From the IMG/VR virus record IMGVR_UViG_3300020165_000003: a DNA stretch of 40,162 bases; one strand, given 5' to 3'. Below are positions 1 through 40,162 of this stretch, piece after piece. Positions within the stretch are counted from its first letter, which is position 1. The number at the start of each line of letters is the position of its first letter. Both the position numbers and the translations under genes were made by a program. The notes below the pieces were generated by a model that was not told the origin of the DNA, made no database searches, and was given only the letters and a program-made list of their open reading frames with translations. The DNA is from a virus.

Positions 1-127
1 TGATTCATTTTTCTATCTAGAAATGGTATTCTAATTAATATCTCTGTAGAGATAACACCAAGGCCATTACTAGTTGCTTTTGTTTCCGTGAAATTAGTTA
101 CGGAATCTTTGTTGTTGTGCTCAAATA
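1..127. repeat. Terminal direct repeat, left copy (identical to 40036..40162)
   Basis: tgattcatttttctatctag...gttgtgctcaaata read at both window ends; exact 127-nt identity by direct comparison. Confidence 0.97.
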
Positions 128-293
128 CAACGTGATCAGTTAATTGAGCTTGAGTTATAATCGTTTCATCCGTAGCGTCAAACACCATATCTAAATCTTT
201 CTGAAGACCTAATACTACTTTTGTGATTCCACCAACATTTTTGTTGCAGTTAATGTCTAAATCCTCAAGTAAAATACTACAGCTAAAACTCAT
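1..293 (-). CDS. N-terminal 95 codons of a 169-aa wrap-around virion protein (continues 40035->39819 on the circle); paralog of 363..992 product
   Basis: ATG at 293. Hand translation MSFSCSILLEDLDINCNKNVGGITKVVLGLQKDL...ILIRIPFLDRK has no stop down to base 1. In frame (285 nt) with the Met at base 8 = 40043. Confidence 0.6.
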   Translation of the reverse strand, partial: MSFSCSILLEDLDINCNKNVGGITKVVLGLQKDLDMVFDATDETIITQAQLTDHVVFEHNNKDSVTNFTETKATSNGLGVISTEILIRIPFLDRKMN

Positions 294-304
294 ATTATAT
301 GTAT

Positions 305-335
305 AAAAAAAGGGGAGGGGTATTAGTCCCTCCCC
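305..335 (-). terminator. Intrinsic terminator-like hairpin (minus strand) after the 209-aa gene
   Basis: Stem GGGGAGGG (312-319) / CCCTCCCC (328-335), 8-nt loop. A-run 305-311 gives a T-run on the minus strand. Confidence 0.6.
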
Positions 336-341
336 CTTGTG

Positions 342-353
342 TTAATTTACAAG
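342..353 (-). promoter_or_regulatory. Late-motif copy CTTGTAAATTAA (1 mismatch to ATTGTAAATTAA)
   Basis: Revcomp of ttaatttacaag. Between stop of 363..992 and start at 293, upstream of the hairpin. Confidence 0.4.
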
Positions 354-362
354 ATTCTGTTA

Positions 363-992
363 TTATGCAACAGAAGAAGTAATGTCTTCCCACTGCTCGG
401 CAGTAAGGCTGTAAGCCAAAGAATCCTCATCACCTGTTAGGGTAATTTGGAAACGGTTTTTCTCACTACGACCAGAACCTGATGTTCCGTCAATTGTAGC
501 AGCATACATTCCGTAATCGAAGCCTAGCATATGGTAAGTACCAGCAGCAGTTTCTACGAAAGCAACCAATTCAGAACCGCCAGAAGCAAGAGCGTTCAAA
601 GCGTTACGGTGAGCCAAAGACATAGAAGGAACTTCTACAGCTACAGTAGGTACACTAGATACGATACCATCAGCAGTTACAGTCTTAACATCTGTAAAGA
701 CAGAGAACCCATCTTTCAAGTTAAAGTTGATTTGAGCTGAGTGCGGATTGGTTCCGTCACCAATTGTTCCTAAGATGCTGTTATCGTCACCAGTAGCTGT
801 TATACTAGAATCTTGAGTTACAGTTACGGCATCACCAGAAACAGAAATAGGAACCCACGCAGCTGGGGGGGTAGCCCCATCAGTGTTGGCGATTAATTTT
901 GAGCGATTAGCAACGTAAACAGACTTTAGTCCACCAATACCTAAATCAGTACAGTCGTATGTTACGTCAGCAAGAGATAATTCACAAGCCAT
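363..992 (-). CDS. Abundant virion structural protein, possible major tail (tube) protein; 209 aa
   Basis: Directly downstream of capsid gene and flanked by GC-rich hairpins. N-terminus (DCTDLGIGGLKSVYV) and C-terminus (SGSGRSEKNRFQITL) resemble the 169-aa wrap-around ORF. No family recognised. Confidence 0.4.
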   Translation of the reverse strand: MACELSLADVTYDCTDLGIGGLKSVYVANRSKLIANTDGATPPAAWVPISVSGDAVTVTQDSSITATGDDNSILGTIGDGTNPHSAQINFNLKDGFSVFTDVKTVTADGIVSSVPTVAVEVPSMSLAHRNALNALASGGSELVAFVETAAGTYHMLGFDYGMYAATIDGTSGSGRSEKNRFQITLTGDEDSLAYSLTAEQWEDITSSVA

Positions 993-1017
993 TTTATTTT
1001 TATTTTTAAGGTTAAAG

Positions 1018-1037
1018 GGAGGGGACTAAGCCCCTCC
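1018..1037 (-). terminator. Hairpin after the capsid gene (attenuator or RNA-stabilising stem)
   Basis: GGAGGGG (1018-1024) / CCCCTCC (1031-1037), 6-nt loop. Weak T-run on the minus strand. Preceded by degenerate TAATTAAATTAA. Confidence 0.4.
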
Positions 1038-1047
1038 ATTAATTTAA

Positions 1048-1938
1048 TTATACTTGAGCGTAAACGATTTCCTCGCCTTTCAAGTAAGAAAAACCTAACT
1101 TAAACTGTCCCCAGATTTTGTCGCTTGACAACTCAGCTTCGTACTTCATGTCGATAGCTTTTACATCATTGTAGTCATCAGTCAACATAACCAAGTTTTG
1201 TGGAGCAGAGATAAAGAAAGAATCATTAGCGATAGAAGCCATGTGGATAACTTCCATTCCGTAGTACGGAGGGATGTTACCTTCGATGATACCTTCTGGA
1301 GTAGTAGTGAATTTCTCAGCAATAGCAATTTGATACTTTTGCAAGTTAACAGTGTTCATAAAGAACGCTGGTTTGAAATCACGATCAGCGTCTCCGTAGA
1401 TAGCAGCCAACATATCAGCACTCATTGTTCCGTAAGCAGCCTCCATTTGATCAAGGATGTTAGCAGAAGTTAAGCCACCAGCTGGAATAGTATGGTCAAG
1501 AACAGCAGCGTCATTACCTAATTCTAATTCAATTTCGCTACCAGCAAGAGTCAATGCTTTCTCAGCAGCTAATTTAGAGAAGTAGTCAAATACCCAATCC
1601 TTGAACTCAGCGTCCATAGTCTCTGGGTTGTGCTGACCTTTCTTCAATAGAAGTCCACGGTAAGATGCTTCAAGCACGTTCTTACAGTTTAAGAAAGCCC
1701 ACTTGTAAGTGTCAACAGTCATTTCTTTTTCTGCAATAGAAGCAGAAGAAGCTGGTGTGAACACACATAGGTCTGTACCAAACGTCAAAGATGCGTCAAA
1801 AATAGGTACGTTTACTTTGGCTTTTACGCCATCGATTAAGCGGAAACGGTTTAAAACCGCTGCGCTTTTAACCATAGAGTCGATAAACAGATTTTGTCTG
1901 CGGTCACCATATGGTAAAGATGCAATAGATACACTCAT
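1048..1938 (-). CDS. Major capsid protein (HK97-fold type inferred), 296 aa
   Basis: Follows the protease/scaffold gene, with typical size and composition. Strong hairpin downstream, late motif 30 nt upstream. Confidence 0.7.
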   Translation of the reverse strand: MSVSIASLPYGDRRQNLFIDSMVKSAAVLNRFRLIDGVKAKVNVPIFDASLTFGTDLCVFTPASSASIAEKEMTVDTYKWAFLNCKNVLEASYRGLLLKKGQHNPETMDAEFKDWVFDYFSKLAAEKALTLAGSEIELELGNDAAVLDHTIPAGGLTSANILDQMEAAYGTMSADMLAAIYGDADRDFKPAFFMNTVNLQKYQIAIAEKFTTTPEGIIEGNIPPYYGMEVIHMASIANDSFFISAPQNLVMLTDDYNDVKAIDMKYEAELSSDKIWGQFKLGFSYLKGEEIVYAQV

Positions 1939-1968
1939 TTTATTTAAATTTAAAGAGTTACGTTTTTA

Positions 1969-1980
1969 TTAATTTACAAT
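1969..1980 (-). promoter_or_regulatory. Late-motif copy ATTGTAAATTAA (exact), 30 nt upstream of the capsid ATG
   Basis: Revcomp of ttaatttacaat. Starts immediately after the stop of 1981..3042. Confidence 0.5.
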
Positions 1981-3042
1981 TTACTTGAAACGATTGAAGA
2001 AATCATTTACCATGTTTACTTTCTCAGCTGTAATAGCATTGAAAACCACAGTTTTGTCTTCTACTGTTTCTTCCGCTTCCTCTGCTTTTTGTTCGGCAGC
2101 AAAAGCTTCTTCGACTTCAGACTGAGTTACTTCTTCCTCAACGGCTTCGTACTCTTTCTCTTCGTCTTTTTCTTCAGAAAGGTCTGTGGCTGAGGTTACA
2201 GGAGCAATGTACTTCTCTTTCTTTTCAACCATTTCCTCTTCTTTCTCTTCCTTCTCTTCCTCGTGCTTCTCCTCTTCTTCTTTTTCTTCTTCGTGAGTAT
2301 CAGCCATTGCAGAGATGTGCTTTTGAATCATTTCGACAGCAGACTTTAGGTCTTCAACGCCAGCGAACTTTTCTTCAAAAGAGGTCAACACTTCTAGAAG
2401 AGTAGCATTCTCCTCTTCTAAAGCGACAATCTTAGCCTCAAACTTAGCAGCTGAAGCCTCTTGTTGAGCCTCCATCTTGCCTAGTTCTTTAGCAAAATTA
2501 AATTCGTTCATGTGTTCTTCTTTTATTACGGGTTTAATATCAGCTTGAATTTCGATAGAGAAGCCATTTACTTCCCCTTCTTTAATCGCACTAAACAATT
2601 CGTCAGACTCAATCTTAGCCTTAACGAATACGGTTCCGTTTGGAAGGTCATAACCATAGTCAGTTGACTTATCGTTATTAGACTCTTTCATCCAAACTTC
2701 AAGCATCACCACTTCGCTTGTATCGTACTCATGGTGGATGCCAAATTGGTTAAACAAACCTTTCTTGGAATAGTTATACATAATGTCACGGATAGTTTCT
2801 TCCGTGAATCTAACGTAGTAATAACCATTCTCTAGCGAGTGACGTAAGATTTGTTTGTTAGGGATCATAATCGGCCCAACAACCTCTTTCTTCTCGTCAT
2901 TAGCAAACATCTCTACCACCTCAGTTTTATCGAAGTAGATGAAGTTTTCTTCTATCGCAGGTTTGTCCACAAGAGAAATTTTGTACATACCTTGTTCAAA
3001 ATCCTCAAGTGTAATATCGTATAATGGTAAATCTTTATCCAT
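1981..3042 (-). CDS. Prohead protease (XkdF / Peptidase_S78_2-like) fused to an acidic coiled-coil scaffold domain
   Basis: N-terminus ..YKISLVDKPAIEENFIYF..VGPIMIPNKQILR.. matches my recollection of XkdF-type proteins. C-terminal half is E/K-rich low complexity (EEEKEEEEKHEEEKEEKEEE). Sits upstream of the capsid gene. Confidence 0.65.
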   Translation of the reverse strand: MDKDLPLYDITLEDFEQGMYKISLVDKPAIEENFIYFDKTEVVEMFANDEKKEVVGPIMIPNKQILRHSLENGYYYVRFTEETIRDIMYNYSKKGLFNQFGIHHEYDTSEVVMLEVWMKESNNDKSTDYGYDLPNGTVFVKAKIESDELFSAIKEGEVNGFSIEIQADIKPVIKEEHMNEFNFAKELGKMEAQQEASAAKFEAKIVALEEENATLLEVLTSFEEKFAGVEDLKSAVEMIQKHISAMADTHEEEKEEEEKHEEEKEEKEEEMVEKKEKYIAPVTSATDLSEEKDEEKEYEAVEEEVTQSEVEEAFAAEQKAEEAEETVEDKTVVFNAITAEKVNMVNDFFNRFK

Positions 3043-3811
3043 TTTTTTTAGCTTTTTTATGCCACTTTGGTAGCAAGTCGTTATCCTGGGTGTACTTAGG
3101 ATTAGAAGGGTTTCCGTTCTTAACTAAATACATAAAGGCGTTTAGTCTAGCAAGTCCCCATTGTGCAGCACTTGTGACCTTTGGGGAGTGCCCTGTGTTA
3201 TATGCACCCATACCACGAAGTACAACACGCTTTGCAGCTCCGACACCAATCTTTTTATCGGGGTACTTTTCATTATACTTGCTTACCTTATTGGTTATAG
3301 ACTTAATAATCTTTGGAGATAGTTTACCACCTTTACCAACACCTTTAGGATTCTTTTCAGGAGTGCTACTCTTAGGAGCTTTGGGAGACTTTTTAATCGA
3401 GCCATCCTTGCCTTGCGTAGCATAGTCATCTTTTCTCTTACGATCACCGTAGGGGAGATCAGGGATTCCAACACTAGCTCTGACTGTTCCTTTTCTAATT
3501 GCTTCCGCTTTTTTAATAGCCCAATTAACTCCGGAAGTTCCTCCCCAGCCGAGCCAAGCAACATATCCATTGTCCTTCCAAGGCGTTGACTTATACTTTG
3601 GGTCAATCGCTGCATTTTTTCTATGGCGGTTAAACGCAGCCATACGAGCAATAGTTTCATAGCTTAGTTTTCTTTTTGATGCTAATTGATTGGCACGAGT
3701 CCAGCCAACAGATGTCATTCCCTTTACTTCCTTTCCATACTTCTTTTTCCACTCAAGAACTTTCTTAGCGTTGTTAGATGCAGATGAAGGATAGTCGTTG
3801 TAAGTAGCCAT
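3035..3811 (-). CDS. Two-domain lysine-rich virion-associated protein of unknown function, 258 aa
   Basis: N-terminal block WTRANQLASKRKLSYETIARMAAFNRH..GYVAWLGWGG and C-terminal block RGMGAYNTGHSPKVTSAAQWGLARLNAF, joined by a K/P-rich linker. I have seen both blocks in phage proteins but cannot name the families. Confidence 0.35.
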   Translation of the reverse strand: MATYNDYPSSASNNAKKVLEWKKKYGKEVKGMTSVGWTRANQLASKRKLSYETIARMAAFNRHRKNAAIDPKYKSTPWKDNGYVAWLGWGGTSGVNWAIKKAEAIRKGTVRASVGIPDLPYGDRKRKDDYATQGKDGSIKKSPKAPKSSTPEKNPKGVGKGGKLSPKIIKSITNKVSKYNEKYPDKKIGVGAAKRVVLRGMGAYNTGHSPKVTSAAQWGLARLNAFMYLVKNGNPSNPKYTQDNDLLPKWHKKAKKNG

Positions 3812-3815
3812 ATAA

Positions 3816-3827
3816 ATAATTTACAAT
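3816..3827 (-). promoter_or_regulatory. Late-motif copy ATTGTAAATTAT (1 mismatch), 4 nt upstream of ATG 3811
   Basis: Revcomp of ataatttacaat. Overlaps the TAA stop of 3827..6544 by 1 nt. Confidence 0.4.
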
Positions 3828-6544
3828 TATTCTATAATACCCTTAACATCTAGGTAAGTATACTTTTCAAACACCTCTCCAGAAACGGATTTTATTAAAA
3901 CCTTTTGATTATTTATATAAGATAAAGTAGATTTATTTAGCATGAAAGAAACATTGTCTACCTCATGCGTTAAAACAACCATCGAAAACTCAACCCCTAC
4001 AGAGCTTTTAGCCTTGACAAATTCTGCTGATGAAATTAAATCGTAGTAATCCGTAGTTGTACCAACCTCATCTTCAGCCAAAAGATTAAAACCAGCAGAA
4101 CTAACGTGTGATAGCTCGCCATTAAAAACATGATTAGGCTGTTCCACAAGTGTTCCGTCAGCAAACATTGTCCTATATATTCTTTGAGTAGTGGTGTTTA
4201 GGTTAGCCCTAGATATATAAGTTATACAGAAAGGAACAAGTATATTTGTTTCATTTGAAGGCGGATTTAGATAAGCAAATCTAGTTCCCATTTCGCTTAC
4301 AATAGGAGGTACGTTTCTAACCACTCCCGCTTGCTCCTCGCTTATAATTCCTTGAACAACATTCTCTCCAGACTCAAAATAAACATCCCCGCAAAGAGAT
4401 TTAAAGAATACAGAAGATTCTAGTTTTATTTCTAAATCGTCTACACCGTCAGTATTTAACTCTTGTATTGTCGATCCTATGGTTCTACCGTTATCATCTT
4501 CATCATCAAAGAAAAGTCCAAAGTCTTCGTTAGAAACAGATAAGTTTTTATACAGGTCTTTTGGTCTAAATATTTTTATGGATTTTAAGTCATCTACAGA
4601 ATCATCTATAGAAACAGTTGATGTCCTTAATAAATGAATAGGATCGATTATAAGGTTATGAAACGAACCATCAAATTCATAGAACAACCCACACGCAAAT
4701 CTCTTACATATTTTAGAGAGTAGTTCTTGTGGGCCAAATTCTACAGTGTTATTTAGAGAGTCTTTAATTATATACTCATCACTAGGAAAATAAGGTATAA
4801 AGTCTTTATTAGCCTTGCACTCAATATTCAGAGTAGTTCCAGCCATTTCAGTAACAACCTTGCGTAAGTCGTTTACACCATATATTGCGTTAGCAGAAGC
4901 ATTCGACCTAAAGTGATTTAGATTGATCACGTTATTTACGATATTCCCACTTGCGTTAACAGGGGCGAAAGCAGTAATTGTTTCCGCAAAAATAGAACCA
5001 GAGATTGGCTCAACAAACAAGTTAAATCCATATCTACTATCACCAAAGAATGTAGTTTCTAAAAATTCATTTTCTGGTAAATACAAGTCTTCACTACTCC
5101 ACTGCAAAGCATCTGAGTAATCTAGCTGTCTAGTAGAATCAAGTATCGCTGGTTTTTCCTGGCTTAACAAACCGAATAGCGCAGTGTATTTAATTGAATG
5201 GTCTGGCCCTAACGCATTAGTAAAGACTGGAGTTGACTTCTCTGAATCGCCAGCTACGGCTGTCGCATCTTGAGCCGCTAATACAATAGGCGCACCGTTG
5301 GAGTCTTCTAATCTTATTCTTTTCTTAGGATATCCATCTTCATACAAATCCATGTATACAGCAAACTTCATGTCTGTATTACCATTCTGAGGGAACAGCT
5401 TATAAACGAAACGATCCTCTTTTAACGTGGGTATGTTTAATGTTATGTTCCCGCTAGGGTTTGAATCATTACCATTAAACCATTGTATCCTTCCGTCAAA
5501 ACTAATGTTGGGACAAAAGTATCCGGCTTCGCCCTGAGTGTCCTCCCCAAAGAAAGCGTTTAGTGCTCTCTTAATCCCGAACTTCTGATAAGTTGTGCTA
5601 GGCGTTGACGAGAAGTTTCCAAAAGAAGCGTAACTACCAAAGTAATTTGTAGAGTGAACTTTATTATTCCCGTCAATATCCGTCTCTGAACTTAAAGATT
5701 CATTTCTACCAGACTGACGGGATGCTCTTAACAAAGAAAACTTTCTAGTATTTACATCTTGCTTGGCTTGAAGGTTACCAGGAAGAACAACTTGTAGTTT
5801 TTCTGATTCAAAGTCTGGAATGGCTTCAGTTTCATTAATTCCAAAAAGCTTAGACTTTACACGAACAGGTATGCTTGAGGTGCTTAGGTAGGTTCCTATC
5901 TGCTTTAAATACTCTTTAACAGACAATGAAGGGATTATACCGGGGCGTTTAGTTCCAGATCCATATTCAGTGAACTGCCTCTTAGAAAATCCGTACTTTT
6001 CGACATCATTGTTTAAATCAATGTAGGGAAAGTTTACAATTCTGTTAACGTCTGGCTGAGTGCCAATTGTTCCCGCTTCCCCTCCGTTGGCGGTAGTGTC
6101 AAAGAAATCAGAAATCTCATGACGGGTTGTGTGAAATGAATCGGTAAGTATGTCTCCAATCTTTAAGTCTTTTAGTTCAGACATAAACCGAGACAAGAAG
6201 TCTTTTAACGATACGGTTATATAGGGTTCATCACTATTATACTCAAACTCCTCTACTTTAAGAATACCGTACAGCTCTGTTTGATCTGTATTATCTATAT
6301 ATATTCTATAGAAGTAATCCGACTTTGGATAGGAAGATACATCATCGGAAAGTGGATCGTAACCAAAAAACAATTTATTAGCAGATGATAAAGGTATTTT
6401 TATATCTGTGCTAAAAGGAAGCTTAACTTTAGTTATGTCTTTGTCATCATAAAACTCCGCATCATAATTTAAAACCTGATTCGGAAACAAGTCGATTTCA
6501 GTAAAGCTTACATTGTCCGTGCTTAAATGTAATGATAAATTCAT
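3827..6544 (-). CDS. Large distal tail / baseplate-hub (Tal-like) protein, 905 aa
   Basis: Third gene of the translationally coupled tape-measure trio (ATGA overlap at 6541-6544). Assigned from size and position only. Confidence 0.45.
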   Translation of the reverse strand: MNLSLHLSTDNVSFTEIDLFPNQVLNYDAEFYDDKDITKVKLPFSTDIKIPLSSANKLFFGYDPLSDDVSSYPKSDYFYRIYIDNTDQTELYGILKVEEFEYNSDEPYITVSLKDFLSRFMSELKDLKIGDILTDSFHTTRHEISDFFDTTANGGEAGTIGTQPDVNRIVNFPYIDLNNDVEKYGFSKRQFTEYGSGTKRPGIIPSLSVKEYLKQIGTYLSTSSIPVRVKSKLFGINETEAIPDFESEKLQVVLPGNLQAKQDVNTRKFSLLRASRQSGRNESLSSETDIDGNNKVHSTNYFGSYASFGNFSSTPSTTYQKFGIKRALNAFFGEDTQGEAGYFCPNISFDGRIQWFNGNDSNPSGNITLNIPTLKEDRFVYKLFPQNGNTDMKFAVYMDLYEDGYPKKRIRLEDSNGAPIVLAAQDATAVAGDSEKSTPVFTNALGPDHSIKYTALFGLLSQEKPAILDSTRQLDYSDALQWSSEDLYLPENEFLETTFFGDSRYGFNLFVEPISGSIFAETITAFAPVNASGNIVNNVINLNHFRSNASANAIYGVNDLRKVVTEMAGTTLNIECKANKDFIPYFPSDEYIIKDSLNNTVEFGPQELLSKICKRFACGLFYEFDGSFHNLIIDPIHLLRTSTVSIDDSVDDLKSIKIFRPKDLYKNLSVSNEDFGLFFDDEDDNGRTIGSTIQELNTDGVDDLEIKLESSVFFKSLCGDVYFESGENVVQGIISEEQAGVVRNVPPIVSEMGTRFAYLNPPSNETNILVPFCITYISRANLNTTTQRIYRTMFADGTLVEQPNHVFNGELSHVSSAGFNLLAEDEVGTTTDYYDLISSAEFVKAKSSVGVEFSMVVLTHEVDNVSFMLNKSTLSYINNQKVLIKSVSGEVFEKYTYLDVKGIIE

Positions 6545-7113
6545 CGTGTAGCTACGTTAAAAAGTATTTTTGTATTAAACACATTTTTTATTAAACCATA
6601 GTTATTGTCTCTCAAGGCAATACCATAGGCATAATCATTACAGAAGTCAGCAATGACCATCTTACCTTCATAGGCATAATCATCAAAGCTATCGAAAAAT
6701 CTTTTATTCTCTGCATTTATTGAAAGAGTAAAGTCTTTGGATGTAGAATATTTCTTGTACTCATTTGAAAACAAACCGTGTGCAACCTCTACGTTGAAAT
6801 CAATTTGAGATATTTTAGTGAACCCAGACGCTCTATAAACAGATGCGCCCAATACGTTAGCCGCTAAAACAGTAGCATCAAAAGGATATACGTTTGAATC
6901 AAATGTAAAGCTTGTACCGCTATCTCTAACTGCGGCTAAGAGATATATACCTTTTCTGAAATTACCAGATTTGTATCTAACGTGAACAATATCTTGGTCT
7001 TGAAACGAAAACGTAGAAGAAGGAAAGTCTATAGTCCCGTTATTCAAAAGTCTAATATTGCTGAAATTAGGGGCAAGTTCTTGAGCAATAACAGTTTTTA
7101 TTTCGTAACTCAT
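6541..7113 (-). CDS. Distal tail protein (Dit-like) candidate, 190 aa
   Basis: ATGA overlap with the tape measure stop (7110-7113) and with the 905-aa gene. Positional inference only. Confidence 0.35.
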   Translation of the reverse strand: MSYEIKTVIAQELAPNFSNIRLLNNGTIDFPSSTFSFQDQDIVHVRYKSGNFRKGIYLLAAVRDSGTSFTFDSNVYPFDATVLAANVLGASVYRASGFTKISQIDFNVEVAHGLFSNEYKKYSTSKDFTLSINAENKRFFDSFDDYAYEGKMVIADFCNDYAYGIALRDNNYGLIKNVFNTKILFNVATR

Positions 7114-10100
7114 ATTCTATCGTTTCTTTCTCTTAATCTTCTTGACGTTTCGTCAGTAGTTAAATCCTTAGAACTAACAAAAGCTCTGACAGGTTTCTTC
7201 ATGTCTGAAGCTGTAGACAATGTAGCATTTGCTATTGCCTTTAAGTAATTTACACTTTCTTTTTCAGAATCAGCCATAGGGATGTTTGCGGCCTTAGCTG
7301 TGTCTATCAATCCCCCCATAGCAAAGCTGTGTTGTGCTACACTAGTGTTTGGTTTAACAGAACCGTTTATTCTTTCAAGAAGACTTCTATGGAAAGCTGC
7401 CGCCTTTTTATTGACGATGAACTCTCCACCCTCCATCTCGTATCCACCTTGACCTTGAACGGTAAACGGAACTCCTCCTTCGCTGTGGCTAGGCCCATTT
7501 ACAATACCACCTTCTTCGAAGGTAGCTGGGAAGAACTTTCTTCTTCTTACTGCATCCGCTTTAGCAGCACCACCAGCAATTATTATTGCGTTACCAATAG
7601 CTGTTTGTACAGCAGCTTTTGGAGTAGGTGCGGTTGCAAAGTTTTTCAGCAAGTTACTAGCCACTGCTTCAGCAGTTTCTATACCTATGTTTATTAAATC
7701 ATTTTTTTTCTGAGCGTCAAATATTTTCTTTTGAATCTCGTTCTCTTCTTGAAGCTGCTTTTTTCTTAGCTCTTCTTTTTTAGTTCTAAATTGAGACTCG
7801 GTGATTAACTGATTGTCAAGCTGAGACTTTAATATTTGTTCTTCAGTCTTATATCTGCTTCTAATAGCATCAAGCTCTTGATTCAGCCTGTTTTGAGTAT
7901 TCTCTAACGCAGTAGCGTTATAAGCTTTTGCAGCATCCGTAAGTTCTGACAGAAGAAGGTTTAAAAGCTGATCCGTTTTTTCCTTGACCTTGCTTGGATC
8001 AACATCTAAGGTAGAAAGTATATAGTCTTCCAAAAGCTTTCTTTGCGATGAACTCAGGTCTTCCTCGCTTATACCAAACTTTTCAAACAAAGATGATAGT
8101 GAGTCCTTAACTTCTTGCTCTTGGGCTGGTGTAAGAGCAATCCCATTCTTTAATTGTTCTCCAAACTGCTCTCCAAAAGACTTAGCCAAACCTCTAGCTG
8201 CTGTCTCTAATTCTGGGAAGTCTATTTTAAGCTTTTGAGTTACAAGCTCAAATTGCTTTAACCTTTCCAAAGCCTTATCTAAAAGTCTTAAATCAAAACC
8301 TAAATCATCCCAAAGCTTTCTTTGATCAAGAAGCCCAGCTCTAGTTTCTTCTATGTAGCCATCTATAGTTTCTCTAGAGTTGTTTTGTATAACAAGTAAG
8401 GATTTCTGTAATTCTACTTGGTCTTTTATTAACTGTTTTTTCTTTTCTTCGTTTTTCTCACCTTCAATCTGGTTTTGAATAGTTTCAATTCTAAGCTTTA
8501 CTTCAGACTGACGAAGTTTCATCGCTTCCTTTTCACTAGCGATTTGATTTTGAAGGGTTCTAAATTCTAACTCATATTCCTTCTGAGCAAAAACAAACAT
8601 CTCTTTAGCTGTTCTCTCAATGTTTTGATAATTTGTTTTTTGCTGCTCTAAAGCCTCTAACTTAGCTTCCTCTACAGCAAGCTCCTCTTCACCATTCCAT
8701 CCTATATTGCTGTTTATTTCTTCTTTAAGGTCAGCAATAGCTTGCTCTTGCTCCGTTATTAGTTCGTTTACATCAAAAACTTTTTTCCTAGCATCAAATT
8801 CTAAAGCAGCGGCTTGTTCTAGAGTCAACAAGTCATCTTCTCTCAAGTCTCTCATTCTCTCTAGGTCATCCGCAAATCTTCCGGCTATAGTCTCTCTAGC
8901 GTCATCCATCAGTATCTGCTTGGCTAACTCTGCTATTTGACCGCCTACCTCATCGACAGCAGCACCCATACCTTCAAGAGTTTTAGTGTAATCAACAGTA
9001 ATTGTTCTAGCACCACCAGGGCCACTTCCAAAGGTAAATTCAACTTGCTCTCGGATTTCCTCTAACCTATCCTTGAGTTCGTTACGCTGTTTTTTAGTTG
9101 CTAATGATCCCCCTAAACTGTCAATTTTATTTTGAATATTTACAGCTTCTTCTGCTAAAGGATTGACTATACCATCTACTATTGCTCTTCTAGATACAAT
9201 CGCCAAGTCTTTTCCGTCTTCTATGTAGGCACTTAAAGTTAAATACCTGTTTATTTCTTTACGATTTATTTCTAGTTGGCCTAAGAAATCTCTAGCTTGC
9301 TTTGTTAAAGACTCACCAAACACTTCTGAATTAGCATTAGACAATGTTTCCATTGCCAATGTTGTTTGGTAACCTTCCTCATCGATAATTCTCAAGGCTG
9401 CTTTAACTAAGTCCGAGTCCTTTATAAAGTTACCTATGCTAATACCAACACGGTTTAATGCCGAGTTCAATAGCTGCATATTACCTTTAAAGGTATCTAT
9501 CTGTTGAGCCGCTGCAATGTTAGCCGCACCTACTTGATAGTATTTATCTTCTAAGTCACCTAACGCATCTACGTTTTCGATAAGAGATATCAACTGACCA
9601 GCGTTTCTCTTTCCAACTAGTTCAATCGCTTGTGCGAAAGAAATGTTTCTATCCGCCAACTGTTTAATTGCGCTTTCTAAATCACGACCAGATACCGAAA
9701 GCTCAGTGAATATACCACGAAGACCAGTACCAATACGAGATGCTGTAAACCCATTATCCGCCAATACAGCCATAGCAGAGGAAACTGTTTCGAAATCAGT
9801 ACCGACTTGAGCTGCTAATGGCCCAACATACTGAATAGCAGTACCAAAACCTTCAAACGATAGTGCAGAAGAGTTAATGGTAGATACGAGAATATCAGAT
9901 ATTTTTTCTGTCTCGTTAGCAGTTAAATTATACTGCTTTAATATCTGACCAATCTTTTGTGCTACTGGCGCAACACCCTCACCAAGTGCTTGTGCCGTCC
10001 TTGCAACACCCTCAGTAGCATTAACGATTTCTTGAGTGCTGAAACCAAGCTTACCAAGTTCTGTTTGTAGTTTTACAATTTCCTCAGAGGTAAATGTTGT

Positions 10101-11180
10101 ACTACCCGCCACATCAAGTACAGATCTAGAAAGCTCTCTTAGTTCTGTGTTCGATACACCAGTGACCGCTTGTAACTGCGCTAACTGAGCTTCATACTCT
10201 ACAGATGCTTTAAAAGATTCCGTTATGGCTTTTTGTAAACCCTGGAAGATTTTTCGCAATGCGGCAACCGCTGATCCTACACCTGTTAGTGAACCAAGTG
10301 CTTTACCAATTCCTTGCCCCCTTAACCCACTAAGAAAACCACCACGGAAACTAGCTTCTCTTCTTTTACCTTGTGCCTCAGAGATACGGCCCTGAAGTTT
10401 TTCAAACTCAGCAGAACCTTCTTTGTATTTTTTCTTTACTTCTTGAAGATACTTTATTTCAGCATCTAATCTTTTCTTAGCAGAACCTTTCCCTGATCGT
10501 ATTGCCTTTAAGTCCGCCTCTATCTTTGCCTTTGAAGCTCTTTTTGATTCTGCCTCCTCTTGTTTCTGAGCATCAGTAATTCGCTTAAACTTAGCGATTT
10601 CTCTTTTCTCAATCTCATCTGCATTGAGTTTTGCTATCTGAGCTTTCTTCTTTTCAGCTTCCTCATAAGCTAATCGAACCTTTTCGTTTAAGGCTTGCTC
10701 TCTTTTGTATCTAGCGATTACAACATCCTCTAGACTAAGCTCTCTTTGTTTTTTCTGATTAGCAGCATCTTGCTCCTTTAGCGCAGTTTCATTAGAAGCT
10801 TTTTGCGCTCTCTTGGAGTTGTCTATTTGCTCCTTTGTCAAAGACTTTATTGCACCTACAGTACCATCTATGTTTGTCTGTAGTTTCCCTTGAAGATTAG
10901 TGTATACCTTTAACTGCTCGGCATTATCCTTGAACTTTATCTTTTGCTGTTCAAGCTCTGTAGTCAAGCCTTTTTGAGCTTGTAGCAACTGACCTATCTT
11001 TTGGCTTAGAGCCTCGAATATAAGACCACTTCCTATACCTTGTTGTCTGAGGTCATTTATAACAACCTTCAAAGACTGAAGTGCAGATTGTAATGCACCG
11101 ACTTTTGCCTGAATTGCTCCTTGTCCGCTTGCTGATCCAGCTCCCCCTCCAGAGCTTCCGCCCATTCCTAACTCTGCCAT
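7110..11180 (-). CDS. Tail tape measure protein (TP901-family core), 1356 aa
   Basis: Core LDVAGSTTFTSEEIVKLQTELGKLGF..SDILVSTINSSALSFEGFGTAIQYVGPLAAQVG..ADNGFTASRIGTGLRGIF matches the PhageMin_Tail-type pattern. Long coiled coils. Gly/His-rich C-terminal module. Confidence 0.85.
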   Translation of the reverse strand: MAELGMGGSSGGGAGSASGQGAIQAKVGALQSALQSLKVVINDLRQQGIGSGLIFEALSQKIGQLLQAQKGLTTELEQQKIKFKDNAEQLKVYTNLQGKLQTNIDGTVGAIKSLTKEQIDNSKRAQKASNETALKEQDAANQKKQRELSLEDVVIARYKREQALNEKVRLAYEEAEKKKAQIAKLNADEIEKREIAKFKRITDAQKQEEAESKRASKAKIEADLKAIRSGKGSAKKRLDAEIKYLQEVKKKYKEGSAEFEKLQGRISEAQGKRREASFRGGFLSGLRGQGIGKALGSLTGVGSAVAALRKIFQGLQKAITESFKASVEYEAQLAQLQAVTGVSNTELRELSRSVLDVAGSTTFTSEEIVKLQTELGKLGFSTQEIVNATEGVARTAQALGEGVAPVAQKIGQILKQYNLTANETEKISDILVSTINSSALSFEGFGTAIQYVGPLAAQVGTDFETVSSAMAVLADNGFTASRIGTGLRGIFTELSVSGRDLESAIKQLADRNISFAQAIELVGKRNAGQLISLIENVDALGDLEDKYYQVGAANIAAAQQIDTFKGNMQLLNSALNRVGISIGNFIKDSDLVKAALRIIDEEGYQTTLAMETLSNANSEVFGESLTKQARDFLGQLEINRKEINRYLTLSAYIEDGKDLAIVSRRAIVDGIVNPLAEEAVNIQNKIDSLGGSLATKKQRNELKDRLEEIREQVEFTFGSGPGGARTITVDYTKTLEGMGAAVDEVGGQIAELAKQILMDDARETIAGRFADDLERMRDLREDDLLTLEQAAALEFDARKKVFDVNELITEQEQAIADLKEEINSNIGWNGEEELAVEEAKLEALEQQKTNYQNIERTAKEMFVFAQKEYELEFRTLQNQIASEKEAMKLRQSEVKLRIETIQNQIEGEKNEEKKKQLIKDQVELQKSLLVIQNNSRETIDGYIEETRAGLLDQRKLWDDLGFDLRLLDKALERLKQFELVTQKLKIDFPELETAARGLAKSFGEQFGEQLKNGIALTPAQEQEVKDSLSSLFEKFGISEEDLSSSQRKLLEDYILSTLDVDPSKVKEKTDQLLNLLLSELTDAAKAYNATALENTQNRLNQELDAIRSRYKTEEQILKSQLDNQLITESQFRTKKEELRKKQLQEENEIQKKIFDAQKKNDLINIGIETAEAVASNLLKNFATAPTPKAAVQTAIGNAIIIAGGAAKADAVRRRKFFPATFEEGGIVNGPSHSEGGVPFTVQGQGGYEMEGGEFIVNKKAAAFHRSLLERINGSVKPNTSVAQHSFAMGGLIDTAKAANIPMADSEKESVNYLKAIANATLSTASDMKKPVRAFVSSKDLTTDETSRRLRERNDRI

Positions 11181-11181
11181 A

Positions 11182-11814
11182 TTATATTCTACTAGCTATT
11201 TCTATATCTAAATCAAACAATAAGTTAACGCCAATAACCTCAAACCAATTTGTAATTGCCACGTTAAAAACTTTTGACAATTCTTTTTCTAGTTCAAAGG
11301 AGTATGGGTATCTTGTTCTTAATCTATTATTTTGTATAATGTCTTGCTGTATATTGTAGGCAATCATGTTTCTAGCAGAACTATTGTTACCATTGTAAAC
11401 ATAGGTATATTCCTTACCAGTATTTTTAGCCTTTACTTTTACTTTTACTTCAGCATCATAAAAAATTCCCTTCCTGTCCATCCAGGCTCTGATTACCCCC
11501 CTGTCTGGAAGCATCTGTCCCTGTGCAAGTAGAGGTGATCCTAAATCTGAATCTAGTTTCTGACCGTATTTACCCCATGGCGGGGCAACAGTTATTGAAA
11601 CATTGCTTATTATCCCCGTTTGTTTGTCTACATTAGACTGAACTCTCACGGATGACAAGTATTTACTAGAGGATATACTTCTAAGAAGATTTCCAGTAAC
11701 ACTCTGGTTGTTACCCTTTATCTTACTTTTAAGCACTGACCGTATGCCGTAAGCTTTTAAAGCTCTAACAACGGCAGCCCGAAGCTGACCTCTTTGCGCT
11801 TGTGCAGAAATCAT
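11182..11814 (-). CDS. Virion protein, possibly HK97 gp10-like head-tail/tail-completion, 210 aa
   Basis: VTGNLLRSISS motif resembles gp10-family TGxLRxSI. Immediately upstream of the tape measure. Confidence 0.3.
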   Translation of the reverse strand: MISAQAQRGQLRAAVVRALKAYGIRSVLKSKIKGNNQSVTGNLLRSISSSKYLSSVRVQSNVDKQTGIISNVSITVAPPWGKYGQKLDSDLGSPLLAQGQMLPDRGVIRAWMDRKGIFYDAEVKVKVKAKNTGKEYTYVYNGNNSSARNMIAYNIQQDIIQNNRLRTRYPYSFELEKELSKVFNVAITNWFEVIGVNLLFDLDIEIASRI

Positions 11815-12251
11815 TGATTATCAATTCCTACGTTATAGTTTTTTCTAGAAAACGAAACAGTCAGGTTAAAAAACGCTGTCGTTATGTTTTCGTCATCTTC
11901 CATCACTCTAGTTATATCAACCTCATCAATATAGCAGTTCTCATCAACTTGTATTAAGTAGTCTTGAAACTGACCGACAACAAATATATTCTCTTCAATA
12001 GAGGTTATTGCTGCAAGTGTATCATCAGTCGGGCATCTGTCTATCAAAGCACAATCAAAAGACAAGGTGTATATAGGTCTACTTAAATCTCTTGATATAT
12101 TGGAGCTACTAGGTATTAAAACAAGGGTTCTGTAATCGAATACAATGCTCTCCAAATCTTGCTCCGAGCCGAGCATCAAAAATTGATTAATCATATTATG
12201 ATCATCAGCAAACTGCTCTACGGTTTTATAAAAGCTTACTAGATTATTCAT
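11811..12251 (-). CDS. Hypothetical virion/assembly protein, 146 aa
   Basis: ORF with ATGA overlap to the downstream gene. Late motif 12 nt upstream. Confidence 0.4.
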   Translation of the reverse strand: MNNLVSFYKTVEQFADDHNMINQFLMLGSEQDLESIVFDYRTLVLIPSSSNISRDLSRPIYTLSFDCALIDRCPTDDTLAAITSIEENIFVVGQFQDYLIQVDENCYIDEVDITRVMEDDENITTAFFNLTVSFSRKNYNVGIDNQ

Positions 12252-12263
12252 GTATTCATTTCT

Positions 12264-12275
12264 TTAATTTACAAT
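12264..12275 (-). promoter_or_regulatory. Late-motif copy ATTGTAAATTAA (exact), 12 nt upstream of ATG 12251
   Basis: Revcomp of ttaatttacaat. Encodes ..IVN-stop of the upstream gene. Confidence 0.5.
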
Positions 12276-12986
12276 TTTACTCAAGGCTGCTTCTTGTCTT
12301 TGTTGAGCAGACTCTACCTTGTTCTTTTGAGCGAGATAACTCATCTCAGGTAAAACCTCAGCCATACCCAACATATATATTTCTGAATATCGAGTTATAT
12401 CTTCGTGTGCTAACAGCCTGACTATAGAGTACCAATACCATTGAGAATGGAACTGAGCACCAGCCTCTCCAGTGTCCTCGACCTTTTCTTCTACCTCTTC
12501 GGTTTCCTCATTCACTTCGTAGAAAACACCTTTAAATTTTTTAAACAACATCTCTTCTCTGTCACCTAGGTATCTTTGCAACACATTATACAGGTCTTGA
12601 ACAGGTGAGTTTAATAGTTTTTCACGGTGTTGTTGTTCTTCAATAGGGTTTACGTTGTCGAACTCGGTGTGGTGCTTTGGACGAAGCACTAATTCTAGTA
12701 TAGCCAGCTCCATTTCCTCATCAGATTTGAATTTAGACTTTCCCGTAAGTATTTGCTCTAGCATTATGAACTGACCTAAGACCAAATCCATTACCCCTTT
12801 GTTGACCTTAAAATTCTCCTTTATGTAAGGCGTTATACTCTTGCTTTCTTTTATAGGATAAGTCGATTGCATCCTTTCAATCAAATCAAGCTTGTCTAAG
12901 GAGCTAACATTTTCAATTGATACCTTACCATCATCGTCAATAGATATTCCATTACAGACGCTTATATGCTCTTTAAACGTTATCAT
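12264..12986 (-). CDS. Hypothetical protein, 240 aa (start moved to ATG 12986)
   Basis: ATGA overlap with the terL stop at 12983-12986. The ORF-track start at 13028 would overlap terL by 46 nt. Confidence 0.45.
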   Translation of the reverse strand: MITFKEHISVCNGISIDDDGKVSIENVSSLDKLDLIERMQSTYPIKESKSITPYIKENFKVNKGVMDLVLGQFIMLEQILTGKSKFKSDEEMELAILELVLRPKHHTEFDNVNPIEEQQHREKLLNSPVQDLYNVLQRYLGDREEMLFKKFKGVFYEVNEETEEVEEKVEDTGEAGAQFHSQWYWYSIVRLLAHEDITRYSEIYMLGMAEVLPEMSYLAQKNKVESAQQRQEAALSKIVN

Positions 12987-14230
12987 AGGAACATTGTTAC
13001 ACCCCCGTCTTGTTCTTCTCTTGCACAATAAGCTGCAATCGCTAGGCTCATCACCATATCATCATGCTTGCCCTCTGTGTTTGAAAACTGAAGGTTACCG
13101 GTTATTGGATTTCGCTTAGACTTAAAGTCGTAAAGCTCTTTTGTTAGCTCATCGTTAATTGGGATTGTAATCTCCCTATCCTCAAAAAGCTTGACCAAGT
13201 TCTTAACCATCTCTGGTTTGCTCTTGGTTGTGGTTAGGAAAGGTATCATCTTGTAGAGTCTATCGTCATCTGTGATGTCATCAAACAGCAAGTCATTGTT
13301 ATTAACCTCGAAGTACGCAGCGGCTAACTTCTCATCGTGCTTCAAGTAGAATCCCTTTATCCTGTCCTTGAACTCATCGCTATCCATGTTCTCCTCTTTG
13401 TAATTGAATCGGTCTATATCTATCACATCGTAGTTCTCCGTGATTGCCGTGAGTACAGTGTAATCCTGAGCCACACCGATATCCATTCCTATGTACAGTC
13501 TCTCGTACTCCTTCTCCGTTGTGGACACACACTCCTCGATGTTGCTGAAAAGAGTGCTCGAACTTACAGGCTTGCATAGAAACTCCTGGTCGAACTGTGA
13601 TCGTGTCATCGACTTCTTGATACCGAGTACAGTTTTAGAAACCTTGCTGTCTTTTAAGTCTAGGTAAGTCCGCTTAATGCTTCTTACTTGTTCCCAGTTG
13701 GCTTCTACCTGTCCATCCTTGTACCATTCGTAAAACCAATTTGGGCCGTTGAATGTCGAGGCCGCACATACATTTCCGTTGGTACGGGTTACCATAGGTA
13801 ATAGTACCTCGTTTATAAAATCCAACTTCATGTATGCTGCTTCATCCAAGTAGATGAAGTCTAGTGTTGCACCACGCAAGTTATCACCACTGTCAGCAGA
13901 CCTAAACTTAATAAAGCTGCCATTGTAAAAATAAAGTTCGTTTGCCTTTCTGTCATAACGCTTGACTATTTGATTCCACAACTCCTGGTGGTTACTGAAC
14001 ATCGCTTCAATGTCCTTCATCACTTTGTTTGCTTGATCTTGTATTGGGCTTACCCAGAACATTCGGTGTTTAGGGTTGTTTAATGCCCTCATCACACAAT
14101 CGTTCTGCATGAAGAAAGTCTTACCCGTCTGCCTTCCCGCAACGATACAGCTTATGAAAGGCTGGTGATCGTGTACGAGCTGATTAAAATCCTTTTGCGG
14201 CTCAGTAGGTTTGTATAATTTAATCTGCAT
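12983..14230 (-). CDS. terL: Terminase large subunit
   Basis: Walker A VAGRQTGKT, Walker B-like IYLDEAAYM, nuclease-half motifs GMDIGVAQDYTVL and GKHDDMVMSLAIA. Confidence 0.9.
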   Translation of the reverse strand: MQIKLYKPTEPQKDFNQLVHDHQPFISCIVAGRQTGKTFFMQNDCVMRALNNPKHRMFWVSPIQDQANKVMKDIEAMFSNHQELWNQIVKRYDRKANELYFYNGSFIKFRSADSGDNLRGATLDFIYLDEAAYMKLDFINEVLLPMVTRTNGNVCAASTFNGPNWFYEWYKDGQVEANWEQVRSIKRTYLDLKDSKVSKTVLGIKKSMTRSQFDQEFLCKPVSSSTLFSNIEECVSTTEKEYERLYIGMDIGVAQDYTVLTAITENYDVIDIDRFNYKEENMDSDEFKDRIKGFYLKHDEKLAAAYFEVNNNDLLFDDITDDDRLYKMIPFLTTTKSKPEMVKNLVKLFEDREITIPINDELTKELYDFKSKRNPITGNLQFSNTEGKHDDMVMSLAIAAYCAREEQDGGVTMFL

Positions 14231-14672
14231 CTATATCCAAAAAGTCTTGTTGGTCGGTAGGCTCTGTTAAATCTATTGTGGCAGTGATATCAATCTTTGT
14301 CTGCTCGACCTTAGTCGGAGCCTTATACCCTTGCATATCGTTTATAATCCTAATCGAATCCATAGCAGCCTTCATATCCCCTTCCGAAAGAGCCAAGTCT
14401 CTAATCTTAATCAGTGCTGCTAGGTTAGTTCCCTTCGCAGCCTCTATAGACTTCATCTCTGAGTTAGCCATAGCCATTAACTCCCTGTGAAATGCCGTGC
14501 CTTGATTCCTACGATCACGATAATAACTTGTGTAGTTTAAATCACGAGCTATCTTGGATGTTGCATCGAAGCCTTCCTCATGTACTCTTTTAAGGAACTC
14601 TTCCTGTAGGGTGGTTAGTGAGCTACCGCTACCCTTAACGACATCCCCTTTCTTGTTTCTCTTACTTGGCAT
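14220..14672 (-). CDS. terS: Terminase small subunit candidate, 150 aa (start at MPSKRNKKG)
   Basis: Immediately upstream of terL and overlapping it. Basic N-terminus with HTH-like segment, acidic C-terminus. The longer 14759 start would overlap the upstream ORF by about 100 nt. Confidence 0.5.
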   Translation of the reverse strand: MPSKRNKKGDVVKGSGSSLTTLQEEFLKRVHEEGFDATSKIARDLNYTSYYRDRRNQGTAFHRELMAMANSEMKSIEAAKGTNLAALIKIRDLALSEGDMKAAMDSIRIINDMQGYKAPTKVEQTKIDITATIDLTEPTDQQDFLDIDAD

Positions 14673-14952
14673 ACTTCTTCTGTGTGTAGATAGGCATATT
14701 GTAAATCCCCATCTTGTTAGTGAACACGATACTGTCATAGGTCGGGGCAGACTCATCAAAGTGATACCACTTCCATAAGTTAACCTTTACCCTCTGGATA
14801 CAACTTCCGCAAAAGGTCTTAGGGTTTTCCACGCTCCTAACATACCTACTCTTTCCGTACAGAGAATTGTGTAGCTTAAACATCTTATCCTTCATCTCAC
14901 CCTTGGGTAATTTATTAACGGTTAAGTAAACAAACAAGTCCTCGTAGTCCAT
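14662..14952 (-). CDS. Hypothetical protein, first gene of the minus-strand arm, 96 aa
   Basis: ORF with CGSC motif. No recognised family. Confidence 0.4.
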   Translation of the reverse strand: MDYEDLFVYLTVNKLPKGEMKDKMFKLHNSLYGKSRYVRSVENPKTFCGSCIQRVKVNLWKWYHFDESAPTYDSIVFTNKMGIYNMPIYTQKKYAK

Positions 14953-15020
14953 AGCAATCTGTGTTTAAATCAATGTACAAGATAATGAATTTTTCCATTC
15001 ATCACACTAAACAACCCCTT

Positions 15021-15110
15021 TATTATAATAAACTAGTATTATACTTTTACTTCCATAGTAAAAGTATTATAATAATAGTATTACTTTACTCTTCTACTAT
15101 TATTATAATA
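15021..15110. promoter_or_regulatory. Three copies of the perfect 10-bp palindrome TATTATAATA (15021-30, 15065-74, 15101-10); operator or bidirectional -10-like cluster
   Basis: Read directly. Each copy is self-complementary, contains TATAAT on both strands and is followed by a (TA)GTAT(T)A extension. Lies in the 408-bp divergent intergenic region. Confidence 0.55.
15041..15067. repeat. Inverted repeat ATACTTTTAC-N7-GTAAAAGTAT between palindrome copies 1 and 2
   Basis: 10-bp perfect arms (15041-50 / 15058-67), loop TTCCATA. Confidence 0.8.
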
Positions 15111-15360
15111 GTATAAGGAGATGACTCTTCCCCCAAGTGGAGAATTTTCCAAGTCCAGCATTCAAAATCCCCCGCCCCCTCCGAGCAACTAGCGTAATAA
15201 AATCCTGGCAGATTTTCGGTCAGTCGCTTTAAAAATTTTTGGGGAAGTATTTGCAGAAAAAAATTTCGATATTTTGCGAATTCTTTTTAGGTATTTGTTT
15301 GGTAGTTCGTAGAATATTTGTATATTGAGGTATTAATAACAACAACAAAACAACGCTATT

Positions 15361-15567
15361 ATGAAAACACAGTTAGAAAGGAAAGCAGAATTAATTTACG
15401 AATTTCGCCAAGTTACACAGCAACAAAATTCGAGGATTATCGATGTTCAAGCCAAGTTAATAGAGGGCGAATACAAAAGCGAGGTTTTCGACATGTTACA
15501 AAATATTATCTCAGATAATTTCAAATTATGGGATGAGCTTTTTGAATTAGAAAACAAAATCAGATAA
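15361..15567 (+). CDS. Early hypothetical protein, 68 aa
   Basis: First plus-strand ORF, A-rich leader, followed by its own terminator. Confidence 0.55.
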   Translation: MKTQLERKAELIYEFRQVTQQQNSRIIDVQAKLIEGEYKSEVFDMLQNIISDNFKLWDELFELENKIR

Positions 15568-15579
15568 AATCACGGCTTT

Positions 15580-15610
15580 GGGGGGTTGCCGTTTTAACCC
15601 CCCGTTTTTT
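15580..15610 (+). terminator. Intrinsic terminator
   Basis: GGGGGGTT (15580-87) / AACCCCCC (15596-603), then G + TTTTTT. Confidence 0.75.
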
Positions 15611-15632
15611 ATTATTTTATAATTTATTACAC

Positions 15633-15893
15633 ATGGAAAAGATTCAAATTTTAAATTCGAAAGGAAACAATGCAACAACCTTGCAAGTTTTCACTGCTGA
15701 AATTTACAAAGAAGTTATGCCTATTTTGCAGAAATTCGCTGAGGCTGAAAGCCTTGAAGTTGGGGGCGTAACTTTTGAAAAAGATGAGGCTACCATTAAA
15801 AGAGTGGACACAATTATGGCAAAGTTTGCTACCGATTGGCATTCGAAGGTGGGTAAAGCTAAAGTCAAAACAATAGTTGAATTTATCGACTAA
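15633..15893 (+). CDS. Early hypothetical protein, 86 aa
   Basis: ORF bounded by terminators on both sides. Confidence 0.55.
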   Translation: MEKIQILNSKGNNATTLQVFTAEIYKEVMPILQKFAEAESLEVGGVTFEKDEATIKRVDTIMAKFATDWHSKVGKAKVKTIVEFID

Positions 15894-15901
15894 TTCTATA
15901 T

Positions 15902-15932
15902 GGGGGGCGATCCATTCGCTCCCCTTTTTTTT
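15902..15932 (+). terminator. Intrinsic terminator
   Basis: GGGGGGCGA / TCGCTCCCC stem (one G-U pair), loop TCCAT, then T8. Confidence 0.75.
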
Positions 15933-15954
15933 ATTCATATAAAACCTGGATTTT

Positions 15955-16203
15955 ATGAAAATTATTTGCAACGATATCGATTTTATTACTGATGAAATAA
16001 TCATAATAAAAAAGAAGGTTTACCGCAATGGGCAGACCAAGAGAACACAAAAGAACAGAGCACCTTACGTTAAAAGAACCCAAGCAGAACTTGATAGAGA
16101 ACGTGAGGACAGACTTTATAGAAACAATTGGAAATTATCGAACATAGGTAGCAGTGCTAAAAGTCAAAGAGTGGCTGACCTTAATTTAAAATACGGATTA
16201 TGA
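15955..16203 (+). CDS. Basic hypothetical protein, 82 aa
   Basis: ORF with K/R-rich centre. Confidence 0.45.
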   Translation: MKIICNDIDFITDEIIIIKKKVYRNGQTKRTQKNRAPYVKRTQAELDREREDRLYRNNWKLSNIGSSAKSQRVADLNLKYGL

Positions 16204-16301
16204 TATCTTTAGAACTTATCGCCTTATTATTTATAGGCACATCATTTGGAATTATAGGAATAGTATTAACTGAATTAGACAAAAGAACTAATGGAAAATA
16301 A
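16200..16301 (+). CDS. Small single-pass membrane protein, 33 aa
   Basis: Hand-translated MISLELIALLFIGTSFGIIGIVLTELDKRTNGK. ATGA overlap with the upstream stop. Confidence 0.35.
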   Translation: MISLELIALLFIGTSFGIIGIVLTELDKRTNGK

Positions 16302-16464
16302 GAACAAGATTGATGCTCTTTACTTGGAGATAGATAGAGCATTTTTAGCTGGATTTTCATCTATAGCTATTTACAATATGTACTCAGAAAATGTGAAAGC
16401 ACAGCAGTATATAATCGAATGGCATTTCGATGAAGAACTTGAAATGGCTTTTGCCGATAATTAG
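16291..16464 (+). CDS. Hypothetical protein, 57 aa
   Basis: Hand-translated MENKNKIDALYLEIDRAF...EMAFADN. Overlaps the previous ORF by 11 nt. Confidence 0.35.
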   Translation: MENKNKIDALYLEIDRAFLAGFSSIAIYNMYSENVKAQQYIIEWHFDEELEMAFADN

Positions 16465-16465
16465 A

Positions 16466-16493
16466 AACCTTTAAAAACAAATATCGTGAAAAA
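16466..16493 (+). repeat. Junction-element variant AACCTTTAA-N11-GTG, containing the 23-nt repeat TTAAAAACAAATATCGTGAAAAA (16471-93)
   Basis: Shares AACCTTTAA with the 25.3-26.2 kb elements. The 23-mer recurs at 16898-16920 with one change (G to A in the start codon). Confidence 0.7.
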
Positions 16494-16641
16494 CAAAAAA
16501 GAAACTACGCTAAAAGTGTGTGACTTATTACACACAATAAGCCTTCTGCAAAAAGCAGTTACTGAAGGAAATGAAATCCTTGTGAAAGCTTGGATAGAAG
16601 AAGCAGAAGTTGATATTGATAAAATAAAAAATTCTTTATAA
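16486..16641 (+). CDS. Hypothetical protein, 51 aa, GTG start
   Basis: VKNKKETTLKVCDLLHTISLL...KIKNSL. Start supported only by the junction-element architecture. Confidence 0.3.
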   Translation: MKNKKETTLKVCDLLHTISLLQKAVTEGNEILVKAWIEEAEVDIDKIKNSL

Positions 16642-16643
16642 TT

Positions 16644-16901
16644 ATGGAAAGAAATACATTGATCAAAAACCTTGAAAAGAAAGGTATATCCGTAGTAGGT
16701 TATAGCGAAAATTTTAATGGTGTAGGAGGTGGTATTTGGATATCAGCAGAAGAACCCGAAAACGAATACTTCTTTAATTACTATGCAGAAAGTAGGGGTT
16801 ATGATTTAGGAGTAAGAACCACGCTAATTGAATTTCTTGGTAAGCGAGGTTGGTATGCTGAGTGGAACGATCCAGGCACAATTTTTATATGGACAGATTA
16901 A
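16644..16901 (+). CDS. Hypothetical protein, 85 aa
   Basis: ORF with GGGIW..GWYAEWNDPGT motifs. Family not recognised. Confidence 0.5.
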   Translation: MERNTLIKNLEKKGISVVGYSENFNGVGGGIWISAEEPENEYFFNYYAESRGYDLGVRTTLIEFLGKRGWYAEWNDPGTIFIWTD

Positions 16902-16920
16902 AAACAAATATCATGAAAAA
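16898..16920 (+). repeat. Second copy of the 23-nt repeat (TTAAAAACAAATATCATGAAAAA), opening a 10-codon mini-ORF
   Basis: ATG 16913 gives MKKGFHIIMK-stop. A terminator lies about 30 nt downstream. Confidence 0.7.
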
Positions 16921-16974
16921 AGGATTTCACATTATAATGAAATAATGAAAGTTTACTTACAAATAGTTTTAAAG

Positions 16975-17004
16975 AAACCCTTGAGATATCTTGAGGGTTT
17001 TTTT
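16975..17004 (+). terminator. Intrinsic terminator
   Basis: AAACCCTTGAG / CTTGAGGGTTT stem with two G-U pairs, 4-nt loop, then T-run to 17004. Confidence 0.65.
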
Positions 17005-17100
17005 ATGGCTACAATTAAAGTTGTATATGTCCGTAAATTTTCGTATATTCACTATGTTAATAAAGGGGTTGATAACCCTATAATCTAAATTATTTTTAAA

Positions 17101-17289
17101 ATGAAAACAGCAGAATTTAGCACAAAAGTGCAAATCACTCTGGAAATCATTGGTCGGATAGATGCCCGAACATATTCAGAAAAAGATTTATTAGATGATT
17201 GGATTTATTGTCAAGTTACTGACCATAATTCCGAATGGAAAAAGGTAGAAATACTTAAAGAAGAACTAACTGATTTTGATACAATTTAA
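17101..17289 (+). CDS. Hypothetical protein, 62 aa
   Basis: ORF with A-rich leader. Confidence 0.5.
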   Translation: MKTAEFSTKVQITLEIIGRIDARTYSEKDLLDDWIYCQVTDHNSEWKKVEILKEELTDFDTI

Positions 17290-17290
17290 T

Positions 17291-17929
17291 ATGAAGTTAA
17301 AAGAATTAAAAGAGTCGGTAGGTTCATTAAGTGCGCCTTCAAAAATGCCTTGTAGCGGTTATTCGATTCCCGCAAAAGAATGCAAGGTAGGTTCTCGTTT
17401 AATAGACGTAGAAAATAGCACTTGTAGTGGGTGCTATGCTTTAAAAGGAAGATATGTATTTCCCAACGTGCAGAACGCAATGTATAATCGTTATAATTCC
17501 CTAATGAATGATATAGATTTATGGGAAAAAAACATGACAACTTACATAGGGAAATATCGCAAAGGCGATAAGAGATATTTTAGATGGCACGATAGCGGTG
17601 ATCTTCAAAGTATCAATCACTTATCTGCAATAAACAACATAGCTTTATCTTTAGATGGTGTGCAATTTTGGTTGCCAACAAGAGAGATAAAAATTGTAAG
17701 AACTTGGCAGAAACTATATGGTGAATTTGCGCCTAACTTAATAGTAAGAATATCTGCACATATGAACGATGCACAACCTAACCACAATATTACGGGTTAT
17801 GCTTCAGGCGTTATCGATAAAAACACAGAATTAAATGGAAGAAAATGTCCCGCTCCTAATCAAGATAATGAGTGCAAAGATTGCAGAGCGTGTTGGACTG
17901 CTGAGACAGTTCTTTATCACAAGCACTAA
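17291..17929 (+). CDS. Cys-rich phage protein (Gp88 / CxxCYA-type), about 212 aa
   Basis: PCSGYSIP..C..STCSGCYALKGRY, RWHDSGD, C-terminal CPAPNQDNECKDCRACW. The ORF-track start at 17276 is a TTG; ATG 17291 preferred. Confidence 0.4.
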   Translation: MKLKELKESVGSLSAPSKMPCSGYSIPAKECKVGSRLIDVENSTCSGCYALKGRYVFPNVQNAMYNRYNSLMNDIDLWEKNMTTYIGKYRKGDKRYFRWHDSGDLQSINHLSAINNIALSLDGVQFWLPTREIKIVRTWQKLYGEFAPNLIVRISAHMNDAQPNHNITGYASGVIDKNTELNGRKCPAPNQDNECKDCRACWTAETVLYHKH

Positions 17930-18013
17930 CATAAAAGTAGTCGATAAATTAGACATCGAAGACTTAGAATTTGAATCAATTTTTAATCATAAATAATAAC
18001 TAAACAATTCATT

Positions 18014-18211
18014 ATGACTACCAATCAATTCGCTAAGAAATTAGCAGTAATCGCAAACGAAAGTGGATTCTTGTATAAGGATATGCTTGACCAAGACACG
18101 TTGTTTGAACTTGCAGATTCTATCGCAAATCTTTTGATAGAAGCGAACAAAGATAACTCAGTATCAACGAAGACATTGTTGGAATTTAACCACGTTTTTT
18201 CAGTAAAATAA
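18014..18211 (+). CDS. Hypothetical protein, 65 aa
   Basis: ORF. Confidence 0.5.
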   Translation: MTTNQFAKKLAVIANESGFLYKDMLDQDTLFELADSIANLLIEANKDNSVSTKTLLEFNHVFSVK

Positions 18212-18216
18212 AGACC

Positions 18217-18396
18217 ATGATAGACTACAGAATTTCATATGTTAATAGTTATGGAGAGGAGCGCATTGCTCCTTTCATTTTTAGCAACATTGCAGAAGCA
18301 AGACAAACAAGAAAATTGTATCAAGAAAAAGGATACCATTCGATAAGTATTCTTGCGTATAGAACGGAAGACAATAACCCTATAAACAACAAATAA
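18217..18396 (+). CDS. Hypothetical protein, 59 aa
   Basis: Hand-translated MIDYRISYVNSYGEERIAPF...NNPINNK. Fills the gap between listed ORFs. Confidence 0.4.
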   Translation: MIDYRISYVNSYGEERIAPFIFSNIAEARQTRKLYQEKGYHSISILAYRTEDNNPINNK

Positions 18397-18397
18397 A

Positions 18398-18658
18398 ATG
18401 GGAGCAACTTTAGAATTTAAAGAGATAGAATCAAAAGATTTTTTAACGGCAGTTAGAAAACTTCAAGATGATTCTTATTCAAGCGATCCGTATAGCGGAG
18501 ACTTTAATACTTGTCACGAGTTCTACAATTACACATCAAAATTTGATGATGTAGACCAATTCAGTGATTGGGTAGAAGAAGATGGAGGAAAGAGAGAAGC
18601 GTATTCCTATAGATATGGAGATGGTCTTTGGCTCTTTGGCGGATGGTGCGCCTGTTAA
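18398..18658 (+). CDS. Acidic hypothetical protein, 86 aa
   Basis: ORF, D/E/Y-rich, C-terminal GGWCAC. Confidence 0.5.
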   Translation: MGATLEFKEIESKDFLTAVRKLQDDSYSSDPYSGDFNTCHEFYNYTSKFDDVDQFSDWVEEDGGKREAYSYRYGDGLWLFGGWCAC

Positions 18659-18690
18659 TCAAGAATTATTAATCTTATAATTTATATATT

Positions 18691-18993
18691 ATGTCTTATC
18701 AATCATTCAAAGACATCGTTGCTGATTTACAAAGTAGCGGTACAATTTTCGGAGCGGAGTACATCAAGAAAGATGGAACTCGCACCAAGGTAAATGGGCG
18801 TTTTGGTGTCCATAAATTCGCAAAGGGTACGGGGGTTTCTTCCCCAAAGGTGCTGACTATTTGGGACAACAATAGAAAGCGTTACACTTCACTAATTCCA
18901 GAAAGAATCTTGAGTATTTCTTGTTGGGGAAGAACGTATAAAAGCATCCCTACTATATTAAGAGAGCGGTTAGAGGATGCGACAAGCAGATAA
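18691..18993 (+). CDS. Hypothetical protein, 100 aa
   Basis: ORF. The ..KKDGTRTKVNGRFGV..TIWDNNRKRYTSL.. pattern looks like a small beta-rich phage domain, family uncertain. Confidence 0.5.
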   Translation: MSYQSFKDIVADLQSSGTIFGAEYIKKDGTRTKVNGRFGVHKFAKGTGVSSPKVLTIWDNNRKRYTSLIPERILSISCWGRTYKSIPTILRERLEDATSR

Positions 18994-19279
18994 CCTAATT
19001 ATAAAAGCAGACTTGAATCTTCTTTACGGAATCCTTGGAGAATTTGTAGAAATAGCAAAGCTCTTCGAGGATTCTAAAGAGATGCTGAAGTTGTTGCAAA
19101 AGCTTGATGGGTTTGTAGCAATACACGAAACAAGATGTAACGATTTAATGATGCTTAAAGATAAAGTAGATACTGCAAGAGCAGAATATCAAAGCTTGAC
19201 CTATAAGTATAAAGGAACGAAGGAAGCTTTAGAGCTTTTAAGGGAAGCACATAACGAATTATTAAACAGCAAATTATGA
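18977..19279 (+). CDS. Coiled-coil hypothetical protein, 100 aa
   Basis: ORF. Overlaps its neighbours at both ends. Confidence 0.5.
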   Translation: MRQADNLIIKADLNLLYGILGEFVEIAKLFEDSKEMLKLLQKLDGFVAIHETRCNDLMMLKDKVDTARAEYQSLTYKYKGTKEALELLREAHNELLNSKL

Positions 19280-19998
19280 TATTAAATGTATTGATTGCTT
19301 GTGAAGAATCTCAAGCGGTAACTAAAGAGTTTAGAGACTTAGGACACAATGCTTATTCTTGTGATATTTTACCAAGTAGTGGTGGGTATCCCGAATGGCA
19401 TATTCAAGGCGATGCTTTGAAAGTAGCATACGATTCCTCGTATGAATGGGACATTATGATTGCACATCCACCTTGCACTTATTTAGCAACGAGTGGCGCA
19501 AGATGGTTGTATAATAAAGATGGTACAAGGAACGAAGAGCGATGGGTAAAACAAGCAGAAGGCTTGGCGTTTGTTCGTAAACTAATGGAAGCACCTATAG
19601 ACTATATAGCTATAGAAAATCCAGTAAGTGTTATTAGCACTCAAATAAGAAAGCCCGACCAAATAGTTCAGCCATATCATTTTGGAGATGAGGCAAGTAA
19701 AAGAACTTGTCTTTGGTTAAAAAACCTTTCGCCTTTAATCCATACGGATGTGGTTGGGAAAGGCGAGATGAAAGAGTGGATCGATGAAAAGAGTGGTAAG
19801 ACTAAACGTCAAGCGAAGTGGTACTACGATGCTTTATTAAAAGCAAAGACTCCCGAAGAACGGAGAACCCTAAGAAGCAAAACCTTTAAGGGTATTGCTA
19901 TGGCTATGGCTGACCAATGGTCTGCCGAGATTGAGGGAGATGTGCAGATGTCTCTTGCCTTAAAAGAAATAGAAAACTTACAATTAACTTTTAAATAA
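19276..19998 (+). CDS. Divergent C5-methyltransferase-like protein, 240 aa
   Basis: IAHPPCTYLATSG (motif IV-like PPC), IAIENP (motif VI-like), C-terminal RSKTFKGIAMAMADQW. No canonical FxGxG motif I. Confidence 0.45.
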   Translation: MILNVLIACEESQAVTKEFRDLGHNAYSCDILPSSGGYPEWHIQGDALKVAYDSSYEWDIMIAHPPCTYLATSGARWLYNKDGTRNEERWVKQAEGLAFVRKLMEAPIDYIAIENPVSVISTQIRKPDQIVQPYHFGDEASKRTCLWLKNLSPLIHTDVVGKGEMKEWIDEKSGKTKRQAKWYYDALLKAKTPEERRTLRSKTFKGIAMAMADQWSAEIEGDVQMSLALKEIENLQLTFK

Positions 19999-20004
19999 AA
20001 CATT

Positions 20005-20613
20005 ATGCCTAATTGGTTTTATTTCTCTTTAGAAGTAGAGGGAAAAGAAAAAGATGTACAAGAGTTTGTACAAAATGTAAAAGGTTCAAAAGAGTTTGAT
20101 ACAGAAGCTTCAAACTTTGACTTTAACCATTTCATACCTCAGCCCGACAATATATTTAAAGACAACTTAGGGGAAAAAGAAAGGAAGGAATGTGAAGAAA
20201 AAGGTGTACCTAATTGGTACGATTGGAATGTAACTAATTGGGGAACCAAGTGGAATGCGAATGTAGATGTTGAGAATGGAGAGGGTACAAACTACCACAC
20301 CTTTCATATATCTACGGCTTGGGCGTTTCCCTCGCCTATAATAGATGTGATGCTTGATAAGTATTCCCACCTTTCCTTTCAAATAGAGGGAGAAGAGGAA
20401 AGTCAATCTTATGGTGTATATATAAAGCACGATAACGGAAACACTCAATGGTTAGAAGAAGAGGGTTTAATGGTCGATGAAGAGAATGGTCGAGAGATAT
20501 ATTATAAAGAAGACAAAGAATCTTTCTGCTACTTAGCTTATTACAAAGATGATGATAGCTTAGTTGAAGATCAAGAAGATTTTTATCCTGGAACTAAATA
20601 CTCTTGGTCGTGA
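20005..20613 (+). CDS. Api92 / DUF1281-like protein, 202 aa
   Basis: MPNWFYF.., FIPQPDNI, VPNWYDWNVTNWGTKWNA, TAWAFPSPII match my recollection of the DUF1281/Api92 family. Confidence 0.55.
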   Translation: MPNWFYFSLEVEGKEKDVQEFVQNVKGSKEFDTEASNFDFNHFIPQPDNIFKDNLGEKERKECEEKGVPNWYDWNVTNWGTKWNANVDVENGEGTNYHTFHISTAWAFPSPIIDVMLDKYSHLSFQIEGEEESQSYGVYIKHDNGNTQWLEEEGLMVDEENGREIYYKEDKESFCYLAYYKDDDSLVEDQEDFYPGTKYSWS

Positions 20614-20804
20614 AAAAAATACTTAGGAAACGTAAACACATAAGGTATCTACAATCTACCATTAGAGATTTGCATTGGGAAATAATTAATACTTCAATGC
20701 AAAGTACAAATGTAGGGTGGACAAATGAAACAACGGACTACATAGTTAATTGTGCGAAGCTTATTCGAAAGTATGAACGAAGACTTAAACTGCTAAAATA
20801 CTAA
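20604..20804 (+). CDS. Basic hypothetical protein, 66 aa (TTG start as listed)
   Basis: ORF. The listed start codon at 20604 is TTG. Confidence 0.35.
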   Translation: MVVKKILRKRKHIRYLQSTIRDLHWEIINTSMQSTNVGWTNETTDYIVNCAKLIRKYERRLKLLKY

Positions 20805-20911
20805 TGGTATTGATTTTAGACTTTATATGTTTGGCACTATCATTTTTTATAGTGCTTGGAATTTTAATTTTAATTTACGATGGAAAAGATATTTGGAGAA
20901 ATGGATGGTAA
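20804..20911 (+). CDS. Small membrane protein, 35 aa
   Basis: Hand-translated MVLILDFICLALSFFIVLGILILIYDGKDIWRNGW. TAATG overlap upstream. Confidence 0.3.
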   Translation: MVLILDFICLALSFFIVLGILILIYDGKDIWRNGW

Positions 20912-21152
20912 TATCCAAAACATTCACTCGGATGATGACTTTTGGTTTGGTCTATTTGGGAGAAAAATGGGATTAAAAAAAGTTTACCCTTTTGCGGAGG
21001 GGGACACTTACTTCACTATTGAAGATGGTCAAGTAGTAGAATCTACTTGGGATTGTGTAAGCGAGGAAATTTTTGATGATGATGTAGAAGAAATAATGCT
21101 TTACTTCAAGTCAGAAGATGATGCGAATAAATTCTTAAAACAAACGCACTGA
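20880..21152 (+). CDS. Strongly acidic small protein, 90 aa
   Basis: By my count 22 D/E versus 8 K/R. DDD clusters and aromatic residues. Confidence 0.5.
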   Translation: MEKIFGEMDGNIQNIHSDDDFWFGLFGRKMGLKKVYPFAEGDTYFTIEDGQVVESTWDCVSEEIFDDDVEEIMLYFKSEDDANKFLKQTH

Positions 21153-21153
21153 T

Positions 21154-21330
21154 ATGAAAGATAAATTTATAGCGTACTTACAAGTACAAGAGATAGGGGC
21201 TTACAATATGTTTGACCCAAGAGCAAGAGACTTAGCGCAAGAATTTTGTGAAGAGGAAATAAGCCTTAAAGATTGGGTTGTAATGATGAGAGAGTATAGC
21301 TCTTTGTATGATAAATATGTAAAAGAATAG
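21154..21330 (+). CDS. DUF5049-like small protein, 58 aa
   Basis: Hand-translated MKDKFIAYLQVQEIGAYNMFDPRARDLAQEF...YDKYVKE. The EIGAYNMFD pattern resembles DUF5049. Confidence 0.35.
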   Translation: MKDKFIAYLQVQEIGAYNMFDPRARDLAQEFCEEEISLKDWVVMMREYSSLYDKYVKE

Positions 21331-21332
21331 TC

Positions 21333-21965
21333 ATGAAGGTATTAGAATTATTTGCAGGTAGCCGTTCCATTGGAAAGGTTGCCGAGCAATTTGGTTGGGA
21401 AGTTTTCTCAGTAGATATCGAAGCCTTTGAAGGTGTAGATTATGTAACGGATATTATGGATTTTGATTACATCAATGTTCCGTTTATTCCCGATATCATA
21501 TGGGCATCGCCACCTTGCACTTCTTTTAGTGTAGCGAGTATTGGTAGACATTGGAATAAAGACCGAACTCCTAAGACTGATAACGCTATCAAGGGTATGA
21601 ATATGGTCAAGAAGACTCTGGAAATTATTCAACATTATACTTGGCACAATCCAAGACTCTACTACTACATAGAGAATCCAAGAGGTATGTTAAGGAAGAT
21701 GGACTTTATGCCTAATGATTTTAGAAAGACCGTTACATATTGTCAGTATGGAGATTCTAGGATGAAGCCTACGGATATTTGGACTAACAATAGGAATTGG
21801 ATTTCAAAGGAGCCTTGTAAGAATGGTTCGCCTTGTCACGTTTCTGCTCCAAGAGGATCAAGAACAGGCACTCAAGGTCTAAAGGGAAACTACGAAAGAA
21901 GTAAAATACCTACTGAACTATGTGTAGATGTTTTACTATCTTGTAGTAATCAATTACATTTATAG
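21333..21965 (+). CDS. Compact DNA (cytosine-5)-methyltransferase-like protein, 210 aa
   Basis: Motif I ELFAGSRS, motif IV ASPPCTSFS, motif VI IENPRG, C-terminal RSKIP. Too short for a classical target-recognition domain. Confidence 0.65.
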   Translation: MKVLELFAGSRSIGKVAEQFGWEVFSVDIEAFEGVDYVTDIMDFDYINVPFIPDIIWASPPCTSFSVASIGRHWNKDRTPKTDNAIKGMNMVKKTLEIIQHYTWHNPRLYYYIENPRGMLRKMDFMPNDFRKTVTYCQYGDSRMKPTDIWTNNRNWISKEPCKNGSPCHVSAPRGSRTGTQGLKGNYERSKIPTELCVDVLLSCSNQLHL

Positions 21966-21972
21966 TAATATA

Positions 21973-21993
21973 GGGGAGGCTCTATGCCTCCCC
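21973..21993 (+). terminator. Terminator-like hairpin
   Basis: GGGGAGGC-TCTAT-GCCTCCCC, followed by T/A-rich sequence. Confidence 0.6.
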
Positions 21994-22050
21994 TTATAAA
22001 TTATTATATTATTATTATTTATTATTATTATATTAATATATATTATAATA
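21994..22050. promoter_or_regulatory. 57-bp pure A+T tract ending in a fourth copy of TATTATAATA (22041-22050)
   Basis: No G or C between 21994 and 22050. (TTA)n-like. The palindrome ends 3 nt before ATG 22054. Confidence 0.6.
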
Positions 22051-22053
22051 CCT

Positions 22054-22821
22054 ATGACACTAACTGAAAAAAAATTGAAGGAGTTCTTTCCGACTGACAA
22101 TAGGTTCATCTTCTATGTAGCCAAGAGGTACGGAATGAGCCTGTACACTGATGACATAGTGAACGATGCGAGATACCACTCCATAGTCAACCTAACGAGG
22201 TATCTCAAGAAGTATGGGTGGGACTTCGAGTCCGAGGGAGAAGTTGTCTCAGCGGTCATGTATTCGATCCGTTATGGGATACTCCACGCTTATGGCGAGT
22301 ACAAGAAGTTGAACGAAAGGAACTTGGATATAAGACTCGCATCCGATTTTATCTTTGATGATGGCGATGAACTATACACCACCTACACTAAGAACCTTGC
22401 CGTTGAGGATGAAGAACAAGGTGGTTTAGTTTTCCTGTATAAGAATGCCGTAGAACATACGCTTACGGAATTAGAACGTAAGGTCTTGGATATGATGATT
22501 GATGGTTTCAATCTAGTAGAGATTGATAAGTGTTTAGAGTTAAAACAAGGACAGTCTTACTTAGCTAAAAAAAGAATACAAACGAGATTTAAGAAAGCAA
22601 TTAAATTAGAAAACAGAAATGAGAAACAACAAGAGTTTACCAGTGCTACTAACAAAGAACAAGTACAAAAGAATTTGCAATTTGTACGAGAGGATAACTG
22701 GTATAAATCCGTTATCGAAGACGAGAAGAAGAGAGGTCGTTATATCAAGGCAATGTCTTTTCTACATCCTGAGAAGGAAGTACAATATGAAGTATCAAAT
22801 GGTGGGGTGGTTAGCAGATAA
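22054..22821 (+). CDS. ECF/sigma-70-like transcription factor, 255 aa; last ~65 codons overlap the next gene
   Basis: Region-2-like FYVAKRYG..DDIVNDARYHSIVNL and region-4-like LTELERKVLDMMIDGFNLVEIDKCLELKQGQSYLAKKRI. Confidence 0.45.
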   Translation: MTLTEKKLKEFFPTDNRFIFYVAKRYGMSLYTDDIVNDARYHSIVNLTRYLKKYGWDFESEGEVVSAVMYSIRYGILHAYGEYKKLNERNLDIRLASDFIFDDGDELYTTYTKNLAVEDEEQGGLVFLYKNAVEHTLTELERKVLDMMIDGFNLVEIDKCLELKQGQSYLAKKRIQTRFKKAIKLENRNEKQQEFTSATNKEQVQKNLQFVREDNWYKSVIEDEKKRGRYIKAMSFLHPEKEVQYEVSNGGVVSR

Positions 22822-23086
22822 GAACCACGCAACGGTGATCCACTCAGTTAAGGTCATGAAGGATATGCTTGAAATAAAGGATGGTATGACGCTTAGTTCT
22901 ATTGAGGCATGGGAGAGGGTCTTCAATATGGAGTTCGGCTCGGAGGGTGGACTTAAACACGCATTCGAGATGCAGTTGGACAAACTCGTTATAGAGAGTG
23001 GTCTAGAACATAGCATTGTGGAAAGGCTGTTAACAAATAGAGCAGAAGATATTAGAAAATTACAACAGGATAGTGTATCTTTGTAG
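22619..23086 (+). CDS. DnaA domain-IV-like HTH DNA-binding protein, 155 aa
   Basis: LSKTRRREVVISRQCLFYILRR..MVGWLADKNHATVIHSVKVMKDML parallels E. coli DnaA LSKRRSRSVARPRQ..GRDHTTVLHACRKIE. Confidence 0.6.
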   Translation: MRNNKSLPVLLTKNKYKRICNLYERITGINPLSKTRRREVVISRQCLFYILRRKYNMKYQMVGWLADKNHATVIHSVKVMKDMLEIKDGMTLSSIEAWERVFNMEFGSEGGLKHAFEMQLDKLVIESGLEHSIVERLLTNRAEDIRKLQQDSVSL

Positions 23087-23116
23087 TAATCAAGTTTAAC
23101 TTAATACTTATAAACT

Positions 23117-23647
23117 ATGAGCAAGTATCAGTTTAAGACTACCAACATTAAGGGTAAGCAGTATGTTGAAGTCAATGAAAGAATCAAGTTCTTCCGATTG
23201 GAAGAGAAGTACAATGGTTGGTCTTTGAGTACCGAGGTGGTGCACTTAGATGAGAACTCTTGTGTTATCAGAGCGACAATCTGTAACTCAGATGGTATGG
23301 TGATCGCTACAGGATTTGCCCAAGAGGACAAGTCTTCATCCTACATTAACAAGACAAGCTATGTGGAAAATTGTGAGACTAGTGCCTGGGGCCGTGCTTT
23401 GGCTAATCTCGGTATTGGTATTGACACTTCTATTGCGAGTTCAAACGAGGTGGCCATTGCTATCGCAAAACAAAACAGTAAACCTCAAGCTTCGGCTCCG
23501 GAAACTACTTCGCTGAAAGAACTTACTGATGATGTAAAGAATCGTATGATTGAAGCAGTCAAGGATGGTAAGAAGGAAGCCGTAGAGAATGCGCTTGGCG
23601 GATACAAGGTTACTGCTAAGGTTAAGAAAGAAATTCTATCTGTCTAA
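23117..23647 (+). CDS. Rad52/Sak-like single-strand annealing protein candidate, 176 aa
   Basis: KQYVEVNERIKFFR.., ENCETSAWGRALANLGIG resembles the Rad52-type xSDAxKRAxxxxGIG signature. Two genes upstream of the exonuclease gene (23832..24590). Confidence 0.4.
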   Translation: MSKYQFKTTNIKGKQYVEVNERIKFFRLEEKYNGWSLSTEVVHLDENSCVIRATICNSDGMVIATGFAQEDKSSSYINKTSYVENCETSAWGRALANLGIGIDTSIASSNEVAIAIAKQNSKPQASAPETTSLKELTDDVKNRMIEAVKDGKKEAVENALGGYKVTAKVKKEILSV

Positions 23648-23832
23648 TGAATGAAAGCACGCCAACAGGTTTAAGGATTTTGCAAGACAATTTTAAATTA
23701 GAGATTGTAAAGTCTGAAGACGAACAAGAGTTCTATTTAGTATTTGACATTTGGGGCGAAGAGATTTGTCCAATGTCTTTTTCCAGACACGAACTTGGAG
23801 ATGTTATTTATAAACTAGAAGAACTTTTATAA
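23647..23832 (+). CDS. Hypothetical protein, 61 aa
   Basis: ORF with ATGA-type overlaps at both ends. Confidence 0.45.
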   Translation: MNESTPTGLRILQDNFKLEIVKSEDEQEFYLVFDIWGEEICPMSFSRHELGDVIYKLEELL

Positions 23833-24590
23833 TGAACGCAATAGAGAAATTTAAGGATGATGAAGCATACTATGCTGACAAGGATTACTTATCCAATAGT
23901 ATGTTAAAGCTTTTAAGACAGTCTCCTACTAAGTTTCATTTAATGAGACAAGGTAAGTGGTCTTATCCCTCAGCATCTTTCTTTGATGTGGGTACAGCAC
24001 TTCATGCTTTATTTCTCGAAGGCGTTGATAAGACGATCCTTTGGAGCGGAACAAGAAGAGGTAATGATTATAAAGAGTTTAAGGCTACACACCAAGATAA
24101 GTTAGTCTTACCTAAAAAAGATTATGACCTTGTTCACGCAATGCACGATAAACTGATGAGGCTCTCGGAAGTTAGTGAATTGATGGGAGATAGTTTCGAG
24201 CCAGAAGTTCCTGGTATTATGAACTTAGTAACTGAATCTTTTGCTGAATTAAAATTTAAAGGCAAAGCAGATGCTCTAGTTAATAAGGATGGAAGAAAAT
24301 ATCTCGTAGACCTAAAGACAACTGCTAAGAGTTTAGATGACTTTAAGAAAGGTGCGAGGTGGATGATGTATAACCAACAAGCTTACTTATACAGTAGGAT
24401 TTTTGGTGTTGATGATTTTTATTTCTTGGTTATAGAGAAAGAGTTTCCTTACGAAGTAGGAATATTCAGGGCGGGTGTTGACTTCCTACTTAGTGGTCAG
24501 CACGAATTTGAAACATCCGTGAGCTTATACGAGGAACTCTTTCTTAATCAAGATTTTAACCCCTATAATGTGCGCTATGGCGAAATTTAA
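23832..24590 (+). CDS. PD-(D/E)XK exonuclease (RecE / DUF3799-like), 252 aa
   Basis: GTALHALFLEG.., GKADALVNKDGRKYLVDLKTT, NQQAYLY, FLVIEKEFPYEVGIF. Confidence 0.6.
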   Translation: MNAIEKFKDDEAYYADKDYLSNSMLKLLRQSPTKFHLMRQGKWSYPSASFFDVGTALHALFLEGVDKTILWSGTRRGNDYKEFKATHQDKLVLPKKDYDLVHAMHDKLMRLSEVSELMGDSFEPEVPGIMNLVTESFAELKFKGKADALVNKDGRKYLVDLKTTAKSLDDFKKGARWMMYNQQAYLYSRIFGVDDFYFLVIEKEFPYEVGIFRAGVDFLLSGQHEFETSVSLYEELFLNQDFNPYNVRYGEI

Positions 24591-24975
24591 TAAGTACGAG
24601 AATGTGTGTCTGCACGCTTGTTCATCCGTAACAGGTGTGAGTATTGTAGACATAATGAGCAATAATAAAAAGCAAGAGGCTGTAATGGCTAGGGCTTTGT
24701 CTTGCTCGGTATTAAAATTCTGTGGCTTTGGAATCCGTGAGATTTCAAGAATCACGAACACCGATCCTAAAGGAGTGTCTGTATATATATCCGGGCACGA
24801 TGATAGAATGGATGATGTTAGATACAAAAGGTCTTATGCAAAGGCTGTATCTTTTATTCATACATATGAAGAGTTTTCTGATGAAGGCTTGAATGATAAG
24901 GTTCAAATATTATATGAGAACCTTATGGAATTAAATGCAAAGTACGATCACCTAGAACAATTATTAATAAAGTAA
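24568..24975 (+). CDS. Second DnaA domain-IV-like HTH protein candidate, 135 aa
   Basis: VTGVSIVDIMSNNKKQEAVMARALSCSVLKF.GFGIREISRIT. Weaker than 22619..23086. Confidence 0.35.
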   Translation: MCAMAKFNKYENVCLHACSSVTGVSIVDIMSNNKKQEAVMARALSCSVLKFCGFGIREISRITNTDPKGVSVYISGHDDRMDDVRYKRSYAKAVSFIHTYEEFSDEGLNDKVQILYENLMELNAKYDHLEQLLIK

Positions 24976-24986
24976 ATTAAATCAAA

Positions 24987-25232
24987 ATGGCAGACAAGGT
25001 ATTTGTAGGTAAGACAACAGTAGTCGATACGAAGTATGGACAGATTGTTAAAGTGGCATTAGGCCCACAAGATTTCGAAGTTCTAACCAACTCGAAGAAC
25101 GAGAAGGGTTGGGTTAATCTTGAGATTAAAGACAAGCGTGATGGCGGTAAGTACATCCAACTCCAAGGAGAGTATAACGCCAAAGCAAAACCAGTAGCGG
25201 TAAACGATACTGATGATGGTTTACCATTCTAA
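24987..25232 (+). CDS. Miniature ssDNA-binding-like protein with SSB-type acidic C-terminal tip, 81 aa
   Basis: C-terminus NDTDDGLPF mimics the bacterial SSB tip D-D-D-I-P-F. Beta-rich body. Adjacent to the recombination genes. Confidence 0.5.
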   Translation: MADKVFVGKTTVVDTKYGQIVKVALGPQDFEVLTNSKNEKGWVNLEIKDKRDGGKYIQLQGEYNAKAKPVAVNDTDDGLPF

Positions 25233-25263
25233 TTTTTTCCATGTTTTATTTGTTGTAACAGTA

Positions 25264-25280
25264 GGGGGGCAATGCCCCCC
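25264..25280 (+). terminator. Terminator-like GC hairpin
   Basis: GGGGGGC-AAT-GCCCCCC, then TTCTTT. Confidence 0.55.
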
Positions 25281-25292
25281 TTCTTTAACTAT

Positions 25293-25316
25293 AACCTTTA
25301 ACACCAAAGAGAGATG
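25293..25316 (+). repeat. Junction element J0: AACCTTTAACACCAAAGAGAGATG (non-coding copy)
   Basis: 24 nt ending in the ATG of 25314..25532. Confidence 0.85.
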
Positions 25317-25532
25317 AAAACACCAATGCAAGAGTTGATTGAGACATTTGAAGAAATGCGCTCTCCTATTGATAGTAAAGTAGATGTAGACTTTGCTATA
25401 TCACTTGTTAAATCAATGCTTGAGAAAGAGAAAGAGGTGATGGAGTCTGCTTGGCAAGATGGTATGTATGAATGTGACGGAGACGGAACATTTGAAGATT
25501 TCTACAAAACCTTTAACACCAAAGAGAAATGA
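25314..25532 (+). CDS. Hypothetical protein, 72 aa (C-terminus ..TFNTKEK encoded by J1)
   Basis: ORF. C-terminus shared with 26080..26241. Confidence 0.5.
   Translation: MKTPMQELIETFEEMRSPIDSKVDVDFAISLVKSMLEKEKEVMESAWQDGMYECDGDGTFEDFYKTFNTKEK
25508..25531 (+). repeat. Junction element J1: AACCTTTAACACCAAAGAGAAATG
   Basis: Encodes TFNTKEK of the upstream gene and ends in the ATG of the 33-aa ORF. Confidence 0.85.
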
Positions 25533-25630
25533 GTTTATTTAAATTATGGTTAGCACTTGCACCATTATACTTTGTACTTATCGGTATCTATAGAGAAATT
25601 AGAGAAATTAATAACACTAAAATGAAATGA
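25529..25630 (+). CDS. Small membrane protein, 33 aa
   Basis: Hand-translated MSLFKLWLALAPLYFVLIGIYREIREINNTKMK. ATGA-type overlaps at both ends. Confidence 0.35.
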   Translation: MSLFKLWLALAPLYFVLIGIYREIREINNTKMK

Positions 25631-25866
25631 AAGAGAAATTAATTAAAGAGATTAAGGAGAGTTTAGAATTTGCTAAATCTCGTGGAGAGTTAAACCAAGA
25701 AGCATCTTGGACATTTGAACAAGGAGTACTTCTTGAATATGCGGAAGCAGAGTACATTCTTGAATTGCTTAAAACAAAAGAGTGTCCGTTCTTTCCAACA
25801 GTGAACACAACAAGCGCTACTATATGTGGTGTTTGTGGTAAAGAGAAATTTGAACATAACCTTTAA
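25627..25866 (+). CDS. Hypothetical protein, 79 aa
   Basis: ORF with CGVCGKEK motif. Stop supplied by J3 (AAC CTT TAA). Confidence 0.5.
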   Translation: MKEKLIKEIKESLEFAKSRGELNQEASWTFEQGVLLEYAEAEYILELLKTKECPFFPTVNTTSATICGVCGKEKFEHNL

Positions 25867-25881
25867 AAAAAAATAGAAATG
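25858..25881 (+). repeat. Junction element J3: AACCTTTAAAAAAAAATAGAAATG
   Basis: Same 24-nt architecture. Read as N-L-stop, a different frame from J1 and J5. Confidence 0.8.
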
Positions 25882-26067
25882 AAAACAGAAATTAAAACAA
25901 TCCAAGAAATCATTGACGGAGCAGATTGCCCACTACCTATTGAAACAATCCCTAACTATATGGGTGTAAATCTATGTAGTGTAGAGGCAATCAGTTGGAC
26001 AAGACAAGATGATAACCAACTTGTAAACCTTACCATTCATTTTACACCGAATAACGATAACCTTTAA
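25879..26067 (+). CDS. Hypothetical protein, 62 aa
   Basis: ORF. Stop supplied by J4. Confidence 0.5.
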   Translation: MKTEIKTIQEIIDGADCPLPIETIPNYMGVNLCSVEAISWTRQDDNQLVNLTIHFTPNNDNL

Positions 26068-26082
26068 AACAAAACAAAAATG
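26059..26082 (+). repeat. Junction element J4: AACCTTTAAAACAAAACAAAAATG
   Basis: Same 24-nt architecture, ending in ATG 26080. Confidence 0.8.
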
Positions 26083-26241
26083 AAAGCAATAGAACAATTA
26101 CTAAACGAGTTTAGAACTTGGCAGAAAGAGTGGGACACATCCAATAAAGGAATGAACGCAGAAGATTTCTGCGCCTCACTTGAAGAAAAGTATGAGGTAA
26201 CCTTTAACACCAAAGAGAAATGGGAAGAAAAACAAAATTGA
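26080..26241 (+). CDS. Hypothetical protein, 53 aa, partial paralog of 25314..25532
   Basis: Hand-translated MKAIEQLLNEFRTWQKEWDTSNKGMNAEDFCASLEEKYEVTFNTKEKWEEKQN. Confidence 0.4.
   Translation: MKAIEQLLNEFRTWQKEWDTSNKGMNAEDFCASLEEKYEVTFNTKEKWEEKQN
26199..26222 (+). repeat. Junction element J5: AACCTTTAACACCAAAGAGAAATG (identical to J1)
   Basis: Exact 24-nt copy of J1. Ends in ATG 26220. Confidence 0.85.
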
Positions 26242-26450
26242 TGATGGACAATAGGTCTGGATCTAATAACTCAGCAGTTACCAAGAAAGTAAAGCTTACT
26301 CCTTTTAGAATTACAGATGGTGTAATGAAGATTGGTAAACACAAGGGTAAGAAGTTGTCGGAAGTTCCAAGAAGTTATTTAGAGTGGATGGTCGAAAAGA
26401 TGGACATAGCTAACCACTATAAGAATGCTATAAAAGATATTCTAAAATGA
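26220..26450 (+). CDS. DUF3820 / QSregVF_b-like small protein, 76 aa (alternative start 26241)
   Basis: KIGKHKGKKLSEVPRSYLEWMVEK resembles the FGKYKGKxLxEVPxxYLxWL pattern. Confidence 0.45.
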   Translation: MGRKTKLMMDNRSGSNNSAVTKKVKLTPFRITDGVMKIGKHKGKKLSEVPRSYLEWMVEKMDIANHYKNAIKDILK

Positions 26451-26740
26451 CAGATGGCGATGAGGGACAAATGATTTACTATGTCGGTGTTAAGTTAGCC
26501 TACAAGGTAAAGAAGGGTAATGGTTACATTAACCACTACAGAACAATGGAGTTCCCCACTAGGATGAAAACCATTGATGATATGAATAAGCAGCCAGAGA
26601 TGATAATGAATTTGATGGCCGCTTTAAAATTGACAAGTAAAAAGATTTACGACTTTCACGTCTATGAAGAACTACATAGAAAAGAACTAAGTGAATCGTT
26701 TACACATAAGGAAAAAGATTATCTAAAAGAAAAAGAGTAA
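26447..26740 (+). CDS. Hypothetical protein, 97 aa
   Basis: ORF with ATGA overlaps at both ends. Immediately upstream of the helicase (loader role is pure speculation). Confidence 0.45.
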   Translation: MTDGDEGQMIYYVGVKLAYKVKKGNGYINHYRTMEFPTRMKTIDDMNKQPEMIMNLMAALKLTSKKIYDFHVYEELHRKELSESFTHKEKDYLKEKE

Positions 26741-27675
26741 TGGCATTAAGCAAGTTTGTATACACAGCGAAAGAGGTTAAGGGCAGTTTGACCTCGCTGA
26801 GAAAAGAAGGAGTAAAGAAAGGAACGTGGACAGGATTTGATTCATTGTTCGACAAATACTCTATGAAAAAAGGAAGCACCACATATATCTATGCGGGTGC
26901 TCATCAAGGTAAATCACAATTCGGTTTCGAGTTGATGATGAATACGGCTCAGTATTCGGGATGGAAGTGGGCAGTCTATAGCCCAGAGACAGGATCGCCA
27001 ACGGAGGTGTTCGCTGAACTCTTATGGGTGTATCTTCGTAAGCCCTTCCTTATCAATGACCATATGACTGCTACCGATGAGGAGACAGAGAAGGCATTGG
27101 AGTTTATTAATGAACACTTCTTTATTATAGATAGTGGTCTGCAAGACCTAACTATAGAAGGATTCTACACTTGTGTCCAAGAGATTGAGGAGTCTCAGTT
27201 CACAGAGATAGATGGTTGTTTTGTCGATCCGTTTACGGAGATAAAGACCGATGTAACTTCTGGAGTAAGAGATGACATCGCTATTGGTCAGATACTCACG
27301 AAGGTTAGAAAGCACTCTTCAGAGAGGGACTATCATTCGATTGTAACAGTACACACTAAACACCAACAGGCTAAGTACAAGAACGGAGTACCATATATGG
27401 ACAAGCCCACTATGAATGACATAGCCGGGGGGATGCAGTGGAGCCGTAAAGGTATGATGGTTATAAACGTATGGAGGTGTCCCTTCGGATTGGAAGATGG
27501 GAACGGAGTTCCGTATGAGCCTAATCAAGTTGAGATTACAGTTGTGAAAGCCAAGCCTAAGATTGTAGGTAAGCTTGGATCAGTAACACTATTCTATGAT
27601 AAATTAATGAACAGATACTATGAACTCGACAAACAAGGAAACAAAGTCTTCGCAAGTCCACAGCCTAATTCTTGA
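26740..27675 (+). CDS. DnaB/T7 gp4-like replicative helicase (RecA-fold domain only), 311 aa
   Basis: Walker A GAHQGKSQF, Walker B-like GCFVDPF, YSPETG. Confidence 0.7.
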   Translation: MALSKFVYTAKEVKGSLTSLRKEGVKKGTWTGFDSLFDKYSMKKGSTTYIYAGAHQGKSQFGFELMMNTAQYSGWKWAVYSPETGSPTEVFAELLWVYLRKPFLINDHMTATDEETEKALEFINEHFFIIDSGLQDLTIEGFYTCVQEIEESQFTEIDGCFVDPFTEIKTDVTSGVRDDIAIGQILTKVRKHSSERDYHSIVTVHTKHQQAKYKNGVPYMDKPTMNDIAGGMQWSRKGMMVINVWRCPFGLEDGNGVPYEPNQVEITVVKAKPKIVGKLGSVTLFYDKLMNRYYELDKQGNKVFASPQPNS

Positions 27676-27712
27676 TCGTAAGATTGCCTTTGCTAATTTA
27701 GTGAGGGCGTAT

Positions 27713-27931
27713 ATGAGGTTTAATGTAGACGATGCTCTTAACATAGTTGTTGAAAAAGATGGCAACATATCTATCAACGGAAACCTTTATAAGTTTGATG
27801 TATCTGACTACACAGGATGTACGGAAAGATATATATTTTTTAATCCATCTTCTGGCAGATTAGTTCTACAAGGAAATAATGTTAAAAAGATTTACAAAGT
27901 AGAAGTTGATTTGCTAGATGAAATAGACTAA
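27713..27931 (+). CDS. Hypothetical protein, 72 aa (start moved to first ATG after the helicase stop)
   Basis: The ORF-track start at 27620 would overlap the helicase by 56 nt. Confidence 0.4.
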   Translation: MRFNVDDALNIVVEKDGNISINGNLYKFDVSDYTGCTERYIFFNPSSGRLVLQGNNVKKIYKVEVDLLDEID

Positions 27932-27940
27932 CTTAGTGAT

Positions 27941-28204
27941 ATGGAAACAAGAGATTTAATTATTGAAGTTTCTACGGAAGTTACAAACTTGCTTTTAGAG
28001 AAGAATGATGCCTACGGGGACTCAGCCCTTTACCCCGTGGGTATCTTCTCAAAGGGAGAAGCCGTAGATAGTTTATGTGCAAGGATTGATGATAAGCTTA
28101 TGCGGATTAAGTCTCGTGGCATTACAGATGCAACAGAGGATACTGTGCAAGATTTGATAGGATATTTGATCCTGTTAAAAATTGCAATAAGGAACAAGGG
28201 ATGA
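27941..28204 (+). CDS. DUF1599-like protein (nucleotide-modification-associated domain family, from memory), 87 aa
   Basis: LLEKNDAYGDS.., SLCARIDDKLMRIKS pattern. Confidence 0.35.
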   Translation: METRDLIIEVSTEVTNLLLEKNDAYGDSALYPVGIFSKGEAVDSLCARIDDKLMRIKSRGITDATEDTVQDLIGYLILLKIAIRNKG

Positions 28205-28656
28205 GTAAGTTTGAAGCCAGAAAGTTCAATCAAGAATCCTACGACACAAACGATGCTTACGGGAAAGCTATCGTTACTGCCTGGCTAAAAGACCAGGATT
28301 GGGTATCAAAGATAATAGATGAAGAAGACTATGGCATCGACCTAGAAGCCTTAGACCATGAAGGTAAGTCTCACTTCTTCGAAGCAGAAGTTAAAGGTAA
28401 CTATCCTTGGACAGACAAAGAATCCTTTCCTTTCGACACGGTATCTTTCTTAGGTAGAAAGAAAAAGTGGGAAGGCAAGGGTTTTTATTATGTGCTTGTT
28501 TGTGCAGAGACACAGGCATTGTGTATTGCACATTCCTCAGATATATTTAAAGAAGACTTTAGAGAAGTTCGTAGAATAAGAACGTCTCACAGAAACGGAT
28601 TAGATGCGTTCTATCGTGTGCCTAAAGATTTATGTAGATGGATTACACAGAAATAG
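28201..28656 (+). CDS. PD-(D/E)XK-fold nuclease candidate, 151 aa
   Basis: YGIDLEAL ... HFFEAEVKG fits D-(x)n-E-x-K. Confidence 0.45.
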   Translation: MSKFEARKFNQESYDTNDAYGKAIVTAWLKDQDWVSKIIDEEDYGIDLEALDHEGKSHFFEAEVKGNYPWTDKESFPFDTVSFLGRKKKWEGKGFYYVLVCAETQALCIAHSSDIFKEDFREVRRIRTSHRNGLDAFYRVPKDLCRWITQK

Positions 28657-29009
28657 AACTAATGTTGCCAAAGCCTCCTAGCTTAAATATGATTTATGCT
28701 GGAAAGCACTGGACCTACAGAAAGAAAAAGAAAGATGAGTATAAAATCATTTGCCAAGAAGCTTTATCAAAATATGACAAGTTTACTTTTGATGCCTTTA
28801 AAATGGCTATTGAGTATAACAGTAGGCTTGACATTGACAATGGTATTCTTGTATCAAAATTTTTGGCGGATACCCTTGTTTCTGAAGGTATTGTTCCGGA
28901 TGATAACAAAAAATACTACACAGAAGTCAAAATAACTTATAACGCTGAACTACCAAAGGACACTTACAAAGTGACGCTTATATGTAAAAATCTAAAATAT
29001 GCTGAGTAA
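28638..29009 (+). CDS. rusA: RusA-like Holliday junction resolvase, 123 aa
   Basis: LPKPPSLNMIY and DIDNGILVSKFLADTLVSEGIVPDDNKKY parallel E. coli RusA LPWPPSNNRYY and [22 protein letters not shown]. Confidence 0.65.
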   Translation: MDYTEIELMLPKPPSLNMIYAGKHWTYRKKKKDEYKIICQEALSKYDKFTFDAFKMAIEYNSRLDIDNGILVSKFLADTLVSEGIVPDDNKKYYTEVKITYNAELPKDTYKVTLICKNLKYAE

Positions 29010-29023
29010 TCGTAACTACTATA

Positions 29024-29035
29024 ATTGTAAATTAA
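29024..29035 (+). promoter_or_regulatory. Late-motif copy ATTGTAAATTAA (exact) on the plus strand
   Basis: 15 nt after the rusA stop and 32 nt upstream of ATG 29068. Heads the block containing the gp55-like gene. Confidence 0.45.
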
Positions 29036-29067
29036 TTAAGAATCGCATAGACTTGTACCTTTATGAA

Positions 29068-29211
29068 ATGGCACAGCTATTTGCGAACCTTGGAACGGAC
29101 TCTACACTTGAAGATATTCAAGCTGCTTATAAGAAGGAAAATGAGATGATAGATAAGATAGCCGAACTAGATCCCGCCAAGGCTTTATCTATTAGACCTT
29201 ATGCAAATTGA
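29068..29211 (+). CDS. Hypothetical protein, 47 aa (or 70 aa from ATG 28999)
   Basis: In-frame Met MAQLFANLG.. downstream of the motif. The longer form overlaps rusA and contains the motif. Confidence 0.35.
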   Translation: MAQLFANLGTDSTLEDIQAAYKKENEMIDKIAELDPAKALSIRPYAN

Positions 29212-29413
29212 TGAAACATATTCGGAAATAACATCCCAAGAAGCAGACTTCTTGATATCAATGTATGAAAAAATCAGAGAACTTATTGTCAGCGGAAACA
29301 AAGTTACCTTGGTACGGTTGGGTTATGAACTCGACATTAGCACCGCAGAACTTTCAGACTACCTCTTTGACATTGTACGAATAGTAGATCGTATTGAAGA
29401 AGAAATACGATAA
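29201..29413 (+). CDS. Hypothetical protein, 70 aa
   Basis: ORF. Confidence 0.45.
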   Translation: MQIDETYSEITSQEADFLISMYEKIRELIVSGNKVTLVRLGYELDISTAELSDYLFDIVRIVDRIEEEIR

Positions 29414-29801
29414 ACAATTAATAGAGAAGGAATCAATAATCTCTGCACAGCAAGGTAAAATTACCGATGCTCTGGGGCGTTTTATATTAGCGAGAGCCAA
29501 GGAGATATCCTACTATTCATTTATAACTAACGGTAACGAAGAGCTTCGACAATCTCTTGTAGACGAAGCCGTTATGAGAGTGTGCGAAAAGTTTCTTTAT
29601 TACTATAGACCAGGGAAGTCCGCTGCTAATTTAATAATATCTATAATTTATTCTACAATGAATAATAAGATAGTCTCTCTAAAGTGGAGAGATGTGTATG
29701 GGCAGAAAATAAAAGGACGGATATATACAATAGAAGACGGAGAGGTTAAATTAAAACTTGTTCGTTATATTCGTGATGATTATACAAGTAAAAAATTATG
29801 A
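29394..29801 (+). CDS. T4 gp55-like late sigma factor candidate, 135 aa (TTG start)
   Basis: TDALGRFILARAKEIS..F..GNEELRQSLVDEAVMRVCEKF...SAANLIISIIYSTMNNKI follows the gp55 pattern NDTIGLAIMLIAEGLS..F.GY..WKQEMIADGIEASIKGL...NPHAYITQACFNAFVQRI (recalled). Confidence 0.4.
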   Translation: MKKKYDKQLIEKESIISAQQGKITDALGRFILARAKEISYYSFITNGNEELRQSLVDEAVMRVCEKFLYYYRPGKSAANLIISIIYSTMNNKIVSLKWRDVYGQKIKGRIYTIEDGEVKLKLVRYIRDDYTSKKL

Positions 29802-30046
29802 TTGATATTTATGAGGGATGGTTTATAGCCATTGGAATGGGGTTTTTATTTGCGTATCTATTTGTGTTTGAGCCTTGGGGCTGGATTATAGAGAACATAC
29901 TGCCTTACAAACCGTTTAACTGTGTATTATGTTTGTCGTTCTGGAGCTGCTTAATTATATTTGCAGCAATGGATTTACATCCTATGCACGCAATTTATTC
30001 AAGCTTAATTGCGGAACTCACTTATAGAAAGCTAGTTAATGAGTAA
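29798..30046 (+). CDS. Membrane protein, 82 aa (2-3 TM segments)
   Basis: Hydrophobic stretches FIAIGMGFLFAYLFVF and CVLCLSFWSCLIIFAAM. Confidence 0.5.
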   Translation: MIDIYEGWFIAIGMGFLFAYLFVFEPWGWIIENILPYKPFNCVLCLSFWSCLIIFAAMDLHPMHAIYSSLIAELTYRKLVNE

Positions 30047-30056
30047 TGTAAATTAT
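30045..30056 (+). promoter_or_regulatory. Late-motif variant AATGTAAATTAT (2 mismatches) on the plus strand, upstream of the holin block
   Basis: Overlaps the TAA stop of 29798..30046. Confidence 0.3.
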
Positions 30057-30120
30057 AAAAGCGACCAAGTATTTTTGTACTGGGACGAACCTATTTTTAC
30101 TAACTCTAATTCTAAAAAGA

Positions 30121-30246
30121 ATGATTCCAACACCGATGAAGAACGAGACAAGAAAACAATTTATCCAACGCTGTAAATTAGTAGGCATAGAAGATAAACA
30201 GTTATGTGCTCAGACCTTTATTAAGGAAGCTAAAAAAACCAAGTAA
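30121..30246 (+). CDS. Hypothetical small protein, 41 aa
   Basis: Hand-translated MIPTPMKNETRKQFIQRCKLVGIEDKQLCAQTFIKEAKKTK. Confidence 0.25.
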   Translation: MIPTPMKNETRKQFIQRCKLVGIEDKQLCAQTFIKEAKKTK

Positions 30247-30247
30247 C

Positions 30248-30373
30248 ATGAACGACATTGACACACAGAATGACTTCCAAGACTTTATTGACGAACTTGA
30301 GGGTTCAGAGAAGAATGATAAAGCTCAATGCTCCATTGATAATCCAGAAGATTGCGAAGCTTGCGGTAGTTAA
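30248..30373 (+). CDS. Acidic small protein, 41 aa
   Basis: Hand-translated MNDIDTQNDFQDFIDELEGSEKNDKAQCSIDNPEDCEACGS. Confidence 0.25.
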   Translation: MNDIDTQNDFQDFIDELEGSEKNDKAQCSIDNPEDCEACGS

Positions 30374-30375
30374 CG

Positions 30376-30741
30376 ATGGGAAATCCGATAAAAAAATTAT
30401 TTAGCGGGGGTGCAGCAGAAACCATAAATGCTGTAACAAACGCTGTAGACAAATTTGTAACGACTCCAGAAGAGAAGGAGGAGATAAGACAGTCTGTAGA
30501 AGCTGAGATCAGCAAGAGATGGAAGTCTGATATGTCCTCTGATTCCTGGTTGTCCAAGAACATAAGACCACTCACTCTAGCCACAGTAATTATTTTTTTA
30601 GTATTAATGACCTTCTTTGAAGGATTTGGTATTAGTAGTGTAAGTGAAAGATGGATTGGTCTATGGGAAATGGTAAGCGTAACAGTGATAGGCGGGTACT
30701 TCGCAGTAAGAAGCGTGGACAAGAGAGGCCGTCTAAAGTAA
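30376..30741 (+). CDS. Holin candidate (GTA_holin_3TM-like), 121 aa
   Basis: Gly/Ala-rich amphipathic N-terminus LFSGGAAETINAVTNAVDKFVTTPEEKEE, then TM segments. Last plus-strand gene, facing the endolysin cluster. Confidence 0.45.
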   Translation: MGNPIKKLFSGGAAETINAVTNAVDKFVTTPEEKEEIRQSVEAEISKRWKSDMSSDSWLSKNIRPLTLATVIIFLVLMTFFEGFGISSVSERWIGLWEMVSVTVIGGYFAVRSVDKRGRLK

Positions 30742-30791
30742 AGTGGTGCGAATCTGCACCAGTAGAATGTACCTGTATGGGTACTTGTAAT

Positions 30792-30822
30792 AAAAGGGGG
30801 TAGGCTTTAGTCTATCCCTTTT
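30792..30822. terminator. Bidirectional terminator at the convergence of the two arms
   Basis: AAAAGGGGGTAG / CTATCCCTTTT stem (two G-U pairs), 8-nt loop, A-run on the left and T-run on the right. Two smaller hairpins at 30744-61 and 30769-84. Confidence 0.6.
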
Positions 30823-31063
30823 CTTTTTTAGCTTCTTTGTACCCTCTTTCGTACTCGACATTTTTCTCTAGAACATAGATTCTTTGTTCTAAGTTGTCAA
30901 TTACTAAAATCTTTTTATCTAATCTTTCGTGCACGGTTTGAAGCTCCATCTTTAAAGAGGAGAACTCAGCGTATATTCCACCAGAAGCAAATACTGCTGC
31001 TAGAATCCACACAAGCATTGACCAATTTTCTTTTAGAAAAGATTTATTTTCCTCCGCCATCAT
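30812..31063 (-). CDS. N-terminal TM + coiled-coil protein (i-spanin- or antiholin-like), 83 aa
   Basis: WSMLVWILAAVFASGGIYA, then heptad-like ELQTVHERLDKKILVIDNLEQRIYVLEKN. Downstream of the endolysin. Confidence 0.45.
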   Translation of the reverse strand: MMAEENKSFLKENWSMLVWILAAVFASGGIYAEFSSLKMELQTVHERLDKKILVIDNLEQRIYVLEKNVEYERGYKEAKKEKG

Positions 31064-31211
31064 TATTTTTATTCATATAGTACCATCTCTGTAGCGTGTA
31101 ACCTATGGACACAATCAAAAGTAAAAGTTTCAAGGAGGTTTCTATTTGAGACATAGTTATGCTAAACGTAGCACTGTTCATTAATAATACTTTAAAGTCG
31201 GAGTTGTTCAT
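31044..31211 (-). CDS. Small membrane protein, 55 aa (lysis-cassette member candidate)
   Basis: Hand-translated MNNSDFKVLLMNSATFSITMSQIETSLKLLLLIVSIGYTLQRWYYMNKNNDGGGK. ATG lies 2 nt after the endolysin stop. Confidence 0.3.
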   Translation of the reverse strand: MNNSDFKVLLMNSATFSITMSQIETSLKLLLLIVSIGYTLQRWYYMNKNNDGGGK

Positions 31212-31212
31212 C

Positions 31213-31677
31213 TTAATATCTTTTGTACATGGTTCTGTTATCTTCAGATTTATAAGCTATAAGAACCTCACCTCTATTGTTCTCTTTTATATAACTTACA
31301 TGAACCCATGCAAACTCACCGTTTTCGTCTGGGAACTCTCCTATTAATTGGTCAAAGTATAAGTGGTCTTTTATGAAAAGAAATATGTCTTTATTAGTCA
31401 TACCTCCAAAAATATGGGCATCAACGTCTATCGCCTCTCCTTTTGTGTGCTGGCTTCTAGAACTCCCCTTGATGTATTTGTTTAAGGATTCTGATCTATA
31501 ACCCGAAGTAACCGCTATTGGATGTGCGAAGTGGTTTCTTAAAGGTTGAAAAATATTTAGAGCAGTAGACTTTAGATTTATTAAGTGCTCTACTGTAGGC
31601 TCGTTTTCTATCCCCAGCCTCTTTGCAGTGGCAGACTTCGTTAGTTCCGCAAGAGTTAGGTTCGCAGTTAGTCTCAT
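31213..31677 (-). CDS. Endolysin, peptidase M15 (D-Ala-D-Ala carboxypeptidase / L-Ala-D-Glu peptidase type)
   Basis: SGYRSESLNKYIKGSSRSQHTKGEAIDV .. WVHVSY: the H-x6-D...H zinc-site pattern of Peptidase_M15_3/4. Confidence 0.85.
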   Translation of the reverse strand: MRLTANLTLAELTKSATAKRLGIENEPTVEHLINLKSTALNIFQPLRNHFAHPIAVTSGYRSESLNKYIKGSSRSQHTKGEAIDVDAHIFGGMTNKDIFLFIKDHLYFDQLIGEFPDENGEFAWVHVSYIKENNRGEVLIAYKSEDNRTMYKRY

Positions 31678-32195
31678 GATTCTTCACACTCATCTTCAAT
31701 GTTTGCTGAATAAGGGTAGTAAACAGAACTGCTATAAATTTCATCTTCATTAAACAAGTCTCCATCACAATCAGAAGCATCGATTATAGCTTTTAGACTT
31801 GTTGTAGACTTTACAAATTCTGCAATTCTCTTGTTTATGTATGCGACTTTACCTTCTATCTGAGAAGACAGTGTATCTATGACGTATTGGTCTTGAGATG
31901 ATTCTTCGTGCTTAGTGTTCGCTGCTTGCGTTCTAAGCATAGTAATCGTTGCTTTGGCCGAGTACATAGCCAGAGAGTATTTGATGAGCTTAAACAGGCT
32001 TATTTCGTCTGCTGTTAGCGTTTGATTGCTTACACCAGATTCCATATGCTCGTACAAACAAGTACCTAATAAATCTTGTATAGATGTGTACTGCTCTAAC
32101 TGTATGATAGACAATAGCGCAGCACGATCCAATCTCTTAGGAAGAGGAAAGTTTTTGTAAAGAAAATTATCATCTATAAATATTACCTCAACCAT
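31674..32195 (-). CDS. Head-tail connector/adaptor candidate, 173 aa (start at MVEVIFIDD)
   Basis: Immediately downstream of the portal. ATG 32195 follows the portal stop, whereas the 32234 start would overlap the portal. Confidence 0.3.
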   Translation of the reverse strand: MVEVIFIDDNFLYKNFPLPKRLDRAALLSIIQLEQYTSIQDLLGTCLYEHMESGVSNQTLTADEISLFKLIKYSLAMYSAKATITMLRTQAANTKHEESSQDQYVIDTLSSQIEGKVAYINKRIAEFVKSTTSLKAIIDASDCDGDLFNEDEIYSSSVYYPYSANIEDECEES

Positions 32196-32196
32196 C

Positions 32197-33429
32197 TTAT
32201 ATATCTTGAGTATTTGCACCCTTGATACTTTCAAGGTTTACGTCTTCTTCTACAACATTTAAGTTCATCTTATCGTACCCTACAGTAGATAAAACTCTAG
32301 TTAAACCACTTAGAATAATTTCTCTATTAGGTAGTGTTTCAGTAGCTCTGAAGATTTGATACGCTGTGACGAGTTCGTTCCCCGTACCACCCAACTTACC
32401 CGAAACCATAACACCAAATAAAGTAGGACTAGTAATATTATGGGCAGTAAGTATCTTAGCATCGTTAAGTCTTGATAACACATCTACCGTTTTATCTAAA
32501 TTAGCTATATCTAAAGGTGTGAACTTAGGTGCGTCTTCTTGTTTCTTAACCCAAGATACTACAAAGTTATCCGCTTCAGGGCCGATGAAAGACTCTTTAA
32601 AGTTTTTATACTCAGTGGCTTTCTGCTCATTTGACATATTCCTACCAATGAATGTAGCAAGAACTTTTGGCGAGAATCCATTTTCAGCAGAGTTTTTAAT
32701 GTGTTTACCAAAGGCAAAGTCAGACTCGATGTAGTGAAATGCAGAAATATAGTTAGGAACACCATAGTATGGATTACCGCTATAAGGGTTAGATATGTAT
32801 AGAACAGCTTCAGTTCCAGTCCTGTCGAACTTATTGAAAGCCTTAATTTTTTTAGGATCGTTATGCTGCACTGAATTAGCTCCGTATCCAAATGTTCTTC
32901 TTACGATGTAGTGAGTAACCTCTCCTTTTTCGTTTGGTTCAGCAGCTCTAACTCCTTTAACGTCTAAGGATTTAAGCTCTAATATCTTGCTTCTACCCTT
33001 GTTCCATCTGATGTAAAAGGCAGATGCTCCTTTTGATTCGTATTGAAATGCTGCGTGTAGTATAACATCATACATTCCTTTGTTGTTACCAGCACAGTTA
33101 CCTAAGAAAACTTTAAGCTCTTGCTTAGACTTGTTTGTCTTTAAGAATGAATCATCAAACTTAATATCGTTACCCGCAATCATCTTAGACTTCTTAGTAA
33201 GTATACCAGAGTGTACAGGCGATTGACGTAACATCTTCTCTAAGATAACCGGGAAGTCATCATTGACGCCAAATTTAATGTAGTCACCAAACGTAGTGTG
33301 CCCTAGATGATATCTATTGTTTAAGTCTCTAATAGAGTTCTCTAGCTCGTTTGTAGCTATAGTCTGTTCAGTTGCTTGAACATCTGTCTTAGATGCAAAA
33401 AAATCTACTATGTTGTTAAATAATCCCAT
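32197..33429 (-). CDS. Portal protein, 410 aa
   Basis: Phage_portal-like pattern: NPYYGVPNYISAF, ENGFSPKVL, LTAHNITSPTLFGV, GTGNELVTAYQIF. Confidence 0.7.
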   Translation of the reverse strand: MGLFNNIVDFFASKTDVQATEQTIATNELENSIRDLNNRYHLGHTTFGDYIKFGVNDDFPVILEKMLRQSPVHSGILTKKSKMIAGNDIKFDDSFLKTNKSKQELKVFLGNCAGNNKGMYDVILHAAFQYESKGASAFYIRWNKGRSKILELKSLDVKGVRAAEPNEKGEVTHYIVRRTFGYGANSVQHNDPKKIKAFNKFDRTGTEAVLYISNPYSGNPYYGVPNYISAFHYIESDFAFGKHIKNSAENGFSPKVLATFIGRNMSNEQKATEYKNFKESFIGPEADNFVVSWVKKQEDAPKFTPLDIANLDKTVDVLSRLNDAKILTAHNITSPTLFGVMVSGKLGGTGNELVTAYQIFRATETLPNREIILSGLTRVLSTVGYDKMNLNVVEEDVNLESIKGANTQDI

Positions 33430-33445
33430 TACTATAATCTACAAA

Positions 33446-33781
33446 TTAGTACGTTGAAAACTTAACAGAGTCTTCATAAATACCCGATCCGTCTTGTGTT
33501 GTTGTATAGTCTTCTATATTGCAAGAATACCTATATCTAGAATCCCCATTAGAAAGGGTGAGAAAATACTCACCACCTTCTAACGAGGTATTTATTAAAT
33601 CTATATTAAGACGAATAAAGTCGCTGCAAGTTTCAAGATTGTTTAAGTCTTGTAAGTCTACAAATGTTTGACTGCCGTTACCAACAACTTTTTCCAATGT
33701 AACATCGAAAGAATTGATAACCCAATCTAACGACTTTACAAAAGAGATAGTATTAATAACCTCAGACTTAATTCTTTTCAT
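33446..33781 (-). CDS. Hypothetical virion protein, 111 aa
   Basis: ORF with late motif 12 nt upstream. Confidence 0.45.
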   Translation of the reverse strand: MKRIKSEVINTISFVKSLDWVINSFDVTLEKVVGNGSQTFVDLQDLNNLETCSDFIRLNIDLINTSLEGGEYFLTLSNGDSRYRYSCNIEDYTTTQDGSGIYEDSVKFSTY

Positions 33782-33793
33782 CTTGCCCTTTAC

Positions 33794-33805
33794 TTAATTT
33801 ACATT
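33794..33805 (-). promoter_or_regulatory. Late-motif copy AATGTAAATTAA (1 mismatch), 12 nt upstream of ATG 33781
   Basis: Revcomp of ttaatttacatt. Confidence 0.4.
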
Positions 33806-33807
33806 AA

Positions 33808-34041
33808 TTAGCTAGCGTCTCTAAAAGTTCCGGTTTTCATGTCTATTTCAACAGAACCGTATTTTTCCTCTAGACTCTTACTAAGTTTTTCCCAAGATTC
33901 TTTTGCGTTAAGAAGCTCAGAAGTTGCTCTACTACTTACAATAGCAGCTTCAACAATTGCGTTTTCCGTGTTACGAATAAGAGAGACAATAGCCTCCATT
34001 GTTTCGTGTTCTTTTTTTGTTAGTTTTTTAGCCTTAGCCAT
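33808..34041 (-). CDS. Helical hypothetical protein, 77 aa
   Basis: ORF. Confidence 0.45.
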   Translation of the reverse strand: MAKAKKLTKKEHETMEAIVSLIRNTENAIVEAAIVSSRATSELLNAKESWEKLSKSLEEKYGSVEIDMKTGTFRDAS

Positions 34042-34067
34042 ACAAAATATATTTTAGTTAACTACAA

Positions 34068-34075
34068 CAAATATA
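34068..34075 (-). promoter_or_regulatory. Bacteroidota-type -7 box TATATTTG (TAnnTTTG), 26 nt upstream of ATG 34041
   Basis: Revcomp of caaatata, within TATATTTGTTGTA, which is shared with the 37245 site. Confidence 0.4.
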
Positions 34076-34076
34076 G

Positions 34077-34214
34077 TTAATTATATTTCCCCCGACTAAC
34101 ATCTTCTATATATATAACACATTCCTCATGTGTTCCGTAGAACTCTGGAGTTCCATCATTAACAGCTTCCCAAACTGTTGCGTCTTCATCGTAAGGTTGT
34201 ATATCGTATCCCAT
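34077..34214 (-). CDS. Acidic small protein, 45 aa
   Basis: Hand-translated MGYDIQPYDEDATVWEAVNDGTPEFYGTHEECVIYIEDVSRGKYN. TAATG overlap with the LamG gene stop. Confidence 0.3.
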   Translation of the reverse strand: MGYDIQPYDEDATVWEAVNDGTPEFYGTHEECVIYIEDVSRGKYN

Positions 34215-35176
34215 TAGTACGTTGCTATGTTACCATTTACAATTGAGTTGGTATATTTACTATTGCTATCGTTAGCGTTGTTCCCCTCGAAAGTCCATTC
34301 TGTTATAAGACCGCTAGAAACTGTTTGACTACTATCTGCTATAACACCACTGTTATATAAGGTTGTTACTTCACTTGAAGAAAGCACCTTATTGTATATC
34401 TTAATTTCATCATAGTCTAGGGTAGCATTACCCGCACTGTTTGTAACGTGTAGGTTTTCCCCTATACGCCCCTTAGTAGCATTAATCCCTGTTCTTGTTC
34501 CGTTATTAGCATTTGACTGAGTAGTGCATTCCGTAGCGTTCCAGTACAGTTTAAATGCGTTAGAGGCATTTGTTTGTGAGGCATCGTAAGTCATTGTAAT
34601 CATACAGAATCCATCGCTATTCACATTGCCTCGTGCCGTGCTTTTCCATTTTGCACTGCTATTAATTCCCGTTGCGGAGTTATTGTCGTGCAATGGAAAC
34701 TGCCTATCAAAGTTGGTGCTATTAGTTCTGACTCTACAAACAAGCCTATTTAGACTTTGGCTATAGGTAAGGAATATACGATTGTTACCATTTGAATTTG
34801 TGTTACCAAAGTTAAAAAGTAATTGGTTCTGCAAACTACCCGTGTGGCGTACCCACATACTAAAGCTCAAGTCTTGTGTAGTATTTATGCTAAACGGAGA
34901 TGTTCCTGTAGTACAGTTTATGTAATCGCTTGTACCATCGTTTTGATAATACTTTGTGTTTGAGTACGCTGCCGATGCACTATGGTCATAGCTGTAAAAC
35001 TCGCTCATAGCGTGAGGAGGGTTACCATCTGGTCTATCTGCCGCTGCATTATTAGTGTTTATTGTGCCAAACCCACCACCCGATAACCCCCTAAGGTTAA
35101 GGTCTGGTTCGCCACCAGCACCAAGTTCGGTAGCTATCTCCGATATTTTTATTTGGCCACTGCTTTGTAATGCCAT
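34214..35176 (-). CDS. LamG / concanavalin-A-like lectin domain protein (receptor-binding candidate), 320 aa
   Basis: LSFSMWVR..NRIFLTY..LVCRV and terminal LDYDEIKIYNKVLSSSEVTTLYNSG are typical of Laminin_G_3. ATGA-type overlap with the fibre gene. Confidence 0.65.
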   Translation of the reverse strand: MALQSSGQIKISEIATELGAGGEPDLNLRGLSGGGFGTINTNNAAADRPDGNPPHAMSEFYSYDHSASAAYSNTKYYQNDGTSDYINCTTGTSPFSINTTQDLSFSMWVRHTGSLQNQLLFNFGNTNSNGNNRIFLTYSQSLNRLVCRVRTNSTNFDRQFPLHDNNSATGINSSAKWKSTARGNVNSDGFCMITMTYDASQTNASNAFKLYWNATECTTQSNANNGTRTGINATKGRIGENLHVTNSAGNATLDYDEIKIYNKVLSSSEVTTLYNSGVIADSSQTVSSGLITEWTFEGNNANDSNSKYTNSIVNGNIATY

Positions 35177-37227
35177 TATGAGAATATATTTGAGTATGCA
35201 ATAACGTCTCCTTTAACGTGCAAATCACCATCCGACTCTAAACGAGCTACAAATTCACCACCTGTATAAAAATCTATACGTCCATTCGTGGGATCAAACT
35301 GTATGTAGTTGTTGGAGTCTTTACCAACGTGAGTAATGCCATCTCTTAAATCAGCCTCAACACTAAATGTAGTACCTGTTAAATCAAGACCGCCACCCGC
35401 TGAGTATGTTGTGTTCGTGTTAGTTGTGTAAGAAGGTGTTGCCCATGTAGCAGTACCACTTGCTGAATACTTTAGGAACTGCCCAGCAGCACCGCCACTT
35501 GGTATGTGTCTGTTACCAGCTGTGGTAGGGTGAGTATATACCGTATCTGTATCGGTTGCTGATATCTCTCCGTCAGTAGTAATTGTTATATTAGCTCCAG
35601 CACTTAGCATACCTACAACTTCCTCTTGACTTAATTGAGTGTTGCTATAATTACCAGAGTGGATATTAGTAGTTCCTTGGTCGGCAGTCCAATCTATAAT
35701 AGCGTTACCACTTGGTATTGTTGGCGTACCCGTTAGTGAACTATAAGCTCCATCAAACAACGAGGTATTACCAGCCATAGCTGTAGTTGATGTTGTACCA
35801 ATAGCAAGTGGCGTTAAGTTACCGCTATTGTAAGCCGTGTATTCTGTAACCGCAGCGTAACCAGTTGGAGATGATGCAAAAACATCACTACTTGTATTTG
35901 ATACAAGCACAAAAGTGCCATCACTAATATGCCCTGAAGCAGTTATTTCGGCAAAAGTTCCAGTTTTAATGTAAAGGTCTACATCAGTGTTGTTAACGTC
36001 CACAATACCTACTTCCGTAACGACTTCTGACGAAGCGGTAGAGTGGTTATAAAAAACTACATCATAGTTATTATCGTTATTTAGTTGACCTACAATATGA
36101 CCCATTGCTGGAAGTACTTCATTGCTATATGATGTGCTTCTGCCTGCAAGAGTAATCATAAATCTTGAAGACTGACCACCAGTAATTCTTGCTATTTTAA
36201 AATATCCAGAAGCACTGGCGCTATTATCTAATGCTCTCCAGTTGTAAAACTTAGAGTTACCGTCTGATGATATTCCTTTGCTAAAAGTAATTAACTCTGA
36301 AGCAGTGTCTGCCGTATCACTTCTTAAGTATTTACTTTGAGTAGATGAAGATGTTAGGTATCCAGCACCATTGGTAAGCTGATTGTTATTCGTAGGTATT
36401 GATAAACTAGCAATCTGCTCACCAACATAATCTTGAGTAGCATCACCGTAACCAGCAGCACCGTGATCACCCCATCCGTAGGCTGTGTTCCAATTACTTG
36501 AGTTGTCAGCGAAATTAGATGAAGTCCAAACCTCTCTCCATCCAGGAGCATAACTACTTCCTTGGTCATTATATATAAATACTCCTCCAGCTGAACCACC
36601 TGTGTTTGGTGCAATAGCAAGTGCAGTTATGTTACCTCTAGTGCTGTCGCTAGAGTTATCAGTCCATGTTATCCAAGATGAACCAGCAGTTTCGGTAAAG
36701 TTACCCGCATCATTAAGATTATAGTTACCAGCGTAGCTCCAAGATGTTTTAAATACCGAGCTAAAAGAATCAAAACCACCATCAGATTCTATTTCAGATA
36801 TTACTTGAGCTGTAGTTATGCTAGGGTTTGAACCATTTGTAAACGCTTGTGTGCCTAATGAACGAATATGGTCGTAATACGCAGGTGTTATGTTGCCTGT
36901 ATGATAAATTTCACGAAGAGTTCCGTCTAGCTTAACATACATTACGTTTGTAGTGTCATCATAGCTAAATCCATCGTTGTTGGCCATGTTGATGACAGCA
37001 TCGCCATCGGTAAAATAGTTCCCCGCTGCTTGATAAGTAGCTGACAAGTCAGGTATACGAGCCGCATCAAACGTACCGCTTGTAATTTTTGAAGCCGCTA
37101 AAGAAGGAATACGAGCAGTACCCAATGTACCACTCGTAATCTTACTTGCTGCTAAGTTAGGAATATCTGAAGCCCCTAAATTGTGACTCCCCGAAACATC
37201 TATATCTCCTACTACCTTAATAGCCAT
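35176..37227 (-). CDS. Tail fibre protein, 683 aa
   Basis: N-terminal tandem IPxLAASKITSGTxxxAR repeats, G/S/T/N-rich beta-type composition, modules shared with the 476-aa fibre. Confidence 0.7.
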   Translation of the reverse strand: MAIKVVGDIDVSGSHNLGASDIPNLAASKITSGTLGTARIPSLAASKITSGTFDAARIPDLSATYQAAGNYFTDGDAVINMANNDGFSYDDTTNVMYVKLDGTLREIYHTGNITPAYYDHIRSLGTQAFTNGSNPSITTAQVISEIESDGGFDSFSSVFKTSWSYAGNYNLNDAGNFTETAGSSWITWTDNSSDSTRGNITALAIAPNTGGSAGGVFIYNDQGSSYAPGWREVWTSSNFADNSSNWNTAYGWGDHGAAGYGDATQDYVGEQIASLSIPTNNNQLTNGAGYLTSSSTQSKYLRSDTADTASELITFSKGISSDGNSKFYNWRALDNSASASGYFKIARITGGQSSRFMITLAGRSTSYSNEVLPAMGHIVGQLNNDNNYDVVFYNHSTASSEVVTEVGIVDVNNTDVDLYIKTGTFAEITASGHISDGTFVLVSNTSSDVFASSPTGYAAVTEYTAYNSGNLTPLAIGTTSTTAMAGNTSLFDGAYSSLTGTPTIPSGNAIIDWTADQGTTNIHSGNYSNTQLSQEEVVGMLSAGANITITTDGEISATDTDTVYTHPTTAGNRHIPSGGAAGQFLKYSASGTATWATPSYTTNTNTTYSAGGGLDLTGTTFSVEADLRDGITHVGKDSNNYIQFDPTNGRIDFYTGGEFVARLESDGDLHVKGDVIAYSNIFS
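37042..37164 (-). repeat. Imperfect 54-nt (18-aa) tandem repeat, about 2.3 units, in the fibre N-terminus
   Basis: IPNLAASKITSGTLGTAR / IPSLAASKITSGTFDAAR / IPDLS; visible at DNA level. Confidence 0.8.
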
Positions 37228-37244
37228 ACTAATTTATTTTACAA

Positions 37245-37252
37245 CAAATATA
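37245..37252 (-). promoter_or_regulatory. Bacteroidota-type -7 box TATATTTG, 17 nt upstream of ATG 37227
   Basis: Revcomp of caaatata in the 30-nt gap between the two fibre genes. Confidence 0.4.
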
Positions 37253-37257
37253 ATGAA

Positions 37258-38688
37258 TTATACTCTTCTTTTACCGCTTATAACAATGTCATAAGAATCT
37301 GATGGTAAACCTACAATTGTCCAAGTAGAACTTGCATAGTTTATTTCAACCATGCAATGGTTACCATCACTGTCATAAACATCAATATGAGCGGGATGGT
37401 TTACCCCAGCTGTTGCTGTAGTTACAGTATAGTCTCCTGTGTGAGAACCAGTGTTTACAGTATATACGTTATATGCGTTTGTTAAGTTAACAGCGTTGCT
37501 AGTATCAACATCACTAGCAGTAATACCAACGTGTGTTGCATTGCCAACCATTACATCTGCAACGTAATCTCTTACGGTTTCTGCACTTAACTGAGTGTTT
37601 GCAGTACCCGAAAGTGTACCATCAGCGGTAACTGTAAGGTTTGATCCCACTTTAATTCCACCTAAAGCACTTGTTGTAGCCTCTGGTAACGAGTAGTTAT
37701 TTGCAGTTGTGCTTATAACACCAGTTGAAGAATCGTAGCCAATTAACCCAGTTCCAGAAATTTTACCACGAACATCTGCGGTTGACAACTGAGTATTTGC
37801 AGAAGAGAATGTAAACTGATTTGTGGAGTCATCGTATGATACAGTAGTGTTTGTACCACTACGGAATGCTACTGAGTCTCCGCTACCTATTGTCTCAGAG
37901 TTTGTGCCATCAGATACAGTCCACGATCCGTAATTATCTGCACCCGCAGAAATGCCACCAAGCTTTGTAAGCAAAGCATCAGTAAAGTCGTTTGCTGTTT
38001 GAGTATCAGCTGAGATTGTACCATCGACAGCGATAGTAATTCTAGCACCATCCTTAACACCACCTAAAGCAGATGAAGTAGCAGCTGGTAAAGCGTAGTT
38101 GTTGTACTCTGAGGAAAGTGGGATGTTGTAGTATGTAGAGCCATCGTTACTAAATTCCCAACGGTCATTAGTCTCGTTCCATTGTAATACAGGTACATCT
38201 TCACCTTGACCACGGTTTACCGAGATACCTGAATCAGCACCAGCGGCTGCACCTGAGTTAAGCTCGATGTTTGTATCCTCAACAGCCAACTCAGCTGTGT
38301 TCAAGATAGTCTGTGTACCGTTTACAGTCAAGTTACCAGTTACAGTAACGTCATTGGAGAACGTCATGTTACCACCTTTGGTCTGTGCTCCACTAGTACG
38401 GATTACTGTACTGTCAACACTTATACCATTTGCATCTACGCTTATACCATCGTTTGCATCAGCGGAGAATGTAGTACCTGTTAATGTAATACCATTACCA
38501 GCACTATACTCCTTACCAACTACAATGTATTCACTACCGTTGAATATTTCTACCGCATTGTCTGTGGTATTAAAGTAAATTTGCCCCGTTGCGTTTCCGC
38601 TTGCTTGGGCACTTGCTCTTGTTTCTAACGCTGCTGAAACCAGCTCTGATCCTGAGAGGTTTAAGTCAGCTAAAAATTTAATTGCCAT
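37258..38688 (-). CDS. Tail fibre protein, 476 aa
   Basis: N-terminus MAIKFLADLNLSGS parallels MAIKVVGDIDVSGS of the 683-aa fibre. Duplicated NNYxLPxATxSALGG(V/I)K..DGT(I/L)S and ANTQLSxxxVR modules. Confidence 0.7.
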   Translation of the reverse strand: MAIKFLADLNLSGSELVSAALETRASAQASGNATGQIYFNTTDNAVEIFNGSEYIVVGKEYSAGNGITLTGTTFSADANDGISVDANGISVDSTVIRTSGAQTKGGNMTFSNDVTVTGNLTVNGTQTILNTAELAVEDTNIELNSGAAAGADSGISVNRGQGEDVPVLQWNETNDRWEFSNDGSTYYNIPLSSEYNNYALPAATSSALGGVKDGARITIAVDGTISADTQTANDFTDALLTKLGGISAGADNYGSWTVSDGTNSETIGSGDSVAFRSGTNTTVSYDDSTNQFTFSSANTQLSTADVRGKISGTGLIGYDSSTGVISTTANNYSLPEATTSALGGIKVGSNLTVTADGTLSGTANTQLSAETVRDYVADVMVGNATHVGITASDVDTSNAVNLTNAYNVYTVNTGSHTGDYTVTTATAGVNHPAHIDVYDSDGNHCMVEINYASSTWTIVGLPSDSYDIVISGKRRV

Positions 38689-38705
38689 TGTTTTTTATAT
38701 ATAAA

Positions 38706-39137
38706 TTAAACTAAATATGCTTTGCCTGTTTGGGCGTTCTTAAATCTAACATCAAGCTGATTGTTGCTAGAATGCTGTACCTCTGCATAGACCTCGTTGT
38801 CATTAGAATCTAATACAGTTACACTTGGCTTAAAGCCTAAGTTGTGTTGCACTGTCCATCTGTCTGAAGCAACAGATTGGCTGTGTGTATATTTTACGTC
38901 TGTCCATTGAACAGTCCCGCTTGAGTTTACAAGAAGCGATTGACCTTCAGAGCCAGCAGAAGACGAAGAATCTTTAACCTCTCCAGAGAATCTTACACTA
39001 TCTGTACTTACATGAAGAGGTATGTTGTTTCCGTTACCATCTGAGAGTTGTTTCTCTGATGTCAGCTCGTTAGAATCTGAGGTCTTTATAAGACCTTTGT
39101 ATGTATCCTTTGGTTTGTTTCCAGTTAGTGTAGCCAT
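38706..39137 (-). CDS. Tail fibre-associated / adaptor protein candidate, 143 aa
   Basis: N-terminus KPKDTYKGLIKTSD..LSDGNGNNIPLHVSTDSV is fibre-N-terminus-like. Upstream of the fibre genes. Confidence 0.4.
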   Translation of the reverse strand: MATLTGNKPKDTYKGLIKTSDSNELTSEKQLSDGNGNNIPLHVSTDSVRFSGEVKDSSSSAGSEGQSLLVNSSGTVQWTDVKYTHSQSVASDRWTVQHNLGFKPSVTVLDSNDNEVYAEVQHSSNNQLDVRFKNAQTGKAYLV

Positions 39138-39141
39138 CTCT

Positions 39142-39153
39142 TTAATTTACAAT
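39142..39153 (-). promoter_or_regulatory. Late-motif copy ATTGTAAATTAA (exact), 4 nt upstream of ATG 39137
   Basis: Revcomp of ttaatttacaat. Contains the TAA stop of 39147..39293. Confidence 0.5.
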
Positions 39154-39293
39154 TCTGCTTCCCAAGTATCTTGAATTGTTTCCCAACGCATTTGTATAGT
39201 ATTCCACTGTACATTGTCAAACTCGTTTCGCTGATGAATTAAAGCAGCAGATCGTGTTGATATAGATAGTACAGATAGAGCAAGGTTTATCAT
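39147..39293 (-). CDS. Small Trp-repeat protein, 48 aa
   Basis: Hand-translated MINLALSVLSISTRSAALIHQRNEFDNVQWNTIQMRWETIQDTWEAEL. C-terminus parallels that of 39556..39819. Confidence 0.35.
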   Translation of the reverse strand: MINLALSVLSISTRSAALIHQRNEFDNVQWNTIQMRWETIQDTWEAEL

Positions 39294-39556
39294 TACTCTG
39301 ATATATACGCAAGCACAACTCCTTCATAACACTGAACTTCAGTGAATCTACCAAACAAAGTCATACCTGTTGGTAATATTTGCCCTGTAAGAGAATCTCC
39401 TACTTCACTTTCAACGTTTACGTTAGCCTCTTGAAGACAAACAATAAAACGATACTTTTCACCGTTAGGAGTAGTATCTCCAGCGGAAAGTTTACGAAAC
39501 CCTAAGTCTCCTGTTGTTGCTTGATAGTAGTTTCTATCTTTAGTAATGTTACTCAT
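39293..39556 (-). CDS. Hypothetical virion protein, 87 aa (start at MSNITKD)
   Basis: TAATG overlaps at both ends. The ORF-track start at 39568 would overlap the upstream gene. Confidence 0.45.
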   Translation of the reverse strand: MSNITKDRNYYQATTGDLGFRKLSAGDTTPNGEKYRFIVCLQEANVNVESEVGDSLTGQILPTGMTLFGRFTEVQCYEGVVLAYISE

Positions 39557-39819
39557 TATACGTTCCAATATTCATTAATAGTTTCCCAAAGTGCCTCTAT
39601 TGTCTCCCACTGCAAGTTGGCAAAACCAGCATCAGTTTGTTCTAAATCTGATCCGGAGTAGTAACTTCTATTACCAATAAGATAATCTACCCTACCAGTT
39701 ATTATAGTAATGTTATTAGAGCTGTAAGGCTCTATACCCCCAATTACATAATCAACTATACTAGAAGATACTTGTTGGGAGTTACGGCTATACCCTCTTT
39801 TTATAGGGGCGTAGCTCAT
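39556..39819 (-). CDS. Small Trp-repeat protein, 87 aa
   Basis: C-terminus ANLQWETIEALWETINEYWNV. Confidence 0.45.
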   Translation of the reverse strand: MSYAPIKRGYSRNSQQVSSSIVDYVIGGIEPYSSNNITIITGRVDYLIGNRSYYSGSDLEQTDAGFANLQWETIEALWETINEYWNV

Positions 39820-40162
39820 TAGTTCAAATCAATTACGGATTGACTACAAGCCATTGAAGCAATCCAACTATCCGTAACCAGGCTTATGTCTATGTAGGAC
39901 AACTCGTTTTTTGAAGCTCCGCTATTTGCTGAGTAATTCATAGTCAAAGCATCCATCCATCCACTAATGGTAGCCGTTCCATTATTGTGATACATTATAC
40001 AAATCAAATCTTGTCTTCTAGACATATAATCTATTTGATTCATTTTTCTATCTAGAAATGGTATTCTAATTAATATCTCTGTAGAGATAACACCAAGGCC
40101 ATTACTAGTTGCTTTTGTTTCCGTGAAATTAGTTACGGAATCTTTGTTGTTGTGCTCAAATA
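39819..40162 (-). CDS. C-terminal part of the same wrap-around ORF (ORF track lists only 39819..40043 from an internal Met)
   Basis: Frame stays open upstream of Met 40043 through the repeat (..PFLDRK-MNQIDYMSRR..). TAATG overlap with next gene at 39819. Confidence 0.6.
   Translation of the reverse strand, partial: FEHNNKDSVTNFTETKATSNGLGVISTEILIRIPFLDRKMNQIDYMSRRQDLICIMYHNNGTATISGWMDALTMNYSANSGASKNELSYIDISLVTDSWIASMACSQSVIDLN
40036..40162. repeat. Terminal direct repeat, right copy (identical to 1..127); circular-closure overlap
   Basis: Same 127 nt as 1..127; lies inside a coding frame, which argues for assembly overlap or circular permutation rather than a physical terminus. Confidence 0.95.

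What the first reader, a model, noticed from the sequence alone, without database searches (positions are those of the whole stretch)
15021..15110. Perfect 10-bp palindrome TATTATAATA: three copies in the divergent control region, a fourth at the sigma-like gene
Copies lie at 15021-30, 15065-74 and 15101-10 (spacing 44 and 36 bp), inside the 408-bp region between the late arm (ATG 14952, minus) and the early arm (ATG 15361, plus). A fourth exact copy at 22041-50 ends 3 nt before the ATG of the ECF-like sigma gene. I saw no other copy by eye. The site is self-complementary, as expected for a dimeric HTH operator. It also contains TATAAT on both strands. The layout resembles a three-operator switch, yet no repressor or integrase is evident. 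The DnaA-IV-like HTH proteins or a host factor could be the binder.
Basis: partly seen in the sequence, partly recalled or inferred. Interest (0 to 1): 0.62.

Follow-up and report, generated by a model that had tools for sequence, protein, structure and literature searches.

The report
Conserved palindromic protein-binding sites in phage
The four TATTATAATA palindromes are real and conserved, and are most likely docking sites for a phage-encoded DNA-binding protein that controls two operons in a large family of uncultured marine phages; this is an ordinary kind of switch, with an unusual candidate binder.

Summary
The window holds four exact copies, at the stated coordinates, against 0.2 expected. 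Six complete related genomes hold 30 copies against 0.87 expected, and all 30 are intergenic.

Related IMG/VR phages keep the same layout: 2-5 copies in the divergent region upstream of terS/TerL, arranged around a long hairpin whose stem changes by compensatory substitutions. They also keep a copy at the head of the operon that begins with a DnaA-domain-IV-like HTH gene.

The strongest evidence comes from five clades. Each carries a different AT-rich palindrome (TATTATAATA; TAATATATTA/AGTATACT; TAGTATACTA; CTATATAG; TATACTNAGTATA). In each clade the same palindrome occurs at both loci. Two-fold symmetry is kept while the sequence changes, which points to a clade-specific dimeric binder rather than to bare -10 boxes.

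The sigma-like gene is a clade-A insertion between the site and the DnaA-IV-like gene. The conserved neighbour is therefore the DnaA-IV-like HTH protein (window 22619-23086), which is the best candidate binder. That assignment is an inference.

My best reading is an operator array with autoregulation. An iteron-type origin using the same binder is the main rival. Binding, transcription starts and origin activity remain untested, and the tool for finding sequencing runs was closed. This scan has no earlier report of this element on other DNA.

The parts
15021..15030 (.). Site S3: exact TATTATAATA, nearest the late (terS) arm
   Evidence: The aligned position is conserved in relatives, usually followed by AGGGG/AAGGGG.
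15065..15074 (.). Site S2: exact TATTATAATA, forming the distal part of the right hairpin arm
   Evidence: (I3).
15101..15110 (.). Site S1: exact TATTATAATA, nearest the early arm. With S2 it forms a 16-nt perfect inverted repeat (15065-15080 / 15095-15110).
   Evidence: (I2).
15034..15074 (.). Long inverted repeat (hairpin): arms 15034-15051 and 15057-15074, loop TCCAT. The left arm carries a degenerate copy of the site (TATTATAC, 15037-15044).
   Evidence: I3. Folded as single-stranded DNA the region gives z = -4.0. Across 51 related loci there are 24 distinct stem/loop versions, all keeping the pairing.
22041..22050 (.). Solitary exact site, 3 nt before ATG 22054, at the head of the sigma-like / DnaA-IV-like operon
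   Evidence: The same placement, with a gap of -1 to +6 nt, is seen in 16 clade-A phages counted individually.
21973..21993 (+). GC-rich hairpin (GGGGAGGC-tctat-GCCTCCCC) that ends the upstream methyltransferase operon. A 57-nt A/T-only tract (21994-22050) follows and ends in the site.
   Evidence: Equivalent hairpins with different stems occur in relatives.
22619..23086 (+). DnaA-domain-IV-like HTH protein (155 aa) with two extra C-terminal helices. It is the best candidate binder.
   Evidence: Pfam Bac_DnaA_C scores 38.1 bits, above the cut-off. The PDB profile hit to 1j1v has E = 2.5e-7. The AF2 model has pLDDT 86.6, and the top Foldseek hits are DnaA domain IV with TM 0.69-0.71. It is the conserved gene downstream of the second site cluster: Pfam Bac_DnaA_C above cut-off in clades A, B and D, identified by sequence pattern only in C and E.
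22054..22821 (+). Sigma-70-family-like protein (sigma-H/ECF-like, 255 aa), a clade-A-specific gene inserted between the site and the DnaA-IV-like gene
   Evidence: The PDB profile hit to sigma-H 3mzy has E = 7.6e-5. Foldseek hits are mostly sigma factors, but on a poor model of pLDDT 58.6. The gene is absent in clades B-E and in L158 and L164.
24568..24975 (+). Second, weaker DnaA-IV-like paralogue (135 aa) with a C-terminal coiled-coil-like tail. It is an alternative binder.
   Evidence: Pfam Bac_DnaA_C is sub-threshold at E = 0.04. BLASTP against 22619-23086 gives E = 0.002. No match was found in G007 or G011, which still have site arrays.
14971..15002 (-). Conserved element before the first late-arm gene: inverted repeat ATGAAT..ATTCAT (14985-15002), then CTTGTACATTG (14971-14981). 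It resembles the candidate late motif ATTGTAAATTAA noted elsewhere in this window.
   Evidence: The alignment of 17 relatives shows ATTCA and TTGTA.ATT nearly invariant. The same element is present in distant clades.
14662..14952 (-). First gene of the late arm (96 aa, FCGSC motif), followed by the probable terS (within 14220-14759) and terL (12983-14230)
15169..15222 (-). Conserved block TGACCG-N31-CTCGGAG(C)GGGGGG, read on the minus strand, on the early side of the sites. Its function is unknown.
   Evidence: Present at fixed spacing in every clade examined. No Rfam match.

Best explanation
The TATTATAATA palindromes are cis-acting binding sites (operators) for a phage-encoded, two-fold symmetric (dimeric) sequence-specific DNA-binding protein. 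The most likely binder is the DnaA-domain-IV-like HTH protein encoded at 22619-23086.

The protein would act at two loci. The first is the head of its own operon: site 22041-50, behind a terminator-like hairpin and an A/T-only tract and a few nucleotides before the first start codon. Binding there would give autoregulation of the replication/recombination module. The second is the only divergent intergenic region. There, 3-5 sites surround a conserved hairpin just upstream of the conserved promoter-like element of the terS operon. Occupancy there would couple shut-off of early transcription and/or turn-on of the terS/late arm to accumulation of the regulator.

Shown: the sites are real, over-represented, intergenic and conserved. 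Different clades carry different palindromes. In each clade the same palindrome occurs at both loci. A DnaA-IV-like gene is the constant neighbour.

Inferred: which protein binds, that it binds as a dimer, and the sign and direction of regulation.
For: (1) Enrichment: 4 copies against 0.21 expected in the window. Six clade-A genomes hold 30 against 0.87 expected, all intergenic.

(2) Conservation: the exact 10-mer is kept in relatives whose TerL is 77-99% identical, in 2-5 copies, with the 36 + 44-48 bp frame retained. Meanwhile the adjacent early genes have no detectable homologues.

(3) When a substitution occurs at site S2, the 10-mer is regenerated 3 nt away (TATTATTATAATA versus TATTATAATAATA).

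(4) Clade-specific replacement keeps the symmetry: TAATATATTA plus (T)AGTATACT(A) in clade B, (A)TAGTATACTA(T) in C, CTATATAG in D and TATACTNAGTATA in E. A pair of overlapping -10 hexamers would not constrain positions 1, 3, 8 and 10 to stay complementary.

(5) Two-locus concerted change: in every clade the same palindrome sits both in the terS-proximal region and just upstream of the DnaA-IV-like gene. This holds for WIN and G001-G004; G007, G009, G010 and G011; and G013, G014 and G016.

(6) Arrays spaced 14-18 bp apart in G011 are too dense to be separate promoters.

(7) The candidate binder has the DnaA domain IV fold plus C-terminal helices. In G007 this tail gives sub-threshold leucine-zipper or coiled-coil matches.

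(8) No sigma-70-type promoter pointing towards ORF 22054 uses the site.
Against: No binding data exist.

The HTH recognition helix (NHATVIH / DHATVIHA) is almost the same in clades with different palindromes, so I see no residue-to-base covariation.

DnaA domain IV is known to bind an asymmetric 9-mer as a monomer (established knowledge; PDB 1j1v).

Within clade A the DnaA-IV-like proteins are only 22-92% identical, yet the site is invariant.

All genes are linked on one genome, so clade-wise co-variation does not single out one protein. I found no mosaic genome that would separate the candidates.

G005 has the cluster but no site at its sigma-like/DnaA-IV operon.

The self-complementary hairpin between the sites is not explained by protein binding alone.

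In clade A the 3-5 nt gap to the ATG is close to the geometry of a leaderless promoter using the TATAAT inside the site.
Confidence: 0.5

Rival explanations
1. Iteron-type replication origin. The palindromes are initiator-binding sites and the DnaA-IV-like protein is the phage replication initiator. The cluster in the divergent region, and/or the array beside the initiator gene, is the origin. The copy in front of the initiator operon serves autorepression. This matches lambda O at ori-lambda and plasmid Rep proteins at iterons plus an inverted-repeat operator.
For: The candidate binder has the DNA-binding fold of the bacterial initiator. Its operon carries recombination and replication genes: a PD-(D/E)XK exonuclease, an SSB-tip protein and a DnaB-like helicase. 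No other initiator was recognised. Some clades have arrays of 5-11 repeats. A 57-bp A/T-only tract lies next to the site at 21994-22050. The cumulative GC skew has its minimum at about 15 kb. The hairpin could be a cruciform or unwinding element.
Against: The GC-skew turn coincides with the switch of gene orientation, so it is uninformative. Two arrays per genome would mean two origins, or one origin plus one operator. In clade A the site lies within 6 nt of a start codon, which is typical of a transcription or translation control site. The main cluster lies 7 kb from the replication genes but directly upstream of the terS promoter-like element. Spacing is irregular and not helically phased (36, 44-48, 15, 18, 10 bp).
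Confidence: 0.22
2. Promoter elements. Each palindrome is a pair of back-to-back -10 boxes (TATAAT on both strands), read by the host RNA polymerase or by a phage sigma factor (the sigma-like ORF 22054 or the gp55-like ORF 29394). This would give bidirectional promoters in the control region and a leaderless transcript for ORF 22054.
For: A perfect TATAAT is present on both strands (direct reading). Variants in other clades keep TAnnnT-like hexamers (TATACT, TATATT). In clade A the gap between site and ATG is mostly 3-5 nt. That leaves 4-6 nt between the hexamer and the A of ATG, close to leaderless geometry. Genes in this phage lack Shine-Dalgarno sequences. The sigma-like gene and TATTATAATA are both clade-A features.
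Against: Symmetry is conserved at positions outside and between the hexamers, and is restored after clade-specific changes. No conserved -35 lies at 16-18 bp, and no promoter towards 22054 was found by the consensus scan. The site-to-ATG gap is -1, 0 or 1 nt in some genes and 8-95 nt in other clades. Arrays 14-18 bp apart are too dense. The same architecture exists in clades without the sigma-like gene. Sigma-like proteins are only 27-32% identical among phages that share the invariant site.
Confidence: 0.13
3. Packaging signal. The repeats are terminase small-subunit binding sites (cosB or pac-like), lying between a cleavage site (perhaps the conserved G-run block) and terS, as the R sites do in lambda cosB.
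For: The cluster lies directly upstream of the terS/terL genes. There are three or more repeated sites plus a bendable or hairpin element. An invariant GC-rich block lies at fixed spacing next to them.
Against: The same palindrome recurs at the DnaA-IV-like operon 4-7 kb away in every clade, which a packaging site does not explain. Complete related contigs break at arbitrary places or carry assembly-type terminal repeats, and none ends at this region.
Confidence: 0.04
4. Sites for a host protein, such as a nucleoid-associated or global regulator. The clade-specific palindromes would then reflect different hosts.
For: The site is invariant while every candidate phage binder diverges strongly.
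Against: A 1.7-Mb MAG that holds a related phage contig has only 4 copies of the 10-mer, fewer than of its reversed control (11), although the host link is weak. The constant linkage of the second locus to an HTH gene fits a phage-encoded autoregulated binder better.
Confidence: 0.08

Closest known systems
Phage phi29 protein p4 sites in the central early/late control region (from established knowledge)
   Same: It is a lytic phage with a single divergent region between the early and late arms. Several inverted-repeat sites there bind one small dimeric phage regulator, which represses early promoters and activates the late one. The regulator is encoded in an early operon.
   Different: No p4 homologue was detected. 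The sites here are 10-bp perfect palindromes, not CTTTTT-N15-AAAATG. A second locus lies at the regulator's own operon. A conserved hairpin is embedded among the sites. Function was not tested.
Lambda OR/OL operators with CI/Cro
   Same: There are three clustered palindromic sites in a divergent control region, and specificity differs between related phages, as with immunity groups.
   Different: No CI/Cro-type gene flanks the sites, and no integrase or lysogeny module was found. Sites are 10 bp and 36-48 bp apart, rather than 17 bp sites separated by 3-7 bp. Copy number is variable.
Iteron origins with autoregulated initiators (lambda O/ori-lambda; P1 RepA, F RepE, pPS10 RepA)
   Same: A phage or plasmid DNA-binding protein has repeated dyad-symmetric sites in one array, plus a site in front of its own gene. 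AT-rich DNA lies alongside.
   Different: Origin activity is unknown. The main array is 7 kb from the candidate initiator gene and abuts the packaging genes. The spacing is irregular.
DnaA domain IV bound to the DnaA box (PDB 1j1v)
   Same: The candidate binder shares the fold and the DHxTV recognition-helix motif.
   Different: DnaA binds an asymmetric 9-mer (TTATCCACA) as a monomer and carries AAA+ and other domains. The phage protein is the DNA-binding domain plus about 55 residues of extra helices, and the sites are symmetric and contain only A/T.

Membership tests
Operator array of a phage-encoded dimeric transcription regulator | Repeated, two-fold symmetric sites, far above chance and confined to intergenic control DNA | tested here: met
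Operator array of a phage-encoded dimeric transcription regulator | Site sequence co-varies with phage lineage while symmetry and position are kept | tested here: met
   Five clades and two loci each.
Operator array of a phage-encoded dimeric transcription regulator | A cognate DNA-binding gene linked to a site (autoregulation layout) | tested here: met
   A DnaA-IV-like HTH gene follows the second site cluster in all clades examined.
Operator array of a phage-encoded dimeric transcription regulator | Specific binding of the protein to the sites, and an effect on transcription | not testable with these tools
   This needs EMSA or footprinting and reporter or TSS data.
Lambda-type CI/Cro immunity switch | CI- and Cro-type HTH genes flanking the operators, with a lysogeny module | tested here: not met
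   The flanking genes are an unconserved 68-aa ORF and a terS-side 96-aa ORF with no HTH family hit. No integrase was found.
Sigma-70-type promoter (-10 box) | TATAAT with a -35 at 16-18 bp, or a fixed distance to transcript or gene starts | tested here: not met
   TATAAT is present, but only weak and unconserved -35 matches were found. No promoter points towards 22054. The site-to-ATG gap varies from -1 to 95 nt across genes and clades.
Iteron-type replication origin | Repeated initiator sites next to an AT-rich unwinding element and an initiator gene | tested here: inconclusive
   Repeats, an A/T tract and a DnaA-fold protein are present. GC skew is confounded by gene orientation. Origin function was not testable.
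cosB/pac terminase recognition site | A single locus per genome, adjacent to terS, with genome ends nearby | tested here: not met
   A second locus exists in every clade. Contig ends are not at the region.
DnaA domain IV (Bac_DnaA_C) for the candidate binder 22619-23086 | Pfam PF08299 above the gathering score, and fold similarity to solved DnaA domain IV | tested here: met
   Pfam scores 38.1 bits against a cut-off of 31.5. The profile hit to 1j1v has E = 2.5e-7. Foldseek gives probability 1.00 and TM 0.69-0.71 to 1j1v and 3pvp.
Sigma-70 family for ORF 22054-22821 | Recognisable region 2 and region 4 | tested here: inconclusive
   No Pfam hit. The profile hit to sigma-H 3mzy has E = 7.6e-5 over residues 63-189. 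Foldseek hits are mostly sigma factors, but the model has pLDDT 58.6 and the best E-value is 5e-3.

The most novel reading that the evidence does not exclude
Stand-alone DnaA-domain-IV proteins with a C-terminal dimerising tail could form an uncharacterised family of master regulators, or initiators, in an abundant lineage of strictly lytic marine siphovirus-like phages. In this reading they bind short all-A/T palindromes. Their specificity has diversified into at least five protein/site 'specificity groups', analogous to immunity groups but without lysogeny. They would couple expression of the replication/recombination operon to the start of the packaging/late arm through a site-hairpin-site module.
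Probability: 0.3. Interest if true: 0.62.

Novelty: new member of a known kind. Interest (0 to 1): 0.47.

Why it matters
These phages form a large, uncultured marine group: 208 TerL relatives in IMG/VR, with no close isolate in GenBank phage records. Nothing is known about how they time gene expression.

The palindromes mark the two control points that every clade keeps. They also name a short list of proteins to test. If the DnaA-fold protein is the binder, it would be a new use of the bacterial initiator's DNA-binding domain as a phage regulator. Searches of the open literature for 'DnaA domain IV' or 'Bac_DnaA_C' together with 'phage' found no described case.

The five natural site/protein variants offer a ready-made specificity-swap experiment. 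Otherwise this is a standard operator or iteron array.

Tried and rejected
- DNA search of GenBank phages with 13000-17000 found no match. TerL finds only relatives at 27% identity or less, and the sigma-like protein finds none, so no annotated relative could be used.
- No whole genome is held for the window.
- The window has no tRNA and no Rfam family, and none in the control region at E <= 1.
- The Bacteroidota -7 motif TAnnTTTG is not enriched (48 against 47 expected) and is absent from the control region. It therefore gave no early promoter and no host call.
- One genome-contig scan returned a related contig binned in a 'Proteobacteria' MAG. The 10-mer is not common in that MAG. This is too weak to assign a host.
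- I looked for residue-to-site covariation in the HTH recognition helix across clades and found none.
I used the conserved downstream gene 23117-23647 as an anchor instead.
- The profile search for the sigma-like protein in clades B-D found nothing. Gene order then showed the gene is simply absent there.
- The AF2 model of the sigma-like protein was poor, at pLDDT 58.6.
- A literature search for the 10-mer returned only unrelated papers.
- I considered and rejected an R-M or methyltransferase target, because the site has no C or G for the two C5-methyltransferase-like genes. I also rejected an RNA hairpin formed by the 10-mer alone, which is too short to fold.

Full report
**Observation.** TATTATAATA occurs exactly four times in the 40,162-base window, at 15021, 15065, 15101 and 22041. 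Shuffles give 0.21 expected, and none reaches four. The stated spacings (44 and 36 bp), the 408-bp intergenic gap between ATG 14952 (-) and ATG 15361 (+), and the 3-nt gap to ATG 22054 are all correct. It is the only 10-bp palindrome present three or more times in the window. It is also the clear outlier among all 32 A/T-only 10-bp palindromes.

**Setting.** The window looks like a complete siphovirus-like phage genome.
- A late arm on the minus strand runs 14952 -> 1 and 40162 -> 30812. It carries terL at 12983-14230, a tape-measure gene, a portal gene and an endolysin gene.
- An early arm on the plus strand runs 15361 -> 30741. It carries methyltransferases, a sigma-like gene, a DnaA-domain-IV-like HTH gene, a PD-(D/E)XK exonuclease and a DnaB-like helicase.
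- The three clustered sites lie in the only divergent junction.
- I found no integrase and no CI/Cro-type protein.
- No annotated isolate is close.
- Genes lack Shine-Dalgarno sequences.
- The host is unresolved. A related contig is binned in a 'Proteobacteria' MAG. The Bacteroidota -7 motif is not enriched.

**Conservation.** TerL finds 208 relatives in IMG/VR.
- In relatives with 77-99% TerL identity, the exact 10-mer is present in 2-5 copies about 1 kb upstream of terL. The 36 + 44-48 bp frame is kept, and extra copies sit 10-18 bp away.
- The window plus five complete relatives (G001-G005) hold 30 exact copies against 0.87 expected. Every copy is intergenic.
- The first 3.3 kb of early genes next to the sites have no detectable homologues among these same genomes, so the sites are far more conserved than their neighbours.
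- At site S2, a T-to-A change in some relatives shifts the exact 10-mer by 3 nt rather than destroying it.

**Anatomy of the control region**. Reading from the early side to the late side, the order is:
1. An invariant block, TGACCG-N31-CTCGGAG(C)GGGGGG.
2. An optional site.
3. Site S1.
4. A 14-26 bp segment.
5. Site S2, which forms the outer part of one arm of an 11-17 bp perfect inverted repeat with a 4-7 nt loop.
6. A degenerate copy of the site on the other arm.
7. Site S3, followed by a G-rich run.
8. The inverted repeat ATGAAT..ATTCA.
9. TTGTA(T/C)ATT.
10. The ATG of the first late-arm gene.

The inner stem of the hairpin differs among relatives (CTTTTAC, CCTTTAC, CTCTCTC, GACCTCT, GAATACTC, GATACCC, CTCCCC and others). 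Pairing is always kept: 51 loci show 24 distinct stem/loop versions. The window's region folds well as single-stranded DNA, with z = -4.0. Hairpin formation itself is therefore selected, whether as DNA cruciform or as RNA. Protein binding to the 10-mers alone does not explain this.

**The fourth copy.**
- In the window, G002 and G003, the site lies 3-5 nt before the ATG of the orthologue of ORF 22054.
- In G001 and G004 it lies 53-95 nt upstream, with a degenerate copy next to the ATG.
- Anchoring on the conserved gene 23117-23647 brought in 70 more loci.
- Counting the window, G003, L158 and 13 further loci, 16 clade-A phages were counted individually, and in these the site ends -1 to +6 nt from the first ATG of the operon. 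It follows a GC-rich hairpin and a conserved A/T tract of about 40 nt.
- In L158 and L164 the sigma-like gene is missing, and the site abuts the ATG of the DnaA-IV-like gene.
- G005 keeps the cluster but has no site at this operon.

**Other clades: the decisive comparison.** Relatives with about 72-74% TerL identity keep the whole architecture but use other palindromes:
- Clade B: TAATATATTA with (T)AGTATACT(A).
- Clade C: (A)TAGTATACTA(T).
- Clade D: CTATATAG, six copies.
- Clade E: TATACTNAGTATA.
- One further group has an asymmetric TAGTAACTAT unit placed in inverted orientation around the hairpin.

In complete genomes of each clade, the same palindrome occurs at a second place 4-5.5 kb into the early arm. 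That place is directly upstream of a gene for a DnaA-domain-IV-like protein (G007, G009, G010 and G011; G013, G014 and G016). These clades have no sigma-like gene there.

Three conclusions follow.
- (a) Symmetry is preserved while the sequence changes.
- (b) The two loci change together.
- (c) The constant partner is the DnaA-IV-like gene, and the sigma-like gene is a clade-A insertion behind the site.

**The proteins.**
- ORF 22619-23086 matches Pfam Bac_DnaA_C above threshold, and so do its counterparts in G007 and G011.
- The family profile hits E. coli DnaA domain IV (1j1v) at E = 2.5e-7.
- A confident AF2 model (pLDDT 86.6) superposes on DnaA domain IV structures with TM 0.69-0.71. It adds two long C-terminal helices.
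- The G007 tail gives sub-threshold coiled-coil or leucine-zipper matches.
- ORF 24568-24975 is a weaker paralogue.
- ORF 22054-22821 is sigma-70-family-like. Its profile hit to sigma-H 3mzy has E = 7.6e-5, and its Foldseek list is dominated by sigma factors, but the model is poor.

**Interpretation.** The data fit binding sites for a clade-specific, two-fold symmetric, phage-encoded protein that acts at its own operon and at the early/late junction. This is an operator array with autoregulation, closest in logic to phi29 p4. The DnaA-IV-like protein is the leading candidate, by linkage only.

Several points count against it.
- Its recognition helix barely differs between clades that have different sites.
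- DnaA domain IV is known as a monomeric binder of an asymmetric box.
- All genes are co-inherited, so clade-wise co-variation cannot single out one protein.

The main rival keeps the same binder but makes the arrays an iteron-type origin. GC skew cannot decide, because gene orientation flips at the same point.

Bare promoters are less likely, for five reasons.
- Symmetry is conserved beyond the hexamers.
- There is no conserved -35.
- Distances to start codons vary from -1 to 95 nt.
- Arrays occur at 14-18 bp spacing.
- The architecture persists without the sigma-like gene.

The 3-5 nt gap in clade A is, however, near leaderless geometry, so a promoter that overlaps the operator remains possible.

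A packaging signal does not explain the second locus. The conserved G-run block beside the sites remains unexplained and could be such a signal.

**Limits.** There are no binding, TSS, read-end or origin data. The host is unknown. The open literature I could search holds nothing on phage DnaA-domain-IV-only regulators or on this 10-mer in phages.

**Verdict.** This is a real, conserved cis-regulatory element of a known general kind (a phage operator or iteron array). It is a new member, found in an uncharacterised marine phage family, with a testable and somewhat unusual candidate binder.

Noticed in passing
window 15169-15222 (minus strand); also L003-L073 upstream of the site clusters: An invariant block TGACCG-N31-CTC(G/T)GA(G/C)CGGGGGG lies on the early side of the palindromes. 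It is conserved at fixed spacing in every clade, even where the palindromes differ. In some clades the second element itself contains TGACCG. Function is unknown: a cos/pac cleavage site, a promoter and a leader are all possible. There is no Rfam match.
   Followed up: partly
window 15075-15100; L011, L014, L017, L027 and others: The 14-26 bp segment between sites S1 and S2 occurs in both orientations among clade-A relatives: GAGTAAAGTAATAC in the window, L003 and L006, against its reverse complement GTCTTACTTTAC in L011, L014 and L027. This looks as if the segment was inverted between the two palindromes. In L004 and L005 a palindrome, TTAGAGTACTCTAA, takes its place.
   Followed up: partly
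window 22054-23086; L127-L172: The sigma-like ORF and the DnaA-IV-like ORF overlap by about 160-200 nt in different frames in many clade-A relatives, not only in the window. The sigma-like gene is missing in clades B-E and in L158 and L164.
   Followed up: partly
window 15361-18660: The first 3.3 kb of the early arm (about 11 small ORFs) has essentially no detectable homologue in five complete relatives that share 79-87% TerL identity; the single weak exception is a 30% match of ORF 16644-16901 in G002. This is a hypervariable early-gene region directly beside a strongly conserved control region.
   Followed up: partly
G001:9991-10039 (L082) and G003:29869 (L099); window 33808-34041: In two relatives the exact palindrome sits 0-1 nt before the ATG of a small coiled-coil late-arm gene (G001 has a second copy 39 bp away). 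By position and by the similar N-termini of the encoded proteins, the window's counterpart appears to be ORF 33808-34041, although tblastn found no match for it in G001-G005; its upstream region has TATATTTGTTGTA and TATATTTTGT instead.
   Followed up: partly
window 14220-14759: The TTG-started 179-aa ORF probably begins at an internal ATG (MPSKRNKKGDVV...). It looks like the small terminase subunit, with an HTH-like N-terminal part. The 96-aa ORF before it (14662-14952) has a conserved FCGSC motif and is present in all clades.
   Followed up: no
L110 (JAHZJR010000146.1): An 11.9-kb contig with 79% TerL identity is binned in a MAG labelled 'Proteobacteria bacterium'. Another note of this scan guessed Flavobacteriia as host. 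The lack of Shine-Dalgarno sequences fits either a Bacteroidota host or another host that uses few such sequences.
   Followed up: partly
G005, upstream of its sigma-like gene (near 32026, minus strand): In G005 the sigma-like gene is preceded by the cassette-junction element (...TTTAACACCAAAGAGAG-ATG) described in another finding of this window, instead of the palindrome.
   Followed up: no

Follow-up and report, generated by a model that had tools for sequence, protein, structure and literature searches.

Mosaicism in phage genomes has been explained by two models, homologous exchange at conserved linkers and illegitimate recombination followed by selection, and the linker model has been left without clear examples because conserved linkers cannot be found at most mosaic boundaries (PMC3029335). 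Among described systems, the closest analogues of the element reported here are the PeSLs of T4-type phages (Arbiol et al. 2010, PMC2839356; Comeau et al. 2014, PMC4122927), which are intergenic, sequence-variable units made up of a sigma-70 promoter, a terminator stem-loop and a Shine-Dalgarno sequence, and for which excised mini-circles from exchange between nearby copies are a feature of the class. Short repeats of 29 and 58 bp in halovirus HF2 are reported to have been conjectured to be promoters and to have been cloned 5' of a reporter gene (PMC8707807). Here, we describe a 24-nt element repeated in the DNA of a virus (IMG/VR record IMGVR_UViG_3300020165_000003; the whole stretch of 40,162 nucleotides that was analysed is referred to as the window) and its occurrence in public viral and metagenome contigs. 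We consider it probable that the element is a standard stop/start junction between small cassettes which combines an A-rich leader without a Shine-Dalgarno sequence with a short-homology crossover site. The junction occurs in hyperplastic parts of the early region in a wide range of uncultured marine phages that probably infect Flavobacteriia.

Five exact copies of AACCTTTAA-N12-ATG, designated J0, J1, J3, J4 and J5, lie on the + strand within 930 bases of the window, against 0.47 expected over its whole length, and the ATG that closes each copy is the start codon of the ORF beginning there (Table 1). With at most one mismatch allowed, this pattern gives six matches in the window, again with 0.47 expected and with six reached by 0 of 100 shuffles, and the bare 9-mer AACCTTTAA occurs eight times where 1.1 occurrences are expected. 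A sequence-only reading of this DNA had claimed five elements of the same length, each ending in the ATG of the next ORF, and all of its coordinates for them were reproduced, together with the identity of J1 and J5, the single difference in J0 (G for A at position 21) and the use of two reading frames, T-F-N-T-K-E-K in J1 and J5 and N-L-stop in J3 and J4, which the translations of the window confirm. J0 is non-coding, as that reading had it, and follows a terminator-like hairpin that ends 13 nt before it and is kept in relatives, before their first element; the GTG-start variant it had named is likewise present and opens a 51-codon ORF. A similar leader claimed for a 209-aa late gene does exist, but at 990-1013 on the minus strand, 3 nt from where it had been placed, and its kinship to the element is doubtful because it has seven mismatches to the 24-mer. 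By its resemblance to the element, the stretch between J1 and J3 that precedes the 79-aa gene is, with low confidence, probably a sixth, decayed copy. Two further occurrences of AACCTTTAA, at 19881 (+) and 31539 (-), were taken as chance matches because they are intragenic and have no ATG at the proper distance.

Table 1. Element copies, cassette genes and associated features of the window (positions count from its first nucleotide).
Feature	Coordinates	Strand	Remarks
Variant copy, AACCTTTAA-N11-GTG	16466..16488	+	Before 51-codon GTG-start ORF, in a different part of the early region
G+C-rich terminator-like hairpin, G6CAATGC6	25264..25279	+	After 81-aa SSB-like gene; left edge of variable cassette region
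Element copy J0, AACCTTTAACACCAAAGAGAGATG	25293..25316	+	Non-coding DNA; ends in ATG of 72-aa gene
Cassette gene, 72 aa (MKTPMQEL family)	25314..25532	+	Last seven codons (TFNTKEK) inside J1; TGA stop overlaps next ATG
Element copy J1	25508..25531	+	Perfect consensus match; frame T-F-N-T-K-E-K
Cassette ORF, 33 aa, hydrophobic	25529..25630	+	Starts at ATG of J1
Probable decayed copy, AATTAATAACACTAAAATGAAATG	25606..25629	+	17 of 24 bases; ends in ATG (25627) of 79-aa gene
Cassette gene, 79 aa	25627..25866	+	Ends N-L-stop inside J3
Element copy J3	25858..25881	+	Four mismatches, in A-rich half; TAA (positions 7-9) is stop of upstream gene
Cassette gene, 62 aa	25879..26067	+	Ends N-L-stop inside J4
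Element copy J4	26059..26082	+	Four mismatches
Cassette gene, 53 aa	26080..26241	+	Reads through J5 (…TFNTKEKWEEKQN)
Element copy J5	26199..26222	+	Perfect match; right edge of variable region
Gene, 76 aa, ExoX-like C-terminal / QSregVF_b motif	26220..26450	+	Last gene with an element before its start

The array consists of co-oriented promoterless ORF cassettes separated by the element, and in every locus all copies lie on one strand, 100-400 nt apart. Comparison of the cassette proteins of the window with PHROGs, Pfam and NCBIfam returned no function, except for the ExoX-like C-terminal motif of the 76-aa gene. The 53-aa gene remains open through J5 because ATGG at that point yields no TGA stop. 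Across all loci, proteins encoded downstream of the element have a median length of 57 aa and form 115 families with almost no annotation. The largest of these, MKTPMQEL…YYNETFNTKEK, includes the 72-aa gene of the window and ends in the element; it has 467 relatives, and in the loci 32 members stand behind 31 different upstream contexts. Very small hydrophobic ORFs like the 33-aa ORF are frequent downstream of the element in other loci.

The consensus of the 24-nt element is AACCTTTAACACCAAAGAGA[A/G]ATG, often with GA or T directly 5', and the context counts given here (254, 302, 204 and ~300) are among the matches listed from public viral and metagenome contigs. An ATG stands exactly at +22 in 202 of the 254 AACCTTTAA contexts listed, and in a sample independent of the motif 42 of 85 gene starts in variable regions lie within five mismatches of the 24-mer, versus 2 of 624 backbone starts; the element is concentrated in hyperplastic regions before small ORFs without known function. 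Upstream genes run into it in all three frames: among the 302 contexts listed, 123 read TFNTKEK-stop, 45 read N-L-stop and 9 end at a TAA at -1..2, with 6 more open through the element and about 90 that no long ORF enters. Seven loci have a tRNA-Met or tRNA-Arg gene whose last 4 nt overlap the element at a constant offset. Where TFNTKEK is encoded, 134 of 154 sites have a single codon set in common; the fraction expected is 0.0005, given that just 11% of Thr codons are ACC. Frame usage, the non-coding and tRNA contexts and the codon test strongly support conservation at the nucleotide level and not as a protein tail, in agreement with the selection on the nucleic acid that had been proposed from the window. 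A frameshift site was considered and rejected, as the main form of the element has CCTTTAAC, which does not follow the X XXY YYZ heptamer pattern.

Comparison between loci places the junctions between unrelated sequences at the element. Flanks are unrelated across the ~300 contexts listed; among the 204 contexts listed, 132 upstream and 132 downstream clusters occur in 197 combinations. When copies are compared, 102 of 103 pairs lose homology precisely at the 5' edge, and 105 of 107 lose it precisely behind the ATG. The backbone order (exonuclease, 135-aa gene, SSB-like gene, terminator, variable region, 97-aa gene, helicase) recurs in 34 loci, whose variable regions measure between 147 and 2208 nt. 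When the window is aligned with individual loci, homology on the left side ends at 25290-25297, at J0 (L003, L005 and L006), and on the right side begins at 26196-26198 (L002, L003 and L004) or, in the case of L001, at 26202, inside J5, with the downstream sequence 99.4% identical; for L003 it is absent from J0 through J5. Loci L253 and L254, which are 98.6-99.6% identical, differ by two single-cassette indels that are both bounded by the element, and 19 pairs of cassettes with at least 90% identity have both flanks unrelated. Single-linkage clustering of the loci by large proteins gave one component of 227 loci and is too permissive to count backbones, so backbones were compared directly instead. 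Different backbones share only element-bounded blocks as DNA of substance, these being one to three cassettes at 99-100% identity in four different phage backbones (100% over 650 nt for L251 and L253), and one identical 73-aa protein is carried on at least 133 contigs and seen in four different backbones.

The element is therefore a boundary for the swap, insertion and deletion of small genes between otherwise unrelated genomes. A recombination boundary that shuffles small-gene cassettes was among the roles offered by the sequence-only reading, and it is directly shown by the edge-exact loss of homology, the element-bounded indels and the shared blocks; the search of related phages and metagenomes for cassette gain or loss, which the same reading had put forward, brought out both element-bounded indels and swaps. 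Polymorphic positions within the element are almost unlinked to either flank and show no sharp switch in linkage at any one position, and this near absence of linkage fits crossovers or conversion within the element, without singling out a pathway.

As a stop/start junction and crossover site, the element joins a gene end to the following gene start in one fixed unit. The TAA at positions 7-9 is the stop for one frame, the TGA overlapping the start (ATGA) for a second and, when a T stands 5' of the element, the resulting TAA at -1..2 for the third. Positions 8-21 form an A-rich leader without a Shine-Dalgarno sequence, and the ATG of the next gene stands at a fixed distance. Because the same 24 nt stand at both ends of a cassette, recombination between copies can delete, duplicate, insert or swap whole cassettes, and would do so while sparing neighbouring reading frames and start regions. 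A point against this role is that 24 nt is close to the shortest length at which homologous recombination is efficient. We infer that the crossovers are short-homology events, both within a genome and between co-infecting phages, probably assisted by phage exonuclease and annealing proteins. Beside its array the window encodes a RecE/ExoVIII-like DUF3799 nuclease, an SSB-like gene and RusA, and in other carriers ERF annealing proteins adjoin DUF3799. A 176-aa protein of the window has a C-terminal tail in common with one such ERF protein; its comparison with PDB and NCBIfam gave no meaningful match, the ERF core was not matched, and sequence comparison revealed no annealing protein in the window. 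The extreme conservation of the element may come in part from selection on cassettes for continued mobility.

The 3' half of the element would act as a translation start region and permit termination-reinitiation coupling, and its sequence appears compatible with a translation-initiation cassette in a host without Shine-Dalgarno sequences. Backbone gene starts carry no Shine-Dalgarno motif. The leader has A at -6, -11, -13 and -14, and is a non-optimal start context for Flavobacterium, in which A is favoured at -3, -6, -12 and -13 (PMC6847099), since the bases at -3 and -12 are G and C. Its predicted accessibility is similar to that of control gene starts. Ribosomes alone are insufficient to account for near-identity over 24 nt, and the element is not essential for expression, because it has decayed before genes that persist (in L062, L063 and L038).

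Several other explanations were weighed against the stop/start junction and crossover site. If the element were the conserved C-terminus …ETFNTKEK of one expanded small-protein family and its link to the next ATG incidental, the largest downstream family would end in the element, as it does, with a Y-Y-x-E-T-F motif that begins before it. The codon and frame tests already refute this account: identical codons recur far beyond expectation, the N-L-stop frame, the contexts that no long ORF enters and those after tRNAs are left unexplained, the same tail is found on many unrelated proteins, and homology between copies begins exactly at the element. The prevalence of ATG at +22 and the unrelated flanks likewise speak against one duplicated C-terminus without a link to start codons, and we give that account practically no chance, although a shared C-terminus may still be the origin of the 5' half of the element. 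Equally negligible is the explanation that the mosaic junctions are chimeric metagenome assemblies joined at a shared repeat. It would fit the 246 of 280 junction types that are known from one locus each, but 34 types are present in at least two loci (some possibly the same contig fetched twice), the same element-bounded block with its junctions recurs in five separate ENA assemblies, orthologous junctions are kept among relatives from different samples, and a 24-nt repeat is shorter than sequencing reads and the final k-mers of the usual assemblers. A dedicated mobility enzyme that recognises the element, whether by integron-like recombination or as the target of free-standing cassette HNH endonucleases, is in our judgement very unlikely. 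Such an enzyme would account for junctions precise to the nucleotide, for cassettes that are promoterless, co-oriented and arrayed, and for a 188-aa, putatively HNH-like family (from NUMOD4 and HNH motifs read by eye) that is found in five different contexts as a cassette with elements on its flanks. Precise edges would, however, arise equally if the element were the sole shared homology, the HNH gene is absent from most arrays, no dyad symmetry exists in the element beyond CTTT/AAAG, no integrase (tyrosine recombinase) was found among the ~46 window proteins scanned or in the gene tables of L251-L255, and the internal polymorphisms lack the sharp linkage switch noted above.

Recognition of the element in RNA could also keep 24 nt constant, if a trans-acting regulator (a translational repressor, an endoribonuclease or a small antisense RNA) switched all cassette genes together in the manner of T4 RegA/RegB. 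More than 20 nt are conserved, beyond the need of a ribosome that uses no Shine-Dalgarno sequence, the element is always on the sense strand at the start of a message, and processing of the tRNAs whose 3' ends directly precede some copies would leave it as the mRNA 5' end. No candidate factor was found, though, no locus has an antisense copy, and very different backbones carry the element and would all need the same factor. Pairing within the 24 nt is limited to CTTT/AAAG with an unremarkable predicted structure, the element contains no stable stem-loop (some copies, J0 among them, are preceded by hairpins, but J1 and J3-J5 are not), and Rfam 15 gave no match at gathering score in the window and a chance-level one (E = 0.12) in 25150-26350. 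Cleavage in the 5' half would moreover strip upstream messages in the TFNTKEK frame of their stop codon; the RNA processing site that the sequence-only reading had offered is unsupported and fits poorly with copies that carry the last codons of the upstream gene, and we hold an RNA target to be unlikely. Unlikely, too, is a phage early or middle promoter with a -7/-10-type box and a very short leader, in which case every cassette would come with a promoter, as happens in T4-type PeSLs, and recombination would follow as a side effect. Terminator-like hairpins or operator-like direct repeats (TAGGCGCA twice, CAAAGTGTAAA twice) precede J0 and many copies in relatives, 25232-26740 holds no visible host-type promoter, and another motif of the phage, ATTGTAAATTA, is also found a few bases 5' of late-gene ATGs. 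Within the element, AACCTTTA matches the Flavobacterium -7 box, TAHHTTTG, at four of six near-invariant positions, but the near-invariant T-12 and G-5 are both A, and no information content is seen at a fixed distance upstream. Such a promoter would leave a leader of 8-9 nt, an unusual length given that 87% of leaders in F. johnsoniae are longer than 10 nt. Copies follow one another at intervals of 140-350 nt within an apparent single operon and abut tRNA genes with a 4-nt overlap, promoters do not characteristically keep a strict distance to the ATG, and none of the proteins tested was recognised as a phage sigma factor or RNA polymerase. The window shows no enrichment of TAHHTTTG, which does not occur in 25232-26740, and a sigma-70 scan was uninformative (57 sites versus 54 expected). 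The middle promoter among the earlier suggestions gains no positive support.

Carriers were sought among cultured phages, in which megablast of window positions 24000-28000 gave no match and blastn of the element with its flanks gave chance-level partial matches only, with no carrier in that collection. Thirteen matches to the 20-mer were found in bacterial and archaeal genomes; six were rejected as unrelated Campylobacter coding sequence (44-48% G+C, with no ATG), and seven are on low-G+C MAG contigs, of which six have arrays of two to five copies. The helicase has its nearest cultured relatives in Flavobacterium, Riemerella and Tenacibaculum phages, and the carriers are probably uncultured marine phages of Flavobacteriia. 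Literature searches for the element sequence or for such a motif in flavobacterial phages returned nothing relevant.

With one 24-nt sequence at hundreds of boundaries, at single-gene resolution, with neighbours intact and in unrelated backbones, the linker model can be put to the test in a group of ecological importance. The 24-mer allows the mobile small genes of these phages to be collected from metagenomes, and the element is a compact natural stop/start junction with which operons can be built in Bacteroidota, a group without Shine-Dalgarno sequences. A broader proposal, which we put forward tentatively as a possibility, is a cross-lineage pool of expression-ready micro-gene cassettes, an integron without an integrase, in which one 24-nt linker stops up to three frames, restarts translation and is kept near-invariant by selection for mobility and perhaps also by a trans-acting factor. 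If true, the linker would be a general address tag of the mobile accessory gene pool of these phages, possibly including anti-defence genes, and the genes of the pool would be recoverable by cassette PCR or k-mer fishing.

Known systems resemble the element in different respects. The HF2 repeats (PMC8707807) are likewise short repeats between viral genes, and are intergenic, AT-rich promoter candidates of an archaeal virus, whereas the element overlaps coding sequence, crosses lineages and has no promoter evidence. Integron attC arrays also hold small, co-oriented, promoterless ORF cassettes with a recurring site, drawn from a shared mobile pool, and place identical cassettes in unrelated replicons. 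Unlike attC, the element has no imperfect inverted repeat or dyad symmetry, comes with no integrase among the proteins scanned, includes the next start codon and often the last codons of the previous gene, and is carried by phage genomes of lytic type. ATGA stop/start overlaps bring about translational coupling, and T4 RegA/RegB have common start-region targets in many early genes. The element shares with the former an upstream stop that overlaps the next start, or lies 12 nt before it, and with the latter a common sequence at many early gene starts; coupling junctions and RegA/RegB sites are short and degenerate, whereas the element is a 24-nt unit identical in hundreds of unrelated contexts. 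Like the linker sequences of lambdoid and other mosaic phages (PMC3029335), which are short conserved sites for homologous recombination at module boundaries with non-homologous flanks, the element is a short shared sequence with both flanks non-homologous; in contrast to the linkers proposed, it is found at hundreds of boundaries, is tied to a start codon and delimits single genes of ~57 aa (median) instead of functional modules. With T4-type PeSLs it has in common that short motifs are repeated in hyperplastic regions 5' of small genes without known function, that they span from the upstream stop codon to the downstream start codon, and that their copies bound indels and replacements between close relatives and are taken as points of exchange between unrelated sequences. 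The element does not match the host primary-sigma promoter consensus that PeSLs contain, and where PeSLs have promoter and terminator, neither a host promoter nor a stem-loop can be recognised within the element. It is instead a unit of 24 nt, almost invariant, usually located inside the upstream coding sequence and common to phages with unrelated backbones.

The window is the complete genome (40,035 bp; either a circular assembly or a terminally redundant one) of a tailed phage, with small early genes on the plus strand and late genes on the minus strand (coordinates in the table below). No DNA-level similarity to it was found among cultured phages. The best similarity of its helicase is to proteins of Flavobacterium, Riemerella and Tenacibaculum phages (27% identity), and the leaders of its gene starts are A-rich and carry no Shine-Dalgarno motif, which together fit a host in the Flavobacteriales.

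Coordinates of features in the window and in loci (L numbers) fetched from public viral and metagenome data
Feature	Source	Position	Strand	Remark
Terminal direct repeat	window	1-127, 40036-40162		exact, 127 nt
Terminase	window	12983-14230	minus	late gene
Portal	window	32197-33429	minus	late gene
Endolysin	window	31213-31677	minus	late gene
Small early genes	window	roughly 15000-30200	plus	about 50
Helicase	window	26740-27675		
176-aa protein	window	23117-23647		upstream of ExoVIII-like nuclease
Methyltransferase-family matches	window	19276-19998, 21333-21965		early genes, DNA-methyltransferase families (phrog_757)
353-aa late protein	window	1981-3042	minus	weaker methyltransferase-like match
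Imperfect TCTTC-rich repeats	window	2054-2304		within 1981-3042; spaced 12-87 nt; encode Glu/Lys-rich repeats
Element J0	window	25293	plus	opens 72-aa ORF
Element J1	window	25508	plus	opens 33-aa ORF
Element J3	window	25858	plus	opens 62-aa ORF
Element J4	window	26059	plus	opens 53-aa ORF
Element J5	window	26199	plus	opens 76-aa ORF
Decayed copy	window			17/24 bases; ahead of 79-aa gene at 25627
GTG-start variant	window	16466		
Rejected matches	window	19881, 31539		chance matches inside genes
Late-gene leader	window	990-1013		7 mismatches
ATAACCCTATAA	window	17072-17083		17 nt off ATG at 17101
ATAACCCTATAA	window	18374-18385		12 nt off ATG at 18398
ATTGTAAATTA	window	3817-3827, 12265-12275, 39143-39153	minus	5-6 nt ahead of ATG of late genes ending at 3811, 12251, 39137
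ATTGTAAATTA	window	1970-1980	minus	about 30 nt ahead of ATG at 1938
Tandem units/direct repeats	L005	3220-3400		
Tandem units/direct repeats	L003	8730-8810		
tRNA cluster	L210	10744-11006		
tRNA cluster	L211	2001-2263		
tRNA cluster	L214	649-911		
tRNA cluster	L208	2529-2625		
tRNA cluster	L203	3854-4099		
ERF-family protein	L255	3615-4172		
188-aa cassette gene	L041	about 3655-4221		

The window holds five exact copies of the 24-nt element, AACCTTTAA-N12-ATG, and the ATG of each opens an ORF, in agreement with the sequence-only reading. Its further observations also hold: J1 and J5 are identical and encode TFNTKEK, J3 and J4 read N-L-stop, J0 differs at position 21 and sits 3' of a G6CAATGC6 hairpin, and a variant with a GTG start is present. 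With up to one mismatch to AACCTTTAA-N12-ATG there are 6 matches against 0.47 expected, a number reached in 0 of 100 shuffles. The related leader claimed for a late gene was found, but with so many mismatches that its kinship to the element is doubtful. ATAACCCTATAA, which precedes two further ATGs, resembles the element's 5' half (ATAACCTTTAA). A second start-codon-fixed motif, ATTGTAAATTA, has 13 matches with one mismatch against 3 expected and may be a late promoter giving very short leaders or none.

In IMG/VR the 20-mer AACCTTTAACACCAAAGAGA occurs in at least 119 stretches, and the contigs that carry the matches listed are about 4 to 212 kb long; the element is absent from the cultured phages searched. 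Across the loci fetched, the ATG lies exactly at +22 in 202 of 254 unique AACCTTTAA contexts, giving the consensus AACCTTTAA[C/A]AC[C/A]AAAGAGA[A/G]ATG, and arrays are co-oriented with copies 100-400 nt apart and at most nine per locus. Among GTDB genomes the element is found only on seven low-G+C MAG contigs, and on six of these it forms arrays of two to five copies. Six other GTDB matches of the 20-mer, in Campylobacter MAGs (L194, L196, L200, L201, L205, L206), are not the phage element: they lie inside the conserved coding sequence of an unrelated gene (44-48% G+C, no ATG downstream) and are a caution for k-mer fishing.

Conservation of the element could reflect either a protein C-terminus or the nucleic acid itself. 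Over 302 unique upstream contexts, 123 show the TFNTKEK reading with a TGA stop overlapping the ATG, 45 the N-L-stop reading with TAA at positions 7-9, and 9 a TAA formed by the preceding T and the first two element bases; no long ORF enters the element in about 90, an ORF stays open through it in 6, and the rest are ambiguous or read past ATGG. At seven loci a tRNA-Met or tRNA-Arg gene runs into the element at constant offset, its final four bases doubling as the element's first four. When TFNTKEK-stop was back-translated with full degeneracy and used for a scan, an identical codon set appeared at 134 of 154 sites, and at 41 of 56 among loci first seen in that scan; the fraction expected from window codon usage is 0.0005, as ACC is a rare Thr codon (11%). 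The TFNTKEK tail is moreover present on many unrelated proteins. The codon, frame, tRNA and non-ORF evidence, together with these unrelated carriers, therefore rules out a protein motif and bears out the earlier proposal of conservation at the nucleic-acid level. Members of the large MKTPMQEL…YYNETF family, to which the window's 72-aa gene belongs, both follow the element and end in it, and the element's 5' half may descend from the 3' end of this family. The phage tRNA clusters (also at L220 and L087) comprise Arg-TCT, Leu-TAA and Met-CAT, spacer-less in three loci, the last tRNA overlapping the element by CACC; some are on contigs of 68-248 kb.

Backbone order is kept in 34 relatives (176-aa, 61-aa, ExoVIII-like nuclease, 135-aa and SSB-like genes, terminator, variable region, 97-aa gene, helicase), with a variable region of 147 to 2208 nt whose first cassette usually has an element at its start. 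This sample was chosen independently of the motif; at a tolerance of 5 mismatches, it matches the 24-mer at 42 of 85 gene starts in the variable region but at only 2 of 624 in the backbone. Clustering of 204 contexts gave 132 upstream and 132 downstream clusters in 197 combinations. Homology stops exactly at the element's 5' edge in 102 of 103 pairs sharing only the downstream gene, and exactly after the ATG in 105 of 107 sharing only the upstream sequence. Between the window and L003, homology is lost from J0 to J5; with L001, 99.4% identity downstream begins inside J5. Nineteen pairs of cassettes share 90% identity or more, and in each pair neither flank is related.

Some loci (L005, L003, L060, L032, L052) have additional repeats in the stretch that separates the first element from the terminator of the SSB-like gene: one to three copies of a ~32-nt tandem unit (ACAAAGTAAGGGTAAAACCT[G/T]AC…, with a GTAAGG…CCTTAC hairpin) and, immediately upstream of the element, direct repeats (ATAGGCGCA-N12-TAGGCGCA or CAAAGTGTAAA-N12-CAAAGTGTAAA). 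Both look like iterons or operators, and both are absent from the window itself. At L019 the GGCGCA module lies between two element copies, like a non-coding cassette.

The window's 72-aa protein has a 73-aa relative whose sequence occurs unchanged on at least 133 contigs. The five that were read represent four backbones: Prim-Pol and YqaJ (L251); DnaB, ParB-methylase and terminase (L252); ERF, DUF3799 and Toprim (L253 and L254, about 70 kb each); and ERF and DUF3799 (L255, 39 kb). Different backbones have no DNA of substance in common except a block that comprises between one and three cassettes, begins with the first base of an element and ends with the ATG of another. In it L251 and L253 are 100% identical over 650 nt; the sole other match, of ~120 nt with 70% identity, lies in the ERF region (L253/L254 versus L255). 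At 98.6-99.6% identity, L253 and L254 are set apart by two indels, each of one cassette between element copies. Assembly chimeras are an unlikely source of these junctions: sequencing reads are longer than a 24-nt repeat, separate assemblies contain the same junctions, and 34 junction types are present in at least two loci. With homology lost exactly at its edges, indels bounded by its copies and blocks moving between backbones, the element is a recombination boundary at which small-gene cassettes are shuffled, one of the roles first suggested from the sequence.

Two reading frames meet a stop in the element, as does the third if a T precedes it. It has an in-frame TAA 12 nt ahead of the ATG and an A-rich leader, so that a crossover at any point within it would join any upstream to any downstream cassette with both genes undamaged. 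A stop kept at or near the next start would also permit termination-reinitiation; a role in translation, like the route of recombination, is inferred. Among the proteins encoded in the window are RusA, an ExoVIII/RecE-like nuclease (DUF3799) and an SSB-like protein whose tail carries DDGLPF; in other carriers ERF adjoins DUF3799. The 56 C-terminal residues (119-174) of the 176-aa protein are 55% identical to the tail of the ERF-family protein of L255, another element-bearing phage. Its core differs from that protein's N-terminal core and gave no identity by sequence comparison, which suggests a swapped annealing-protein core on a common partner-binding tail. Bases -3 to -1 go with the upstream gene, and polymorphisms at positions 10, 13 and 21 are nearly unlinked to either flank, a pattern in keeping with exchange or conversion inside the element, not with a cut at one fixed point. 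Some lineages have decayed copies ahead of retained genes; the element is therefore not essential for expression, which suggests that the excess of intact copies comes from the continued movement of cassettes whose ends are intact.

Other roles were weighed against this boundary function. That the element is a promoter seems improbable. In favour are the hairpin ahead of J0 and the absence of any host-type promoter from 25232 to 26740; against it, the near-invariant bases T-12 and G-5 of the Flavobacterium -7 box TAHHTTTG (PMC6847099) are missing, and the element has no conserved partner upstream, would imply a leader of only 8-9 nt, recurs inside operons and overlaps tRNA ends. A common RNA target of a regulator or nuclease, which would account for identity over 24 nt, also seems improbable; there is no candidate factor, no antisense copy in the loci examined and no Rfam match. 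Less likely still is a site for site-specific recombination or homing: HNH-like cassettes exist but are uncommon, the element has no dyad symmetry, and no integrase was found among the window proteins scanned. A 188-aa family, seen as an element-flanked cassette right after the SSB-like gene's terminator (L041, L072 and others), resembles an HNH homing endonuclease, to judge by its NUMOD4 and HNH motifs. Five different contexts were seen upstream of it, and it could take advantage of exchange at the element or promote it.

No description of the element was found in the searchable literature. The closest analogue of this cassette boundary is the PeSL of T4-type phages, a repeated promoter and stem-loop unit of hyperplastic regions that mediates indels and swaps between close relatives (PMC2839356, PMC4122927). 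Like PeSLs, the element is located in hyperplastic regions and its copies bound indels; unlike them, it has neither a recognisable host promoter nor a stem-loop. It is thus not a PeSL, although its part in the evolution of genomes appears similar. The element also agrees with the long-standing idea of conserved boundary sequences, which has been hard to document because such sequences are not findable at most mosaic boundaries (PMC3029335). What appears new is the unit's brevity and near-invariance, the way it overlaps tRNA ends and, in several frames, coding sequence, the start codon as a fixed part of the unit, and its spread over unrelated backbones.
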